DNA from: Lophium mytilinum
Lineage: Eukaryota
Length of the DNA: 64,000 nucleotides
Reading direction: 5' to 3'
Assembly: GCA_010093605.1 (NCBI GenBank)
Contig: MU004186.1
Coordinates: 327,765-391,764 of the forward strand
How positions within the stretch are numbered: the stretch's first letter is position 1; every line of letters starts with the position of its first letter. The notes under the pieces are model-generated. The model made no database searches, was not told the origin of the DNA, and saw nothing but the letters and a program-made list of their open reading frames with translations. Of this stretch, positions 1 through 64,000 are shown in pieces. Both the position numbers and the translations under genes were made by a program.

Positions 1-2
1 CT

Positions 3-1292
3 CTGGAAGCCGTTCTTCTGACGGCTTTGCCCCTCTCTCTCCAACTCATGGCCTTGACCAACATTCCCGCCGTCTCCAAAGTCCTCTGGTCCGAATTTCT
101 CGATAACAACAAGCCCGACTGGTTCACTGCCCTCCCAGCAGACATCAAATCATACCTTGTCCGGCAATACGGCCCCTCAACAGCATGGGCTACTACCAGC
201 GCTCCCTCGGCTAGTTCCTCTCCGAGTTCATTCATCACTTCAACCGCAACCCCTTCTTCCTCCATTGCCCTCCCCATCGCCGCTCCAACCTCCAGCTCCA
301 GCACCAGCGCTTCTCCCCACCATGGCCTGTCCGCCGGCGCAAAGATAGGCTTGGGCGTCGGCATCCCCATTGCTGTCCTTGCTATCATCGCCGCTCTCCT
401 CGCATGCTGCCTCCTCCGTCGCCGCCGTCGCAACGCTGCAAAACGCAGTTCCCGGCCTCCAACCCCCGGCTTCATCCCCACGAGCACGCGCCACGGGCAT
501 TCAACCTCGCAAGACCGTCATCCGCTCCGTGGTGGCGCCGGCGTAGCCTCTCCGGCATCCGCTAGCACAGGCTGGAACCGCGACCGCGACAGCGGCTTTG
601 GGACTGAGCGCGATAGCGGCATGAGCGGTGGGGAAATGCAACATATTCCCCCACCACCAATCCCCTATCACTCGAGCAACTCGATGAGGGGGTCGAGGAC
701 CAGTTTCAGTAGCCTCCACTCCGTCCCCGAAGAGCACCCCGTTCACTCTGGTATTCCCGTGGTGCCGCCTCGCTCGCCGCATCGACGGTCGAGATCGGGG
801 AGTCTAGGGCCTTTCGACGATGCATCCTCCAATCCCCAGAACTTCCCTGCTTTTGTGGCTGGCAATGAGCGGAGGAGGAGCAGTAGCGGGCTGAATCCGG
901 CGTTCGGGATGAACAAAGCGGAAGAAGCGCATGCGGCGACAGCGGGCCAGCACGCGCACCAACTGCCCGCAACGACGCACCCCGCAAGTCGAGGGCAGGG
1001 TATCTATGCAGGTCAACAAAACCCGTTCGGTAACGAGCACAGCTACGAGAGCTCGTCGGACGAGTACGTGTCCGCGCCGGAGAGTGTGGAGATGCGCCAG
1101 GGGCAGGGCGGTGGAGCGTACCCAGCCTATGGGGGCCATGGCTATGGGCATGGGAATGAGCATCGAGCAGAGCTACAGACGCCGTCGAATGAGTGGCGGG
1201 AGTTTGCGGAGTGGCCTTTGAGGAATGAGACGGCGGGCCAGAGGAGTGCGTATGGGAGGCCGGTTTATGACCGGGTTTATGACGGGACGTGA
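3..1292 (+). CDS. Single-pass membrane protein with Ser/Thr-rich ectodomain (Mid2/Wsc-like architecture), 5'-partial
   Basis: Frame is open from the window start. S/T/P-rich stretch, then LSAGAKIGLGVGIPIAVLAIIAALLACCLL TM helix, an RRRRR stop-transfer and a disordered tail. Confidence 0.75.
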   Translation: MEAVLLTALPLSLQLMALTNIPAVSKVLWSEFLDNNKPDWFTALPADIKSYLVRQYGPSTAWATTSAPSASSSPSSFITSTATPSSSIALPIAAPTSSSSTSASPHHGLSAGAKIGLGVGIPIAVLAIIAALLACCLLRRRRRNAAKRSSRPPTPGFIPTSTRHGHSTSQDRHPLRGGAGVASPASASTGWNRDRDSGFGTERDSGMSGGEMQHIPPPPIPYHSSNSMRGSRTSFSSLHSVPEEHPVHSGIPVVPPRSPHRRSRSGSLGPFDDASSNPQNFPAFVAGNERRRSSSGLNPAFGMNKAEEAHAATAGQHAHQLPATTHPASRGQGIYAGQQNPFGNEHSYESSSDEYVSAPESVEMRQGQGGGAYPAYGGHGYGHGNEHRAELQTPSNEWREFAEWPLRNETAGQRSAYGRPVYDRVYDGT

Positions 1293-1995
1293 GTGATTGA
1301 TCATGAACTAGAACGTTCGTTTCTATGTTTGATTTCTTTACGTGCAATGAGGTATAGGAATGGGATATCCCAAGGGATGGCGTTTGGCGGATTCATACTT
1401 TCTCTTTTCATTCCTTTCAGAGGGATAGGAAGTACGGTCTCTGGATTTCTTTTCTCTACGAACTTGTCAGCAATGTATAGGGTCTGCTGTATCTAGCCGA
1501 GAAGCCAAAGCACTTCTAAGTTTAATCTCCTTCCCAACGAACTATTGTCAGCAAATTGTACGACATGCAGAGCCGGCACCTATCTTCCAAATTCATATCG
1601 CGTGCGCATCACGTGCTGCCGCTACCCATGAGGTACAAAATTTTTCACTCCCTTCAGTTTGTTTTCTTTCCTTAAGGTGTCGCAAGATAAAGCGGAGGAA
1701 AACTTGTATGCATCGACAACTAATGGAGTGGATTAACTGCAAGCAACGGATGACTCTATGTTGCGAGGCTGTTTGCTGCAGTCCCAAGTTTTTGAAGCTA
1801 TGTCTTCATGCCCATCATTACCAATCAACGTAGATGATTCCCACCTCTTTACATCACAACTTCTCTAGCGCGTCGAAGATTTCCATCAGCACTATTTGCA
1901 CATAGTGACGTTCTTCGTCTCTCGTTGCATCACTAATGCTCCAAATATTCTCTGCCTACTTAACCTAAATACCCAACCATCCCAACCATCAACTC

Positions 1996-3785
1996 TTACT
2001 CCCCCTTCAACACAACCGGCGGCGCCTCATAAACCCCCCTAACAACCACCCACACGACCCCAATCAGCAGCGTCAACCCGCCCGCAATCAAGCACGAATA
2101 GTTCATATCCTGCGCCGACACCGGATACACATACGGAAAGCAGTAAAACACCAACCACACCGCCATAAACGCGCACGACACGCCGCTAACCACGAAACCC
2201 GCGACGCCGCGCACGAAAAACGGCCCCGGCGGGACCGACTTGCGCCCGCTGAAGAGGAAGGGGAGCAGCGCGGCGAGGTAGGAGAGGGTGGTGAGGACGA
2301 CGAAGGAGCCGACGAAGGCTTCGAAGGCGATGGCGCTGCCGAGGTAGATGCAGCCCATGACCGTTGCTGGGGGTTTGTTAGCGGTGGAGAATTAGGGATT
2401 AGGAAAGGGAGGGGTGGGACGCACAGAAACATCCCATAAAGAGTACGGCAGCGAAGGGGTTCTTCCAGCGCGTGCTGACGTGGCTGAAGGTGCGGGGAAA
2501 GGGCATGGCGTTGTCGCGGGCCAGGCTCCAGAAGACGCGGCTGGCGGTGAGCATGGAGCCCATGACGCTGCCGAGGATGGGGACGAGAACGAGGACGGAG
2601 AGGCCGATGGCGCCGCTGGTGGAGCCGGTGGCTTGGTTGTAGATTTCGGAGAGGAGGAATTCGGAGGTGGAGCTGAGGACGGCGTCGAAGTCGGAGATGG
2701 CGTAGAAGAGGACGATGAGGTAGATGAGGGTTGTGAGGAAGCTGGAGGTCATTTGGATGAGCATGGCTTTGGGGATGTTTCTTTCGGGCCTGGTGGTGGA
2801 GTGTTAGTAGAGGAAATGGGAAGTGTTGCTGGTAAGGGGGGGGCGCGTACTTCTTGATTTCTTCGGCCATGTGGGTGGTGCAGTCGGGAGTGCCGATGGC
2901 AAAGCTTCCATTCAGCATACCTAATACAAAGACGAGGCCGTTCTTGGTGTAGCCGGTGTTGTTCTCCCATGTCTTCCAGACGAAGTCGCTGCTAGCATGC
3001 GAGCGACCCCCTTGCGCTGACATGACTCCAACTACGATGAGAGTGACGAACCACCCTCCGATCACGAGAACCATGAGCGCATAGTTGATGCTTGGTAAGA
3101 GCCTGTTTCCGAAAAGGAGAGTAAAACAGCAAAGCCAGATAATAATGATATAGGAGACGAAGATATGCCATCTTTGCGGTTCCAGTTCCGGATGGGTCAG
3201 GCTGTAAAGCCCAACTAGACCTTCGCTGCCTACGACTGCTAGAGACGAAGCTCCAAACGAGTATGCGAAAGCATTCCAGTAGCCGGCAAAGAATCCAATG
3301 ATACGGCCCATCTTACGGCCGGGTGTGACGGATGCCCAGTGGTAGACGCCTCCGGCAGTTGGGATCGCAGACGCCATTTCAGCGAGAGAGACCGTGATAA
3401 AGAGGTAGAGTATCCCTGCTACAATGAATTCGTAGATGAACCCCGGCGAGCCCCCGTTGTAGATAGCAAGTCGCTGCATTGTGTTAGAAAGATACTGTGG
3501 CTTTCAAGTGAGGTGTGTTACAATCGTTGCTCCAGTAATCGCCCAACAGTTGCCAATAACTATGGCAACTGCACACATACTGAACAAACTCTGGGCTGTA
3601 GTTAGCAAGATGGGCTAAAAAGAAGTTATCCTAGTAGTCCTTACAAAGTTACGATCCAATTCTTGCGCGTGTCCAGACGCGTTGATGGGAGTTCCATCGA
3701 CGATATCGACGACCTCGCCATTGGCGACGTCTGGGTAGAGACTTCCCTCTTTGACCTTGGTACCTTTCTCCTCGACGAAGGACAT
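1996..3785 (-). CDS. APC-family amino acid/choline/GABA permease (Hnm1-like), multi-exon
   Basis: Exon 1 is MSFVEEKG...NASGHAQELDRNF followed by gtaagg. Later motifs: SLAEMASAIPTAGGVYHWAS, HMAEEI, ASRVFWSLARDNAMPF, MNYSCLI. Many TM segments. Confidence 0.9.
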
Positions 3786-4234
3786 TCTGTGTACTGTCGA
3801 TGTTGGCCTCTACCGAGAGATTGGACGCGAGGAAGAACTTCTTGAAGGCTGTAGGATATGTGAAGTGGTTCAGATTAAGGTCTCCCATGACTCGATGTTG
3901 GAAAGGACCAATCAGGTCGTGTATAATGCCAGGCCTCGGAGATGGGCGTCGATGCGATTGCATCCACCTAGGTAGCGAGTGGCTTTAGAACATTGCGCTA
4001 GGCAATCAGTATCGCTCGCGTCAACTAATCGCGTTCATTATTGCCGGTGTCATATGATATAGATTTCATATGAAAGATAGGGAGAGGCATCAGGCTTGAA
4101 AGGTGTTTTGCGCACTTCATGATTGGAAATATTAGATCTGTTGGGGTAAATACAGGACGTGGCCGATGCAACAGCGTTTAGCAAGTATAGTTTAAACTCA
4201 CGCATACTTTAAAAGACGGGGTTAAAGATTCTCT

Positions 4235-5304
4235 TCATACAACGATATGAGCTGCTGGTATCTTTCCCCCACAGAATCCCTCAACATTCTCCCCTACCAT
4301 CCGCTCCAGATTCTTCAACGTCGTGTCCGATACCCACGCCGTATGTGGCGACAGCGTTAAGTTCAAGTCTTTGGTGTCTTCTGTTGCGAGAGGGGATGTT
4401 TCAGGTCCTGCCGGCTCCGTAGCGTACACATCTACTGCTGCACCTGCGATCCACTTCTCTTTGAGTGCCTGCACCAACGCAGCCTCATCCATAATCCCAC
4501 CTCTTGAGACGTTGACAAGCACCGCCTGTGGTCTCATTATCTTCAACTCGGGGGTCGATATGAGGTTGATGGAATCTGGTGTTCGAGGTAAGATGAGGAC
4601 TAATACCGAACTCTGCTTGAGCACTTCTTCGAAAGCCGTGTAGCCCTCTCGTATTGTTTTCGCGCCGCGCCGGTCTGCTACTAGGACCTTCATACCCAGC
4701 ATGCGTGCTATGTTGCCTATTTTCTTACCTGCGTATGACCTCAGCAAGTGATCCAACTCATGTCGTGAGGTAGCCGTCACTTACCAATGAATCCATACCC
4801 AACCAACCCCATAACCTCCTCCTCACAAGTCAACGGCATCGTGCCCGTATTATCCTCCAACATGTTTATCAGCGTCCCTCTCCACGGCCATTCGTTCGCT
4901 CTTAGAGCCATATGGGTCTCCACGAGTTTCCTCCGCGCGGCAAAATACAGCCCAATTGCATGCTCACTTACAGAAGAGGCATTCGCGTTGACAGAATTGC
5001 AAACTCGGATCCCGCGCTTTCGGCATGCTTCCAGGTCTATTGTGTCGGTTCCCACGGCCATAACAGCGATGAACTGGAGATGCGGTGATACATCTTCGGA
5101 AAGAACCTCTGCGGGCAAAGCAATCGTGGTCGTGACTAGGATCGTAGCATCTTTTATGCGTTCTGCGACTTGAGCGGGCTGGGTTCGTGGGTAAGATATC
5201 AAGGTATGCGTGAGGCCATTTGGGAGCTTGAACTCAGGAATCGGACTGAAGACTGCTTCGAGGACAACGATGGTATGGTGGGTTATTGCTGTTGCGGAAC
5301 CCAT
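4235..5304 (-). CDS. D-isomer-specific 2-hydroxyacid dehydrogenase (glycerate dehydrogenase/hydroxypyruvate reductase-like)
   Basis: AVGTDTIDLEAC, Rossmann GLVGYGFIG, LVNVSRGGIMDE, DVYATEP, LSPHTAW; one intron near 4730-4785. Confidence 0.92.
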
Positions 5305-5711
5305 TGCGAACTTGGTTTCGAGCTCGATTCTTCAAGGAAGTATTTGGGTCTCGTAGGAAAAGATTTGATATGGAATGTCTGTAGACAAAAAAATAATTGA
5401 AACGTTGAAACTCTGGAATACCTACCCCGGTCATCGGCCTCCCACCACCGACGGGAATCTGCCCCTCATATAGCTCTCGGAGATGGACGACATGCGCCCT
5501 ATGCTTATCGCACTCCACAATTGCGGGGACCGGCATCGAATGGTACGCTACCGAAATGCGCCCTGTTTCCCTTATTAAATGACACTGTGGGACACTTACG
5601 TCCCGTGCGTTGCGCTAAAAGACTATTTTCCTTTCTTCGTTTGCATCCTCATCGTCAAAATCTAATCTGCTTGGTAATTGTTGCAGCAATTTCATTGTAA
5701 TAATTCCAAAA

Positions 5712-6795
5712 ATGGCTCCATCCGCTGTCTCCCTTCCCCCGGCGCCATCGACAAAGGCAGCCCAAGAGGAGGCAGAGCGTACGAGTGGTGATCCTGCATT
5801 GGCGTTCATTCAAGATGAAGGAACTTCGCCGCCTGTATTCGAGGACAAGTACGAGGAGCGAAAGTACCTGAAGCATAGGCTCGCAATTGCGTTCCGCATC
5901 TTTGCGAGTTCTGGATTTGCAGACGGAGTAGCGGGGCATATTACGATGCGTGATCCATTGGATCCGACGAGCTTTTGGGTGAACCCGTTTGGTGAGTAAC
6001 TTTAGTGACACGTATGAGGAAGAAAGCAGGCGAGGTAGTTGGAAAACCCGAAATTGGCTGATATTCATCCAGGAATGCATTTCTCGCTCATCAGAGACGA
6101 AGATCTTATCCTCGTCAACCACGCCGGTGAAGTAATTGATGGAGGAAAGAACCTAAGGCTGAATTACGCGGCATATGCTATCCACGCCGAGATCCACAAG
6201 GCGAGACCGGACGTCACATTTGCTGCTCATTCACACAGCACTTACGGACGAGCGTTCTGCGCGACTGGTAAGCTTCTAACGATTGTCAAGACTGGAATGT
6301 TTGCTGATAAGCCTTCAGGCAGGACACTGGACCCACTAACTCAAGACGCCTGCGTCTTCTACAACGACCACGTGCTCTACGCGAACTTCGCCGGCGTGGT
6401 GTTAGCAGCTGAAGAGGGCAAGTCGATTGCGAAGGAACTGGGCTCTAAGAAAGCTGCACTTCTTGGGAACCATGGCCTTTTGACCGTCGGCCCGTCGATC
6501 GAGGCCGTAGTAGCGTGGTTCGTGCTTTTGGAGAAGTGCTGCGAGGTCCAACTGCTAGCGGATGCGAGCAGTGCAGGAAGCGGAAAGCCACTGGTGAAGA
6601 TTGGGGAGTCAGAAGCCCAAAATACATGGGAGGCGCTTGGAAAGCCGGCGACGGGTTACTGTAAGTCATCTAGGAGTTCAGTGATCGTTCAAAATACTAA
6701 AGGAAGTAGTCATGGGGCTGCCCCTTTTCCAAATAGCAGAGAAGAAGGAATTTGGAGAGAGCACGTTTTTGGGCAGGGGGTTAGAACCGCTGTAA
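5712..6795 (+). CDS. Class II aldolase/adducin-domain protein
   Basis: GVAGHITMRDP, FWVNPFG, AIHAEIHKARPD, AAHSHS and LLGNHGLLTVG metal-binding His motifs. Three introns; last exon ends ...GLEPL* at 6795. Confidence 0.9.
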
Positions 6796-6835
6796 ACTGG
6801 CGCGATAGATGTTTCAATAAATCTGAGCTTTTCCC

Positions 6836-7917
6836 CTACATTTTGCCACTCCTGTAGCCTGGCGCATCATGTTCGATGGCCTGAGCGACCGCAATCTCGA
6901 GCGTATCACTGTCCGTGACACCAAGCTTTTCGTTGTCTCGCTTCTTGTATAAAGTACCTCCTTCAGTCCAGATTCTCCGCAAGGTGAAAAGGGTAGCAAT
7001 GGGATCTCCTTTGTCCCAGGCTTCCTTTTCTAATTGCTTCAACTTGTCTAGCGGTGTGTATGAAGCTTCCCATTTCTTCCCCGTTTGGCGCTCAAACTCG
7101 GCGAGGATTTGGTCGGGCGTGGCAGTGAATGAGTTCACTTTCAAAGCGCGATTGCGGGATACGTCTGGGTGCTTGAGGGCTCCGACGAGGAGTTTACCAA
7201 CGCTATCAGTCGTCAGCAATCGGCCAGCAACTACATAACAAAGACAGAGATAGCTCACTCGGACATGGTGACCAAAGATACCGGATCCTTTCCACTCCCT
7301 AACAGTACAGCCTTTTGCTCTTTGACGTTCCACGATCCTACGGGATTGCTGCCCATGTTTCCAAGGTACAGATCCGCATAGGGACCTGTGACCAAGTAAG
7401 TGTACTCTAGCCGTCTCACAGACTCCTTGATATAGGCCCGTACTTTCAGCTTCAGTTGATGAGGCTTCTCGTTGACGGAATGATCAAAGTATTCGATATC
7501 CGTTCCATACTCGCTGGGGAAGAATCGTATGATGTTCGGGGACTGCTCAGCGAGGCGAATCAAGTTGATTTGTTCTGCTATGACATTTCTGCCGACTGCG
7601 CTGACGACGGTGTTAAATCCTAGACTTTGTATCAATAAATGTCCGCAGGTGGCTTTGTAACGGAGAAGTGTTGTCATTTTATACATACCTTTGTATGCCT
7701 CTACCACATCCTCCTCATTCCTCACGTCTCCCACGATAATCTCAAGCCCATCCTCTCTGAGAGATTGAATGGAATCTGACTTAGTATTCACCGTATTTTG
7801 TGACGTGAAGATAGCTAAACGGCCGAAATCTTCCTTTGCTGCGAGCAGTGCATTGACGATATACTGCCCGATGACGCCGGTGCCCCCAAACACCAGGATG
7901 TCTAACTTTCCACTCAT
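6836..7917 (-). CDS. NmrA-like / isoflavone reductase-family NAD(P)-binding protein
   Basis: [37 protein letters not shown]; two introns. Confidence 0.9.
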
Positions 7918-8390
7918 GTTGACAAAATCGAATGCCTTCTGAGGGTATACAATTGATACTTTGTTGAACACAGTTGCGATGCCGGCGGAGATGCCGGTCA
8001 CCACCGGCACGCCCTGCAGGAACCAGCACTCGTACACTCTGCCCCACTCTTGATGCCCCGCCATATTCTAAGTCGTGCTCAGAGTTAGGTAGGGGTTACT
8101 AGTGTCGGACATCCCCTATCGACATCCGCCCCTCATCGCAACAACGCGCTTTCTGCGAGCCATCGCGAAAAATGGTCTGGAGATGTTGCCGATGGATCAG
8201 GCGGTTTTCCTTATCAGGTTCGGCATGCGTGCGGAGTCAGAACAGTTCTAAGTAGAATAATTCAATATTCCATCTCTTCTTGGTTCCTGCGATATAATTG
8301 TCCTCTTAGTTGAGAAACATTTATTCCGTATCAACTTTATTGCACTTCCATACTCATATTCGTTACTCTTTAACATCATCGTATTTCATC

Positions 8391-9503
8391 ATGGGTAAAA
8401 TCGTAGCAGCTGTCGGCCTCTCTCACGCGCCAGGTGAGTCTATTCATCCTCAATCTTTTCCGTAGCTTGTAACCAAACTGACTTCGTACTGTCCAGGCGC
8501 GCTCGCCTTCCCCGAGACCGCCACCCCAGAAGCCCGCGAGCGCACCGAGAAAGCCACCAGAGACCTAGGCATTAGCCTAGAAGAAGCAAAACCCGACATC
8601 ATCTTCGCCTTCCTCGATGACCACTTCGAGAACTTCTACCGCAACCTCATGCCCACCATCGCCGTCAGCGTCGCCGAAAGCCACGTCGGCCCCGCAGACC
8701 AATGGATGGAAACCCTCCGCATACCCAAGAAAACACATTTCCCCGGCAACCCAAAAGTCGCGGAACACCTCATCCACTCGCTGGTGGAAGATGGGTTTGA
8801 TGTTGCGCGGACGGGGACGGTGGAGTACGGGAACAACCTCATGATGCCGTGGGTGCTCATGCGGCCGGAACTGGAGAACGTGGCGATCATTCCTATTTTT
8901 CTGAACGTGTTCACGCCGCCGTTGATGAAGTATTCGAGGGCGTATGCACTTGGCGAGGCGTGTCGGAAAGCGGCGTTGGCGCTGCCGGATGAAACGTGCG
9001 TTGCGTTCATGTGTACGGGTGGGTTGTCGCATTGGCCGCCGTACTGGAGCCCGACGCAGGCGGGCGATCCGCCCGCGGACCCCTTCCTTGCGCTGATGAA
9101 GAAGTTCCAGACGGAGGGCAAGCCGGTGTTGAAGGAGCATCCCGATCTGTTGGCTAGGTTGGACGATTATGAGATTGAGATGGCGAAGAATAATGAGTAT
9201 CCGCTGAACTCGAAACATCCGCTTGTTAATTGGGAGTGGGACCGAGGGTTCTTGGATAAGTTCTGTGCGGGGGATGGGAAGTGGTTGAGCGCGCTGACAT
9301 ATGAGGAGGTTGAGGAGGAGGCGGGACATGGAGGGCATGAAGTGCTGAACTGGGTGGCACTTTCTGGAGCTATGAACAGCAGTAAGGCGAAGATGGTGCT
9401 GTATGAGCCGGTCGTGGAGTGGATTTGTGGGATGGCTTATGTGGATTTCGAAATCGGAAAGGAGACTAACGGGGCGACGAATGGCAGTAACGGTACGCAC
9501 TGA
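8391..9503 (+). CDS. Class III (LigB/MhpB family) extradiol ring-cleavage dioxygenase
   Basis: Spliced N-terminus MGKIVAAVGLSHAP|GALAFPE (intron ~8434-8497). Motifs PDIIFAFLDDHFENF, IIPIFLNVF, TGGLSHWPP, GHGGHEVLNWVA match the His/His/Glu iron-ligand pattern. Confidence 0.88.
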
Positions 9504-9666
9504 GTGCGATGTTCAGTCTTTTTGGACATGGTAGTCGAAAATAATTTTCCGTGGTTTACACAAGCTTTCTGTATCAAACTTCATGGCTCTGTCGATTTCT
9601 GTAGAGCAGTAGTTTTAAGCGTAAAATCATGTCGATGCTGATAGTCTACTCTTGTCGCCTCAGTCG

Positions 9667-11850
9667 TCAAAATACTAGTCCCAGATCATCTAAACGGAGG
9701 GTATGATCTAACAGCGCGGTACCGGGCGTCCCGTCGGCAACCTCCGCGTTCGCCCCCATATCAAAGAAGTCCTCGTCGATATCAAACAGGCTGAAATCGA
9801 AAGTCCCCAAATCTTCCACATGCCTGCTCCCGAATCTCAACTTATCAAGATGAGCAGGACCGGGATAAAGAAGCCGCATGAGCTCCGCATCTTGCGTGGA
9901 GTCTAAGCTAGTCTCCGGATTCGATACCGGAGAAAACACAAACGCCAAAAGCGGTCCAAGCATTCGTTCATAAACTCCGGCGTGGTTTGATACTTCAGAC
10001 CACCCTTGCGACGCAATGCTGAGGAAGTTCGTTGTGAATATCTTAGTCATGTCGAAGATCTGGCTTGGGTTGTATTTCTGCGTAATACTCGCCTGGCCGT
10101 GCCGGAGACAGAATAGCAGGACCATGGCTGTTTCTAGAGTATGATGCGCCGACATCCAAGGACGGCGGAAGAAGCCAGAGAGGATGTGCTCACGGTGGCT
10201 CCGAGCTGATAGCGCTGCGGCTTCGAAGGCGATCAAGAGGCTCCGCTGTGATGGCATTGGCGTCCTTCCGGACGGTCGGTGAAGCATCGTAAGACCCCGT
10301 GCTAATGCAAACTCTACGAGCTCGCTGTTGGTGGCTTCGGCCTTTGATTTGTCGTACCAGGCTTGAAGCTTTTTCTCCATATTTTGCAACCAATCGTCCC
10401 AGGACATTCCCACGGGCAAGGGTTGTCCTTGAAAATGGATCTGAATCATTTCAGATTGAAGTTGATGATAGTGAATTTGATCTAAGAAGGGCCTTGAGCT
10501 CAGTCCAGTGACACCATCATTCATGTAGGGGAACTGGGTGTTGATGGCGGCATCCGGAATAGAAAGCGGCCTCTGAAGAGCAGCACATACGCTGCGATCG
10601 ATACAATATGCACTCCAGAAGACGCTACGTCTAAGGTTTAAAGTTGTAGTATCCATGCCATGGGTTTCAGGAGACTCTCTATGCAATCCGAGCTCCTGGA
10701 GTCGAAGCGGTTAGCCCTTTGTACTTTACCTCTAGCTGAGATTGCTTGGGAAGAGGTTAAAAAGGACTCACTAATGCCGACCGCATAGCCGCACCTGATA
10801 ATATCCATACATTAGCTGAGCGAGGGTTTATTGTCGCATATAGCAGAATCAGAAGATTCATCTGAATCCCCGTGAAATCTGAGGAGGCATCCGGCTGACT
10901 AGGAAGATGGCGGATCCCTTCTTCGAAAAGCGAAGACGAGAGAGACATGCATCGCGACTCGTGCCCTCCTTTCGCGCTACCAAGCGTGACAGATATCGCT
11001 AAGATCAAGTAGATAACCAGAAATCCGTGGTCAGGCATGACCAAACAGTTCTGAGAGTCTTGTCTACTGATTTGCAGGAAGCTTAACACGTGCCTTAGCT
11101 GGTCCCAGATATCTGGCTCGTGCAGAAATGGAAACTGAGGGAGCACTCCCTGTACATACTTCTTGACTAGACTTTGGATGATCTCAATTGGAATGTTGCG
11201 CAAGACTCGCGTCTCAACGACCTGGGCTTGTACAGAGACTGCGTTTGGACTGACGCTATTTCTTTGCAGGTCGTTCACGTTCGTCACAGCCGTGCTCGAA
11301 GATGGAGTGAGGCCCATTCTTACTCTCGAGACTAGATCAGTCAAACCCGATCCGTAGGGCAGAGTAGCAGAAACCATAGATTGCAGCTCTCGACTATTCA
11401 TGATTGAGGAAGTTAAAGGATCCTGTGATGGAACCGGTTGAGGTTCCGCGATATCCAGGGCCCAACGAGGACTACTATCGACAACTGTGCCATTGAGCTG
11501 ATGTCCAGATGAGTCTTGATTGAATTGTAGTAAGATATCAGATGCGTTGAGGGCATCAAGATGACCTCCTTGGGCAAGCTCCGTCTCCAATCGCGCAATC
11601 TCATGCTCGAGGTGCCTTACGATGCTGCGAGGGACCTCGGTGGAAGAAACAGTCACGCTGAAGCCGGTACACGTGGTCTTTGCTCTCAAGCATGGAGTAC
11701 ATGCTGGGAGCTTACGATCACACTGCCTGGTGTTAGTGGGCAAAACTGGGACGCGTCGCGCGAATCTACGAAGAACAATGAACGCACCTTCGTCTTTCGC
11801 CTTCTGCATCTCCCACAGCTGAGCACACTCCTCGAACACTCGGTGGACAT
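9667..11850 (-). CDS. Zn(II)2Cys6 transcription factor with fungal-specific TF domain (Ppr1/UaY-like)
   Basis: Spliced MSTECSRSVLSCGRCRRRKTK|CDRKLPACTPCLRAKTTC; LRRSVFWSAYCIDRSVCAALQRPLSIPD. Confidence 0.9.
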
Positions 11851-12675
11851 TGTTTTTTACGGACTTCACCGCCATCAAGCCCTGCGCATCCATCATCGCG
11901 GAGAGGTAGGGAGAAGTACGAGGTGGAGTCTCGGGTCGCGCAAAACGGTCCGAAAGCTGCGGTGCCTGACTCAGGTCAATTGCAAGGCTTATCAGCAGCC
12001 CCGGCTTGACTCCCGATCGGCCCTTTTGTATGGATATGGAAAGGGGGCTAGAGCGCTGTTCTCCGACGACATTGTTCATTCCTCCATGTCACGCGTACCC
12101 TCTCCAATCTGGTCGTGTTGGAGAGGAAACGACGTGTCGAGACACCTCAACAGCGGCAAGGCAGTATGCACAGACTGCAATAGTAGAAAAAAACTACGTT
12201 GGTATATGATGGGAGCCAGATCATGCCGTGACACATGATAGGGCATCGAGATTATCATGAAGCGTTATATCATTACCCTCTTCACGCCAGTCTGATTCCA
12301 CTTGGTAAGCCTCAAAGACAGTATCGTCTCATTTTTACATTGCTCTCATTATGGTGGAATGCGAGTTCATTCACTTATACTCGTAATCGACGTCGCTCTA
12401 CAGCTTTGATGTCTAAAATGATGGACTAGCATCTACTTGTTGAGGGAGCGCTGCCGCAATTGGGTCTTCGTGTCTTTATGCAGGGTCTCCAACGGTACCG
12501 CTCTTCTCCGGGAGTGCCCTGGAGGCCTCGGTGCCACTCATAAAGGAATGAGGACTAGTCAAGCGGTTACGGTCATTCTCCGATCGCGGAGTGTCCATCT
12601 TTGCTATCCAGAAATACTCACTCACTCAAAATTTCGTTCTGAGATTCATTGTTCTCATCCTCTCATCATTTCATC

Positions 12676-14449
12676 ATGGCTACCTATGAGGCCGTCGAAC
12701 GAACAGCTAGCATCCAACTACCAACTCTCTCTTCAAGGTATGAGCCTCTACAGACCAATGCCTTGCGTACAAATGCAACGCTAGAAGCAGCATGTGCTTG
12801 GGGGAAGTGAGTATATCATCTTTCAAGTCTAATATCTCTATTGACACCATGTCCAGTACTCCAGACGGCGGCATGAGTATGTCTCTTCCCCCTAAACCAG
12901 CCCCTCAAACCGTCATAAAATGACGGGCCATGAGTCTATGCCTACCCGGTCGCCACTGCTTGGACTACTCCAATGAGTCTCAAATTTCTGAACGCGATGT
13001 CAAGCTCCCAGCATTGCAATTAAGACTGCTCTTCGTTCACCGGCTATTGACTAGCTGAGCTCCTCCTCCCAGTAGCAGCCAGTGAGCAAAGTTGGAGCCA
13101 AGCAGTGACAACTCCATATGCCCAGACTCACGGCCGAGTACTGTAACCCAAACACTAACACTACAAAGACCGCCTCGCCTCCAACGACGACGACAAACGC
13201 GTCCGAGACTGGTTCATCGCCGAAACCTCCAAATTCGGCTGCCACCACAAGATCGACGCCATGGGCAACATCTTCGCCATCCGGCCCGGCCAAAACAACG
13301 CCCTCGCCCCCATCGGCCTCGGCTCCCATCTCGACACCCAGCCCACTGGCGGCAAATACGACGGCATCCTCGGCGTTATCTCCGCCATGGAAGTTCTCCA
13401 GACCATCCACGAGAACAAGATCACCACCTACGCGCCCCTCGCCGTCATCAATTGGACGAATGAGGAAGGCGCCCGCTTCCCGCCCGCGATGCTGTGCTCG
13501 GGTGTCTGGGGTGGGGCGTTCACGACGGAGTACGGGCACTCGCGGACGGATCCGGAGGGGCTGACGTTGAAGGAGGAATTAGAGCGGATTGGGTATCTGG
13601 GGGAGACGGAGTGTTCGTTTGAGAAGAATCCGTTGACGGCGCACTTTGAGGTGCATATTGAGCAAGGGCCGGTGCTGGATCAGGCGGAGGAGGCGGCGGC
13701 AGTGGTGAAGGGGGTGCAGTCGATTAGGTGGTACAATGTGGGCTTGGTGGGGAGGGAGGCGCATACGGGGACGACGCCGATGAATAGGAGGAGTGATGCG
13801 TTATTGGGTGCTGCGAAGATGATTGTAAGTGTACTGCGAGGGTGTTTGGAGGTGGTTGCTAATTGACGAGAATAGGTTGAAACCAACCGCTTCGTCACGG
13901 AAGGTGAAGTAGCTGCTCGAGGTGGCCGTGCCACGATCGCTGTGATCAACTCGTCGCCGCAGAGCATTAACACTATTGCCGGCCATGTGGATTTCGGACT
14001 CGACATCCGAGCACCTGCAGATTCCGACGTCGAGCTCATTGAGGCAATGTGCCGTAAAAGGTTCGCGGAAATTTGCGACGAAATCGGCCTCGAAATGACA
14101 TTCGACAACTTCTGGGTCTCACCCGCGGTGAACTTTGATCCTACGATGATCGAGTGCGTGAGGAGTTCTGCGCGAGAGATTGGATGCACGACGGAGCTGG
14201 TGAGTGGCGCAGGACATGACAGTGTCTACACGAACAAGAAGGTGCCGACTGCTATGATCTTCGTGCGTTGTCGCGACGGTATTAGCCACAATCCGGCTGA
14301 GTACACGAGACCGGAGGAGTAAGCCATTCTATTCCTACTTTGAAAACACTTGCTAACACTTAAAAAGTTGCGCTGCCGGTGCTCAGGTGCTTCTGGGTGC
14401 GTATTTGCGATATGATGATTATCTCAGGAGAGCAGCGGCAAAAATGTAG
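12676..14449 (+). CDS. M20-family N-carbamoyl-amino-acid amidohydrolase / beta-ureidopropionase-like (Pyd3/allantoate amidohydrolase family)
   Basis: GGMNRLASNDDDKRVRDWF, GSHLDTQPTGGKYDGILGV, WTNEEGARF, HFEVHIEQGPVL, HTGTTPM, SGAGHDS, GISHNPAEY; four introns. Confidence 0.93.
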
Positions 14450-14680
14450 AGCTATAGATATCACAGTTTCCGTAGCATGGTTGGGGGCCGCGGGTTGATA
14501 ATTATTATCGTGTATTTACTTACAATCAGTCTTTGCATCTTGAAATGGAAAGCTGTGTCAATATGGGGGCATTGAGATAAGAGTAAAGTCATGAAGGAAT
14601 TGTCACTCATTAAAGCGTATGCGCTAATGTGCTCTATGATTTGCTGAAGCTATGTTTAACATCTTTAGTATCTCAATAAT

Positions 14681-16347
14681 CTAACGTCCAATAAACTTCA
14701 ACTCTAGGAAGCGCAGCGGAGCGTATACTATAGCTGCCCAGGACATAGCGAGTGGGATTCCCAACTACATAAAGTTAGCTGAGAGAAATCAACTCTCGTG
14801 AGTGCAAACTTACATCAGCGCCATTACCAACGAGTTTTGCGATGGGACCAGTGTAGTAAGTCTGGTACATTCCCATCACAGCACCTACCCATCCCACACC
14901 GAAGCCGACGAAAGCAGCATAGCCTATAGGCAAAGCCGACTTTACATTCCAGTGGGACCAGTCATAGCCGGACTTGCGACGGAAAATCAGTTGCTCTTCA
15001 ATAGTCATAGCGACCTGTGATAAGTGTCAAAACATGGCATTGGTTGAATAATAATGCGGATGGAACCCACCCAGCCCACAGTCCAATACCCAATAATACT
15101 CAAGAAGTTGATGAAGATCGAGAATAAATGATCACGGCCACCAATTGCGCAGGCAAGATATATGATGACTGTGACTGTGCTCCAGATCGGTTGCGGAACC
15201 TTAGCGAACCACCGTCCAAACATTTGCCAATTGAGAGCAGCCGCGTAGGTTCCCGGGATATTGTTTGCCGTAACGCAGATAGCGAGGATAACGGCGCAGA
15301 ACTTGCCAAAGTTGCCTAGAGGAGCGAAGGCTTCGACGATGAGGGCGCCAACGCCATGGCTTGAGAAAGCAGCAGCGAAGTCCGGGTTGGTCGTGAGTCC
15401 GCTGCCGAGACCGATGCCTAGAAACTCGATGAATAGCTTACCAAACACCATTCCGCATGTTGTCATTGCGAAGACGAGGTATTTGTTGGTCTGAGGTGGG
15501 TAATAAGAGTAGTAGTCGGCTGCTGCGGAGGTCCATCCAAGGGGCCCGGAAGCAGTGAGGAAGAAATAACTCAATCGGTTGCCAGCAAGAACTGCGCCAG
15601 AGCCAGCACTTGATGTGGTGATGTCGAACTTAGGGCCAGCAACGCCGATGAGGATGAACAGTGATATGACAGTTGGTGCCCAGACGTAGCTAAGGAGATC
15701 AGCTTAGCTCCAGAGTTTCACAACATTCGGGAAGCGTGCTCACCTTTCGAACTTATGGAACCACCTGATACCAAAGGTTGCGACAACCCAAGAAATGAGG
15801 GCGCAGACAACAATGCCAGTGATCACAGACATGCCGTGGCCATTGACTGCGCTCAGAATAAGACCTCCAACCAAGCAATCAATGACTCCATAGCCAAGCT
15901 CAATAACTAGATTGAGTAGAACGCAAAGCTTTGAAGGCCACCATCCCATGGTATACTTAGCAATGATCAGTGTTCGCAAGCCTGATTGAGGTCCGAAAGA
16001 AGAGAGGTATCCAGAACACATAGCACCAAATATCGTTCCGAACATGCAACATCTGATCTTCTATCAGCTCAGGCAACATCCTATGTTTGGTCAAATACTC
16101 ACAGAATGGAATCCGTAAAGCCCAATCCATAAGCTACCGGGCCCAATATCCCTAAAGTCATCTGGTTCGCGGTGCAGTTGATCGAAAACCACATGACAAA
16201 CATGTGGACGTAATCGCCAGTCACCACCTTCCTCGCTCGCAGCTCCTCGGGAATTCTTGTGATACCTTGACTCTCGACACCCAAAGCTTTATCAAGTCGA
16301 CCTGCCCACCGTTGGAGTTTGTTCTGTTGAGCAAGGGGATCGCCCAT
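14681..16347 (-). CDS. NCS1 nucleobase:cation symporter (Fcy2/Tpn1 purine-cytosine permease family)
   Basis: GVESQGITRIPE, WFSINCT, FGPQSGLRTLII, GWTSAAADYYSYYP, NNIPGTYAAAL, NFLSIIGYW, M-YQTYYTGPIA. Start codon uncertain. Confidence 0.9.
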
Positions 16348-17127
16348 CTCTTCCACGCCGCCCTCGCGGACGCTGGACGATGAAGTGACTGGCTCGACGA
16401 CCTTTTCGTCCTTATTGTAGAGGGATGGAGAAAGTTGACTGAAATTGGATACGATGGAAAATAACTGTTCGCAATTCAAGATTTTCGGTTCGGGTCTGAA
16501 TGTTTGATCCTTCCAGATGTTTATCACTTACTCCGCGGTTCAGATAAATAAGGCGCTAGCGAAGGTGGGCGCGGTACGCCGATCCGATCCTGGAAATGAT
16601 AAAGCATACGACGGGACGGTGCGCTCTTTGGGATTGCTATCTGGGAAGATCAGCAGATTAGAACGATAAAGAGGGCTACAGAGTCATGCTCTACCATCTC
16701 TGATACGCCCGCCTAGCAGAGATCACAGTTCGACGGGTTTGGTGGACGCGGATGTCCGCGCTAATCGGCCCTAATACCCAAACACCGCTCCCATGGTATC
16801 TGGATAGCTTGACAGCCAGATCTGGACCCAAGGCAGTGGTAAACCGGAGTGAGTGCAGGGTGGTTCTAGGCCTTTCTGAAGTATTACAATCTAATACTGT
16901 ATAGTTTCAGAAAATCGTGGAGTGAGCGGGATGCTTCAAGGAAAGTATTGTCCTTTCTGATTGCCGTACCACTATGAGACCCCGGGTAAGTTTCGAGCAT
17001 TCAAAACATAGCCCAGATGCTGTCTTTACAAACCTCGTCACTTGACGCGGTCCAAACATGAAAGAGAAAATAGGTGTGTACGAGCAGTAATGGACTAATA
17101 TCATCCTAGTAGTGCAGTATCGCGTTG

Positions 17128-18557
17128 CTATACCACTTTTGTTACTTGTGGGATAGAACTTGCCGTAGAGACTTTCGAGTCATCCGATGCGTCAACAGCA
17201 CTCAATCTACTTGAAAGCTCCGCTAGAAGGTCGTACTCCATCACCCACCGCATACGTTCTGCTACAGCCCCTGGCGAAAACTTCTGACTCCAAAGTTCTT
17301 CTGGAATATCTGCACTCGCTAGCTTCCCCGTCTCGTAGCTAGTCTTCGTGATCTTATCCGTTCGCGGCTTTCGAAGATCTTGGAAAAATTGAAAGGCACT
17401 TTCTGTGTCTGCTGATTGCCAATTGCTCATGACTTGTGCCAGTGCAAATCCGGATTCGATTGCCATACAAGCTCCTTGACCTAAATGCTGTTAGCGAACG
17501 TCGCGTGCACATACTACGTTGTGAAAAAGGATCCTACCTTGATGTGGAAGAGTCGAGTGAACAGAATCACCAATTAAGATTATGCCAGATTTCTGCGAGC
17601 TTTGCGCTGAGTACCACTTAGGCGTCGGGTCTCGAACATATAAAGTCTGTTTCAGGATTTTGCCATCCTCTGCTCCTTTTCGTAGGCCATGTATGATCTC
17701 TTGGACTGCTGGACTCCAGTCCTTGACGTGTTCGTAAAGATCGTCAACAGGCGCTTTCGCCAGCCAACTCTCGGATGTCCAGCCTTGGAGGGGCTCGGTC
17801 ATGAATCCGATTATACCAACTCGGTCAGTTTTAGATTCTTCATTTCCAATAGGCAGGGTGAGAACATGTCGCTGCGGTCCTCGGAAATTGACCGTTTTCC
17901 GTAAGAGATCGGCGGTTTCCGGAGTCAAGTCATCGTAGGCAACGTAGCCACGATACACCATTTGGCCGGAGTAAATGGGCTCATCGGTGAAGCCAAGATG
18001 CTGTCGCACTTTGGATTTGATTCCGTCGCAACCTACGACGATATCTGCTTTGGATTCCGTTCCATCTTGAAATTTGATCGTGTAACAGTCATCTGCCTCG
18101 TTGCGTTCAATGGCTACTAGCCGCTTCCCCTTGCTTATCTTTGAGTCAGGAACGTTCTTCTTCAGGACCTCTATCAAATGTGCGCGATGAATCTGCCGCG
18201 ATCGAGGCTCGCCAAACTCATCAATCTGTCCCAGGAACTCTCCAGTTCGGTAATGTCGGTACTCCATGTAACTCGGCGGGTCATGAGAGGACTTCCAAAG
18301 CATGTCATCCTTCAAGCCAAAAGCGTCGAGAACACGATTGGCATTGCGAGTGATATTGACACCTGTGAAAGGTTAGTAAAAGTTGTTGAGATTTCGTTGC
18401 CTGACTCTAGAAACTTACCAGCTCCAACTTCGGTGAACTCAGGCGCGGCCTCGTAAAGGTGCACATTTTCTAAGCCAGCATATAGAGCCGAGTTCATGAA
18501 GGCCATTCCTCCAATGCCGCCCCCAATTACCGCTATCCTCTGCCCTCGGAGAGCCAT
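17128..18557 (-). CDS. FAD-dependent aromatic hydroxylase (salicylate hydroxylase / 6-hydroxynicotinate 3-monooxygenase group)
   Basis: RIAVIGGGIGG, EAAPEFTEVGAG, IHRAHL, VVGCDGIKSKVR, LIGDSVHSTLPHQ|GQGACMAIESG. Confidence 0.92.
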
Positions 18558-18914
18558 GGCGTGAACGTATTGGTGACAAGAGCGGTGATTTCGAAGGCAC
18601 TTTCGTCGTCAATGTAGGTAAATGTACACCTTTGACGCGCCTGTCGATGGGATTTGATGTGGACATATTGGCTATTGTATGATAGTGATGGAACAGGTCC
18701 TCTTTCAGATGGGCCAGTGGTGTGAGGGCTGAAGCGCTCATCGCCGACGCGACGCTTTTCGGAGAGAAGTGTGCGGGGCGAGAAACGACACCAACTTTCG
18801 ACATGACTCGTGAGAGGCCGGAGGATATCCGACCACCGCATCGCCCCCGCCGCCCTTTCATCAGTCTCACCGTTGTTCTCCGATACAGCTGCTTCGCAGT
18901 CCCCTCGTACATGG

Positions 18915-20921
18915 ATGTCGACGTCAAGAGAGCTTATTCAGCAGCTGCTTTCGACCTGCCAGAGATGTAGGCGATTGAGGAGAAAATGCGATACGCTATT
19001 ACCAGACTGCAGACTGTGCCGCAAGGTCTGTACCCCCCTTAATGGCCATGACTATAGACTGACTTCTTTGCCAAAGGCTGGTGTAGAGTGCTATCATTTT
19101 GACCACGCGCTACAGCAATCGCTACCGCGAGCGTAAGCACCACTTATGCCTCTCATCTCTCGTTTTAACCCATAGTGCAGATATGTTCATTCTCTCCTTG
19201 CCCGTTTAGAGCATCTCGAGGCTGTGAAACGCACCGCTGAAGGACCTTCTGATCAGCAGGATGTCCCACTCCCTGTGCTGCCTGATACTCCATTATCAGA
19301 CAATCTCTTTCCCCATGCATCTCCGTTCCAAACCTCTCCGGTGGTTATTCGAGAACATGCTCCCGATAGCGTCGAGTATTACTCATACTTGAAGAACGAC
19401 CAGATAGACACGTTCGATAAACATTTCATCATACCGTCAGCCGCTGGGAGATCGCGTTTCTTCGGTGCAAGCTCCGTATTTACTATCTCTGTCGAACTCT
19501 ACCATCATGCGATAACCACTGGTCTCCTTCCAGAAGGATCTTTGAGTCTCCCCGTATCACGAGACAATGATGAGATGGAGCCTGTAGAGCCTGTGGCTCT
19601 ACACTTCAACCACCAAGCTCAAGCTGAATCCGTCAGGGAATTGTGCAGATTCTATTTTGTTACCTCGAACGTTTTGTATGGATTCGTGGACGAACATCTG
19701 GCAGCGAATGACATCCAGGCGTATCTTGACCTCAAAGATAATCCCCGTCTGAATCCGCAAGATCTACGAGGCATGGAAGCGCATCAGTACTTCAGGGTGA
19801 GCATGATGTGTGCTATTTCATGCTCCACCCAGGCTCGACATCGACACAAACGGCTTGTAGAGGGTATGGAGTACTACCAAAACGCCCTAGATTGTGTCGA
19901 GGAAGTCACCTCAGAAGTGACCCCATCATCTTTGCAGGCCCTGTTGCTTCTTGCTATCTTCTGCCTCTTCCACCCCCGGAAGGGTGACATCTGGAAATTG
20001 CTTGATTACGCGTGTAGGCTCAGCGTAGAACTGGGTTATCATACCGAGCAGCAAGTGGAACTAGAAACCGAGGCACAGAAAAGGCTGCGTCGGTCGACAT
20101 TTTGGGGTCTCTATGCAATTGAACGAATCGTTGGCCAGCTCTTTGGGCGTGGCTCTGACCTCCCCGAACCTATCATTACGACCGAATATCCGCGCAGCCT
20201 TTCCGCTATCGACAGCATGGATCAAGCCTCTGTACAGCCGATATCGATCGCACATCATTATCGACTGGTTTATCTACGGTCTGAAATATTCCGGGATCTT
20301 TACATGCCCGCAAACCCTCCTCAGTTCGAATTCGACTGGTATCGCGATCGTTTCAGTACGCTTCACCTTTGGCGACAAGAACATCTAGTTTCAGACGATG
20401 ACTTAGCAGGACCCGGAACTATTAGCTGTGACGTTGGCTATAATTCCACGATTTGCTTTTTATTCCAGCCACTGCTGCTTGTCGCGCTTCGGACCACAGC
20501 AACGAAACACGATGGCTCGTCGGTAGACTTGAAAGCTATACCACAGGATAATTACTGGTCAGCTTGCGCATTGATTCGAGCATACGAAAAGGTTATTCGC
20601 GCTCCGGAGAAATCAGTACTAGGCGCGTATCCAATGACGTTCCTCTCTGCACATTACATCTATCTTGCCGGTGTCACATTGATGGCTCATGCTCTACTTG
20701 CAATCGACGGCAGAGTGCCGGTCTTAAAGCCAATGTTGCAGCTTAGAGAGACACCAGAAATTGGCTCACTAGATTTCACCACTCTCTACGAGATCTCAAA
20801 CTCTTGCCTAGTATTGCTTTGTTTTTGCGCGGAAAGATGGACGGGAATGGAAGGGATGCAATATGCATTCAAGAAGCTTGCCGATAAAGTCATTCCTGCA
20901 CTTCTCAGAAGACAGCCTTGA
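18915..20921 (+). CDS. Zn(II)2Cys6 transcription factor with fungal-specific TF domain
   Basis: CQRCRRLRRKCDTLLPDCRLCRK|AGVEC; RLRRSTFWGLYAIERIVGQLFGRGSDLP. Confidence 0.9.
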
Positions 20922-20933
20922 CGACGTGATAGC

Positions 20934-22118
20934 TCAATACGTGGCTGTGAGCCGGTTTACCATCCATTCGCCTGGATATATCGGCGAATACTTTTTCGGC
21001 CTCTGCTCATCGAAGCAAGTTTCAATAGTGTTAACCAGGCGGTCGTGGTCTGGATGTGCGAAGTACTACGTCGGCTTTGTAAGTTTCTCGGCATCGATCG
21101 TAACAGCATAGCAGAACTTACTGCGATAGAGTAACGCGCAGAGAACGATCCATCATCCGTGGTCGGCGCGCTGGGTGGCGACACAACTCGGTGGTTTGTT
21201 GATTTGATAACATCATTGGTCCATATTTGCAACATGTCCCCTGGTACTCATGTTTAGCAAGGCATCCCATTGCTTGCAATGGAAGCTCATCACCTGAGTT
21301 TATCACAACCGCTCCTTCGATTGGCTCGACATCTTGCCACTCTCCCTCTGGTGTCCGCACTTGTAATCCACCACTCATGTCCTGGAACAGCAACGTAACC
21401 GTTCCATAGTCGGTGTGCGATCCTGCACGGACAGTGCCAGGTTGCTCTAAAACCTGTTTTGATACAACGGGATAGTGCAAAAGCCGTAGAACATGATCAC
21501 CAGCAGTAACGTATTGCTTGAAAAAGTCTCTGTCGAGTCCCAACCCCTCGGCCACCGCACAAAGGAGCTCATGATGTAGCTCATCGCAGCTCTCGTAGAA
21601 TGCCCGCATCGCCTCGCCAAAGTCAGGGAGCTCAGTATCTGGGTAATGATTTTTCCATGGCTTCGCTGGATAACGACCTGCATCACTTCCGATCTCCAAG
21701 GATTCTTTAAGGTCTGGCACTGCGGCACGCAGCTTCGCAATCGAGGCTTCGTCTTTGCTGTCCAAATCAAGGTTGGTTACTTTTTCGACGCCCATGCCAG
21801 AATATCCCCGATTTGCTTCCTTGTTGACATTCGGATGCTTGTCTTTGACAGATTTTGGGAGAGCAAAGTATTGTCTACTCCATTCGAATGCATTAGCTGG
21901 AGAGAGGCCGCTGTTCGTGAGGTAGAGGAATCCCGAGGTGGTGAAGCCGCTAATGATCTCCGAGACGCAGGCGGCCTTTTCTTCCAATGTGCCGTGGAGG
22001 TATTTGGAGAAGTCTATGAGTGGAATTTGAAAAGACGACTTTTGGTAGCTATGTCAGTTAAGCTTTTTCTCGAGTCACAGCCTACGCAACCTCATACCTT
22101 GGCTTCGAGTTTAGTCAT
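20934..22118 (-). CDS. 2-oxoglutarate/Fe(II) dioxygenase, thymine-7-hydroxylase-like (DIOX_N + 2OG-FeII_Oxy)
   Basis: IPLIDFSKYL, ANRGYS.GVEKVT, PDLKESLEIG, LRLLHYP, VRAGSHTDYGTVTLLFQD..GGLQV, KSTNHRVV, RYSIAYF, C-terminal RLTATY. These motifs resemble Neurospora thymine-7-hydroxylase as recalled; not aligned. Confidence 0.88.
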
Positions 22119-22912
22119 CGTGAGCGAAATATCAGCTTTCTTTATTCTCAAATTTTTAACAACACCTTGCGCGCCTCGTATGAAGGTAAAAAGAGTCTCT
22201 AGGCAGGCCAGCCATTGTATATACCATAGGTCTTGGTTCTGTCGATGAACTGGGGTCGTGATAAGGCTCTTTCAAGCGCGGGCGGTGTTCTCCGATATTC
22301 ATTCGACGGTGATCTAGACTTATCCTCATATTTTATTAGTCACGTGCTATGTTATGATACCTTTATTTAGGACTCGTTTGAAAGGTAGCCAAAGAACGAT
22401 GACGACAATCTGTATAAAAGAGTTCTAAAAGTACTCTTTAGTACTCTAATGCTTAGCCGGCACAGGTACGTTTCCCCACCCCTCACTATTTCCATTGATA
22501 TCTTCCAAAGTCCGAAGTACTAATCAGCCAGTCATATGCACATGATATCAATGCTGCGATCGAGTTCCAAGTATATTACTTCCGACAGCCTGAGAATTTT
22601 CGATACAGCCCCTTTCATAGGGCCCATGGCGATGCCGTGGTAATAGAATGTGTTTGAGCTATGTTCAAACACATTGCAGGGAATAGCAGTTGCGTTATAC
22701 AATACTTGCGCTAAAAGTACATTGTGACAGTGCAGGTCAACGATTCAAGTGCATCGAATGCATTGTTCACTTACGTCGCATAAATACTGCTAATATTCAT
22801 GGACTCTTAAACCCATCATCGCTCAGGGTGGTATTTTCATCTTAATTCCCATTCAACAGCGACGGTCGGCACGCTCTCAGCAGACGCCCTCATTGCCAGC
22901 CCACGTACCGCA

Positions 22913-23617
22913 ATGGTTGGCACTTTCTCATCAGGCGTCCTGAATGCCTTCGTCCTAGACAGCTCAGCCCCAGCAACAGGCATCATCGATACGCCCATCA
23001 CTGGACCCTCAGGCGGCACTGCTTGGTGGGAGACTCCTACTACCCTACGCTCTAGATACTCCGGGCGGCATCAGACCTCCTACCTCGAGGCTGCCCCGAA
23101 GATGATAGCAGACACGAAGATGTCTCGACCTACCCGCAACGTCCTCGTAAAGCCCCATGAGCTTCCGCGGCCAACTCAGACTCCTCGAAAGAAGTCTCGG
23201 TATTATGCAGGCATGAATTCCCCTCCGCCGAGCCGCAAATATGAACCTGCTCGCCCTCGTGGGCTCCCGGGCTTAGCCTACATCGGCCCAGACAAGCATG
23301 AGGATGCTAAACGCCCTTATACGAATGGGCTAACCCGTGAGGAAGCCCTCAATAAATGGCAAAAGTTGCGCGAAGAGCATGCGGAGCGCCCTAAGCCACG
23401 TACGTCCTCACTTTCTGCTGATAAACTTAGGTCGTGCCGCTCCGTGGCTAACTTCTCTAGGCCATTCTACAGCCAGCCAAATGCTACGCAAATCAGCATT
23501 TGCAGTTCAGCAACAGATCTCGCTGAGTCGCCTGATTGCAGAGATGAAGCTGCGAAGAAGCTCGCGAAGAAGCCGTCGCGAATGCGCCTCGTCATGAAGA
23601 AGATGGGTGGCTCATAG
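22913..23617 (+). CDS. Hypothetical protein (234 aa, disordered, basic C-terminus)
   Basis: Intronless ATG-initiated ORF; no recognisable domain. Confidence 0.5.
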   Translation: MVGTFSSGVLNAFVLDSSAPATGIIDTPITGPSGGTAWWETPTTLRSRYSGRHQTSYLEAAPKMIADTKMSRPTRNVLVKPHELPRPTQTPRKKSRYYAGMNSPPPSRKYEPARPRGLPGLAYIGPDKHEDAKRPYTNGLTREEALNKWQKLREEHAERPKPRTSSLSADKLRSCRSVANFSRPFYSQPNATQISICSSATDLAESPDCRDEAAKKLAKKPSRMRLVMKKMGGS

Positions 23618-24182
23618 ATGACTGACTACCATAGACCGCTCACATGTTTGATAGGTTCCAGAAACGGTTGTTTTGCAATCTTTGCTGGCGCATTGGAGAT
23701 AAGTTTCATTTCAGAACTCAGTCAGCTTTCTAAAGTTATTTTTGAATCTCAAAGCTACAGTCAGATAATCAGACTCTTTCACGAATACTCTCCCCCCACC
23801 GTCTACTCTGCTGTGATAAAAGCGTGCACACCGCAAACATGGAACGTATTTGATCTACAGTTTCATCCTAGATCATAGTATATGGGCTTTCACAAGCCGC
23901 AGATTGTATTTTCCTTCAAGGTAAATTATCATTTGTTTTGTGTTTTGTGTGCGCGAGTCTAACAAATTCATACTGTGCCAATCGTGATCATGTCACACGC
24001 CATTCTCGATATACGTTGTTCATCCACAACCTTAGTGTATGTTGCAGAAGACATATACAAGCATCTTTAGGACCTCTTTCCAAAGCATACGCTTCCCCTT
24101 TCCATAACCTCCGGATCTAGAATCCTTCGAAAATTCATAACATTCGCAACCAACCAATCTGCAATCCCGTCAATCATCGCCA

Positions 24183-24629
24183 ATGGAACACGGTCCACAG
24201 AAGCCCGACAAGCACCTTCGTTTCTCTGATACTGCGCAGGTTTCCATCATTCCCCCAGAGCTAGACACTTTCGCAAATGACAGGCCAGCTCCCGAGCCGT
24301 CTAATAATGACTACATGCTTTCGGAGCGTATGTGGCGAAGCGCCACGGAAAGACAGCGTCGCGTGGATGAGCAGCGCATGCAATCCGGGTTGCAAGACGA
24401 GATGCTATCAGGTGCGCCCACATCCCCGAATTCGCAAGGCGAGGTAGGCAATAGTGATACAGAAATCGAGAAGTCCATGCAGGACGGCAAAGCTGTCGGT
24501 CGGAAGGCGGAGCGCAAAGTACTAAAGTGGCTTGACAAGAAGCTTGCTAGACGAAAAGGAGGCCAAAACGAATGGTTTGTCAGTGTCCCCAATCTGGTAT
24601 TACTAGATGTGCGGCGGAACGAACGATAG
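24183..24629 (+). CDS. Hypothetical protein (148 aa)
   Basis: ATG in good context (gccaATG); no recognisable domain. Confidence 0.5.
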   Translation: MEHGPQKPDKHLRFSDTAQVSIIPPELDTFANDRPAPEPSNNDYMLSERMWRSATERQRRVDEQRMQSGLQDEMLSGAPTSPNSQGEVGNSDTEIEKSMQDGKAVGRKAERKVLKWLDKKLARRKGGQNEWFVSVPNLVLLDVRRNER

Positions 24630-25296
24630 CTGACGCCACAGAAATCCCAATAAGAATTTCGTTCCCTTAGAATCGCGTTTCAGCTAGTTTTGCTGTATGC
24701 ACCGACTTAATACCAAATTCTCAAAACCGGCTTTATGTTTGATCCCGGTGGTTCAGCTTACGGCCCTCAAAATCATCCCTTTCGAAGCAATTGCCACCTC
24801 GCCAACTTGAAGTTATTACGGTACGAACATTTTGGGCACACAGAGCACTGATTATCCATACGGTATATCGGTACATGGGCACTGCCGAAAGGTATTCATC
24901 CAGGTTCAACCCTCCTTGAAGTACCTCTAAGGAGTGAGCAGAGCTGATTATACCACAGCCGGTCTACTAGGCCTGATCATTCCGTGGTTACGGCTAAGCC
25001 ACGCATCGAGGAACGTGATTAAATTTACTCCCCCGTGGGCCGTAAGTTTTACCTGTTCACAAAGGGTCAACACACTCGTAAGTGAGCAGCGTTGGCCATT
25101 GATTACGTGAATGCCACGAACGATCTCTTCTACCTTGCTAGTGATAGATAGAAGCGTAAGTATGAGAAGCCAGAGGTACGTAATTAGGCTTCTCGTGCCT
25201 TGTCACGTGTTTGCTAGCGGCAAAGCTAATTCTGCATTCGGCAGATTCATAAGGTATATATTTGAGTTTATTTTTCTCATCAACAAATCAACACAT

Positions 25297-25517
25297 GGGT
25301 GGTCCAGTCGGTCGGCTGGGCTATTCCATAGTCTAGGGGAGTCTTTATGATGTCCGCCCATACCGTGTACGCTGCGGTGATCGCATCTTGGGGCCTAGAC
25401 ATCCCATAATCTGGGGGAGTCTTAATGATGTCCGCCCATACCGTGTACGCTGCGGTGATCGCACCTTGGGGCTCAGATTATGGGATAGGTTCGAATCTCG
25501 GACAACTCTTTTTTTTT
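25297..25517 (+). ncRNA. Candidate RNA polymerase III ncRNA with two tandem structured modules
   Basis: A-box-like TGGTCCAGTCGG (25300-25311), B-box GGTTCGAATC (25488-25497), T9 terminator (25509-25517), TATATA near 25255. Two 78-nt-spaced units share an identical 39-nt core. Confidence 0.6.
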
Positions 25518-26041
25518 GATATATTTGCTTCCCTTTCTTTGTCTTGTTGTCCGATCCGACACCTCCATTGAACCCACTCACTTCGCGGCGATCTCTAGTG
25601 GTCTTACTTTTCAATCAATACATCACTATGCACCCTTCCTTCATGAGTGGGAAGATAACTAAGATTCATCTCTTTTAGTTCCATCTAGAGCGCTACGACG
25701 ACTACTACACTACCGCATCACCCTCACTACTCTTTGGGATCTGACTTCACTTGGAGCTCCTTAAGTGAGAAGCAGTAGAGAAGTATACGGCTATAACGAG
25801 CCATTAATCGGACGTCATAACATCGAGTCTGCTTGGCACGGTATAGAGATGTTCCGCCCAGGCATTCACCAAAAGAGTCGCGCCACTTTAGCCCGCCACG
25901 TGCGTCTCTTTACGTCACATGTAAACAGTCAAAAAGTTTTCACTTACCGCTTGACTCACCGCAAGGAATTCATTCCTCGCGGGTCTGCCTCACAGAGCTG
26001 CATCCTCCATCCACGATCCTCACCACAGCAATACAGCCTCG

Positions 26042-28350
26042 ATGTCCGAGATAGTGTCTCCCGAAGCCCTTCGCAGGCAGATTGAAGCCCATGAGGCGAG
26101 CCATAGCTCCCTCTTCCAGAGGCGACAGGCGGCGATGCACACCTTTGATGAGCTCAACGAGCAGCTCGCTGAGTCTGACCGAATTAGAAAAGTGAGTAAC
26201 TCATCGTCTAAGGACGCCTCCTGTGGCTCTAAGCTGACGTTGATCTCTAGGAGCTATATCGTCAGTTAAGAATCGCAAACCAACCTATCCCCGCAGTGCA
26301 CACTACAAATCTGCCCCCAGCGGCCAATCAACAACCTCACAGCAGCGCAGTACTAGCTGTAGGACTTGGGAACTCGGCCCTCACTGGGATCACCGCACAA
26401 GAACGTGAGCTTCTGGAGACTGCGAAGCGACTAGAGAAATACCCAACGGTAGTCCGATGCGACGATGGCACTTGGCGCGAGCTACTGTGCAACGTCTGCA
26501 AGGGAAATTTGAAAAAGAATGAAGCAACGGGTGAAAAGACCTTCATCCGCGGAACGGAAGGATTTCAAGATCATCTATCCTTCATTCACGATACAAAATC
26601 AACGCGAGAAGAAATTCTCGTCCAGTGTCTCCACCGAAAATGGAGCGTTAACGAAATTCTGTCCGTAGTCCGCGGAGATCGAACTGCCCGTCGAGTACCT
26701 CGAGTGCATGGCAGGGTCTTCGATCCCTGGAGCCTCCCTGTACGCGCGCCCAACCCCAAAGAGACCGCCCAACTGAGTGGAATGGACACCTTGGCAAGCT
26801 TCGGTCTCCCCATGATTGTCCAAACGGATAAGAATACCTGGAGTGACCTGAGATGCGGGTGGTGTCAAGGGAATGCTCGGAACGCGGAGCAGAGCTCATC
26901 ATCCGAGGATCTAGTCTTCCTCAGAGGGGTTGAAGAATTACAAGGCCACATTCGACAAATTCATTGGGTGGACCTGTCGGAAGAGGAGATCTACATCCAA
27001 TGTCTTCATAGACGCTGGACTACTGGTGAAGTTCTCTCGGTGCTTCGGAAAGATGCCTGGGGATATCCTGATGTGGAACTGATTGAATGCTCTATGCAAA
27101 AGGAGCCCAGCAATGCAGTCTTACAGGGGAGAAACCATGGCCCTTCACTCACCTCTACTAGCAGTCTTCCTCGAACTGGATCCCCTTCAGCTCCCATTGG
27201 CCCTTCAGCGCTCCAAGCATCGGACACTGCGACCGCACGGCAAGCCATCAGAACTTCCATTTTATTCCAGATGGCTCCTGGAGCTTGGGACGACGACACC
27301 TCAGCTCCTCCTCGCTCTGTTGGGTCTAATTCCGCTCCTCGATCCAGACATGGCCCGTCTCCCCTTCGCCGCGCGTTTAGCCCGAATCCTGGTCCAAAGT
27401 CCTCTCGAGCTTCACAGAACGTTTTCAGGGCCTCCAATTCTGCCAGTCTACCTCCAGTAGCTCAATCACAGGATTCGACCGACCCGTTTGCCGCTGCCAC
27501 CGCGACCTACTATCAGGCCAATAACACGATTTCTCGACCAGCTGTAAATCCAGGAGTTTCTCAAAATCATACGGCTACTACTAATAGTGATTCTAATCTT
27601 TCTGCGGAGGTTCAAGGCGTTGCTGGTCCATCTAATACCGTCTCTCTCACTAGCGCTGCTCCGCTCAGCCAAACTGGTAGCACAGTCCCTCCGCCAGACT
27701 CCATGATGCAGGAGATACTTGCAGGGTTGACCCGTATGGCTAGGTTGGCCGTCGCCCAACTTGATGCGAACCCACCTTCACTTGCCGAGTCTGCTGCTGC
27801 TTCTGCCGGAGTCCCAGAAACCACCGAAGTCATCCAACTTGATACACATTCACCTGCACTTGCCGATTCTGCCGATGCTGCCCCGACAACCCCGGCATCC
27901 TCGGGATCCAATGGCCCAGCGGCCTCGATTCCCCGTATCGAAATCCCCGATTGGCTAGGCTGTGTAGGCCAGTGGGCGAGTGGCCAATACGTGGAACTTG
28001 CGTGTCCCCGTTGCAACGCCAATACGAAACTCTCTAAGCACCCTGAATACTTCCACAGGTCGCATGGATTCGCCTACCACTTGCGGGAGCACCATGGGGA
28101 ATATCTTCCAGAAGAGTTCAAGGGAAGGAGGGCGGACTGGATTCTAGAGTATTGTGGGAAGAGAGTCATTGCAGTCGATGAACTCGAAGAGGTCATCGCG
28201 GCAGGCCTGGAGGGGGCTCGAAGTAAGAGGTCCCGCCCCAGTCGCATATGAAGGTCTTACTAACGTTTGTTAGTTCCCCACGTGAAGCCGCCGGCCAAAG
28301 AACAACCTGAGCCTTCAAGGGCTCGGAAGCGCCGCAGGAAGGCATATTAG
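26042..28350 (+). CDS. Protein with three atypical C2H2-like zinc-binding repeats, N-terminal coiled coil and C-terminal basic NLS-like tail
   Basis: Introns 26192-26250 and ~28222-28272 join in frame. Repeats: ELLCNVCKGN..HLSFIH, DLRCGWCQGN..HIRQIH, ELACPRCNAN..HLREHH. Ends RARKRRRKAY*. Confidence 0.75.
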
Positions 28351-28507
28351 TTGTCAAGATGGTCAGGCTCAGGAGCCGTGAATTGGCGCGGAGGGTAGAT
28401 GACAATGTTCTGAAGGTGTATTTCAGGCCGGATTGTAAAACCTGTTAATTATAACATTGCGGAGTTAAGCCACCAGTAGCTTGCCTTCAGTACAGAAATT
28501 ACCAGGC

Positions 28508-29172
28508 CACATCGACTCAATTTTAAATGCAATGAAAACCCATGGTGACTTTATATGTCATAGCAGGCTACATTTCCACAGAGCCGGAAACAGACATGTT
28601 CGCTAACCTGTTTGCTAACACTGTATCAACGTCAGGCGTGGCCCAGTGTGGTTCCATACGATATGGAAAATGCAAGACCATATCAACTTAGTTTAAATGC
28701 AGTGAAAATCTGCAGTAACTTTAGATATTATAGCAGGCCATATTTTTACAGAGCTGGAAACGGACTTGTGTAATTAGTTGTTTTGCTAACACTATAGCAT
28801 CGTCTGGCGTGGCCCAGTGGGGTGCCAGACGATACGGAAAATTCAAAGCCCTATCGACTTAATTTCGAATGCAATGAAAAGCCATGGTGACTTTAGATAC
28901 CGAAGCAGGCTACATTTTCACAGAGCCGGAAACAGACTTGTTTGCTAATATATTTGCTAACATTCTACCACCGTCTAGCGTGGCTCGGTGTGGGTCCAGA
29001 CGATACGGGAAATGCAAGGCCATATTGACTCAATTTTAAATGCAATGAAAATCTATGGTGACTTCAGCTATTATAGCAGACTACAGTTCTACAGAGCCGG
29101 AATTAGGCCTGTTTACTAATCTGGTTGCTAACACTATATCACTGTCTGGCGTGGCCCAGCGTGGTTCCAGAT
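28508..29172. repeat. Tandem repeat, ~4 diverged copies of a 171-bp unit
   Basis: Unit starts at 28508, 28679, 28850 and 29021. Shared blocks include aatgcaRtgaaaa, acagagcYggaa, ttgctaaca and gcgtggcYc. Confidence 0.92.
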
Positions 29173-30997
29173 CTTAGACATAATATAATACTTAAGAGCC
29201 TTTAAATCGGGTGCTATGATGCTATGGTATGAAAATGAGGAAGAAAAACGACTGGAGTACTCCTCCCATAAATATAGGACTCCCCGGCTTCCATTCTTGA
29301 TCGACCTATACCACCGTAGGGGGTGTTTCAGCCAGCAGGTGTTCGACCAGGCAAAAGGCAGGCTAATATTAAGTGGGGCAGCTGTCGTGTCCTGAATGGC
29401 GTTCGATAATGGTGCCAGGGTATCCAACTACATCCGCAGAACCGTATCATACAAATCTATCCTGATTAGCAACGTGTAGCCAGCAAAACGAACGCCATTC
29501 AGCTTCAAAAGACACGAAGACTCAATCGCATCATCACGTGACCCTCAATATCCCAACCCAACCTAGACGGCAAGAAACTAAGACAAACGACTTACCAACT
29601 CGATCCTCTTCCAACACTCTACTTCATCTCCACCTCCACCTCCTCCGCCGTCGTCAGCTCCGCACTCGAATCAAGCCTATCCCATTCCCGTTAGCATCCA
29701 TTCCCCATCATCCATCCACTTCCCCCTGCACAGGTAAAAGCTCACCTCATCATCCCCCCCTCCCTTCTCTCCCGCCTCCTCTTCTCCCTCAACCTCCGCA
29801 ACGGCCGCTTCAGCTTCACAATCGCCCGCACGACATCCCACGTCGCGCCAACCCGCTTGGGCTCCTTGTCGCCACCGAGCTTATGCGGCGGCACGAACGA
29901 GTCGAATGTGTGGCCGCGGTCACACCCCGCAGACTTCCCATCGTCAACGGCGAGTGGGGAGTCGTGGCGGACCGCAGCAGGGGCAGTGCTAGCAGTGGAG
30001 TCGGACGTTGGCTGGGATGGCCTCGCCTTAGGGTCGCGGAAGGGGTTGTTAGAGGCGAGGCCGGGGCTGGGGTTAGGGTAGGGGGATGGGAGGCCGTAGC
30101 CTTTGAGCATTTTGGTGGTTGTTGGGGATGGGATCCTGGTGGCGATGGATGCGCGATCCGAGGTTGGCGGTGCGGAGCGGGAGTGCGGTCCTGGCTGGCG
30201 GTGTTGATGGTGGAGAGGGTTTATAGAAGATGGGACTGCATTGTAGGTAGATGTGGTAGTCCCATTTCACTTAGCTCTGCCAGGTGCGGCTGAGACATAT
30301 ATGGGTAGGGAGAGACAAGAAGGAGGGTTGCTGGCTGACTGGGCAGGTTCTAGGCTGAAGTCTGGCGGGAGGAGAGCGGGGCCGCGAGGCGATCCGAGCC
30401 GCGCTACCTGGAAGGTATGGGTGGTAGCGAGGCAGGAGGTGTTTGATTGGGTGGAATGGTCGTAGGTGAGATGGTGAGTTGGTATGTGGTGACGTGTGTA
30501 GGAGACGTGGATGGTGAGTATGCAAAATACTGGAGTAACTATGAATGCGGTTTTATCCAGACTGTTCATTTGCGTGTCAGTGCCGATCTCGGTGATGATC
30601 GACAGCGACGTAAAAAGCGGCGCGGTGAGTTGACAAAATGTTCATAAGGATAGGTTCGTACCATTTTAAGATCTTAAAAGCAGTGGGAAGGTCTTCATAC
30701 AATGGTAACCTACCATAGACAGGTTGGTCCTTTGAGTGCTGTAAGTTTTCTTATTGAATTAGTAATTATAAGTACATGAGCATGTCAGCTCTTGAACTCT
30801 TAGGTACCACCGAATGTGGGCTATGAGTGTGATCTAGCCCTTCCCAAAAAGAACTCCATATTCTACATCCGCATATTTAGTAACCTTGAAACCTCGACGT
30901 TACGCAGTCCCGAGAACATTTGGTCTAAAATCGATTCCAGACCACTTCCCTTCTCAAGCCTTCCGGCACTCCGCAGAAAGAACTCAATTTTCTTAGC

Positions 30998-31984
30998 CTA
31001 GACGCTTTGTTTCTTTCCCTTCCTCAACTTGAACGCCGATTGTCCTTTAGTAAGTTTTTTGCGAGTATGAGATTTGCCACTTACTCGAGTCTCCTCCTTC
31101 ATCTCCACCATGCCATCAAGCACGCTCCCTTTCAATATCTCTTCGCTTTCGAACTCATCCCCGGCCTTCGCAAGCGCATACGCATCCGGCTCGTCCGAGG
31201 TCGGCACAGGCAGAAGGAAATCATCGAAAGTCCTCCCCGGAACAACTCTCGGCTCCTCTGGGCTTGTCGTCTCCCACAACGGGGACGGTTTCCGCGGATT
31301 CGCCATCGGAATCGTCGCCACCATACTCGAGAGCGAAAGCGACGAAAGGGATCGGTTCGTTGGGCGGACAGGGCGCGTCCTCCTGACTTCTAGTGATGCA
31401 GGCCTAGCTGGTGACGACGAGCGACTTGCACGAGCTCGGTGTTCGCGTTCACGCTGTTCGAAGAATTGACGCTCACGCTCGCGCTCGAGGTCCTCCTGTA
31501 TCATCCACTGCTCCTTCAAGTCCTGGCTGCCGCTGCCTTTGAGCAGGAGGTCTGCATCTGTCCACTTCTTGACTCCGCCACCGCGTCGGAGCAATTCCCG
31601 CTCTGCTTCGGAGAGGGCGTGGGCATAGTAGCGCTTGCCTGGTTTATGCTTGATAGGGGATCGAGGTGTATGATCAGGCTCTTCATAGACTTCGGAATCG
31701 GAGTCGTTGTTGTTGCCTTGGTTGACGGAGATCCTAGAGTCTGGGAGCGGGGGCTGCGAGTACATGGAGATTGGCGGGGACAGTCGGGAGGATGTTATTG
31801 GGATGTAAGACGGGAGGGCGCCTGTGGGCTCTGTAATCGGGGCTTCATCGACGTTATCGATATTTAGCATGAACTTGACGGCTTTGGATTCGGGGTCGCT
31901 TGGTGAGCTGTCCTCTGAGGACGGCAGGAACGTCTGGGAGGGACTGCGTAGCATAGCAGCAAGCTTGCGGCGGGTTGATTGCAT
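30998..31984 (-). CDS. Hypothetical protein (328 aa, disordered)
   Basis: Long intronless ORF with ATG; charged and Ser/Pro-rich, Lys-rich C-terminus. Confidence 0.65.
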   Translation of the reverse strand: MQSTRRKLAAMLRSPSQTFLPSSEDSSPSDPESKAVKFMLNIDNVDEAPITEPTGALPSYIPITSSRLSPPISMYSQPPLPDSRISVNQGNNNDSDSEVYEEPDHTPRSPIKHKPGKRYYAHALSEAERELLRRGGGVKKWTDADLLLKGSGSQDLKEQWMIQEDLERERERQFFEQREREHRARASRSSSPARPASLEVRRTRPVRPTNRSLSSLSLSSMVATIPMANPRKPSPLWETTSPEEPRVVPGRTFDDFLLPVPTSDEPDAYALAKAGDEFESEEILKGSVLDGMVEMKEETRVSGKSHTRKKLTKGQSAFKLRKGKKQSV

Positions 31985-32911
31985 TAGGAGATGTAGTTTA
32001 TCACATATTAGGTCGAGGTGAATGGGGTTGTGGTGAAGAAAGGTAGGTTGGTGAGGTGCAAAGCCGCTGATAAAATGTCAACAAAAGGCGACGACCTGGC
32101 CCGGTTTCACTACTGACTGCGATACCAGCGCCTGAGGCACCCTGATGAGTTTATCGAGCATTCACAATGACTACTGTGATTCTGGCATCGGAGATCAATG
32201 ACATATCGAATGGAGCATGGCGCGGCGGCAGAGGAGTATATGATTTGTACGTAGCATCTCGTCATACCGTGGTGAATTCCTGCGAGGGGTCATTTCAATG
32301 CATGCACACCCTCGGATTGCTGGTAGGCTTAGTCTTTGCTTAGAGTTCGGATCTCTTTGTGTCTTTCCCCGCTCATGGCTCGAGCACGGGATTTGGCAAC
32401 AATGGCCGGCGCTGCCCGAGGCAGCTCAATGAGGTTATCGACCAGACAAGAGGATTGTTGTAAGTCTCAAGCTAGATTTTCAGAAGGCGCCAAATGGCTC
32501 AGATGAGAGTGCATCAAGTTGTGTCCTGGTGTTGCACCGGCAAAGACGAAACGTGCCTTCGGAGTATGGCTCGAACCGCGCGAGACTCAAGCTTTACCAC
32601 GTAAATTTCAATGTTCGTCACTCAAGCAGATCACGCGTATAGAATCGGTAATGTTCATTCTCATAGTCGCTATCAAGGGAATCATAGAAGTAGAGTTGAT
32701 GTTAAAGTATTCATTGAAGTAGGTGGCAGCGCCGCTTGAAGCATTCTATCGAGTAAGTGATACAGTCTCGGGCTTTGGAAAACACTATCATGATAGATTG
32801 GGCACATGGCTACCACATGACGAGCGCAAGGAAGAGGGAGAAGCTTAAAGCTATCTCACCGTTACCAAGTTGGATATGAAAGAGCAGAATGATCACGCTA
32901 GAAAAGCAAAG

Positions 32912-33829
32912 TTATTCACTTTTCCTACTTCCCGCGTCACTGCCGAAATCGCTCAGAGTTTTCTTGATACCTCTCGCAATCTGACTTAATGGCGAGAACG
33001 GGCTTACAATCGTGTCATCACTAAAAGCACTTACGGGCTGCTGATAGAGTGAGTTTAACGAACTATCAGTCGAGAGTGGACTAGCTGGGGGTTTTTTACC
33101 CTCTGGGCGAAACTTGAGGAGTTTCCCACGTTTATGAACTGAATGCGACGATGAAGGGGTATTGAGCTCTACTAGAGGTTTCTCCGTCTTGGCTTCCTGC
33201 TGCGCTTCATCCTGGATTTCTGATTTGGCCTCCTGTTTTCCAGGGGGATCAATCAGAGCCATGAACGTGGGATCACGAGATTCAAGTCGTTGTCCATACC
33301 TTGCTAGATAGGCCAACCTAGTGGCTAGTACTTCGTCCACCTTCCCATGTGTTCGCCATGTCGCAAAAGACGTCTCAGTCATATCGTCTTGATACCGAAC
33401 TCGATCAAACTCCATGTTGTCCTCCCAAGCGCGTTGGTTGTAGCGTTCCTGTCGGCCTGGTGGTAAATAGTTTGGAAAACGCTCCGAAGCGTATTCGGGA
33501 AGCTCATCAGGGTCGAATTCGGGATCTAGCCATCGAGGATCTGTTGCGCTGGGGACGTTCATGCTCCGCATTTTGACCTGGTTTACTATAAGCCTATGTT
33601 CTTGATCAGCCTCTTCAGACAATCTACCGTGTTTCTCCCGTAGCGACTCATCTATGCATGCTTGCTGGGCTTGTTCGTGCTGCCGTTTGAGAAAGGCAAA
33701 TTCCTCTCCAGGCAGCATGTTGGCGCGCGGAATATAGTCTTCAAATTCCACGCAGACGATTCCCAGTCCAATCGGCTGTGGGCTAGAAGGGCTGACAGGG
33801 TTGGACTTGAGGCTGTTGTGAGAGCTCAT
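32912..33829 (-). CDS. Hypothetical protein (305 aa)
   Basis: Long intronless ORF with ATG; no domain recognised. Confidence 0.65.
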   Translation of the reverse strand: MSSHNSLKSNPVSPSSPQPIGLGIVCVEFEDYIPRANMLPGEEFAFLKRQHEQAQQACIDESLREKHGRLSEEADQEHRLIVNQVKMRSMNVPSATDPRWLDPEFDPDELPEYASERFPNYLPPGRQERYNQRAWEDNMEFDRVRYQDDMTETSFATWRTHGKVDEVLATRLAYLARYGQRLESRDPTFMALIDPPGKQEAKSEIQDEAQQEAKTEKPLVELNTPSSSHSVHKRGKLLKFRPEGKKPPASPLSTDSSLNSLYQQPVSAFSDDTIVSPFSPLSQIARGIKKTLSDFGSDAGSRKSE

Positions 33830-34543
33830 CTTGACTCTGAAACTAGAAGGCTTGCTTTTTGAGTCTAGAATGCTTGCGTTCAGGTTCGGGAAAGTGCTTA
33901 TCGAAATCGATGAACTTCAATACCATGACCTGAAATCCATACTTATCTAGTTTCGATAGACCTCACAAAGCACATTATCATGTATGAATGGTGAAACAAT
34001 GTTTTTACAGTGATTGTATGCGATGGGAACATCCACATGCTTGTTTTCACTGGAATGCGCTTCAGTCGTCTTTCACGCGCAAACTGTACCAGTCACTGCC
34101 TTATCTTTGCCATAGGATCAAACCTGGTTGGATTTGGTCCCAGTAGTTCTCTACTTTATGCGCGTATTCCTTCGCACAGCCCGGGGGTACCATCCATCCG
34201 CTGGTAGGCTGTCAAAATGCATGTAAACTCGGGCGGATTCAAAAATATCTGTGAATCGTAAAACCTCTACTGACGATACTAACAAGCGTCTGCTTTAGGC
34301 GTTAAAGTTCTTTACATTGTCTGCGTATATTTTCGCATCGTTCAGAGGTACCATCCGGCCGGCGGTAGGCTGTCAAAACGATAACAGCTACAATATAGTT
34401 TAGGAGTAGTTGCAATTCAATGCCATGGCAGATGTCTACGATTGAGTCTATTGAACTACCGAATGATGCAACACATGCAATGCTAATCTAGAACTAAAGG
34501 CACCGGATGCTTTGCGTTCGGGCCTGGTAGAGTCCTCTATGCT

Positions 34544-35143
34544 TCAAAAGAAACCAGGGGATCTTGTAATGATATTCTTCAAGCTTCGGAAGAATCTCAA
34601 GAACCACTTCTGCTTTTTTGCTTCCGCATATCTAGCTCCGCTTCGATCTAGTACACTTGAACGATCGCTATCAGAGCTATTATCCTCACTGCCTCGTGAG
34701 CTCGGCGAAGAGCTCCAGCTGCTCTTTGGGTAGTACTCGAAGTCCCCTTCATCAATATACGGGAGCCCCAACGCGACTGCGGAGTCCATTTCAAACGCCT
34801 GGTCGTCAAGTATATGCCGTGGACTTCGAATCCGTTCCGTGTAGAAATCCATGTTGCGGTCGCTCAAATGAGGAAGGTAGTACTTGAATTTGATGTCGTC
34901 GCCTTCGCCTTTCGACGACTTTGGGCTATCTTGGAGCTGCGGCATCAGGACGTGTGAGCGGGAGCAGCCGCACGGAAGGATCTGCTTACTCGGGTGCTTG
35001 GAGATGTAGGGACTTGCGGCCGACGGCGAGTAGAATTGGTGCGCAGAACGGCTGTGGGTGGGTTTATAAGGTTGTTCGTCTTCGATGTTTGACAGATCTG
35101 AGGCGCTTGGTCTTCGAAGGAAGTCGATCGAGTCTAAGAGCAT
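34544..35143 (-). CDS. Hypothetical protein (~199 aa)
   Basis: Open frame; likely start MLLDSIDF; C-terminal basic amphipathic KKQKWFLRFFRSLKNII. Confidence 0.5.
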   Translation of the reverse strand: MLLDSIDFLRRPSASDLSNIEDEQPYKPTHSRSAHQFYSPSAASPYISKHPSKQILPCGCSRSHVLMPQLQDSPKSSKGEGDDIKFKYYLPHLSDRNMDFYTERIRSPRHILDDQAFEMDSAVALGLPYIDEGDFEYYPKSSWSSSPSSRGSEDNSSDSDRSSVLDRSGARYAEAKKQKWFLRFFRSLKNIITRSPGFF

Positions 35144-36016
35144 GCTTATAGCAGTAAAGAGGCCTGCTAGTTCCTGAAGAATGGAAGGATTGGTTTGGTA
35201 ATGACGGGTTTGTAATAACTCAATGACGGAAAGGTAAAGGAAGGTGCTGTGGCGAGAAGACCCGTTCGATAAAGGTGCGACTGCGTGATCATATATGTTA
35301 GGCAAAGGGCTATTACAATAGTCTAAGAGTTCAAGCACCGAGGTTAATGAATAGAGACAAAGAAGAAAACTTTCGACAAGTCCTACACAAAGGAGGACGG
35401 TGCTAGGGTAGTGCTATTAGTGTTCGCCACCTCTTTGTTCGAAAAGTCAGGCGGCCACGCCTGAAATGGCAAACAAGGCAGGAAGTCCTTCATTACCAAC
35501 CAATAAATGATGACATTCGCTCCGCCTCACGTAGCTACTTTGCGTCTTTGCGGCTCTGCAGTCAGGTCGATCTTCTTTCGGGGTTTCGCAATGACTAGGG
35601 GTTCCCATCACACGCTCCAATTCACGTAGCTGACCAGAAAATACAAAGTATGTCGAGCCTAGTCAAACAGAACTATGACCGAGGTTATGGATAGGTCACA
35701 AAAATATCTGATTTGCACGCTTCTGGATCATGCATTTGGCCTAGAGATTGAGAGTAAGTCAGGGCTCCTCTGAGGGCCGCTTCATCGCTGAGTAAGGGCA
35801 CATACAGCAAGCACCTGTTTCGAGGGCTCTCAATTATTCTATCATAATCAAGCCCGAGATCTGGAACTACGCTGGGTCACCCCAGACAATTGAAATGTGG
35901 TTCTAAATGAATCAATGAACGAGTCTGAATGCGGCTCCCTTAGGAAGAGCCGGTTGGTGAGCGGAGGGGCTTTCTATACAAGACCAACTGCCACTTCTCA
36001 CGCTCTCCCCTTACAT

Positions 36017-37898
36017 CTACCTTCCCAACGCAACCTTACACCCTCCCAACCCCGTACACGTAATCGACAGCCTCTCCCTCCACGGTTCCCCATCCCGACT
36101 CTCCAGCCTCCCAAACTCCTGCAAGAGCCTGACTACAACATACCCCGCCTCAGCGAGCGCGAACTGCTCTGCACACCCATTAGCACAGTTCCCTCAACCC
36201 CCTCGCAAACAGAAGAATACGAAGACAATCACTCACGTCCAACACAAATCCTCGGCCCGCCCCCAAACGGCACAAACGACCACCCGGGCCTCAACTTCTC
36301 CCCCTCCGTATCCAACCACCGCTCCGGCCTCCACTCCCCCGCATCCTTCCCCCACACATCCGCCCGCCGGTGCATCTCATACGTGCTCCACATCACAAAC
36401 GTGCCCTTGGAAATAAACACCGGCTGCGTCCCGTCCGCGCCCCCGCCGAAGGGGAGCACCGTGTCGATGGTGGCGGTGCGCACGTTGTGCGGTACGACGG
36501 GGTGCAGGCGTAGGGACTCGTTGAGGACGGCGCGGAGGTAGGGGAGGGATTTGAGGGCGGCGTAGGTGGGGGGCTCGCTGGAGGGGAAGGCGGTGGCGAT
36601 CTCGGCGCGCAGGTGGGCGAGGGTGGTGGGGGAGCGGGAGAGGGACCAGAGGAGGTTGGAGAGGAGGGCGGCGGTGGTGTCGCGGCCGGCGAGGAGGATG
36701 TCTGGGGGGTGGGTTAGTGAGGGGGTTTGAGAGGAGGGAGGGGAGGGGTTACGTACTTAGGCATTCGGAGCGGAGGCGGAGGGGCGAGGGGGCTGGATCG
36801 TGGGTGGAGAGGGTGGAGAGGAAAGTTGGGTGGGTCGGGTCGGGAGGTTGTGCGCTGGCGCGGGAGATGAGGTTGTCGACGAAGTCTAGTAGTGTTAGCT
36901 ATGGAGATGTGCGGAGGAGAGGTGGAGGATAAGATTAGAAAAGGTTTGAAAAAGGTTTGAACATAATCAATCTTCCAAGTACTCTGGAGATGTCGGATGT
37001 GGCAAGATAGCCTCTTACGTGGTCTATGAGAGATCATAAGAAACGAAGACCTACCATTCACGACCTTATGATACTTCACAAACTCCCCACTCGTAAAGTA
37101 CGCCGGCGTCAGCTCCTCAACCAATGCGCACAAGAAGCTCCACACCGTCATCCCATCCGCCATAAACGGGTTCTGGCAATAGTCGAATGCCGTCGCAAAC
37201 GCCTCACCCTCCTTACTTTTTGCCCCCGTCCCTAACGTACCCGTACTCTCCCCAAACAGAAACTCCGTCGAGACATCTAAACTCAGCTTCCCGAACAGCG
37301 GTTGCAGATCGACCTCAACCAACCCATCTTCTTGCTTCTTCCCTTCAACACTAATCGCCTCAATCAACTCCGCTACGTGCCGCTCGAAGAGGCTGACGTC
37401 TTCAACCCACTTCCTCTCAAACGCTCCCCTCAACATCCCCCGACTATCCTTCCACTCCTCCCCCTCCGTCGTGAACACCCCCCGCCCAAGCAATCGCCCC
37501 ATTCCCTTCTTCTCGTTCGTCCTGTCGTCTCCAATGCTCCACTCCGCGAATTTAGTCGCTAGCATCGCTTGCAAATTCCGCGCGTCAGCCGTCGCGAAAT
37601 TCGTGCCGCCGAAGATCTTCAACGCAATGGTGCGGCTGCCAGGCGGACTGTACGTAGAGAGGGCATGTTGGAAGCGTGTGAGGAGCGTGTGGTCGCGGAA
37701 GGCACGTAAGTTGCCGTATAGTACGTCGAGACCGAGAGGGGAAGGGTCGCGAGAGGGCCAGGCGGGTACAGGGGCGCAGTGATGGGAGATGGCGAAGGCG
37801 CGACGGCGGGAGCGGTTGGCTAGGTGTTTGAGGAACAGATGGGAGAAGTAGACTAAGACTATAGTGGTCGCGAGGATGGGAATGTAGTGAAGAGCCAT
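36017..37898 (-). CDS. Cytochrome P450, CYP52-clan-like (alkane/fatty-acid hydroxylase type)
   Basis: N-terminal TM; LLGRGVFTTEGEEWKDSRGMLR; DVSTEFLFGES; I-helix ILLAGRDTTA; ESLRLHP; WRPERW; heme motif FGGGPRICVG; three introns. Confidence 0.9.
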
Positions 37899-39562
37899 TC
37901 CAGCACCTGAGAGTTGAAGGCGTATTTAGGAGAGAAATATAAGGCACGCTTTGGGGATGTGTTGGTTGGTCGAGTTATAAATGGTTGGCGAGCGCCTTGG
38001 GAGTCACTCTTCCTCGAGTCGTGAGGCTCGATCGTGGGACTGAGGTCGGATGGAATCCAATTAGACCTTACACTTGCGGGAATATTCAAACCTCCAAAAA
38101 TATAGAAAGAGGCTTCCTCGAATTCTTATATGGTATCTGGAAAACGGCTGCCTAGCTCGCGAAGTAAGCCCAATTCTGCGACCTACGATGTAAAAGCCCA
38201 CAAGATCCTACCTTTGAAACTAGTGCATGTACCTAGCGGCTCATCCTATAGCCACACTGCCGCGGGCCGTGGATGGAAGAACAGTTTAAGAGAGTAAAGA
38301 CAGCAGTTCATAGGCTTTTCAGCACAAGAGTTAAAATATAGTCGCGGGGCGTCGCAATATTTCAGGGATCAGACCCTGGAAGGCCCGATCTACCAGGGTA
38401 TCATGACGAAGACAGCGTTCCAAGATTGCTATTTTGAAATAGGCGCCGCGACATTAGTGCCTAAACGAGTGTAGTGGGCACATTAGCTAACAAGCGAGCT
38501 CAGTCCACCTACTTTTTTGGGTACACACTGCGTGTAGTGATACGTACTTACTTCGATAAGAGCTAAGAGGTGATGGCATGTAGTCTGAGCTCGCTTGAAG
38601 CTGAAGCACGGCCAGCGATAGACCTACATCACGGAAGTGAACTACCCCGCTATTGCGCCTATATACTTCCTACTGCCTCTCTTCCCAGGACACTGGTTTT
38701 TAAGTAGCGAGAGAATTTAGTATACGGCCAAGGGTACCGAAATATTTTGTTTCTGCATTCATAATAACTTTGCGACACGAAAAGTCCTGTGCATTGATAG
38801 CTGAGAGGGGTTGGTTGTGGGGATAGTTAGGTGCTGTGCGCTAATCGCAGAGGTCACGAAAATGAGAAATCCAGCGCCGATGATTCCAAAATGCAGGATA
38901 GAAAAGAGAAGTGTCGTGATTCCCCATGCACTACGCCATGCCAGACGCAGATACTTCCCAAAGACTTGCAATTAATATGTAGCCCTACGTTTTGTAGTGC
39001 AGATGCCGCCCAGGCTCAATGCCGTTTAGACTCGCAGTGCATATCTTGTTTGAAGAGTTGCAGTGCAGTTGTCGGCAGGAAGAGTCCATAGAAACTTGGG
39101 AAAAAGGAAAGCCATGATCGCATGACGAGTCGAAAGAGGTCGGGCGAAACGCAGAGACTGCAGCATGTGTTTTTTGAAGCGCAAAAAAAGAGTAGTCCAG
39201 TGGAGGAGAATGCTAACCACGCAATGCAAACCAAATCCAGAAATTCAAACCCAAACGCCTGAATGTGCCGTGGGTAGAAACATGCTGCCGTGACAAGGCA
39301 AGAATCGTTTATCTCCTCTTCCGTGGGTCAATCCTCATTCTTGACGGTTGTAATAGAAGTCGTGAGTAGTTGAGATTCCTGATCAGTCTTGTCGACGTGT
39401 GGTGAAGGTCGTGAGTCGTTGATATTCTTAGTCAAACTTGTCGGTGTGTAGTTGGAAATTGTGAGTCGTTGAAATTGATATCCTGTCTGAATCCCAAGTC
39501 CGATGTGCCAAATCTCCCCGCGTCGTGTGTTAGCCTAGGAATGATTGTCTGACGAACGGCTG

Positions 39563-40171
39563 TCAAGCGTCGCCTTCAAGCTTGAGTGCTTCCAACAGCT
39601 CCGAATTAAGAAGATCGGGAACGAATTCTTCGTCGATTTCGTCAACTGGAAGGAGAACGTCTTCCAGAGTGGGGATCTTGCGAACATCGTCGAACGGGAA
39701 AGCAGGCAAGACACGTAGATTGTGCCAGGCCACGGCAGCACTGCCAGGCTCACGTGGAAGAGGGAGGAAACGGCCCACAGTAGTCTTCGCCCTGTCATCC
39801 CCCTCCCATTTCATCTCCGGGAGAGTTGGCCAAGGCGCCATTTCCTCCTTGAGTTGCCACTTAGGGCACCATATGGTCTTCTCGCAGAGAACCACACCGT
39901 GGTTCTCAGGGAAGTTCTTTTCCTTCAGACGGTTCAGGATCTGTTGCTGTCCGCCCTTGCCCAGACCCTCCTCTTTGATTGCAACCGCACGCTCAAGTTC
40001 TTTCGTGCGCGACTCGACAACGGCTTGCCGATGTGCCAGCCATGCTGTCTTATCCATCTTTGCCACCTCCGACTTTGGGAACAATCGCCGCATCGAGTTC
40101 ATGACCACCTGGAATTTCTCGTTCTCCCTCGCCTCTGGAGAGATCCAGGCCTTCTTGTTCCAGTAAGCCAT
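39563..40171 (-). CDS. Hypothetical protein (globular-looking, Trp-rich)
   Basis: 202-aa ORF with motif-like WPTLPEMKWEGDDRAKT..GRFLPLPR. Confidence 0.7.
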   Translation of the reverse strand: MAYWNKKAWISPEARENEKFQVVMNSMRRLFPKSEVAKMDKTAWLAHRQAVVESRTKELERAVAIKEEGLGKGGQQQILNRLKEKNFPENHGVVLCEKTIWCPKWQLKEEMAPWPTLPEMKWEGDDRAKTTVGRFLPLPREPGSAAVAWHNLRVLPAFPFDDVRKIPTLEDVLLPVDEIDEEFVPDLLNSELLEALKLEGDA

Positions 40172-43100
40172 TTAGATAGGGCTGTCGTCCAGCGAGTCAC
40201 TTGGGATGACGTAAGCGAAGGGGTAAAGGCTGTCGACCTGATAGTTACTGGCGCGGTGGGTTTTCGGAGACTGCTGTTGCTATTTTCGAGCTAGGTACGG
40301 TTGGGGCGTTGTTTCGGGCGCTGAGCAGCGGCTTCTGGCTTTCACCGTGGGCTGGACGGAGGTCGTCGGACCTATTTGTTGCGTTGGTGACCACACCGGT
40401 ATGAATATCCTGTCCCTTTAATAATGATTAACAATGTTCCAAGAACTGACGGCAACGGCAGCACGGCACGACGGCTGGCGACAGTCGACTGGTGTTGGTG
40501 GAGTTAGTGGTGGTTAGTGGTGATGAGGTTGGCGAAAGAGGTTGTGGCAGCTGATCAAGACGGGTGAAATAGTGAAGGCGTGGGGCACGATTTCTGGCTG
40601 CCTGGGCAAAGCCGATTCACCAGGTCTTGCTCCTGCAGGTGTAGGTGCTTGTGTTGCTTCAGAGTCCCGGGATGCTATGGGAGCACTTCCAGCGTACCTC
40701 ATCCTCTACTCCGCTACTCCGAGCTGTTCAAACCTCGAAACAACACACGCTCTTCAACAGCCCATAACGTCGCTGCAGTTGGCCTACCTGAGTGCTTGCA
40801 GTGGCAAAGTGCACGATGTGACCGCCTTTTCTTCCCAAGGACTGAGCTCTGGACGTCTGCACCGAAGCTATCTGCGAAGAGCCCACACAGTCGAGGAAGA
40901 TTGAAGACAAGCAATCTGGAATGGCCGGCTCCAGTTTGAAACTATTCGACCCGAGGACCTGTTTTGATAGCCGTGTCGAAGGCTTTAAGTCTTCGATTCC
41001 AATCCGCAGTTGTCGATCACCGAGATGCGGAGGAGTATCCCAATAGTCGTGCGCGTTGTTTGAGTAAGGTAATCGTGAAGTAAGTAGAAAGCTGGTTGGT
41101 AGAGCTCAAAGAGAGAGTTAACTGTTACTTTTTGATGCCTACTATTAGTACTATCATGGTAGACTGAATAAGAATGGCGACAATAGGAAGGCAGACACGT
41201 TGCTATTGTTCTGTCAGCGTCAATAGGAAATGGCACGGGCGCCGGCCAGGCGGCAACGGGCGGTGTGACATAATTTTGCCAGTTTTGGAGATGTAAAGGA
41301 GACAACAGAGTGCGGGGCAGGTTGGAGACGGGTTTTGGGTAGATATAACCTACTTGAAATGAGCTTGTGTTACCGCACAAGGTCAACTGGACAGCAGCAC
41401 GGTCCAAAGTGAGGCAAATAGGTGAGAGATTGGCTTTCCCTAAGTTTGAGAGAGGCGAAACGTGCAGCGTACGGTTCTCACTGTGACCTAGCAGAGATTG
41501 CGACTTGAAATGGGGTATTGGCGGTGAGCTGGCAGACATGTGATCCCAATCTCGGAGGGATTTTCAACCTTTCACTGGCCTCTCGTACCTGAAACATCCG
41601 AGTTGAGTGTGGATAATGGGCACTATCTGAGCCTTACGAGAGAGTTGTAGAGTTCGTGAAGTGAAAGTGACGTGGCTGAGAAAATTTAAATCATTATAAC
41701 GGCAACGAAGGTGGGGAGATTAGGTGATGTCGATATGCTCATCCAGGAAGGGATACTAGTCAGGCCCCTAGTGAATTTACAATGATATGATGGCGAAGGG
41801 AGCAGATATGAAATCGTAGACGATGATATGAAGTTGATGTTGATGATGGACAGGGCTCTTGGCGCTGATGCCATTCACAGGAAAGTGGGTTGGTCTCTGG
41901 ATCTTCGTTCTCACAGTGCCATCGCACTGTGACAGATTGGCACGATTGCATGGATCACGGCCGTCTTAACGCTCTTTAGACTTGCCCTCACAGTCTCAAG
42001 ATAGAGGTTTCCCAGTCGGAGATGTATGACAACAGGAAAGATTAGGTCCAAAAAGACAACCTACATACCTCAGGCCATGAACTGCTCTTTCCCAAGAGAT
42101 TCGCCTAAACCGTCAGTGGCTAGGCTTCAACGAGCGTGCCTCAGCATATGAAGCGTAAAGGAATATTTATGTACGCTGTACCCAGATTGAAATCGAATAA
42201 CAGGCCCCCTACGGAGATGCATTATTACCAACTTCCGCATTCCATCTTCTTCCATCAAACATCATCGGGTATATCCTCTCTTGAACCCGCTCCCGGTGTT
42301 CTTCGTAAAGGCGCATTGAGCTCAGGGCGTTGACAGACGTGGCGAGTGCGTCCCATTATACCTTGACGGAGTCTTGACGCGTTCTAGGATCCGCAGACAC
42401 GTCAGGTGGTCCGCCTGCCTCCCTTGATGCCGTGATTGTCGTCAATGCGGCTGGCGTCCACGAATTCGAAGAGTACGTGTCAGGATTGAAACGTCGTGGA
42501 CGCGTGATGGTTCGCGAAACAAACCTTCATCAGCCGCATGGAAACGGCCTCGAAATAGCCAGGCGGTTGGATCCGGCGCGCGGGCGGGCCTTTGTGACGG
42601 CAATGTCGTGGGTTGAGGGTGAATTTGGGTGTGTTTCAAGGGCGAAGTCTCAGGGCGCGTTGATTGGCAGGGCGACGTTGTTCGGGCCGGAACAACTTTT
42701 TGAACGTGCGGCTCCAATGCACCAGCGCTTCGCCGCAGCCACTTATAACCTTGCACCCATCATGCAAGTGGCGCGCGACACGCAAGGATCTCCGCAATCA
42801 TGGCTCTGATCGTCCAGCTATTCTTGGGCCGGCGAGACGAGGGAGGAAGTCGACGATCCGGGAGAGGGCAGTCCGAATAGCCTCCTGGCAGCTCAACACC
42901 ACGAGCACAGAGATGGAGGGGGTTCACGTAGAAGTTGGAGAGACGCGATCCTTGCAGATGACGATGGCCTGCAGGCGAAATCAAGGCGCGCCCCATGCAA
43001 CACGGTCGCCCGCCGCACGCCCCGCAAGATCGCCATACATAACGGCCGCAGCCCCGGTGTTGGGAAGGGTGGACATCTCCTCTGCGTTCACCTGCACCCT

Positions 43101-43933
43101 AGGTTTTGTCCCCTTGCGGTCGACCACTAACTCTACGACGACTCGGGACGGGTGCTGCTCGCCCGTGGAACCTGCTCACCGAGCTGGAGAAGCGACGCGC
43201 TGTCTCGCCCGTCTCGAAGTCTGTCGGCCAGTGATCGCAAGTCCAGGAACAGAGGTCTCTGCCAGAATCTCCCCCCGGCCAGTGACAAATAACCCGATCG
43301 AATATAGCACGCTGCCGCTGTGTTCGGGCCTCCCGCAAGCTGGCCGCTGCACTCCCAAATGACTGGCCGCCGAGCACTCCTCCGGGTTTTGCGGGGCGGC
43401 TATTTGGGCCTGACCACCAAGCAGCCTCAAGTTCCAGAATAGAGTCGCGACCGACTAGGTGCCAGCTGAAACGCCTCGACCGGAGCCGCCTCTGAATGCT
43501 AATTCGCAGAGGTCGCGAAACGGGTCCTGTTCAACCTCGCGGTACGTACTGCTCTTTGTTTCATCGCGCCAAGCCTGCTTTGTGGTGAAGGACATAATGC
43601 CCTGGTCCTCCCCCCACCACTTCACTCTTGCACCTCCTCATTGTTCTGCGGCGTGGCAAATCCTCGGCATTTCCTTATTGTTCCTTTGTTCTATTGTTCT
43701 GCCTTGCCTGTAATTTCATAGTAATATTCCTTCTCTCCGCAAAATCTCTGGCAGATTTTTTCTTCTACCTCCACCCTGCTACACCCGCCCAAGTCTTGTA
43801 GCGCCTCTTTGTTCAACTCTTTTTTGGCCACATCCATCATTCCATCACACCTTCGCCTTCCTCGACTAGACCTGCCTTTTTTCTAACGACTTCCGCCTCC
43901 AGGTTGAGGCTTTCAACTCCACCTCTCGTCGTC

Positions 43934-46198
43934 ATGGCTTCCTCAGAGAACCAACAGCACATCTTCCCGGCTGTACCTCCGTCTCACTCCGCTGGCGATC
44001 ATGAGATGCGAGACTACTACGCCCCGCATGATGCACCACGACCTCCAATGAACCAAACACCATACCTCACACCATACCTCGGCCTTCGAGCTAGACTCTC
44101 GCAAGTATGGATTAATCGCTGGACCATTCTCCTCCTCCTCGTCCTTGTCCGCACCCTCATCGCCGTCGCCGGCATCAACGACAACCTTGGCTCCGCAAGA
44201 GACAAGGCCCTCCGCGCCTGTACCGAAGTCGAAGGCATCGGCAGCACCATGGCCTCTGGACCCCATTTCATGGCCCAGGGAATCAACGAAATGACCGCCA
44301 CCGGTGTCGAAAAGGCCGTCAACGGGCTCATGTCAATGCTCACTCTAAGCGTTACCACAGTTGAGGAGATCGTGCTCTTTGTCATCAACATGATGACTTC
44401 GACCTACGTCTGCCTCATCACGCTTGCTGTGAGCGGTAGTCTCCACGCCGCCATCGAGCTTGGTGACGAGGTCACCCAGTTCTTGAACAAGACACTCCCC
44501 GGCATCGGAGACGACATCGGGAACACCGCTCAGTCCTTCACGAGTGACTTAAACGGCTTCTTGCAGAAACTTTCAAGCATACCATTCGGTGGGGGAGAGG
44601 CACCTACTTTAAACCTCGACGGCGACATCAACAAGCTCAAGAACTTTACCGCCCAGTTGCCCTCCGATGTCAGCGACAGCCTAGAAAAGCTTAACAATTC
44701 GATACCTGACTTCGCCGACGTCAAGAACTTCACCGACAGCCTCATTAGGCTACCGTTCGAAGAGGTCAAGAAGCTGATCAATGAGTCAATGACGAACTTT
44801 ACGTTTGATCGTTCGATTCTGCCGGTCCCCGCAAAGGCGAAACTGACCTTCTGCACTGGCAGCAACGGAATCAACGAGTTCTTCGATGATCTCGTTGCTT
44901 TGGAGATCAAGGCTCGCAAGATTTTCATCGCTGTCATTGTTATCTTGGCTGTTCTCGTCTGCATTCCCATGTGGTACAGGGAAATCCGCCGCTACCGTTG
45001 GATGCAAGAGCGATCTCAGCTAGTCAACCAGAACGGATACGAGCCAATGGATGTCGTGTATCTCACCTCTCGACCATACACGTCAACCTTCGGTGTCAAG
45101 CTCGCGAACCGGTTCGGATCCACCCGACGAAAGACTATCATGCGATGGTCTGTGGCATATGCAACGTCGGTTCCCGCTCTGTTCGTTCTATCACTAGGTG
45201 TCGCTGGGCTGTTTGCGTGTCTCTGTCAATTCATCCTCCTCAAGACAATCCAGAAGGAAGTCCCCGGGCTCACAAATCAGGTGGCCGATTTCGCGGACAA
45301 CGTTATTCACTCCCTCAACAGCGCCTCTTCATCTTGGGCTGGAGGAGTGAACCATGCGATCGGTACTACAAATGCCAACATCAACCAGGATGTGTTCAGC
45401 TGGGTCAACACCACGACTTCTGCCGTGAACAATACCCTCAACGGGTTTGTTGACACCATGCACAATGATCTTGACAAGGCTTTCGGAACAAATACCCCGT
45501 TGTCAGATGCTATCACGGGAGTCCTGGACTGCCTCGTCACCCTCAAAATCACGGGCATCCAGAAGGCGTTGACATGGGTCACAGACCATGCCCACGTTGA
45601 CTTCCCTCTCATGAACAACGACACATTCACACTTGGAGCCTTGGCTAGTATCAGCAACAGCTCATCCGCCGCCGATCTTCTTTCAGACCCCAGCAGCTCC
45701 ACCAAGGATGACATTTCTGATGCGATCACCAGCTTGACAAACAAACTCCAAGATGGTATCCGCACAGAGGCGCTCATTTCGACTTTCATCATCCTTCTGT
45801 GGGTTCTTATCGCACTCGGCGGCTTCATCCGGGCTTGCTTCGTGATGTTCGGTCGCGACAAGACACGCGGTGAAGGTGGTCAAGCTTACACAATTGATCC
45901 TGCCACCGACAACGTTCGAGGTCACGACTTCCCCCCACCCGATACTGCGGCACCCCCGTCCTATGAGTACCCAGTCAACAAGGCTGCGCCATACACAATT
46001 CAACCACGACCTTTCCCCACGTACGAGCCGTCACCAGAATCACCTACTTCTCCAGACGAGAAGGTCGGCCAAGTTGGTGCACGAAACGTTGGCGATTCGG
46101 TTGCCCGGCCAAACCACCTCAGGGCCAGCAGCCACGGACATCTTGGAGGCAACTCACCTTACGACGAGAAAACCCCGAATAATCCATTTGCCGATTAA
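43934..46198 (+). CDS. PRM1: Plasma membrane fusion protein Prm1
   Basis: Signature TPYLGLRARLSQVWINRWTILLLLVL; ACTEVEGIGSTMASGPHFMA; TSTYVCLIT; multiple TM segments. Confidence 0.95.
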   Translation: MASSENQQHIFPAVPPSHSAGDHEMRDYYAPHDAPRPPMNQTPYLTPYLGLRARLSQVWINRWTILLLLVLVRTLIAVAGINDNLGSARDKALRACTEVEGIGSTMASGPHFMAQGINEMTATGVEKAVNGLMSMLTLSVTTVEEIVLFVINMMTSTYVCLITLAVSGSLHAAIELGDEVTQFLNKTLPGIGDDIGNTAQSFTSDLNGFLQKLSSIPFGGGEAPTLNLDGDINKLKNFTAQLPSDVSDSLEKLNNSIPDFADVKNFTDSLIRLPFEEVKKLINESMTNFTFDRSILPVPAKAKLTFCTGSNGINEFFDDLVALEIKARKIFIAVIVILAVLVCIPMWYREIRRYRWMQERSQLVNQNGYEPMDVVYLTSRPYTSTFGVKLANRFGSTRRKTIMRWSVAYATSVPALFVLSLGVAGLFACLCQFILLKTIQKEVPGLTNQVADFADNVIHSLNSASSSWAGGVNHAIGTTNANINQDVFSWVNTTTSAVNNTLNGFVDTMHNDLDKAFGTNTPLSDAITGVLDCLVTLKITGIQKALTWVTDHAHVDFPLMNNDTFTLGALASISNSSSAADLLSDPSSSTKDDISDAITSLTNKLQDGIRTEALISTFIILLWVLIALGGFIRACFVMFGRDKTRGEGGQAYTIDPATDNVRGHDFPPPDTAAPPSYEYPVNKAAPYTIQPRPFPTYEPSPESPTSPDEKVGQVGARNVGDSVARPNHLRASSHGHLGGNSPYDEKTPNNPFAD

Positions 46199-48693
46199 GC
46201 CACTAGCATTTGATTGCTAATCCTCTGTGACCTTTTCTCCTGATCTGGGTCTACGAGGGCGTAGCTTTTTCGGACGCGCGAAGAGACGTAATTGCTCAGG
46301 TTACGTACCTTGGTCCCTAGGTCCTTTCCAAATGATGCTTTGCTCTTTGGAAAAACTGCCAGATGCAGAGCTTCGGCTCTCTCTAGCAGAAAACTGGTGT
46401 TTATAATATTCTTCTCGTCCACTCGTTGGATAACTTTTATATTTTGGTTTATTGTTTGTGTTTTGCTCTGCATATGCGCGCGGCGTTGGATGATATCCCC
46501 TCATTGCACTTTCAAGCATTTTCTTAGCGTTCCTTCAAAAGATTTACTTGATGACTATCCTTTTCATGAGCGTGTGTGTATCTCCTTTGGTATGTCTGTT
46601 CCCGAGGCCCTTTTCATCCCGTTCCTCTCCAGTACTCTCTATCATCCTTCATTTCCCTTCTCCATTCTCCATTCGTCCCCGCCTTCCCGTCGGCTTGCCC
46701 GGTTGGCCGCGACGTCGTGGAGTTCGGACCTTAGGATGCGATGTTGTCGATGTTAGAGCGGTGCTGTGCACGAGCCGGACATATTGGGTATGATCGTTCA
46801 TTCGCCTCTCACTTGTTCCCTTCTACCCCTTGCCCTTACGGTTGTATCTTCGGACCCGATTGTGGTGATCGTGGCGGAGGAGGAGCTGCCGACCTGACCC
46901 GTCTTGTGTTGTCTTGCTCGGCGGAACAGTGGGAGTTGCTGATCGATAACAAGCGTTATTCCTTCCTCCTCGTGTATTTTCTTTCTTTCCTCTCGGGACC
47001 ATGGCAGACAGGAAATTTGCGAGTTGAGCTGGAGGAGAGTGAGAATGTGTTGAGTCGGCTGGTTGAAGTATCCTCGTCCCCTGGATGAAGGGTTGGTTAT
47101 TGCGCTTTGCGACCTGTGGATCCTGCTGCTTTTAGCAGCGGGACAACGTTCAGAACATGAAGGTTTAGTGGTGGAATAAACTATGCGCGGCCAGCGCCTT
47201 ACAAACAGTCGCTCTTTTGAGAATCATGTCCTACGAGAGGTCGGGCTACCTCCGAAATTGCAATTGCTGGAGGCCGTAGACTAGACAAATTTAAAACCTC
47301 TCCTGGACAGACTATATACATTTCATTGTGATACTTGAGACGGACTTATTAATGCCTATGAGTAAGCATTAAAAGTGCAGGATATAATTGTTCACGTGAC
47401 TTAAACCCGAGCTCGGGCCGCCTCGTCCTCGTTACCGCATCGTGCATGTGAGCTACTCTCTCAAGCTTCAAGTGCCAACTTGACGTTCCCATCCGCGCTA
47501 ACAGGGGGCTAACGCTTGGGCCACCCCACTAAAATCAAACGTTAACACTACTATTACTAAAATTATAATAATACTCTTCTATATACTAGAAAGCTTTAAA
47601 TAATTATAATATATTACTAATAATCTTTAATACTATTTAAAAGTAATATATAATACTCTTATAAGGTAATTTCTATTATATAAGGCCTAAAATCTAGCTA
47701 GAAATTAATTAGTTTAGTGGCCTTATTTTAAATAAGCAGTTTCTTTTATTTCTTATAGTTGCATCTTAGTATTCTATCTCTTATTACTTTTATTAAGTTA
47801 TTTTTATTAATTTTTAATATAGAGGATTATATTAGACACCTTTTAGAGTATAGCTACATGCCCGTAGGCCTTCTTATTTAGAATAAGAAAAGAAAAATTA
47901 AGAAATTAAAAGTATAGGGGCCTTTATTTAAGATAAGCCTAAACTATAGTTAATTCTATAGAGGCTATTATCTAATTATTATCTAAAATAAGCCTAAACT
48001 ATACTAGAAACTACCTGCTAGCTATCTTTATACTAGATAAGGTAGCTAGATATTAGTAGGTAGCTAGATATTAGAAGTATTAATATTAGTGTTAGGCCTA
48101 TATTATATAATATCTAGCTAGATCTCTATAATGCGTAGATTATAATTAATTAGCTATTATATCTTATTAGCTTTATTAATAATAAGAAAGAAAAAGAAGA
48201 CTTATAGTATCTAGAGTTTAAGAGATACTAATTATACTATCTAGCAGTTTAAAGAACGCTAGATAAATATAGAAGAATATAACCTAAGATTATTAGAAAT
48301 AAAGTAAGAGGAAAGAAAGAAAAGAAGCCTTACTAGAAGCTTAGAGGTACTAGAAAGAGAGTTAGAAGGCTAGATATTCTTTATAATAAGGTACTCTTTA
48401 ACTATTACCTTCTACTAGGTGCACCTATAAGGTATAAGGTTCTCTATATTAAGGCTAATTAGAATAGTAGTTAAGTCTAGAGGCTAATTTATACTATAAG
48501 ATATACCTAGTATAGGCTTATATCTATAAAAATATTTCTAGTATTTAGAAATACTATTTATAGAGCGCTAGAGATAAGTATAGAGCTTCTTAATATCTAT
48601 AGTATTCTATAGCTTATTTATACAGTTCTAATAAGCTGTATACTAAGTAATAGCCCTAGAAGATTATTAGAAATAAAGCTAAAGAAGGGTAAA

Positions 48694-48741
48694 AAGGTAA
48701 GAAGGTAAGAAGGTAAGAAGGTAAGAAGGTAAGAAGGTAAA
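48694..48741. repeat. (AAGGTAAG)n short tandem repeat
   Basis: About six tandem 8-mers read directly. Confidence 0.85.
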
Positions 48742-49444
48742 GTAAAGAACTTACGCTCGCTACGCAGCTATAGTTGTAGGGTTAGCTAGAATATTAGCGC
48801 GCCGGGTGGCGACACGCTAGTAATAGGGGATAGCCTTAAAAGGTATTATTATTAATAAGCAGGGTAAGAAGTAGATAAGGTTAATAAAGCTTATAAAGCT
48901 ATAAAGAGATAGATTATTTTAAATAAGCTAAAAAGATACTTTAGTAAAGAGAAGGTTGTTCTAGATAAGCTAAAGAGATAGAAGAGTAATAATAGAAGAG
49001 TAATAATAGAAGAGTAATAAAAGCTAATAAAAAAGTTATTCTAGATAAGCCTAAAAGATAGAAGGTTAGAGAATAAAAAAGAAAAGCTTTAAGGTAGTAG
49101 AAGATAACTCTATATACCCTGCTAGTAATAAGATTATAGAGTATATTTCTCTATCTATCTCTAGCATTAGTATAAGCTTTAGTATAAAAATAGGCGGTAT
49201 AATACTAAAAGCTATTATATAGTAATACTATTCTAGAAGAGTATACTACCTAACGCGTTTATAAGGCTAATTCTTATTATAAATAAGCCTCTTAACTTTA
49301 AGAAATAGGCTTATAACTACTATAATTCCTAGAGAGTATACTTATATACTAGTACCTAAGAAGCTTATAAGGCTAATCTTTATTATAAATAAGTTTCTTA
49401 ACTTTAGAAATTAGGCTTATAACTTCTAGAGAGTATACTTCTTT

Positions 49445-49644
49445 TGTTAGGGCTTAAGGTTAGAACGTTGGAATTATTAGATTAAATAGTATTAATATTA
49501 ACAAAAGATAAATATAAGAGAGAAAGAGGTTCCTAGGACGGACGTTATAATAACCTAAAGGGCGGAGCAACGTTTACCTATTCTATAGAGCCTCTATTAC
49601 GTAACCTCTAGTTACGTGTTATGCGCAATTATATAGCTATAATA
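49445..49644 (-). repeat. 3' LTR
   Basis: Direct repeat of 57884-58083; begins TGTTAGGG. Confidence 0.93.
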
Positions 49645-52600
49645 TGTTTCCCCCCTCTAAAGAAGCCCCCTAATTAAAGCCTTCTTCTTGTAAGAGAGTC
49701 CTTTCTATACTAGAGTATCTATAATTACTTAAATATCTATTAAATAAAGTGCTAGGTTATACTATAGTTGTAATTTAAATAAAGAAAATAAATTAATTTA
49801 TAGAGAATTACTTATTCTTTCTATTTTTATGCAGCCTTCTATAGCCTTACTATTTAGTATAGTATTATATAGCTACTCTATTAGTCTGCTAGTATTGCTA
49901 TGTATAGTATTACTATACACTATATTACTATGCGCAGTATTGCTATACGCAGTATTACTATACGTAGTGTTACTATTTTATTATTTATCTAGACTAGAGC
50001 CGGCTATAACAGGGCTGTAAGGAGCCGTATAGCCTTTATAGCTGCTAGCCTACTGCTAGGTACTTATAATAATCTGCGCTATTACATTGCATTTAATTAT
50101 TACGCACGTCCGCGGTTAGGCCTCCTTAATAAATTAATTTAACCGCCGGTCCGGTAATTAAATTACGTAGCTTCCGCAGCGTTAGTTGTACGGAGGTCCA
50201 TTGCAGTAAGGATAGCAGCTAAGGTTAGTTCCTAGTCCGATAGTAGTTAGAATAATAAGTAAGGGCCTAGTTTCTTAGGGTATTAGTAGTAGAAATCTAT
50301 AATAAGGTGCGGGTAACTATTAGCGTAGTTGTAGTTATTCTATTAGGGCTTATTATTCTATCTAATAAACTTAATTTTATATTATAGCATGCCCCTTTTT
50401 CTAGTAGTAGAATTAAGACGTCTTCTATCTAGGCGGCTATTTATAACTTCTTTAGTATTACCTTTCTAGTATATAGGTATTATTTAAATAGAGGGAGGCT
50501 TAGGATTATATTATCCTTTTATAGAAATAGCGTTAGCTAGATAGAGGAGCTATAGGTAAAACACTAGATAGATATTCTCTATACCTTTTAGTAGGTTAAG
50601 CTTATATGCGCTTCTATTTTTATAGCTCTCTAGAATCTTAAAGGGGCCTAGCTTCTTAAAGTTAAGCTTCTTATTTAGTCGCGTTATTTTAATAAAGCGT
50701 CTATCTAGCATAACTTAATCGCCTGGATAATACATTTAAGCTAGTTATTATCCAGCGTTAGCATATTTCTTTTACTTAGCCTATGCCTATTTAATTTCCG
50801 TGCGGAGGAACGCGCGTAACTTGTCTAGCTTATTAATAAGTTTATCCGCTAGCTTAGTAAGTTAAATAGTTAGTGCAGTTACTTCCTATAGTAAACGCGC
50901 GGCTAGTATAGTGCCTACGCTAGGAATATAGCCTTTAGTAGCTATAAAGGGGGCCACTCTAGTAGAGGCGTTTCTTAATAAGTTAGCTTTAAATTTAGCT
51001 ATAGTAAGAAAGTTACACTAGTTATCTTACTAGTAGTTAATATATACTCTAAGGTACTATTTTAAGCCTATATTAGTAATCTCTATCTATCTATCTATTT
51101 TAGAGTAAAAGGTAGTAGAGAGCTTTAGCTTTATACTAATATACTTATATAGGCGAAACTAGAAGATTAAGATAAATTATATTCCTCTATTAGAAATAAT
51201 AGACTATAGATACCCTTTAGTACGCTATACCTATTTAAGGAAGGCTTATACTACTTCCTTAGCGTCTATTATAACTATTAGAATAAACTTGCGCATTTTA
51301 GAGAGTCTATTAATAATAACTATAATATATTAGTAATCTTATCTAAAGCGTAAGCACATTAGTAGAGGGCTAATAAAATTAACTATAAGATTAGTTTAGT
51401 ATTACTTAGGAATAGAAAGTAGTTTAAGAAAGCCTTGCTTTATATTGCGTGCATGCTTAATGCAATTATATAGCTGGCAGGCCTTAATATAATAGTTAAC
51501 GTTATTAGTTATCTATAGCTAGAAGTAATATATTAAAACCCGGTTATATATAGATGTAGTTCTACTATAGCTAACCGGGGGAGGTTTATATAAACCTTTA
51601 ATAATAGCTAATTAGAGTTCCTCTTTAGTAGAAATATATAGGCGGTCCTTCTAAATAAAAATAAGGCTGTTATAAATTATGCAGTTATAAAGCTTAAGCT
51701 TAACACTGTAATTTTTAACTATATTAGTAGGTAGGCGGCGTAGCTTAGCTTTAATGGCGTCTTTAATGGCGTTGCCGACGGCGTTATTAATAAGGGCTTC
51801 TTATATGCAATCTACTATATCTTACTCTACGGCACTATTAGCAGGGTTACTCTATAACTCCCCCTGCCTTAGTAACTTCTATAGTTCTTTATTAAGGTTA
51901 CTTTAAGACTCCCTCTAATTAAGTTCTACTTTGCTAAGGTTATATAATATTGCTAAGAGGGAAACTATATTATAGGTAACGCCGTTAGTTATAATATAAG
52001 CTAGTTTAATAGTGTAACGCATTTCTAGTTCTAGGTTATAGTCCTTTAAGATTGTTTATTATTAGATTTTATAGCGTTTATTATCTTAATCTAGTATATT
52101 ACCTAGGCGTCTAGTTAGTAGATTAGCCTTACTATTATCCTTGCCTAGTCGGTAAGTAATTTAGAAGTTAAATTTAGAAAGAAACTCGGCCCATCTAGCC
52201 TATTATTAGTTAAGCTGCTTAGTTTCTATAAAGTATTACAGGGTGCAGTAATTTAAAAGAACTTTAATTAGATTACTATATCTATAGCTAGCAAGTTCTA
52301 TACACTATTCCTTAAAGGCGCAGATAATTACTAGGAGTTCTTTATTATAAATCTAATAGTTAAGTTAGGCTGCGCTTATTTAATAGGACATAAACGCGAT
52401 AGGGCGGAGGACGCTATTAGCCTGCATTTAAGATAGTATAGTAGCTGTAACAGTATTAAATGCATTATATTCTACCTATATCTCTAGATCTAGATTAAAA
52501 TAAGCTATCTAAGAAGCGTTAATAAACGCTTATTTTATTTATTTAAATAAAAAGTCTTTTAAGCTGCCTTTCTACTATAGAAAGGTAAACTACTTATAGA

Positions 52601-55600
52601 CCTTAGCCCTAGTAAGTCTTATAAGGGGTCCTATAATATTAGAATAGGCGATAATAAATTACTAGTAGAAGTTATAGAAGCCTAGAAAAGCTTGCACGTT
52701 ATAGAGGTTCTATAGTTATAGCTAGTTAACTATAGTTTTAACTTTAGCTAGGTCTATCTTAAGGCCGTTAACGCTAATAATAACGCCTAGATACTTAACT
52801 TTCTGCTTATAGAATTTACACTTTATAATATTAAGAAAGAGACTAGCCTTATAGAGTTGCTAGAGGACTTTCTTAATATAGCCTACGTGTTCCTCTAATA
52901 TCTTACTAAAAATAAGAATATTGTTAAGATAAGCTATATAGAAATTATCTAGGTATTTTAAGAGGATGTTATTAATAAAGGCTTAAAATGTCGCTGGGGC
53001 ATTGCATAAGCTAAAGGGTAGAACGGTGAATTTAAATAGGCCGTATCTAGTAAGAAAGGCCGTGTATTTCTTATCTCCTTCGCGCATTCTAATTGCGTTA
53101 AAGGCAGCGATAACATTAAATTTAGTATAGTAGCGAGCGTATTTTAGTAATGCTAAAGTATCCTTTATAGCCGGTAGAATGTTATAGGCCTTAATAGTAA
53201 TAGTATTAAGGCTATAGTAGTTAATGTAAATTTAGAGGCCTCCCCTAGGTTTATAAATAATAATAACTAGAGCGGTATACTAGCTATTACTTTTCCTAAT
53301 ATAGCCTTTGCCGTACATCTTATTAATAAATATTTTAATAACTAGTATCTCGTCCTGTAAGAGTCTATAGACTTTACGCGCTAGTGCCTTTATTTCTAGT
53401 TTAATATTAATATAGTAGTTAATGTCTATGCCGTCTTTTACTTTATAATGCAGTAGTAGCTTATTAGCTTTCTTTAGGTTCTATATATTAAGGAAGCCGT
53501 AATATTCTATAGATACTAATACTTTAAGTTTATTACAGGTTATTAGTTTACGCTCTATCTTCTTAAAGAATTTCTATTAGTCGTCTTTTAACATTACGTA
53601 GAGACTAATAGCCGCCAGGTTATTAGTAAAATTAGCTAGACCTAATATAATGTCGCTAGATTTATACAGGCGTCTATTAGCGCGCGCTTAAGCTTTAGCT
53701 TTCTTATTAGTAAGTGCTAGCTTAAAGTGTTTAGGCTATATATAGATAGTGTCTTCCTCTAGTAAATACTAGGAGTTGTATAAATATTTATTACTAGATA
53801 CTACGTTAATATTAAGTACTTTAAAAGCAGCGAGCTAAGCATTAAGCTTCTACTAGAATAGGCGCTTACCTATATAGGCGATAGGGTCTTTAGACTATAT
53901 ATAGACTAGTTTATAATTAACTAGGTATTAAGAATAGTAGTAGTCTAAGTCTAGCTATATTATTTAGGTACTAAACTTTATATAAGCGTTGTGTATTATA
54001 AGCTAACCTATACTAAAAATAATATTATAGCTCTTAAGGTTATAGATTAGTGCCTAAAATTTATTATAATGGCTTCTAATCTATATAGTAACCTTAGCTG
54101 CTTTATTAATAACGGACGTAGATCTATTTAGTAGCTTAATATTACATAGAGTAGCTTTATAGACGCTAAGCTTATAATATTTTATAAAGTCTATAGAAAT
54201 AAATATAAATCCGCCGCATCTAGAGTCTATAAGAATAGTTAATTTAACTAATCCAGTTAAAGTAATAATTCTATAGTTAAAATCCATCTATTTACTAGAT
54301 AGGGGGGTAAGCCTAATAGCGCATGCGGAGAGCTTAATATTAGAAGGTCTTAGAGGGGGTAACTTAAGCTCTTAGATACATGCAAGGGCTTAAGTTAGCG
54401 TGTCTTCTAACTATCTCTAACGACGACTTTCGTTAGAGATTAGGCATTTCCCGAGTTGTTAGAATAGGTAGCCTTATTATTATTATTGTCTTAGCCTTAG
54501 TTATTCTTATACTTATACTTATATTAATACTCCTAATTACTACTATAATTAAAAGCATTAAGTTCTATACTATTAATACTAGTAGTAGTAAGGCGCTTAT
54601 CGCGCTAAGCCTTTAATATAGTCTTCCTAGCTATAGCATATTTAGGGTTACTAGCGCGGTAGTTCTTCTTAAAGTAGCTAAAGTAACGTCCTTCCTTACT
54701 AAGGCGTAGGCGGATATGCGGTGGGACGCTTAGTAGTAGGATAGTAGTAGTCTTCTTAACTATAATACAGTTATTAGTCTTAGTAGTAGATACTTTATAC
54801 TAGGCGCGGTTAGAGTTATAATAGATATTCTACGCGTATATATTATTTAAGCGGCGCGCTAAGATTTATATAGCTAGAAGCTCTTTATTAGCCCGCTTTT
54901 CGCGTTAAATATAATAATAGTCCTTATATAGAATATTATCTTTTACCTAGTACTAGGTTAATAGACTAAAGTTAATATATTTAGTAAGATCTATTTATAG
55001 TATTTCCTTAAGGTAATAGTATTAAGTCGCGAGGCCGTTATTAATTTTACTATACTTAAGCCTGTTAAGAACAACGTTAAGGCATTATAGAAAGTTAGAC
55101 GTTTTTTTATTATATTACTATTTTATGCCCTTGCTATTAAGCTAGTTAAGAAGGCGATCGCGATAAACAGCGTTACTTTCCTAGAATATAGTATCTAGGT
55201 CTTAGACAAGTTTCTTAAGTAATTAATATAGATTAGTAGATGTAAGAAGTCTATAGTCTTCTATAACCTTATATACGCGCCCCTTATAGTAGCTAATAGC
55301 GAGCTAAATTTAGGTTATAGTTATAGGGTAAGTCTATTAGTCTACTTAGACTAAGTAGATTAGGTAGTTCTTCTACGCTGCGTATACTATAGCTTCTAAT
55401 TTAAAATTCTATAGATATATATACTTAGGGCGAGGGCCTTATTATTATCTATATTAAGGATAGATAGGTCTATATACCTATAGCTAAGTAAAACCGCCTA
55501 GTTAGCTTAGGTTTAGGTTATCTCCACCTCTACCTCTACCTCCTGCAGTAGTAAAGTATTAGCCTGGAACATAATTATATTAGAAGTTATCTGGGTTAAT

Positions 55601-57883
55601 AGTATATAGTCCCACTAGTAGCAGTAGAAAGGCGTTATTAGTAGAGTTATAATTAGTAGTATATTTATCTATATATAGATTATTAGGTTATCCCGTTAAT
55701 ATATTCTACTAAACTTAAGCTTTAAGCTAGATAATCTATATTAAGGCCTATTAATATCTAGTTTAGAGCTTATTAAGTTAATAGATTTAGGCTTAGAAGT
55801 TAGCGTGTTTCTTATTATATAGGTAATGTACGCGGGCTAACTCTATTTATTTAGACTTAAGCTTATAGTTAAGGGTGTAGACTTGCGTCTAGAGCTTATT
55901 AAGTTTACTATTAGTAAGTAAATACTTTTTATTTAGTTCCTTAATAGTAGTATTAGCGGCGTCTTATTTCTATACCGCGATATTTATTTTATACTTATAG
56001 TTATTACTATCTTAGTAAGCTAGTATAATATAGTTCTACTACTATTCTAGTATAAGTTAGACGTCTTTAGTAAGGTTCTATAGAACTTATAGTTTATATT
56101 ACTAGTAAATGCCGTCTCTATAGCGCATCTTAAAGATAAAGCTATTTATACGCTGCGCAATTGCAAGATGTAACTACTAATAATCCTCCGCGCGTATTAT
56201 AGTATAGTACCTATTACTCTATTCTATGCCCGCTACTTACTAGGCTAGGTTAGAAGTATTAAGTCTAGTAATAGATTTAACGCGGGTGGATTAGTATTAT
56301 AATAGAGATATATTAGGTAAGAAAATGCCGTAAATAGATAGTATTCTTAGATACTTAGAATCGCGGAACTAATATAGCTTAGGAATAGTATTATAGTATA
56401 CTATAGCTTCTAGAGTATTAATAGTAACGCCTTAATAGGCTGTTTTAAGCTTATTAACTTTATCGTCCGCGTTATTACTAAACTAACGTTCCTTCTTCTA
56501 TTAGTTGTGTTTATTGGCGGAATTAAAGTTAAAGGAGGAGTCCTTATTATAGGCGGCAGTTGTGTTATTAAGGCCGGTAGTTATATTATTAAGGATAGGT
56601 AAATTAAAGTTGCCTAGTACGTAGCTACTAATGCAGGAGAGTAGAAGTATAGTTTCCTCTACTATAGTTACTGCCGGAGGAGCTAGGGTAATTAGTAGAG
56701 GTTTACCTATAGTACTAAACTTAGTCTAATAATATTATAAGTCTACAGGTGTTACTAGAGGAACTAGTCTAATAAATAGAGTTAGTTAAGAAGTAGTAGC
56801 TAGTATCTACAACTAGAATTAAGTCGCGCCTTAGAAGGGTTAGTTTGCTAGCTAAATAAGAGAAGGCTATAGCCTGTAATTAATCTATATTATATTATTA
56901 TTATTATCTCCTATAAGTAGGTAGTATAAGTTTAGAGCGCCTTCCTATTATAATATAATGCGGCGGGGGTTAATAGAAATACTATTAGCGTTGCTAAATA
57001 GGCGTCTAGTAGTAGAGCGTCTACTAGAGATAGAGTTACTAAACTATAGGGCTTTAGCGCGGTTAAAGGTATAATAGTTGGGGTTAGCTATATAATAGGT
57101 GGGAGAAAAGTTAGTATAAAAGAAAGAAAACTTAAAGGGCGAGGTATTAAATTTATATGCAAGTACCTATTAAATTTAGATTATTTACTACGCGCTCTTA
57201 GACGCGTAGAAGGTTTAAGAGAGTAGTACTAGTAGCACTAGTTATATATAGCTATAGAACTGCCTAGAGGGTTATAGTAAATAATAAGTCTACTATTTAT
57301 AAGGCGCGGGTAGTATATAGAAAATAGGTAGTCTATAGAAAATAGATAGTCTGCAGGAAATAGTTATTCTATAATACTAGGCATGCGCTTAGCTTACTAT
57401 TATTAATACTAAGCTTTCCAGGCGTTAGTCTTTATACTGCAATAGCAATTAATTAGTAACGCTAGGCGCGCGCACGCGCTATTATCTATACTAAGCTTTC
57501 CGGGTATTAGTCTCTATATAATAATAGTAATAGGTAGAAGAAGAAGTTATAGAGCCGTTAAAGTAATAGATAAGAATTAGTAAGGACTTTCTAGAGTGCT
57601 GCTACTACCCCTCTATTATAGGGGCTTATTATAAGCGCTGCTATAGTTATAAGGTCTATTATCTAGCTTTACGCATAATAGCTAGATCGCTTTATTAGGG
57701 GCCTGCGGCGCTACTAATAGAAGTACTACGTTGGTGTAGTCTTTATTAGGGGTCCGTAATACTGCTAACGGTTACTATCTAGATATAGGTATACTATAGC
57801 TTATTATAAGAGCGCACTCTATTACGGAAAATTTCTAGGGGTTGCTTCCATTACTCCCGGAAGCTAGAAGGGTATTTATCTTA

Positions 57884-58083
57884 TATTAGGGCTTAAGGTT
57901 AGAACGTTAGAATTATTAGATTAAATAGTATTAATATTAATAAAAGATAAATACAAGAGAGAAAGAGGTTCCTAGGACAGATGTTATAATAACCTAAAGG
58001 GCGGAGCAACGTTTACCCGTTCCGCAGAGCCTCTATTACGTAACCTCTAGTTACATATTATGCGCAATTATATAGCTATAATA
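57884..58083 (-). repeat. 5' LTR
   Basis: Direct repeat of 49445-49644; differences are mainly C/T and G/A transitions. Confidence 0.93.
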
Positions 58084-58220
58084 CCTTTACTAGTATATAC
58101 TAAATATATATAGTATATATTAATAGCGCGCCGTCTAAATAGTAGTATTAGTATAAGGCCCTTATTCTTCTCTATATAGTGCTAGTACTAGTACTATATA
58201 GAGAAGAAGAATAAGATAGA

Positions 58221-58745
58221 TAGTATTTATTATAAATAAGTATAACTATATAGAGAATAATAAGTAAGTATAAAGTTTAGATTTATTCCCCCTATAAAGT
58301 ATAAGTAGCATTTATTATAAATAAGTATAACTATATAGAGGATAATAAGTAAGTATAAGGTTTAGATCTATCCCCTCTATAAAGTATAAGTAGTATTTAT
58401 TATAAATAAGTATAACTATATAAAGAATAATAAGTAAATATAAGATTTAGATCTATCCCCTCTATAAAGCATAGGCAGTATTTATTATAAATAAGTATAG
58501 CACTATAAAGGATAAGTAAGTATAAGGTTTAAATCTATCCCCCCTATAAAGTATATATAGTATACATTTAAAATAAGTATAGTACTATAGAGAATAAGTA
58601 AGTATAAAGTTTAAATCTATTCCCTCTATAAAGTATATATAGTATGTGTTTAAAATAAGTATAGCACTATAGAGGATAAGTAAGTATAAGGTTTAAATCT
58701 TTCTTTCTCTCTTAAGTATAGAGAGCATGCATTTAAAATAAGGCG
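58221..58745. repeat. 82-85 bp minisatellite, ~6 copies
   Basis: Unit starts near 58221, 58306, 58391, 58476, 58558 and 58640 (..tagtatttattataaataagtata..ataagtaagtataaggttta..). Confidence 0.88.
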
Positions 58746-59612
58746 CCTAAGAAAGTTAATATAGTAGCATTTATTAATAATAAGCCTTATAACTGCGGTA
58801 CTCTATAAAGAAAGAGAATAAACTGCCCCCGCTAGTATAGTAGCAGTATTTATTAATAATAAGCCTTATAACTATAGTATTTACGCAGAATATTAAGAGA
58901 CTACAGGAGATTATATTAAGAACGCTGGGGACGTTAAGAGACTACAGGAGATTATATTAAGAACGCTAGGAACTATAGAAGATTATATTAAGAATATTAA
59001 GAATACTAGAGAACTACTAGAAAGCATACTAGATTAGTAAGATTAGTAAGGTATAAGATTATATTAGGAATACTTAGAAACTATAGAAGATTACTTAGAA
59101 ACTATATAAGATTGCTAGGGAACTATAGAAGATTACTAGGGGACTATTAGAAAGTATAGTAAGATTAGTAATATAATATAGTATATTAAGAATACTTAGA
59201 AAGTATAGTAAGATTAGTAATATAATATAGTATATAAGAGTATATTAAGAATGCTATAGAGGTACTATGCCTTTATTCTTAATATAGTTATAGTTCTATA
59301 CCTTTACTTCTAGTATAGTTGTAGTTATATACCTTTATTTCTAATGCAGCTATAATTCTAGGCGTTTTCTTCTTATAAATCTATACCTTCTCTTCTTTTA
59401 TAGTTTTATATCTTTATTTTAAATAATTCTATAGCTCTTTACTTATTTCTAATACTTCTAGAGTTCTTTACCTTCTCTCTAAGTTAATATAGTCTTATAC
59501 CCTATACTATTATACTAGCGCTAATACTTAAGCCTTAAATATCTACCGGCGCTAATACTAAAGCCTTACGCCTATTTCTATATATTTATTTAAAATAAAG
59601 TAGACTGTAAAA

Positions 59613-59705
59613 TAGAAAGGCTATATAGAGAGGCTATATAGAAAGGCTATATAGAAAGGCTATATAGAGAGGCTATATAGAAAGGCTATATAGAGAGGCT
59701 ATATT
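59613..59705. repeat. 13-bp tandem repeat (AGARAGGCTATAT)n
   Basis: About seven copies read directly. Confidence 0.85.
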
Positions 59706-62700
59706 TTAGCTATATAGTACCTTTATCTCTAATAAGTATAGCTTATACTTATTAGAGATAAAGGTATAAAGCTATATATAGTTACACGTTCTATTATAAC
59801 TATAGTATACTTATTTATAATAAAAGTTTAGGTTTATAAAGTTCTACTACTTATAAGTTGGCCTATTATTCTAACTAATAAGATACTTTATAATTATTAT
59901 AGATAAGAAGTTCTCTAACTAGCTACCCTAATTATAGATCTTTTATATATTCTAGCGCCGCTTACTAGATAGCTACTAGCAGCCACCTCGGCGAAAGAAA
60001 TAGCTAGAGAAAGTAATTAGATTATAGCTAATATCTATAAGATTGTTTTAAAAGTTAAGAATAAATTAAAAAGAGAACTATTATTATTAATAAAGATGCA
60101 GGCGCGTTTATAATAAAGGAGAACCTATAATTAACTTATCTTTATTAATAATAGGTTAGTTATATAGGTTAAACTTCTAGAATAGGCGGCTAGAGTAAAT
60201 ACCTAATAGATAAAGCTATTTAAGTAGTAGATTAGGTATAGAAATCTATAGGTTCTTCTATTATATATAGATAATAAATAGCTTTACCTCTATTTATTTA
60301 TGCGTTAATAATAAGTAGGTAGGGGAATTTATTAGAAATAAGGGGGTAGTATACCTCTATACTAATAAGTTTTCTAGAAAGAAAAAGTAATCTTAATAGA
60401 TCTAGAATTCTTATTAAAAACGCGTATATTACTTATCTTAATTTAAAGAACCTCTTTAAGTTATAAAAGGTAGGTAAATATAATAGTATAGGCTAGATGC
60501 ATTATTATTCTCTATCTATAGCCCGCCTAGAGTGCTCTTCTATCTTTATTCTTTAGATAAGAGAAAGAAGAGGTATCTTCTTTCTCTAGTTATTTAAAAT
60601 AAGCCTTAGTATCTTTATATATCTTTTAAAAATCTTACTCTTAGATAGCTTAAGCGCTTTCTAGTACCTCTCTAGCTATAACCTAGGCTATTATTAGTAA
60701 TAAATAAAGCTAATAGATAGTAGTAGTATATCTTCTCTCTCTAGAGCTACTTTATTGCGTAGTAAATAGTATAGAATACTAATAGATTTCTAGTATATAT
60801 ACTATTAGTCTACCTTATCTAAAAGTTAGATTCTTATTAATAATAATATAAATAGTGCTAGCTAATTATAGCCCTTATCTTCTAGGTATAGAAGTATAAA
60901 GTGCTAGAATTCTGCATATTCTTATTTTTATCTCTAACGCTAGAGGTAATAAATATAGTAGTAGACGCTTATCTAGAATAAGGCTTTACTTTCTTCTTTC
61001 TTTCTTACCTTATACCTGCTTTCTATTCTAAGTCCTCTCTTATTACTTTTCTTATTTTAACTATCCCTTAAATCTATTATATAAAATAGTTTAGCGCCTA
61101 TTTACCCGGGGTATTAATATATTTATAGGCCTGTAGCTTATAGAACTTTAGCTATTTTAGAAACTTAGCCTACTACCTAGTACTTATTAGAAATAAATAA
61201 GATATATCTTTATCTAGAATATACTCTTAATACGCTTTTATAGTACCTTATATAAGGCTCCCTTTAGTTATATAAAGCTAGTACTCTTTATTCTTCTCTA
61301 TAAGCTTTCTACTCTATAGCTTATTAATTAACTTTAAGAAATTAGGATTTAAATAGCTAAGGACCACTAACTTAGTATTCTAGCGGATAATCTTAGTTAT
61401 AATCTCCCCTTTATTACTAACGCCCTTTTTTTTATTAGTATTATTAAGCATCTCTTTCTAAGTTACTTACTTTACTATAGACTTAGGTATAGCCGCTAGA
61501 AGCTTCTTAAGCTACTCTAGCTTATCTTTATCTATAATAACTACTTTCTTCCCCCTCTTAGGCTTTATTTTTAATACGCTCTTTAGGGTTTATAGTAGTA
61601 AGAACTTAGCCTTAGCTATTTTAGCTTTTTATAGAGGTATAGAGAATAATAAGTATAGATTTATTATTAATAAGTAGATAGAAGGGCAGATTTTAATATA
61701 GGTATACGCTAGGCTTATTTATATTTAGTAATAGCTGTTATTTAAAATAGAATAAGTTATCTAAATTAGAATAAGCTACCTTATTATTAATAAAGACCCC
61801 TCTTTATATACTTTTTTGCACCCTTTATTATCTATAAACTCCTAGTATTAGCCTATCTACTAGCCTACCTATCTATATACTACCTATCTATATACTATCT
61901 ATTCTTTTATTCTTTAACTTATTTAAAATAAATTAGTATACCCCTAAAAGTAAGTACTATTTTAAAGGCTTCTCTTTAAGAGCGTCTAGCTAAAGAATAG
62001 CTAAAGTAGTAGGCTAATTAGCCCCCCTAAAATAATACTTTTCTAGATAATAACTTCCGGCTAATAGCTAAGATAAATAGGCTAGAAGTATAGATTAAAA
62101 GCTATATCTTCTATAACTTTAAGACTTTAATTTAAATTTAAGAAGAAAGTAAGGTAGTAGTAAGAGTAGTATATTTAAGACTATATAAGTAGTTTACTAT
62201 ATCTTAAGAATATACTCTACTACCTATATAGAAACCTTCTTTATCTATAATAAACCTGCTAGTATATTTATCTATAATAAACCCCCTACTACTAGTACCT
62301 AGCTACGCCCTTTCTATTTCTTTTACCGGGCAGCCTCTACTAATATAATTATCTACAACGCATCTATAGTAGCCTTAGTTATTACTAATAAATCTATAGT
62401 AGAAACTAATACTCTAAGAAAGTAATTAATTCTAGGTACCGCAGGCTATATTTAGGTAGTAAGGCTAGTTATATATAATGCAGGTACTCTTACGCCTAGA
62501 GGATTCTTTTAGCCCTTATTCTAGCCCCGGTAAGTAAAGCTAAATTATATTAACGCTAGAGAACTATCCTCTAGCTAGTAGTAGAATTACTACCTTATTT
62601 ATATACTATTATATCTATAACCTCCCTAAGTAGTACCGGCTATAACCTTCTTTTATATCTCTAACTTATTAATAATAAGTTAAAAGCCCCCCCTCTTCTA

Positions 62701-64000
62701 CTAACTACTAGTACTAGAACTAGCCGTCTCTAATAAAGCGTCCTAAGATAAAAGAAAAGAAGAAGGCTACGCCGGAGGAGGAGGAGAAAAAGATAACTAT
62801 TACTATACCGCACGGAATAGTAACCTTTATTAGTAGTAATATCTCTATACTACCTATTATCTTAATTAATAGTACTTTAGGTATTATAAAGATTAAAGGC
62901 GGATAGAAAGTACCTTAAGAAGTAGAAGTGTTTCTAATAATTAAGGAAGTTTCTATTCTACTTAAGTATTAGATTAATATATAGAAGTATAAAGAAAATC
63001 TAATATAGATAAAACTTAAGTAGAAGTATAGTAATTAGAAAGTAAGTATTCTTATTCTTATTAGAAATAAATACCCCCTCTCCTTAATAAATACCCCCTC
63101 TCCTTATTAGAGATAAAGGCTTATTTTTTATAGGTTTTTATAGATAAAAGAAGAGAGTTTAATAATAACCTTCTATTCTAGAAGTAGTATTCTACTATAC
63201 TAAAGAAGAAGAAGAAGCCTAAACTATTAAAATAGTCCCCTCTTTTTAACGCTATTAAGCTCTAGTAAAAGAAGGTTAATAAAAAAAATATAGAGAGAGT
63301 AAGAGCCTATTAGAGTAATAGTTTTAATAAGAAGTATCTCTATAGGTATAGCTTAAACTAGAGAATTAAATAAACCCCTTAAGTAATTATAGCTAAATTT
63401 AGGCGTAATATAGGTAGAGCCTTACCTTAAGATATTAAGAAGAAGAGGCAGAACGTTATTAAGAATAATAATAAGAATAATAATACTTAGATATTATTAT
63501 AAATAAATATAACTCTATTTAAATCTATATATATCTATATAGCTATAATATCTACTAAGTAACTTATTATAGATAAACTATATAGCCGTGCAGTATAATT
63601 ATATAGTATACTTATATAGTATACTTATATAGTATTACTATATAGTGTAGTATTTAGCTATAAGGTCTACTAAGCTACTTATTACTAATAAAGACTACTA
63701 GGCTCTTTATAGAATACTAATAAGGGCTAAGAAGTACTAAGGTATATTCTAGAAATATTTTAAATATTTAATCTTATATAGTAGAATATTAAGATCTCCT
63801 TTAATAGCGCGTTTAAGACGCACTAGATAAGATTTTAGTAGACTTTTTATATAAATAGAATTTTCTATTCTAATATAGATCTTAATATTCTAATACCTAG
63901 TTTAAGTATATACTAGATACCTAGCGTTTAGAATAAGTTAATATAGCGTTATAAAGCGGTAGAAAAGGGGGTAGATAGGCTATAGAAGGGAGAGAGTATA

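Follow-up and report, generated by a model that had tools for sequence, protein, structure and literature searches.

Gene content of the cluster

A conserved, catabolic-looking cluster of ten genes occupies positions ~4236 to 22118 of the window, the 64,000-nucleotide stretch of Lophium mytilinum DNA that was analyzed; the host is a wood-associated fungus. Seven of the genes adjoin one another, with Pfam domains in the order LigB, Fungal_trans, Peptidase_M20, Transp_cyt_pur (NCS1), FAD_binding_3, Fungal_trans, and DIOX_N plus 2OG-FeII_Oxy. The original prediction of seven contiguous genes with no unrelated gene among them agrees with this order and with the gene models, and its limits, 8391 and 22118, are the two outermost start codons in script-built models (those of the LigB and thymine 7-hydroxylase [T7H]-like genes, respectively). 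Because the spaces between the seven genes measure only 12 to 826 nt, there is no room for an additional gene between members. As the start of the whole cluster, however, position 8391 did not stand: three more members lie upstream, and the real start is near 4236.

The first upstream gene (4236 to 5304, minus strand; 337 amino acids [aa]) encodes a D-2-hydroxyacid dehydrogenase (glyoxylate/hydroxypyruvate reductase-like) with the Pfam domains 2-Hacid_dh and 2-Hacid_dh_C. Its best solved relative is a glyoxylate reductase (5aov; 4e-22), and its single intron (~4728 to 4784) is a joint in run X1. The second gene (5712 to 6857, plus strand; exons 5712 to 5991 and 6073 to ~6857, with an uncertain 3' end) encodes a NovR/CloR-like protein of the class II aldolase/adducin family (Aldolase_II, 1.5e-31), the upstream exon of which is kept in two further contigs, L048 and L056. 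Its solved relatives are 4xxf (6e-45), the decarboxylase NovR (3.6e-40), TqaM (2e-27), and, at just 3e-7, the HMPDC decarboxylase 2z7b. The third (6838 to 7917, minus strand; 318 aa) encodes an NmrA/isoflavone reductase-like NAD(P)H reductase (NmrA, 4e-18), again with homologs in L048 and L056; both introns (7203 to 7258 and 7619 to 7687) are joints in X1 contigs. The best solved relatives of this protein are an A622-like protein (5e-20) and A622 itself (7e-19), which is described as an NADPH-dependent reductase of a pyridinium ring (PMC13184244).

Two of the seven downstream genes encode Zn2Cys6 transcription factors. Factor 1 (9667 to 11850, minus strand; 680 aa; exons 11850 to 11788, 11722 to 10771, and 10694 to 9667) has a Fungal_trans domain and, after splicing, a Zn2Cys6 motif; the intron at 10695 to 10770 is an X1 joint, and an X1 contig piece ends at 11722. 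Factor 2 (18915 to 20921, plus strand; 635 aa; exons 18915 to 19022, 19074 to 19132, and 19181 to 20921) has a Fungal_trans domain (1.3e-14) and a Zn2Cys6 motif, and both of its introns are X1 joints.

The M20 amidohydrolase gene (12676 to 14449, plus strand; 443 aa) has five exons, including a predicted 20-nt exon at 12857 to 12876. Its N-terminal exons were set by comparison with the uninterrupted reading frame of L048, its introns not being among the 15 X1 joints listed. The product had been assigned to the ureidohydrolase type, and this was borne out by matches of an M20 exon to the structures of carbamoylases and beta-alanine synthase (4e-66 to 1.6e-57, the latter value for beta-alanine synthase) and by a TIGR01879 (hydantoinase/carbamoylase amidase) score of 204.4 bits against a cutoff of 204. 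The NCS1 permease (14681 to 16347, minus strand; 485 aa; five exons) is of the purine-cytosine (Fcy/CodB-like) kind (PF02133 and TIGR00800), and its look-alikes in the Atlas bear the name "cytosine permease family." Run X1 shows a joint at each of the four coding introns, and an extra intron (16641 to 16694) lies in the 5' leader. The group A FAD-dependent aromatic monooxygenase (17131 to 18557, minus strand; 437 aa; three exons) matches the structures of tropone 2-monooxygenase, TropB, NicC, and salicylate hydroxylase; vanillate 1-hydroxylase is also among its near relatives, and MHPC oxygenase matches at 1.7e-8. Both introns are X1 joints, and a 438-aa NCBI protein (P0121) matches an exon with 100% identity.

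Conservation of the cluster across fungi

Conserved clustering in other genomes, named as a check on the original prediction, was found. Homologs of all ten genes occur, in a different order, within 17.5 kb (3494 to 20996) of a 46-kb fungal metagenome contig (L048), with identities of 68% (LigB), 61% (FAD monooxygenase), 59% (M20), 58 to 69% (T7H-like), 51% (aldolase-like), 48 to 49% (2-hydroxyacid dehydrogenase), 45 to 58% (NmrA), 46% (NCS1), 42 to 44% (factor 1), and 39% (factor 2). No window open reading frame (ORF) beyond these ten matched the L048 locus. A partial set is present in L056, where the aldolase-like, NmrA, and LigB genes are in the same order as in the window, and a Diplodia seriata gene model (P0033) consists of Aldolase_II fused to LigB. 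The clustering exceeds chance, as the ten families recur, rearranged, in the independent contig L048.

Indirect signs of linkage came from sequence records: those for LigB and the FAD monooxygenase have an equal-sized longest contig in nine named species, and those for the T7H-like gene share it in four. The locus tags of LigB and the FAD monooxygenase adjoin in Paecilomyces lecythidis (008277/008278) and are three apart in Rhinocladiella mackenziei. The longest contigs differ in size between the genes in Phaeomoniella chlamydospora, Xylariales sp. PMI_506, Capronia coronata, Verruconis gallopava, and Exophiala viscosa.

A PydA-type ring-opening dioxygenase

The class III extradiol dioxygenase gene (8391 to 9503, plus strand; 349 aa; exons 8391 to 8433 and 8497 to 9503) encodes a LigB domain (PF02900, 6e-29) with the motifs SHAPG (position 11), DDHFENF (55), GGLSHW (189), and EWICGM (322). 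PydA is a Pfam02900 protein (PMC7356986), and the PydA report gives the motifs DDHFENH and EWICGM and describes genetic support only for its function, the enzyme never having been purified (PMC3637104). Judged by its sequence, the fungal enzyme is a member of the bacterial PydA family (3-hydroxy-4-pyridone/3,4-dihydroxypyridine 2,3-dioxygenase). The best NCBIfam model, NF009913, scored 406.7 bits, below the model cutoff of 462, and the next, MhpB, scored 127.8 bits; the solved-structure relatives are MhpB and LigB. Identity to 18 bacterial relatives was 44 to 57%. A Leucaena rhizobium plasmid carries an "extradiol dioxygenase" gene (50.5% identity over 92% of the length), and the genes after it encode an alpha/beta hydrolase, an ABC transporter (three genes), a hydrolase of the FAA family, and RidA. 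Identities in the plasmid search fell from ~50% directly to 33% or below.

The 18 bacterial sequences are conserved at a level of 90% or more in 91 columns; in 70 of these, the bacterial residue also occurs in no fewer than 90% of the 19 fungal sequences. A different fixed fungal residue occurs at just one of the 91, where Phe replaces His inside the DDHFENH signature motif. This position adjoins a probable metal ligand, and the replacement could reflect a changed substrate in the fungal members. In a midpoint-rooted tree, the 19 fungal rows formed one clade (100/100) nested among the bacterial rows, with L001 and L015 as its neighbors (100/99). The dioxygenase was probably acquired from Proteobacteria, a direction of transfer that the midpoint root does not itself fix.

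The genomic contexts of the bacterial relatives provided additional clues. Pfam searches covered 99 ORFs drawn from 12 of these loci. In 58 nonfungal loci of at least 10 kb, the families encoded no farther than 8 kb from the dioxygenase were RidA (34 loci), FAA hydrolase (31), ABC ATPase (31), alpha/beta hydrolase (25), FAD monooxygenase (15), molybdenum hydroxylase (10), and NCS1 (5). These neighbors are the enzyme set of the 4-hydroxypyridine/3,4-dihydroxypyridine pathway (PMC7356986). An FAD monooxygenase 29 to 31% identical to the fungal one lies directly 3' of the dioxygenase in four loci (L007, L032, L034, and L053). Homologs of the M20, T7H-like, class II aldolase-like, and NmrA genes were absent from every bacterial locus compared. 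Because partner genes on each side have no counterpart on the other, the fungal-bacterial overlap is confined to the ring-opening step and, loosely, the hydroxylase.

A distinct group of T7H-related dioxygenases

The Fe(II)/2-oxoglutarate (2OG) dioxygenase gene (20934 to 22118, minus strand; 338 aa; exons 22118 to 22098, 22038 to 21294, 21240 to 21122, and 21065 to 20934) was modeled by homology alone, the X1 joints listed in its stretch being on the opposite strand. Its description as T7H-like holds for the type of enzyme: the protein matches the Neurospora crassa thymine dioxygenase structure at 2.7e-64 (TropC weakly, at 1.7e-9) and keeps the Fe and 2OG ligands, as well as the uracil contacts Asn87, Glu122, Arg190, Tyr217, and Phe292 of the N. 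crassa enzyme, with Asn294 to His as the sole replacement. It does not extend to the canonical enzyme. Sixteen cluster-type sequences were 59 to 90% identical to the window protein, versus at most 50% for 73 canonical sequences; 15 positions differ group specifically, and three species have one gene of each type. The alignments thus separate the group of this gene from that of the canonical thymine dioxygenases, which are widespread.

Proposed pathway and alternatives

On balance, the locus is probably a fungal catabolic cluster of a kind not yet described, through which a substituted hydroxypyridine or 4-pyridone-type N-heterocycle would serve as a source of nitrogen and carbon. Our literature searches gave no description of the cluster, in line with its original designation as undescribed, and revealed no equivalent pathway in fungi or other eukaryotes. 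Gene content, conservation, and PydA affiliation were observed directly, and the steps proposed here derive from family membership. The NCS1 permease would import the compound, and the T7H-related enzyme would oxidize a ring methyl or hydroxymethyl group or strip an N- or O-methyl group. The aldolase-like protein may then decarboxylate the carboxylate before the FAD monooxygenase hydroxylates the ring, or the monooxygenase may perform a decarboxylative hydroxylation; either route would yield an intermediate of the 3,4-dihydroxypyridine (3-hydroxy-4-pyridone) type. The PydA-type enzyme would open this ring next to the nitrogen to give an N-acyl (formyl or acetyl) imino-2-oxo acid, from which the M20 amidohydrolase would remove the acyl group, the imine releasing ammonia. 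The remaining 2-oxo-acid/aldehyde fragment would pass to the NmrA-like reductase and the 2-hydroxyacid dehydrogenase, perhaps joined by the NovR-like aldolase; these enzymes would take the place of the bacterial acylpyruvate hydrolase. Regulation would fall to the two Zn2Cys6 factors. Possible substrates are vitamin B6 vitamers or 4-pyridoxate, NAD-derived 4-pyridones, alkylated 4-hydroxypyridines, and N-alkylpyridinium acids.

The general logic first proposed for the locus (import, side-chain oxidation, hydroxylation, LigB opening, and amide hydrolysis) is supported, and the cluster is best read as serving N-heterocycle breakdown. Its first-choice substrate, a pyrimidine, is not ours because the LigB enzyme is of the PydA family, the T7H-like genes form a separate group, and the nearest solved relative of the NmrA-like protein is A622. 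A hydroxypyridine or pyridone ring is more likely, and the pyridine, vitamin B6, or nicotinate derivatives originally listed as alternatives fit better.

We consider the oxygenolytic pyrimidine pathway unlikely. Thymine or another 5-alkyl uracil would enter through NCS1, the T7H-like enzyme would form uracil-5-carboxylate, the FAD enzyme would convert this to 5-hydroxyuracil by decarboxylative hydroxylation, LigB would open C5-C6, and M20 would cleave a formyl-oxalurate-type ureide. Consistent with such a route are the T7H match with its retained ligands and five base contacts, the nucleobase family of the permease, and the many decarboxylative hydroxylases (NicC, salicylate hydroxylase, and vanillate 1-hydroxylase) among near relatives of the FAD enzyme. 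Isoorotate decarboxylase was not visible to the original analysis, and Pfam scans of the window gave no match to its family (Amidohydro_2). On chemical reasoning, 5-hydroxyuracil is an aza-analogue of 3-hydroxy-4-pyridone, a 3-hydroxy-4-oxo arrangement para to a ring nitrogen being common to both. The beta-alanine synthase and TIGR01879 matches of the M20 enzyme are a counterpoint to the pyridone reading: because characterized members of its ureidohydrolase/carbamoylase family act on N-carbamoyl compounds, a pyrimidine or ureide accords with the enzyme better than an N-formyl imine does. Against the pyrimidine route, the 2OG gene falls outside the canonical group, with the 15 group-specific differences and the three species that have both types; the bacterial relatives of the dioxygenase occur in pyridone/hydroxypyridine contexts; and the three upstream genes, all present in L048, would have no obvious role. 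We know of no organism with 5-hydroxyuracil ring-cleavage activity.

It is quite improbable that carbocyclic plant or lignin aromatics or aminophenols are degraded here by a salicylate-type hydroxylase and meta-cleavage, an amide or amino conjugate being what the permease and amidohydrolase handle. The orthologue database names ("protocatechuate dioxygenase subunit beta" and "salicylate hydroxylase") and the solved relatives MhpB and LigB point that way, as would the carrier species named in our hit lists, most of which appear to be fungi of wood, bark, and trunks. In Valsa mali, a gene linked to the present family at the level of its LigB domain has been reported as horizontally acquired and involved in "plant toxin degradation" (PMC5025739). 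However, MhpB- and LigB-type models score far below the PydA-type model, the PydA motifs are present, the RidA, molybdenum hydroxylase, and NCS1 genes in bacterial contexts point to nitrogen heterocycles, and the conserved permease and M20 amidase are hard to account for. Least probable, and very doubtful, is a biosynthetic (secondary-metabolite tailoring) cluster for, e.g., a pyridone or tropolone-like product: tropone 2-monooxygenase and TropB are among the best solved relatives of the FAD enzyme, NovR and TqaM are biosynthetic enzymes, and the 2OG enzyme weakly matches TropC, but T7H is a far better match, window Pfam scans gave no polyketide synthase (PKS), NRPS, terpene cyclase, or prenyltransferase domain, L048 shares no other window ORF, and the cluster combines an importer-type permease with an amidohydrolase and a ring-opening dioxygenase.

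Comparison with known systems

Among the closest known systems is the pyd gene set of Leucaena rhizobia (Rhizobium sp. TAL1145), comprising PydA (3-hydroxy-4-pyridone dioxygenase), PydB (hydrolase), and PydCDE (transporter). Shared with it are the ring-opener family (~50% identity), the DDHFEN and EWICGM motifs, the LigB fold, and the grouping with PydA-like sequences in the tree, whereas the motif His is Phe in every fungal member. An alpha/beta hydrolase of the PydB type, an ABC transporter, an FAA hydrolase, and RidA, the usual bacterial partners of PydA, were all missing from the window Pfam scans; the fungal additions are the T7H-related, M20, NCS1, aldolase-like, NmrA-like, and 2-hydroxyacid dehydrogenase genes and the two Zn2Cys6 factors.

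The characterized kpi cluster of Arthrobacter sp. IN13 serves 4-hydroxypyridine catabolism (PMC7356986). It shares an NCS1-type permease (KpiP), an FAD_binding_3 monooxygenase making 3,4-dihydroxypyridine (KpiA), and the logic of extradiol cleavage followed by deformylation. Its ring-cleaving enzyme (KpiC) has an amidohydrolase fold, whereas the fungal ring opener is LigB; its deformylase (KpiB) is an alpha/beta hydrolase, whereas the fungal candidate is M20; and the FAA hydrolase KpiD is unmatched among the fungal genes.

The nicotinate (hxn) cluster of Aspergillus nidulans (PMC9304392) is likewise fungal, controlled by a transcription factor, and directed at a pyridine ring, with a T7H-like 2OG enzyme (HxnY) and a NicC-like FAD enzyme (HxnX) that are likened by family, not by sequence. 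The hxn route proceeds by ring reduction and hydrolytic opening, in contrast to the oxygenolytic LigB enzyme of the present cluster, and the window Pfam scans gave no molybdenum hydroxylase, Old Yellow Enzyme, cyclic imidase, or amidase domain. Thymidine salvage (T7H plus isoorotate decarboxylase) shares the T7H fold, ligands, and most base contacts, but here the gene lies outside the canonical group, window scans gave no match to the isoorotate decarboxylase family, and the neighboring genes encode enzymes for ring cleavage and an amidase.

Bacterial vitamin B6 degradation pathway I comprises HMPDC decarboxylase, MHPC oxygenase, and AAMS hydrolase. The same families, a class II aldolase fold, a group A flavin monooxygenase, and an N-acyl hydrolase, act in a similar order, with weak similarity (2z7b and MHPC oxygenase, as above). 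The ring is opened there by the flavoenzyme, whereas in the fungal cluster it would be opened by the PydA-type LigB enzyme.

Gene content and extent of the cluster

The original prediction had described a contiguous set of seven genes for oxidative breakdown of pyrimidines or other N-heterocycles. Pfam searches of stop-to-stop open reading frames (ORFs) recovered all seven families in the order it gave, namely, LigB, Fungal_trans, Peptidase_M20, Transp_cyt_pur, FAD_binding_3, Fungal_trans, and DIOX_N plus 2OG-FeII_Oxy. Its limits coincided with start codons in our hand-built exon models (LigB ATG at 8391; ATG of the thymine 7-hydroxylase [T7H]-like gene at 22118), and a Zn2Cys6 motif was present in both transcription factors (TF1 and TF2) after splicing. 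However, the seven genes are not the full extent of the cluster. Three further genes lie upstream of LigB (cluster start at about 4236) and are conserved in the fungal-looking metagenome contig L048; they encode an NmrA/isoflavone-reductase-like protein, a class II aldolase-family protein, and a D-2-hydroxyacid dehydrogenase. Among the original seven genes, the intergenic spaces, of 12 to 826 nt, leave no room for additional ones.

An amino-acid permease gene (AA_permease_2; 2106 to 3503, − strand) adjoins the cluster and was excluded from membership because it has no homolog in L048. Elsewhere in the window are a cytochrome P450 gene at 36232 to 37925 (− strand; PF00067, 1e-40) and two long ORFs without a Pfam match, at 26251 to 28248 (666 aa) and 43802 to 46195 (798 aa). 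The G+C content drops from about 50% to 27 to 34% across the last 17 kb (47000 to 64000), an AT-rich block reminiscent of the repeats degraded by RIP in some ascomycetes.

Conservation of the cluster in other fungi

With LigB as the query, 48 loci were recovered from metagenome contigs, two of which (L048 and L056) were fungal-looking. On L048, a 46-kb contig whose LigB is 68% identical to that of the window, homologs of all ten genes were located at 3494 to 20996 in another order and orientation. Amino acid identities were 61% for the FAD enzyme, 59% for the M20 protein, 58 to 69% for the T7H-like protein, 45 to 58% for the NmrA-like protein, 51% for the aldolase-like protein, 48 to 49% for the dehydrogenase, 46% for the permease, 42 to 44% for TF1, and 39% for TF2. 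Beyond the ten cluster genes, no window ORF matched L048. The clustering on which the original prediction had been staked therefore exists outside this genome, with the seven families and the three additional ones together; gene content and conservation as a cluster are matters of observation. The second locus, L056 (4.5 kb), carries the aldolase-like, NmrA-like, and LigB genes arranged as in the window.

Among NCBI proteins, the window FAD-enzyme exon was 100% identical to a Lophium mytilinum protein (P0121), and the window LigB shared 95% identity with its Mytilinidion resinicola counterpart, which places the window in L. mytilinum or a very near relative. A gene model of Diplodia seriata joins Aldolase_II and LigB in one protein (P0033). 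As an indirect sign of co-location, the longest contigs bearing the LigB and FAD-enzyme genes were equal in size in at least nine named species (of Mytilinidion, Lophiotrema, Lophiostoma, Amniculicola, Whalleya, and Thozetella, together with Sporothrix curviconia, Paecilomyces lecythidis, and Rhinocladiella mackenziei), and the T7H-like gene shared this equal-size longest contig in four of the nine. In Paecilomyces the locus tags were consecutive, and in Rhinocladiella they differed by three. The sizes were unequal in Phaeomoniella, Xylariales sp. PMI_506, Capronia coronata, Verruconis, and Exophiala viscosa, so either the cluster is not intact everywhere or these assemblies are fragmented. 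The carriers are spread patchily over Dothideomycetes, Sordariomycetes, Eurotiomycetes, and Leotiomycetes and include trunk pathogens and beetle-associated fungi.

Intron joints in contigs of run X1

The only public sequencing run covering the region (X1), tentatively presumed to be RNA, was used for intron joints only, as contig depths carry no information on expression level. In its contigs, short segments bounded by GT..AG on the gene's own strand are missing. Of 15 joints shown (24 in all), 13 matched cluster genes: the four coding introns and one leader intron of the permease gene, the two introns of the FAD-enzyme gene, two each in the NmrA-like and TF2 genes, and one each in the TF1 and 2-hydroxyacid dehydrogenase genes. 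The permease 5′ leader intron lies at 16641 to 16694, and a single X1 contig spans the FAD monooxygenase and permease genes, which are in tandem on the − strand. None of the 15 joints shown (of 24) matched introns modeled for the LigB, M20, aldolase-like, and T7H-like genes, and those introns are accordingly placed by homology alone. The M20 model requires a 20-nt exon (12857 to 12876) followed by a 292-nt intron to keep an N-terminal sequence that is uninterrupted in L048.

The remaining two joints shown, at 21079 to 21129 and 21770 to 21849, read GT..AG on the + strand, opposite to the T7H-like gene. They belong to a spliced + strand transcript (20934 to 22465) that joins the TF2 contig without a break and covers the full T7H-like gene in antisense. 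This transcript may represent either an extended 3′ end of TF2 or a regulatory antisense RNA directed at the dioxygenase gene.

A ring-cleavage dioxygenase of the PydA family

The LigB protein matched PF02900 at 101.3 bits (cutoff, 26.3), the Pfam family in which the bacterial 3-hydroxy-4-pyridone/3,4-dihydroxypyridine 2,3-dioxygenase, PydA, is placed (PMC7356986). Its best NCBIfam model, the "putative dioxygenase" equivalog NF009913, scored 406.7 bits, which is under the model's cutoff of 462 and three times the score of the next model (MhpB, 127.8); we infer that NF009913 stands for PydA. Regions DDHFENH and EWICGM are reported as common to the 3-hydroxy-4-pyridone dioxygenases, i.e., PydA of Rhizobium TAL1145, Hyphomicrobium, and Bordetella (PMC3637104). 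The window protein has DDHFENF at residues 55 to 61 and EWICGM at residues 322 to 327. Among the matches listed, the fungal orthologs were followed by many bacterial proteins with about 47 to 55% identity. In a plasmid search, identities of about 50% were confined to one Novosphingobium record and five legume-rhizobia records, with the rest at 33% or less; identity to the dioxygenase of a pyd-type operon on a Leucaena-rhizobium plasmid was 50.5%.

A PydA tree of 39 rows combined the window protein with 18 named fungal proteins, selected from the 120 matches listed, and with 20 of 24 hand-picked bacterial loci. The other four were left out, L031, L033, and L020 because their sequences contained stop codons and L024 because of a frameshift. 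The fungal rows formed a single clade (100/100) within the bacterial rows, beside L001 and L015 (100/99), in a tree rooted at the midpoint only. Of 91 columns at least 90% conserved in 18 bacterial sequences, 70 were occupied by the bacterial residue in at least 90% of the 19 fungal ones. The sole fixed difference between the two sets (19 versus 18) was a change from His to Phe at the seventh residue of DDHFEN[H/F] (LigB residue 61; window positions approximately 8612 to 8614), a candidate specificity switch. Judged by its sequence, the ring-opening enzyme belongs with PydA and may cleave 3,4-dihydroxypyridine, and the fungal gene was probably transferred from bacteria. A LigB-domain gene of Valsa mali that is listed as horizontally acquired (PMC5025739) may be in the same family.

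Gene neighborhoods of bacterial PydA homologs

A scan of bacterial genomes with LigB gave 47 loci, and the combined set treated as bacterial comprised 93 of 95 loci (without L048 and L056), 58 of which were at least 10 kb long. Neighbor families within 8 kb of the dioxygenase were counted in these 58 loci, and 99 ORFs from 12 loci were searched against Pfam. The families were RidA (34 of 58 loci), FAA hydrolase (31), ABC ATPase (31), alpha/beta hydrolase (25), FAD monooxygenase (15), molybdenum hydroxylase (10), and NCS1 permease (5). On the plasmid of the Leucaena isolate, the dioxygenase is followed by genes for an alpha/beta hydrolase, a binding protein, an ABC ATPase, a permease, an FAA-family hydrolase, and RidA. 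Breakdown of 4-hydroxypyridine and 3,4-dihydroxypyridine is described as proceeding through a hydroxylase, a dioxygenase, a deformylase, and then an acylpyruvate hydrolase (PMC7356986), and the bacterial neighbors are this enzyme set.

An NCS1 permease lies near the PydA-like gene in L008, L019, L022, L023, and L063 (mostly loci of Acidocella genomes, with L022 and L063 from other records). Beside its PydA-like gene, L008 also has an HpaB-type two-component hydroxylase, in place of the ABC transporter and the group A flavoenzyme. The variety of neighbors (NCS1, HpaB-type, and molybdenum hydroxylase) suggests that the PydA family serves several upstream routes. In tblastn searches, M20, T7H-like, aldolase-like, and NmrA neighbors were absent from the 47 genome loci and from all metagenome loci except L048 and L056.

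The T7H-like dioxygenase and the other cluster enzymes

Among solved structures, the 2-oxoglutarate (2OG) enzyme matched the thymine dioxygenase of Neurospora crassa (2.7e-64). We compared 88 proteins of at least 300 aa, kept from the 120 best of 1,557 matches (32 were dropped), with the window protein. Grouped by identity alone, this set separated into 16 cluster-type proteins, 59 to 90% identical to the window protein, and 73 proteins at 50% or less, many of them named "thymine dioxygenase." The window protein thus falls outside the canonical T7H group, from which 15 group-specific positions separate the cluster group. Because Verruconis gallopava, Xylariales sp. PMI_506, and Pleurostoma richardsiae each have one protein of each type, we take the cluster gene to be a paralog. 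The base contacts of N. crassa T7H are given as Asn87, Glu122, Arg190, Tyr217, Phe292, and Asn294 (PMC4787775). The cluster group retains these contacts, except for Asn294 to His, together with the HxD...H iron ligands and the Arg/Ser pair that binds 2OG; an N294A substitution is reported to leave T7H activity unaffected (PMC4787775).

The nearest solved relatives of the flavoenzyme were tropone 2-monooxygenase, TropB, NicC, and salicylate hydroxylases, and it was 29 to 31% identical to the monooxygenases directly after PydA in L007, L032, L034, and L053. The substrate-binding pair of NicC is His211/Tyr215 (PMC9304392). A NicC-type pair was rejected for the fungal enzyme, in which the His equivalent is kept and the Tyr equivalent is Leu (HVLTL); this residue is Phe in the bacterial monooxygenases beside PydA. 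A single M20 exon matched solved carbamoylases and beta-alanine synthase (4e-66 to 1.6e-57) and reached TIGR01879, the hydantoinase/carbamoylase family amidase model, at 204.4 bits (cutoff, 204); no equivalog-level model was reached. Its C terminus, -AKM, looks PTS1-like, but the L048 protein ends in -ALE, and a peroxisomal signal was rejected. The aldolase-like protein was nearer to NovR (3.6e-40) and TqaM than to the vitamin B6-pathway decarboxylase 2z7b (3e-7). The 2-hydroxyacid dehydrogenase resembles glyoxylate/hydroxypyruvate reductases, and the permease is of the purine-cytosine kind, with Protein Atlas returning only "cytosine/purine permease" for the NCS1 exon. Solved relatives nearest to the NmrA-like protein were an A622-like protein (5e-20) and A622 (7e-19), the latter recently shown to reduce the pyridinium ring of nicotinic acid N-glucoside in an NADPH-dependent manner (PMC13184244); we treat this likeness as a lead and not as a membership.

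Proposed pathway and alternative substrates

We lean, by a modest degree, toward a cluster that acts on a hydroxypyridine- or pyridone-type substrate. After import, the 2OG enzyme would oxidize a ring substituent; loss of the resulting carboxylate and addition of a hydroxyl would fall to the flavoenzyme, acting either by itself or together with the aldolase-like protein, and would give an intermediate of the 3-hydroxy-4-pyridone type. Fission of the PydA type would then occur adjoining the ring nitrogen, the M20 enzyme would take off the N-acyl group with release of ammonia, and the remaining three enzymes would reduce or further cleave the 2-oxo-acid fragment. Candidate substrates are vitamin B6 vitamers, NAD-derived 4-pyridones, and alkylated or N-alkylated pyridines. 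On a bolder reading, somewhat less radical than the pyrimidine route below, the cluster might be the first eukaryotic breakdown pathway for vitamin B6 or NAD-derived 4-pyridones; because similarity to the vitamin B6 enzymes is weak, B6 remains conjecture.

The fourth, oxygenolytic pyrimidine route put forward in the original prediction would convert a 5-alkyl uracil to the 5-carboxylate and then to 5-hydroxyuracil, which would be opened by the PydA-type enzyme and passed to a ureidohydrolase. We consider it unlikely, and its chemistry is not known from any organism. Four points against a pyridone substrate nevertheless keep this route alive: the bacterial pathways share with the fungus only the dioxygenase and, loosely, the hydroxylase; the M20 enzyme belongs to the ureidohydrolase family; the T7H-related enzyme retains its uracil contacts (Asn294 to His excepted); and the sole fixed change in the fungal dioxygenase sits in the signature motif. 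The hydroxy-oxo arrangement of 5-hydroxyuracil is, moreover, that of 3-hydroxy-4-pyridone. Carbocyclic aromatics as substrates are improbable and a biosynthetic role very improbable, as both fit poorly with the conserved permease, amidase, and PydA motifs.

Comparison with known systems

To our knowledge, the hxn system for nicotinate in Aspergillus nidulans is the only eukaryotic pathway of pyridine-ring degradation worked out so far. The title of PMC9304392 presents it as such. In this system, the nearest one described in eukaryotes, ring opening proceeds by reduction and hydrolysis (PMC9304392), and LigB and M20 are lacking. Conversely, the hxn domains (molybdenum hydroxylase HxnS, OYE reductase HxnT, cyclic imidase HxnM, and amidase HxnN) were absent from Pfam scans of the window (21 ORFs, and then 70 ORFs of at least 110 aa). 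Of the functions in the kpi/Agrobacterium pathway for 4-hydroxypyridine, the window has families for a permease (of the NCS1 type, as in the kpi cluster), an FAD monooxygenase, and an extradiol dioxygenase; the deformylase role would have to fall to M20, and the FAA hydrolase of the acylpyruvate step was absent from the window Pfam scans. We found neither a fungal PydA-type cluster nor a fungal 3,4-dihydroxypyridine pathway in the literature covered, which lies mostly outside subscription journals.

The cluster is probably one of N-heterocycle catabolism in which a known bacterial ring-opening enzyme, described as never purified (PMC3637104), stands in a new eukaryotic enzyme combination. We propose that its parts include a dioxygenase probably gained by transfer, a T7H-like gene that arose by duplication, and an M20 amidase that takes over from the bacterial hydrolases. 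Its genes are candidates for explaining what becomes of hydroxypyridines, pyridones, and vitamin B6 in fungi, what HxnY-like dioxygenases do, and how PydA works biochemically. If the proposed pathway is correct, fungi would have a second eukaryotic solution to the pyridine ring, mechanistically distinct from hxn, in which a bacterial-type PydA enzyme carries out oxygenolytic fission.

Follow-up and report, generated by a model that had tools for sequence, protein, structure and literature searches.

A low-copy element with tRNA-type promoter signals and a duplicated, apparently constrained insert in a spliced intron of a filamentous fungus

To our knowledge, the Pol III non-coding RNAs described from filamentous fungi are few once tRNA, 5S, U6 and SRP RNA, the RNase P/MRP RNAs and some milRNA precursors are set aside. 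Vault RNA, adenovirus VA RNA and EBER are structured RNAs made from type-2 Pol III genes, and their ends pair while their centre varies; the major vault protein is, as far as we know, generally absent from fungi. The yeast ZOD1 locus is an example of a transcribed tRNA relic, and in engineered tRNA scaffolds a structured RNA is carried within a tRNA. In Neurospora, milR-4 is a tRNA-linked Pol III small-RNA precursor, in agreement with the statement, made in an earlier sequence-only reading of the locus described below, that some Neurospora milRNA precursors are Pol III transcripts; the tRNA–miRNA transcripts of murine gammaherpesvirus 68 are cited as a parallel, and in both systems the hairpins, which come after intact tRNAs or in between them, are freed by RNase Z and Dicer (PMC3547838). 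Aptamers have also been expressed from tRNA introns, as tricRNA (PMC6614914).

The element described here lies in a window of 64,000 nt (the whole stretch of DNA that was analysed), and its parts are listed in Table 1. It is real, non-random and apparently constrained as an RNA; it has tRNA-type promoter signals, is low in copy number, is located in a spliced intron and is absent from Rfam. The reading that we favour, with slightly more doubt than belief, is that of a tRNA-derived, Pol III-type small RNA gene whose three-way-junction insert has been selected and duplicated.

In its way of working the element would, by analogy, come closest to the structured type-2 Pol III RNAs and to the tRNA-linked Pol III precursors, and it also resembles the idea behind the engineered tRNA scaffold; it is a member of none of these groups. 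As in vault, VA and EBER RNAs, there is an A box near the 5′ end, a B box near the 3′ end, a T-run that would give an oligo-U end, a structured central domain and a possible terminal pairing, GGGTGGT/ACAACTC, predicted at 6/7 positions; unlike those RNAs, to which it has no sequence or Rfam likeness, its centre is a tandem repeat. With intron-containing tRNA genes and tRNA relics it shares A and B boxes in tRNA order, a T-run, an insert at about the position of the anticodon arm and a low copy number, but it has neither a cloverleaf nor a credible anticodon, its boxes are 188 nt apart, and its insert is ~150 nt long, structured, duplicated and apparently constrained. Intron-hosted snoRNAs are comparable in that the element lies in sense in a short intron, in a transcript without an obvious coding role there, and has a paralogue elsewhere; in contrast to them, its C box is approximate (AUGAUGU), D and H/ACA boxes are absent, and Rfam gives no match. 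The likeness to milR-4 (PMC3547838) consists of tRNA-type promoter elements (here judged from motifs), a transcript carrying extra hairpins and a filamentous ascomycete host. The milR-4 and gammaherpesvirus 68 hairpins are located after or in between intact tRNAs, whereas the tRNA-like body of the element is broken and has the modules in the interval from A box to B box; their stems form three-way junctions of 7–15 bp, not miRNA-like hairpins. In tRNA scaffolds and tricRNA constructs, too, a tRNA-like carrier holds a structured RNA at the site of the anticodon arm or of an intron, but those carriers are intact tRNAs recognized by processing enzymes and the carrier of the element is degenerate.

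Table 1. Positions in the window of the element, its sequence units and the host introns.
Feature	Positions	Strand	Remarks
Host intron 1	25176–25244	+	69 nt, GTACGT...CAG; inferred from the X3 contig read against the sequence
Host micro-exon ATTCATAAG	25245–25253	+	9 nt; the 7 joining letters plus the AG that the aligner put at 25677–25678; preceded by CAG, followed by GTATAT
Host intron 2	25254–25678	+	425 nt, GT-AG (GTATAT...TTTTAG); contains the whole element; the X3 contig joins across it
T/A-rich site TATTTTT	25269–25275	+	~22–28 nt before the body; likeness to the paralogue starts here
5′ hairpin	25295–25329	+	Predicted fold; 15 pairs, 1 bulge, −19.6 kcal/mol; contains the A-box-like site
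A-box-like site TGGTCCAGTCGG	25300–25311	+	Fits a loose A-box pattern
Unit A	25323–25400	+	Closing stem 25331–25337/25394–25400; core 25347–25385
Unit B	25401–25478	+	Core 25425–25463; closing stem extends to 25486, 15 pairs in the MFE fold
B-box-like site GGTTCGAATC	25488–25497	+	Fits the B-box core
T9 run	25509–25517	+	Candidate Pol III terminator

We compared the element with the RNA classes that it might be expected to belong to. ARAGORN found 0 tRNA genes in the window at default settings, and 0 with introns allowed at default, -ps85 and -ps90, as anticipated in the sequence-only reading, which had seen no intact cloverleaf and a broken T-stem; the ATAGG and CTCGG that flank the B box form 3/5 pairs (G-C, G-U and U-G). 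A 'tRNA-Leu(UAG) with a 139-nt intron' called at -ps80 was discarded as noise, the same setting calling tRNAs in 106/197 random 401-nt pieces of the window, and an 'mtRNA-Gly' at 25295–25364, which the metazoan-mitochondrial mode reported with -ps and not without it, was rejected. Because ARAGORN supports no cloverleaf, the tRNA ancestry is argued from the two boxes only.

At gathering scores Rfam had no hit anywhere in the window, and the sole match of cmscan over 25100–25700 at E up to 10 was mir-276 junk outside the element; the Infernal/Rfam check proposed earlier thus came out empty, and the element fits no known RNA family. For a box C/D snoRNA, AUGAUGU lies 11 nt inside the stem, CUGA does not occur in 25290–25510 and no Rfam family matches. 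For a box H/ACA snoRNA, the unit hairpins abut without a hinge, there is no ANANNA at their junction, and the nearest ACA (25502–25504) is 15 nt past the last stem. Covariance models of known self-cleaving ribozymes (hammerhead, twister, pistol, hatchet, HDV-like and hairpin) did not match at E up to 10, and the hammerhead core is absent from the element, which has AUGAUGU instead of CUGAUGA and no GAAA; nor did the riboswitch aptamer models of Rfam, including TPP, give a match. As regards tRNA-derived SINEs, there is no further copy in the 64 kb, depth is about one to two times that of the flanks and one paralogue contig is seen in the DNA runs; the boxes are 188 nt apart, the tail is a T9 in sense and there is no flanking direct repeat. 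The likeness to the paralogue also includes 28 nt upstream of the body, which speaks against a SINE form. We conclude that the element is not a tRNA, a SINE, a C/D or H/ACA snoRNA, or a member of the known ribozymes or riboswitches, because in each of these classes a defining feature that was looked for is absent.

The central part of the element is a head-to-tail tandem duplication of a 78-nt unit, with 91% identity and a spacing of 78 nt (the repeat search itself delimited two copies of 77 nt, at 25323–25399 and 25401–25477). Both units contain the identical 39-nt core that had first drawn attention to the locus: the two copies have 0 mismatches, and 0/100 shuffles gave any match. A blastn search for copies, as had been suggested, was run on the 64-kb window at word size 7 together with a covariance model of the unit with filters off; beyond units A and B, which the model scored at 107–110 bits, no further copy was found in that window. 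The core starts with ATGATG and reads MMSAHTVYAAVIA; a coding reading was rejected, the change from GCC to CTCT in the paralogue being a frame shift. In the searchable literature we found no paper in which 18–19-nt stretches of the core or of the hairpin are printed, whether in DNA or in RNA letters, and the listings and abstracts that it offers on fungal tRNA-like Pol III RNAs and ascomycete tRNA SINEs held nothing pertinent.

The units differ at eight sites (unit positions 3, 9, 13, 24, 64, 73, 74 and 78), by seven transitions and one transversion. None of the eight falls inside the core, and five affect the closing stem, in those 7 bp of it that the unit itself contains; the remaining three are located one each in a loop, an internal loop and an outer stem. 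Set in register (unit A/unit B), the pairs of the closing stem read GC/AT, TA/TA, CG/CG, TA/TA, AT/GC, GC/GT and GC/GC. The compensatory differences that had been reported for the closing stems are thus present, with two pairs changed on both sides and one GC converted to GU; no pair is broken and all seven are kept.

We then placed eight random substitutions (seven transitions and one transversion) 2,000,000 times. At least two compensated pairs arose in 1,023 of the 2,000,000 placements and an unchanged core in 5,167 (0.26%); at least two compensated pairs, a clean core and no broken pair came together in 30 of 2,000,000. The claim that selection acts on the RNA structure stands to this extent, that the pattern is unlike random mutation and would be good evidence for such selection. 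It falls short of being conclusive because the covariation is that of two units and template switching is possible; within hairpins, template switching can yield compensated changes without selection. A shuffle control on the covariation (124/500) has no power with two rows, and the inner helices, which are invariant between the units, are uninformative either way.

Each unit is predicted to fold as a three-way junction, at which the closing stem meets a short hairpin (GGAGUC...GAU-G-UCC) and a second hairpin that is longer and irregular. The closing stem of unit A, GTCTAGG/CCTAGAC, is paired at 7/7 positions, and in unit B ATCCCATAATCTG/CAGATTATGGGAT (25401–25413/25474–25486) is a perfect 13-nt inverted repeat. 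The MFE of the + strand was −89.2 kcal/mol (z = −3.05 against shuffles), and that of the − strand was unremarkable (z = −1.02). An alternative pairing between ctattccata and tatgggatag, put forward in the sequence-only reading, does exist and extends to a 14-bp outer helix (25321–25334 with 25475–25488) that would close both units together, but its 3′ arm is at 25479–25488 and not at 25480. Folds forced to hold this helix came to −83.4 to −84.4 kcal/mol, within 5–6 kcal/mol of the MFE. The stems of the element, of 7–15 bp overall and 13–15 bp at their longest, are short for Dicer when set against a miRNA-like hairpin of ~20 bp or more. The roles suggested in the sequence-only reading, as a small-RNA precursor, guide, decoy or ribozyme-like module, gained no support.

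The promoter signals have the layout of a type-2 Pol III gene, with an A box, a B box and a downstream run of at least 5 T on one strand and no internal terminator. Their order on the + strand is as it had been described, and between them the sequence is free of T-runs: no run of at least 4 T occurs in the 233 nt from 25276 to 25508, as against four such runs in the other 192 nt of the intron. Taken singly, the motifs occur in the window at chance frequency (6 found vs 4.39 expected, 2 vs 1.14, and three T8 sites); the ordered arrangement of A box, B box and T-run on one strand, within 220 nt and around the repeat, is unlikely to be chance. A second B-box-like site, at 32568–32577 on the − strand, has nothing tRNA-like around it and was set aside. 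The distance of 188 nt from A to B box is far longer than in tRNA genes; TFIIIC tolerates long A–B spacing but works less well. From these motifs we infer that the element may be transcribed by Pol III, with TATTTTT as a putative upstream promoter element.

Contigs of four matched sequencing runs were aligned to 25100–25700. X1 and X2 are DNA runs of organism A, which is probably the source of the window, X3 is from organism B and another study, and X4 is a leaf-surface metagenome from a third study; none of the four is recorded as an RNA run. A paralogue with a single unit is present in X1, X2 and X3, in X1 on a 23.6-kb contig (record 2). It matches 25269–25355 with 7 other letters and 1 gap (an inserted C), then skips 81 nt and has CTCT in their place, so that its core reads GTCC-CTCT-CATACC where the present locus has GTCC-GCC-CATACC; it matches again at 25437–25486, with 8 other letters, and continues GCATCTTGGGTTCGAACCTTGG / GCATCTTGGGTTCGAACCTTGGTTGACCTT. 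Despite this divergence of 8–16%, the paralogue retains the A-box region and the B box (GGTTCGAACC). Similarity sets in at the TATTTTT at 25269, 28 nt ahead of the body, and the sequence preceding this site is dissimilar. Within the 5′ hairpin the paralogue has 25312 T>C, 25320 G>T, 25322 T>C and a C inserted after 25325; in our own reading, one of these changes is in a loop, one converts GU to GC, the inserted C is able to replace a GU by a GC, and one creates a new mismatch. In X3, the contigs that contain the paralogue (409 and 499 nt) continue a long way past its ends; it is there part of a longer RNA, or of DNA in X3.

A relative was found in the metagenome X4, where a 151-nt contig over 25373–25517 keeps the duplication and has one difference (25486 T>C). 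Over the neighbouring 25595–25700, the X4 contig has 5 other letters and a 4-nt deletion (~5% diverged). Comparison of the two stretches (Fisher p = 0.084 for substitutions, 0.021 counting the deletion; both contigs of depth 2) gives a weak hint that the element may change more slowly than the surrounding intron. The X4 contig shows that the duplication did not arise as an artefact of assembly; three sources have it in common, organism A, organism B and the metagenome relative. The depth of the core contig in the DNA runs was of 211–232 vs 127–175 for the flanks, which puts the element at about one to two times its single-copy flanks; one 63-nt contig of the paralogue type in X2 had a depth of 334 vs ~130–160, and there may be two paralogue-type copies.

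The family therefore consists of two to a few loci and is not a high-copy SINE. The suggestion of a tRNA-derived SINE, one of the options originally listed, is abandoned on this count, together with the depth of ~1–2 times the flanks and the absent SINE structure. Homologues, on whose existence the sequence-only reading had staked itself, are present as a paralogue in the same genome and a near-identical copy in a metagenome. A scan of a mostly non-fungal metagenome collection with a 24-nt piece of the core gave 0 matches; two metagenome loci with a 20-nt pattern common to the units and the paralogue have unlike flanks, score 14.9 and 16.5 bits and were taken as chance.

In the Pol III reading that we favour, the element would be a low-copy gene descended from a tRNA gene, in which tRNA coding has been lost and the A box/B box promoter and the T-run terminator have been kept. 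Its body comprises the 5′ hairpin with the A box, two tandem 78-nt three-way-junction modules, the B box and T9, and it lies in sense in a spliceosomal intron of 425 nt, in a Pol II transcript that is weakly expressed. TFIIIC and Pol III would make an RNA of ~220 nt, from ~25290 to the T-run, with stems maintained by selection. Each module would display the invariant 39-nt core as a surface to which a protein or a second RNA binds, present twice at this locus and once in the paralogue. We prefer a Pol III gene because the diverged paralogue keeps the boxes, the conserved stretch starts at the T/A site at ~−25, and the body is free of T-runs and then ends in T9; we prefer an RNA with important stems and an important 39-nt core because of the substitution pattern. 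The tRNA ancestry, the transcription by Pol III, the ends of the RNA and any function are what we infer from these features.

The host transcript was identified from a single X3 contig (160 nt, depth 3), in which 25175 is followed by ATTCATA and then by 25677. When compared with the window sequence, this spliced contig consists of an exon ending in CCAGAG, a 9-nt micro-exon and an exon beginning with TTCCATC. The element thus lies in sense inside a Pol II intron. The TATA at 25255, taken for a promoter in the sequence-only reading, is present as letters but is the GTATAT 5′ splice site of this spliced intron, and was dropped as a promoter. X3 contains cDNA, because one of its contigs has both host introns removed; its status as an RNA run is made up of a guess ('RNA?') and this one spliced contig of depth 3. 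A further X3 contig, of 108 nt, is identical to 25356–25463 and spans the junction of units A and B. Contigs show no ends, strand or level, and this one could come from pre-mRNA, the excised intron, a separate transcript or some DNA; the depth of 16.5 at the centre of the element vs 3 for the spliced contig is likewise not a measure of level. X3 has no cover at 25184–25267 and 25499–25666, which is meaningful only together with the joining contig. It also has no zero-difference contigs of the locus for 25269–25355 and 25464–25512, a gap that is not readable as RNA ends; assemblers normally clip short dead-end branches.

Because the element sits in sense in a Pol II intron, an intron-derived RNA is a live rival to a Pol III gene. 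A stable RNA might be cut from the host intron, in the manner of intronic snoRNAs and other stable intronic RNAs; the boxes would then be a relic or chance, and T9 a part of a T-rich intron. This would account for a GT-AG intron that is removed in one contig, for the recovery of the centre of the element in X3 while the spliced contig bridges the rest of the intron, and for the X3 paralogue being also inside longer contigs. Inverted repeats in the intron flanks (25281–25291 with 25539–25549, 82%; 25498–25506 with 25546–25554, 100%) could, in addition, set the element apart as a separate intron domain. We nevertheless consider such an origin unlikely, though serious enough to be weighed: D and H boxes are lacking, no ACA is suitably placed and no snoRNA family appears in Rfam at E up to 10, and the paralogue has retained both boxes together with 28 nt of flanking sequence upstream, which are needless for a mature intron-derived RNA. 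The T-run-free body followed directly by T9 also tells against it, and the boxes and T9 would be left unexplained.

The degenerate state of the tRNA-like body raises another explanation, to which we give about the same limited weight as to an intron-derived RNA. The element could be a dead tRNA relic with an insert and a neutral 78-nt tandem duplication, any RNA being a by-product and the compensated changes the outcome of template switching or luck. In our own alignment, the paralogue has, just before the B box, ~8 nt (GCATCTTG) that are absent from the present copy, and it is this sequence that a T-stem would use as its 5′ strand; its loss, the broken cloverleaf with a T-stem of 3/5 pairs and 0 ARAGORN genes, the occurrence at only two or three loci and the 7/8 unit differences that are transitions are all as expected for decay. 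Neutrality accords poorly, on the other hand, with the way in which 8/8 differences avoid the core (expected in 0.26% of placements) and break no pair, with a duplication common to organisms A and B and to a metagenome relative whose neighbouring intron is ~5% diverged, and with the boxes kept in a diverged paralogue.

There is no long + strand ORF between 24629 and 25955, and the element is upstream of a 666-aa ORF. Pfam searches on the neighbours returned only Fungal_trans and DIOX_N/2OG-FeII_Oxy domains, which are a filamentous-fungus context and no more. The window comes from a genome of filamentous ascomycete-like character, and from 48 kb onward it contains a block with a GC content of 27–34%. 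The location right after a 9-nt micro-exon, in this ORF-free stretch upstream of the 666-aa ORF, would suit a cis-acting regulator of splicing, in which tandem ligand- or protein-binding aptamers in a non-coding leader intron decide the use of the micro-exon or the retention of the intron, as fungal TPP riboswitches do; the presence of two three-way-junction modules that share an invariant core, and of alternative folds within 5–6 kcal/mol, is also compatible with it. We regard this as highly improbable, since no riboswitch family matches, the paralogue differs (GCC to CTCT) inside the supposedly invariant part of the core, the A box, B box and T9 are left unexplained, and the host transcript as leader of the downstream gene is an assumption.

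Equally improbable is excision of the modules to give a free and perhaps circular RNA. Either the tRNA-splicing endonuclease would cut them from a precursor that resembles a tRNA, or each unit would cleave itself at one and the same position. The insert is indeed located where the anticodon arm would be, and by our own arithmetic the 108 nt of the X3 centre contig equal 78 + 30 (k − 1, with k = 31), the length of a closed 78-nt cycle, but a tandem repeat with short clipped flanks yields an identical contig, so that this sign of a circle was dropped, contigs cannot reveal ends or circles, the predicted folds contain in our own reading no bulge–helix–bulge, no known ribozyme family matches and the hammerhead core is absent, and the mature-domain fold that is measured by the eukaryotic endonuclease is broken here.

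Should the element prove to be a decaying relic, its interest would be small. At the other end of the scale is a broader proposal, which we offer as speculation and think rather less likely still than the intron-derived RNA or the relic: the locus might belong to a natural 'tRNA-scaffold' RNA family of filamentous fungi, in which the anticodon arm is replaced by one or two conserved three-way-junction modules on a tRNA-derived carrier made by Pol III. The module would then be a trans-acting binding or guide element, or would be released, perhaps as a circle, by tRNA-processing enzymes, and the location in an intron would also couple Pol III and Pol II activity there.

For the Pol III gene that we prefer, the interest would be greater. 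If the promoter boxes are kept, the insert is structured, constrained and duplicable, and nothing in Rfam matches, this small family of tRNA-derived genes would represent a new fungal RNA class. It would, moreover, illustrate in detail how a tRNA gene is exapted to another use, and the element's sense location in a Pol II intron would make it a compact case for the interplay between Pol II and Pol III.

The putative RNA-coding element, with its A-box-like and B-box-like sites and T9 run, lies in an intron of a plus-strand host transcript that carries a 9 nt micro-exon between two GT-AG introns (see table). The stretch holding this micro-exon, 24629–25955, contains no long plus-strand ORF, and this host transcript could either be non-coding or provide the gene downstream with a long spliced leader. 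In unspliced host RNA, two inverted repeats pairing the element's final 9 nt, and the intron just 5′ of it, with intron sequence past the T9 run could close the element off as a separate domain.

Features in and around the element (window positions)
Feature	Position	Strand	Remarks
Micro-exon ATTCATAAG, 9 nt	25245–25253	+	Between two GT-AG introns, 69 nt before and 425 nt after
Inverted repeat	25281–25291 / 25539–25549		82% complementary; intron just 5′ of element with intron past T9
Inverted repeat	25498–25506 / 25546–25554		100% complementary; final 9 nt of element with intron past T9
666-aa ORF	26251–28251	+	First exon likely in 25955–26269

Within the element, the 5′ end of the putative RNA body, AUGGGUGG (25293–25302), can pair with CCGCCCAU in each of the two identical cores (25353–25360 and 25431–25438; eight pairs, one of them GU). 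Because it can also pair with UCCAU/CCCAU stretches, a single AUGGG motif is the object of several rival, mutually exclusive pairings.

The downstream 666-aa ORF had no match in a Pfam search. By eye, three stretches of it resemble one another, and in each of them histidines come after a CxxC pair (for example LLCNVCKGN...HLSFIH, LRCGWCQGN...HIRQIH and LACPRCNAN...HLREHH), which may represent an undescribed zinc-binding repeat. Further along, GC content falls from about 50% to 27–34% over the final 16 kb of the window (48000–64000). Repeat-induced point mutation produces AT-rich blocks in filamentous ascomycetes, and this block is of the kind that it leaves.

The single-unit, diverged paralogue elsewhere in the genome occurs in runs X1–X3. 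In X3, a presumed RNA run from a second organism, contigs holding it measure 409 and 499 nt and reach more than 300 nt past either side; this copy seems to be a portion of a longer transcript. A third locus may exist, since a 63 nt paralogue-type contig occurs at about twice single-copy depth in X2, a DNA run of the first organism. When window positions 25383–25392, in the 3′ part of the first 78 nt unit, were compared with the paralogue letters behind 25486, the 10 nt GCATCTTGGG was found to recur immediately 5′ of the paralogue B box. This recurrence hints that the module was partly born of internal duplication of a tRNA-like 3′ region.
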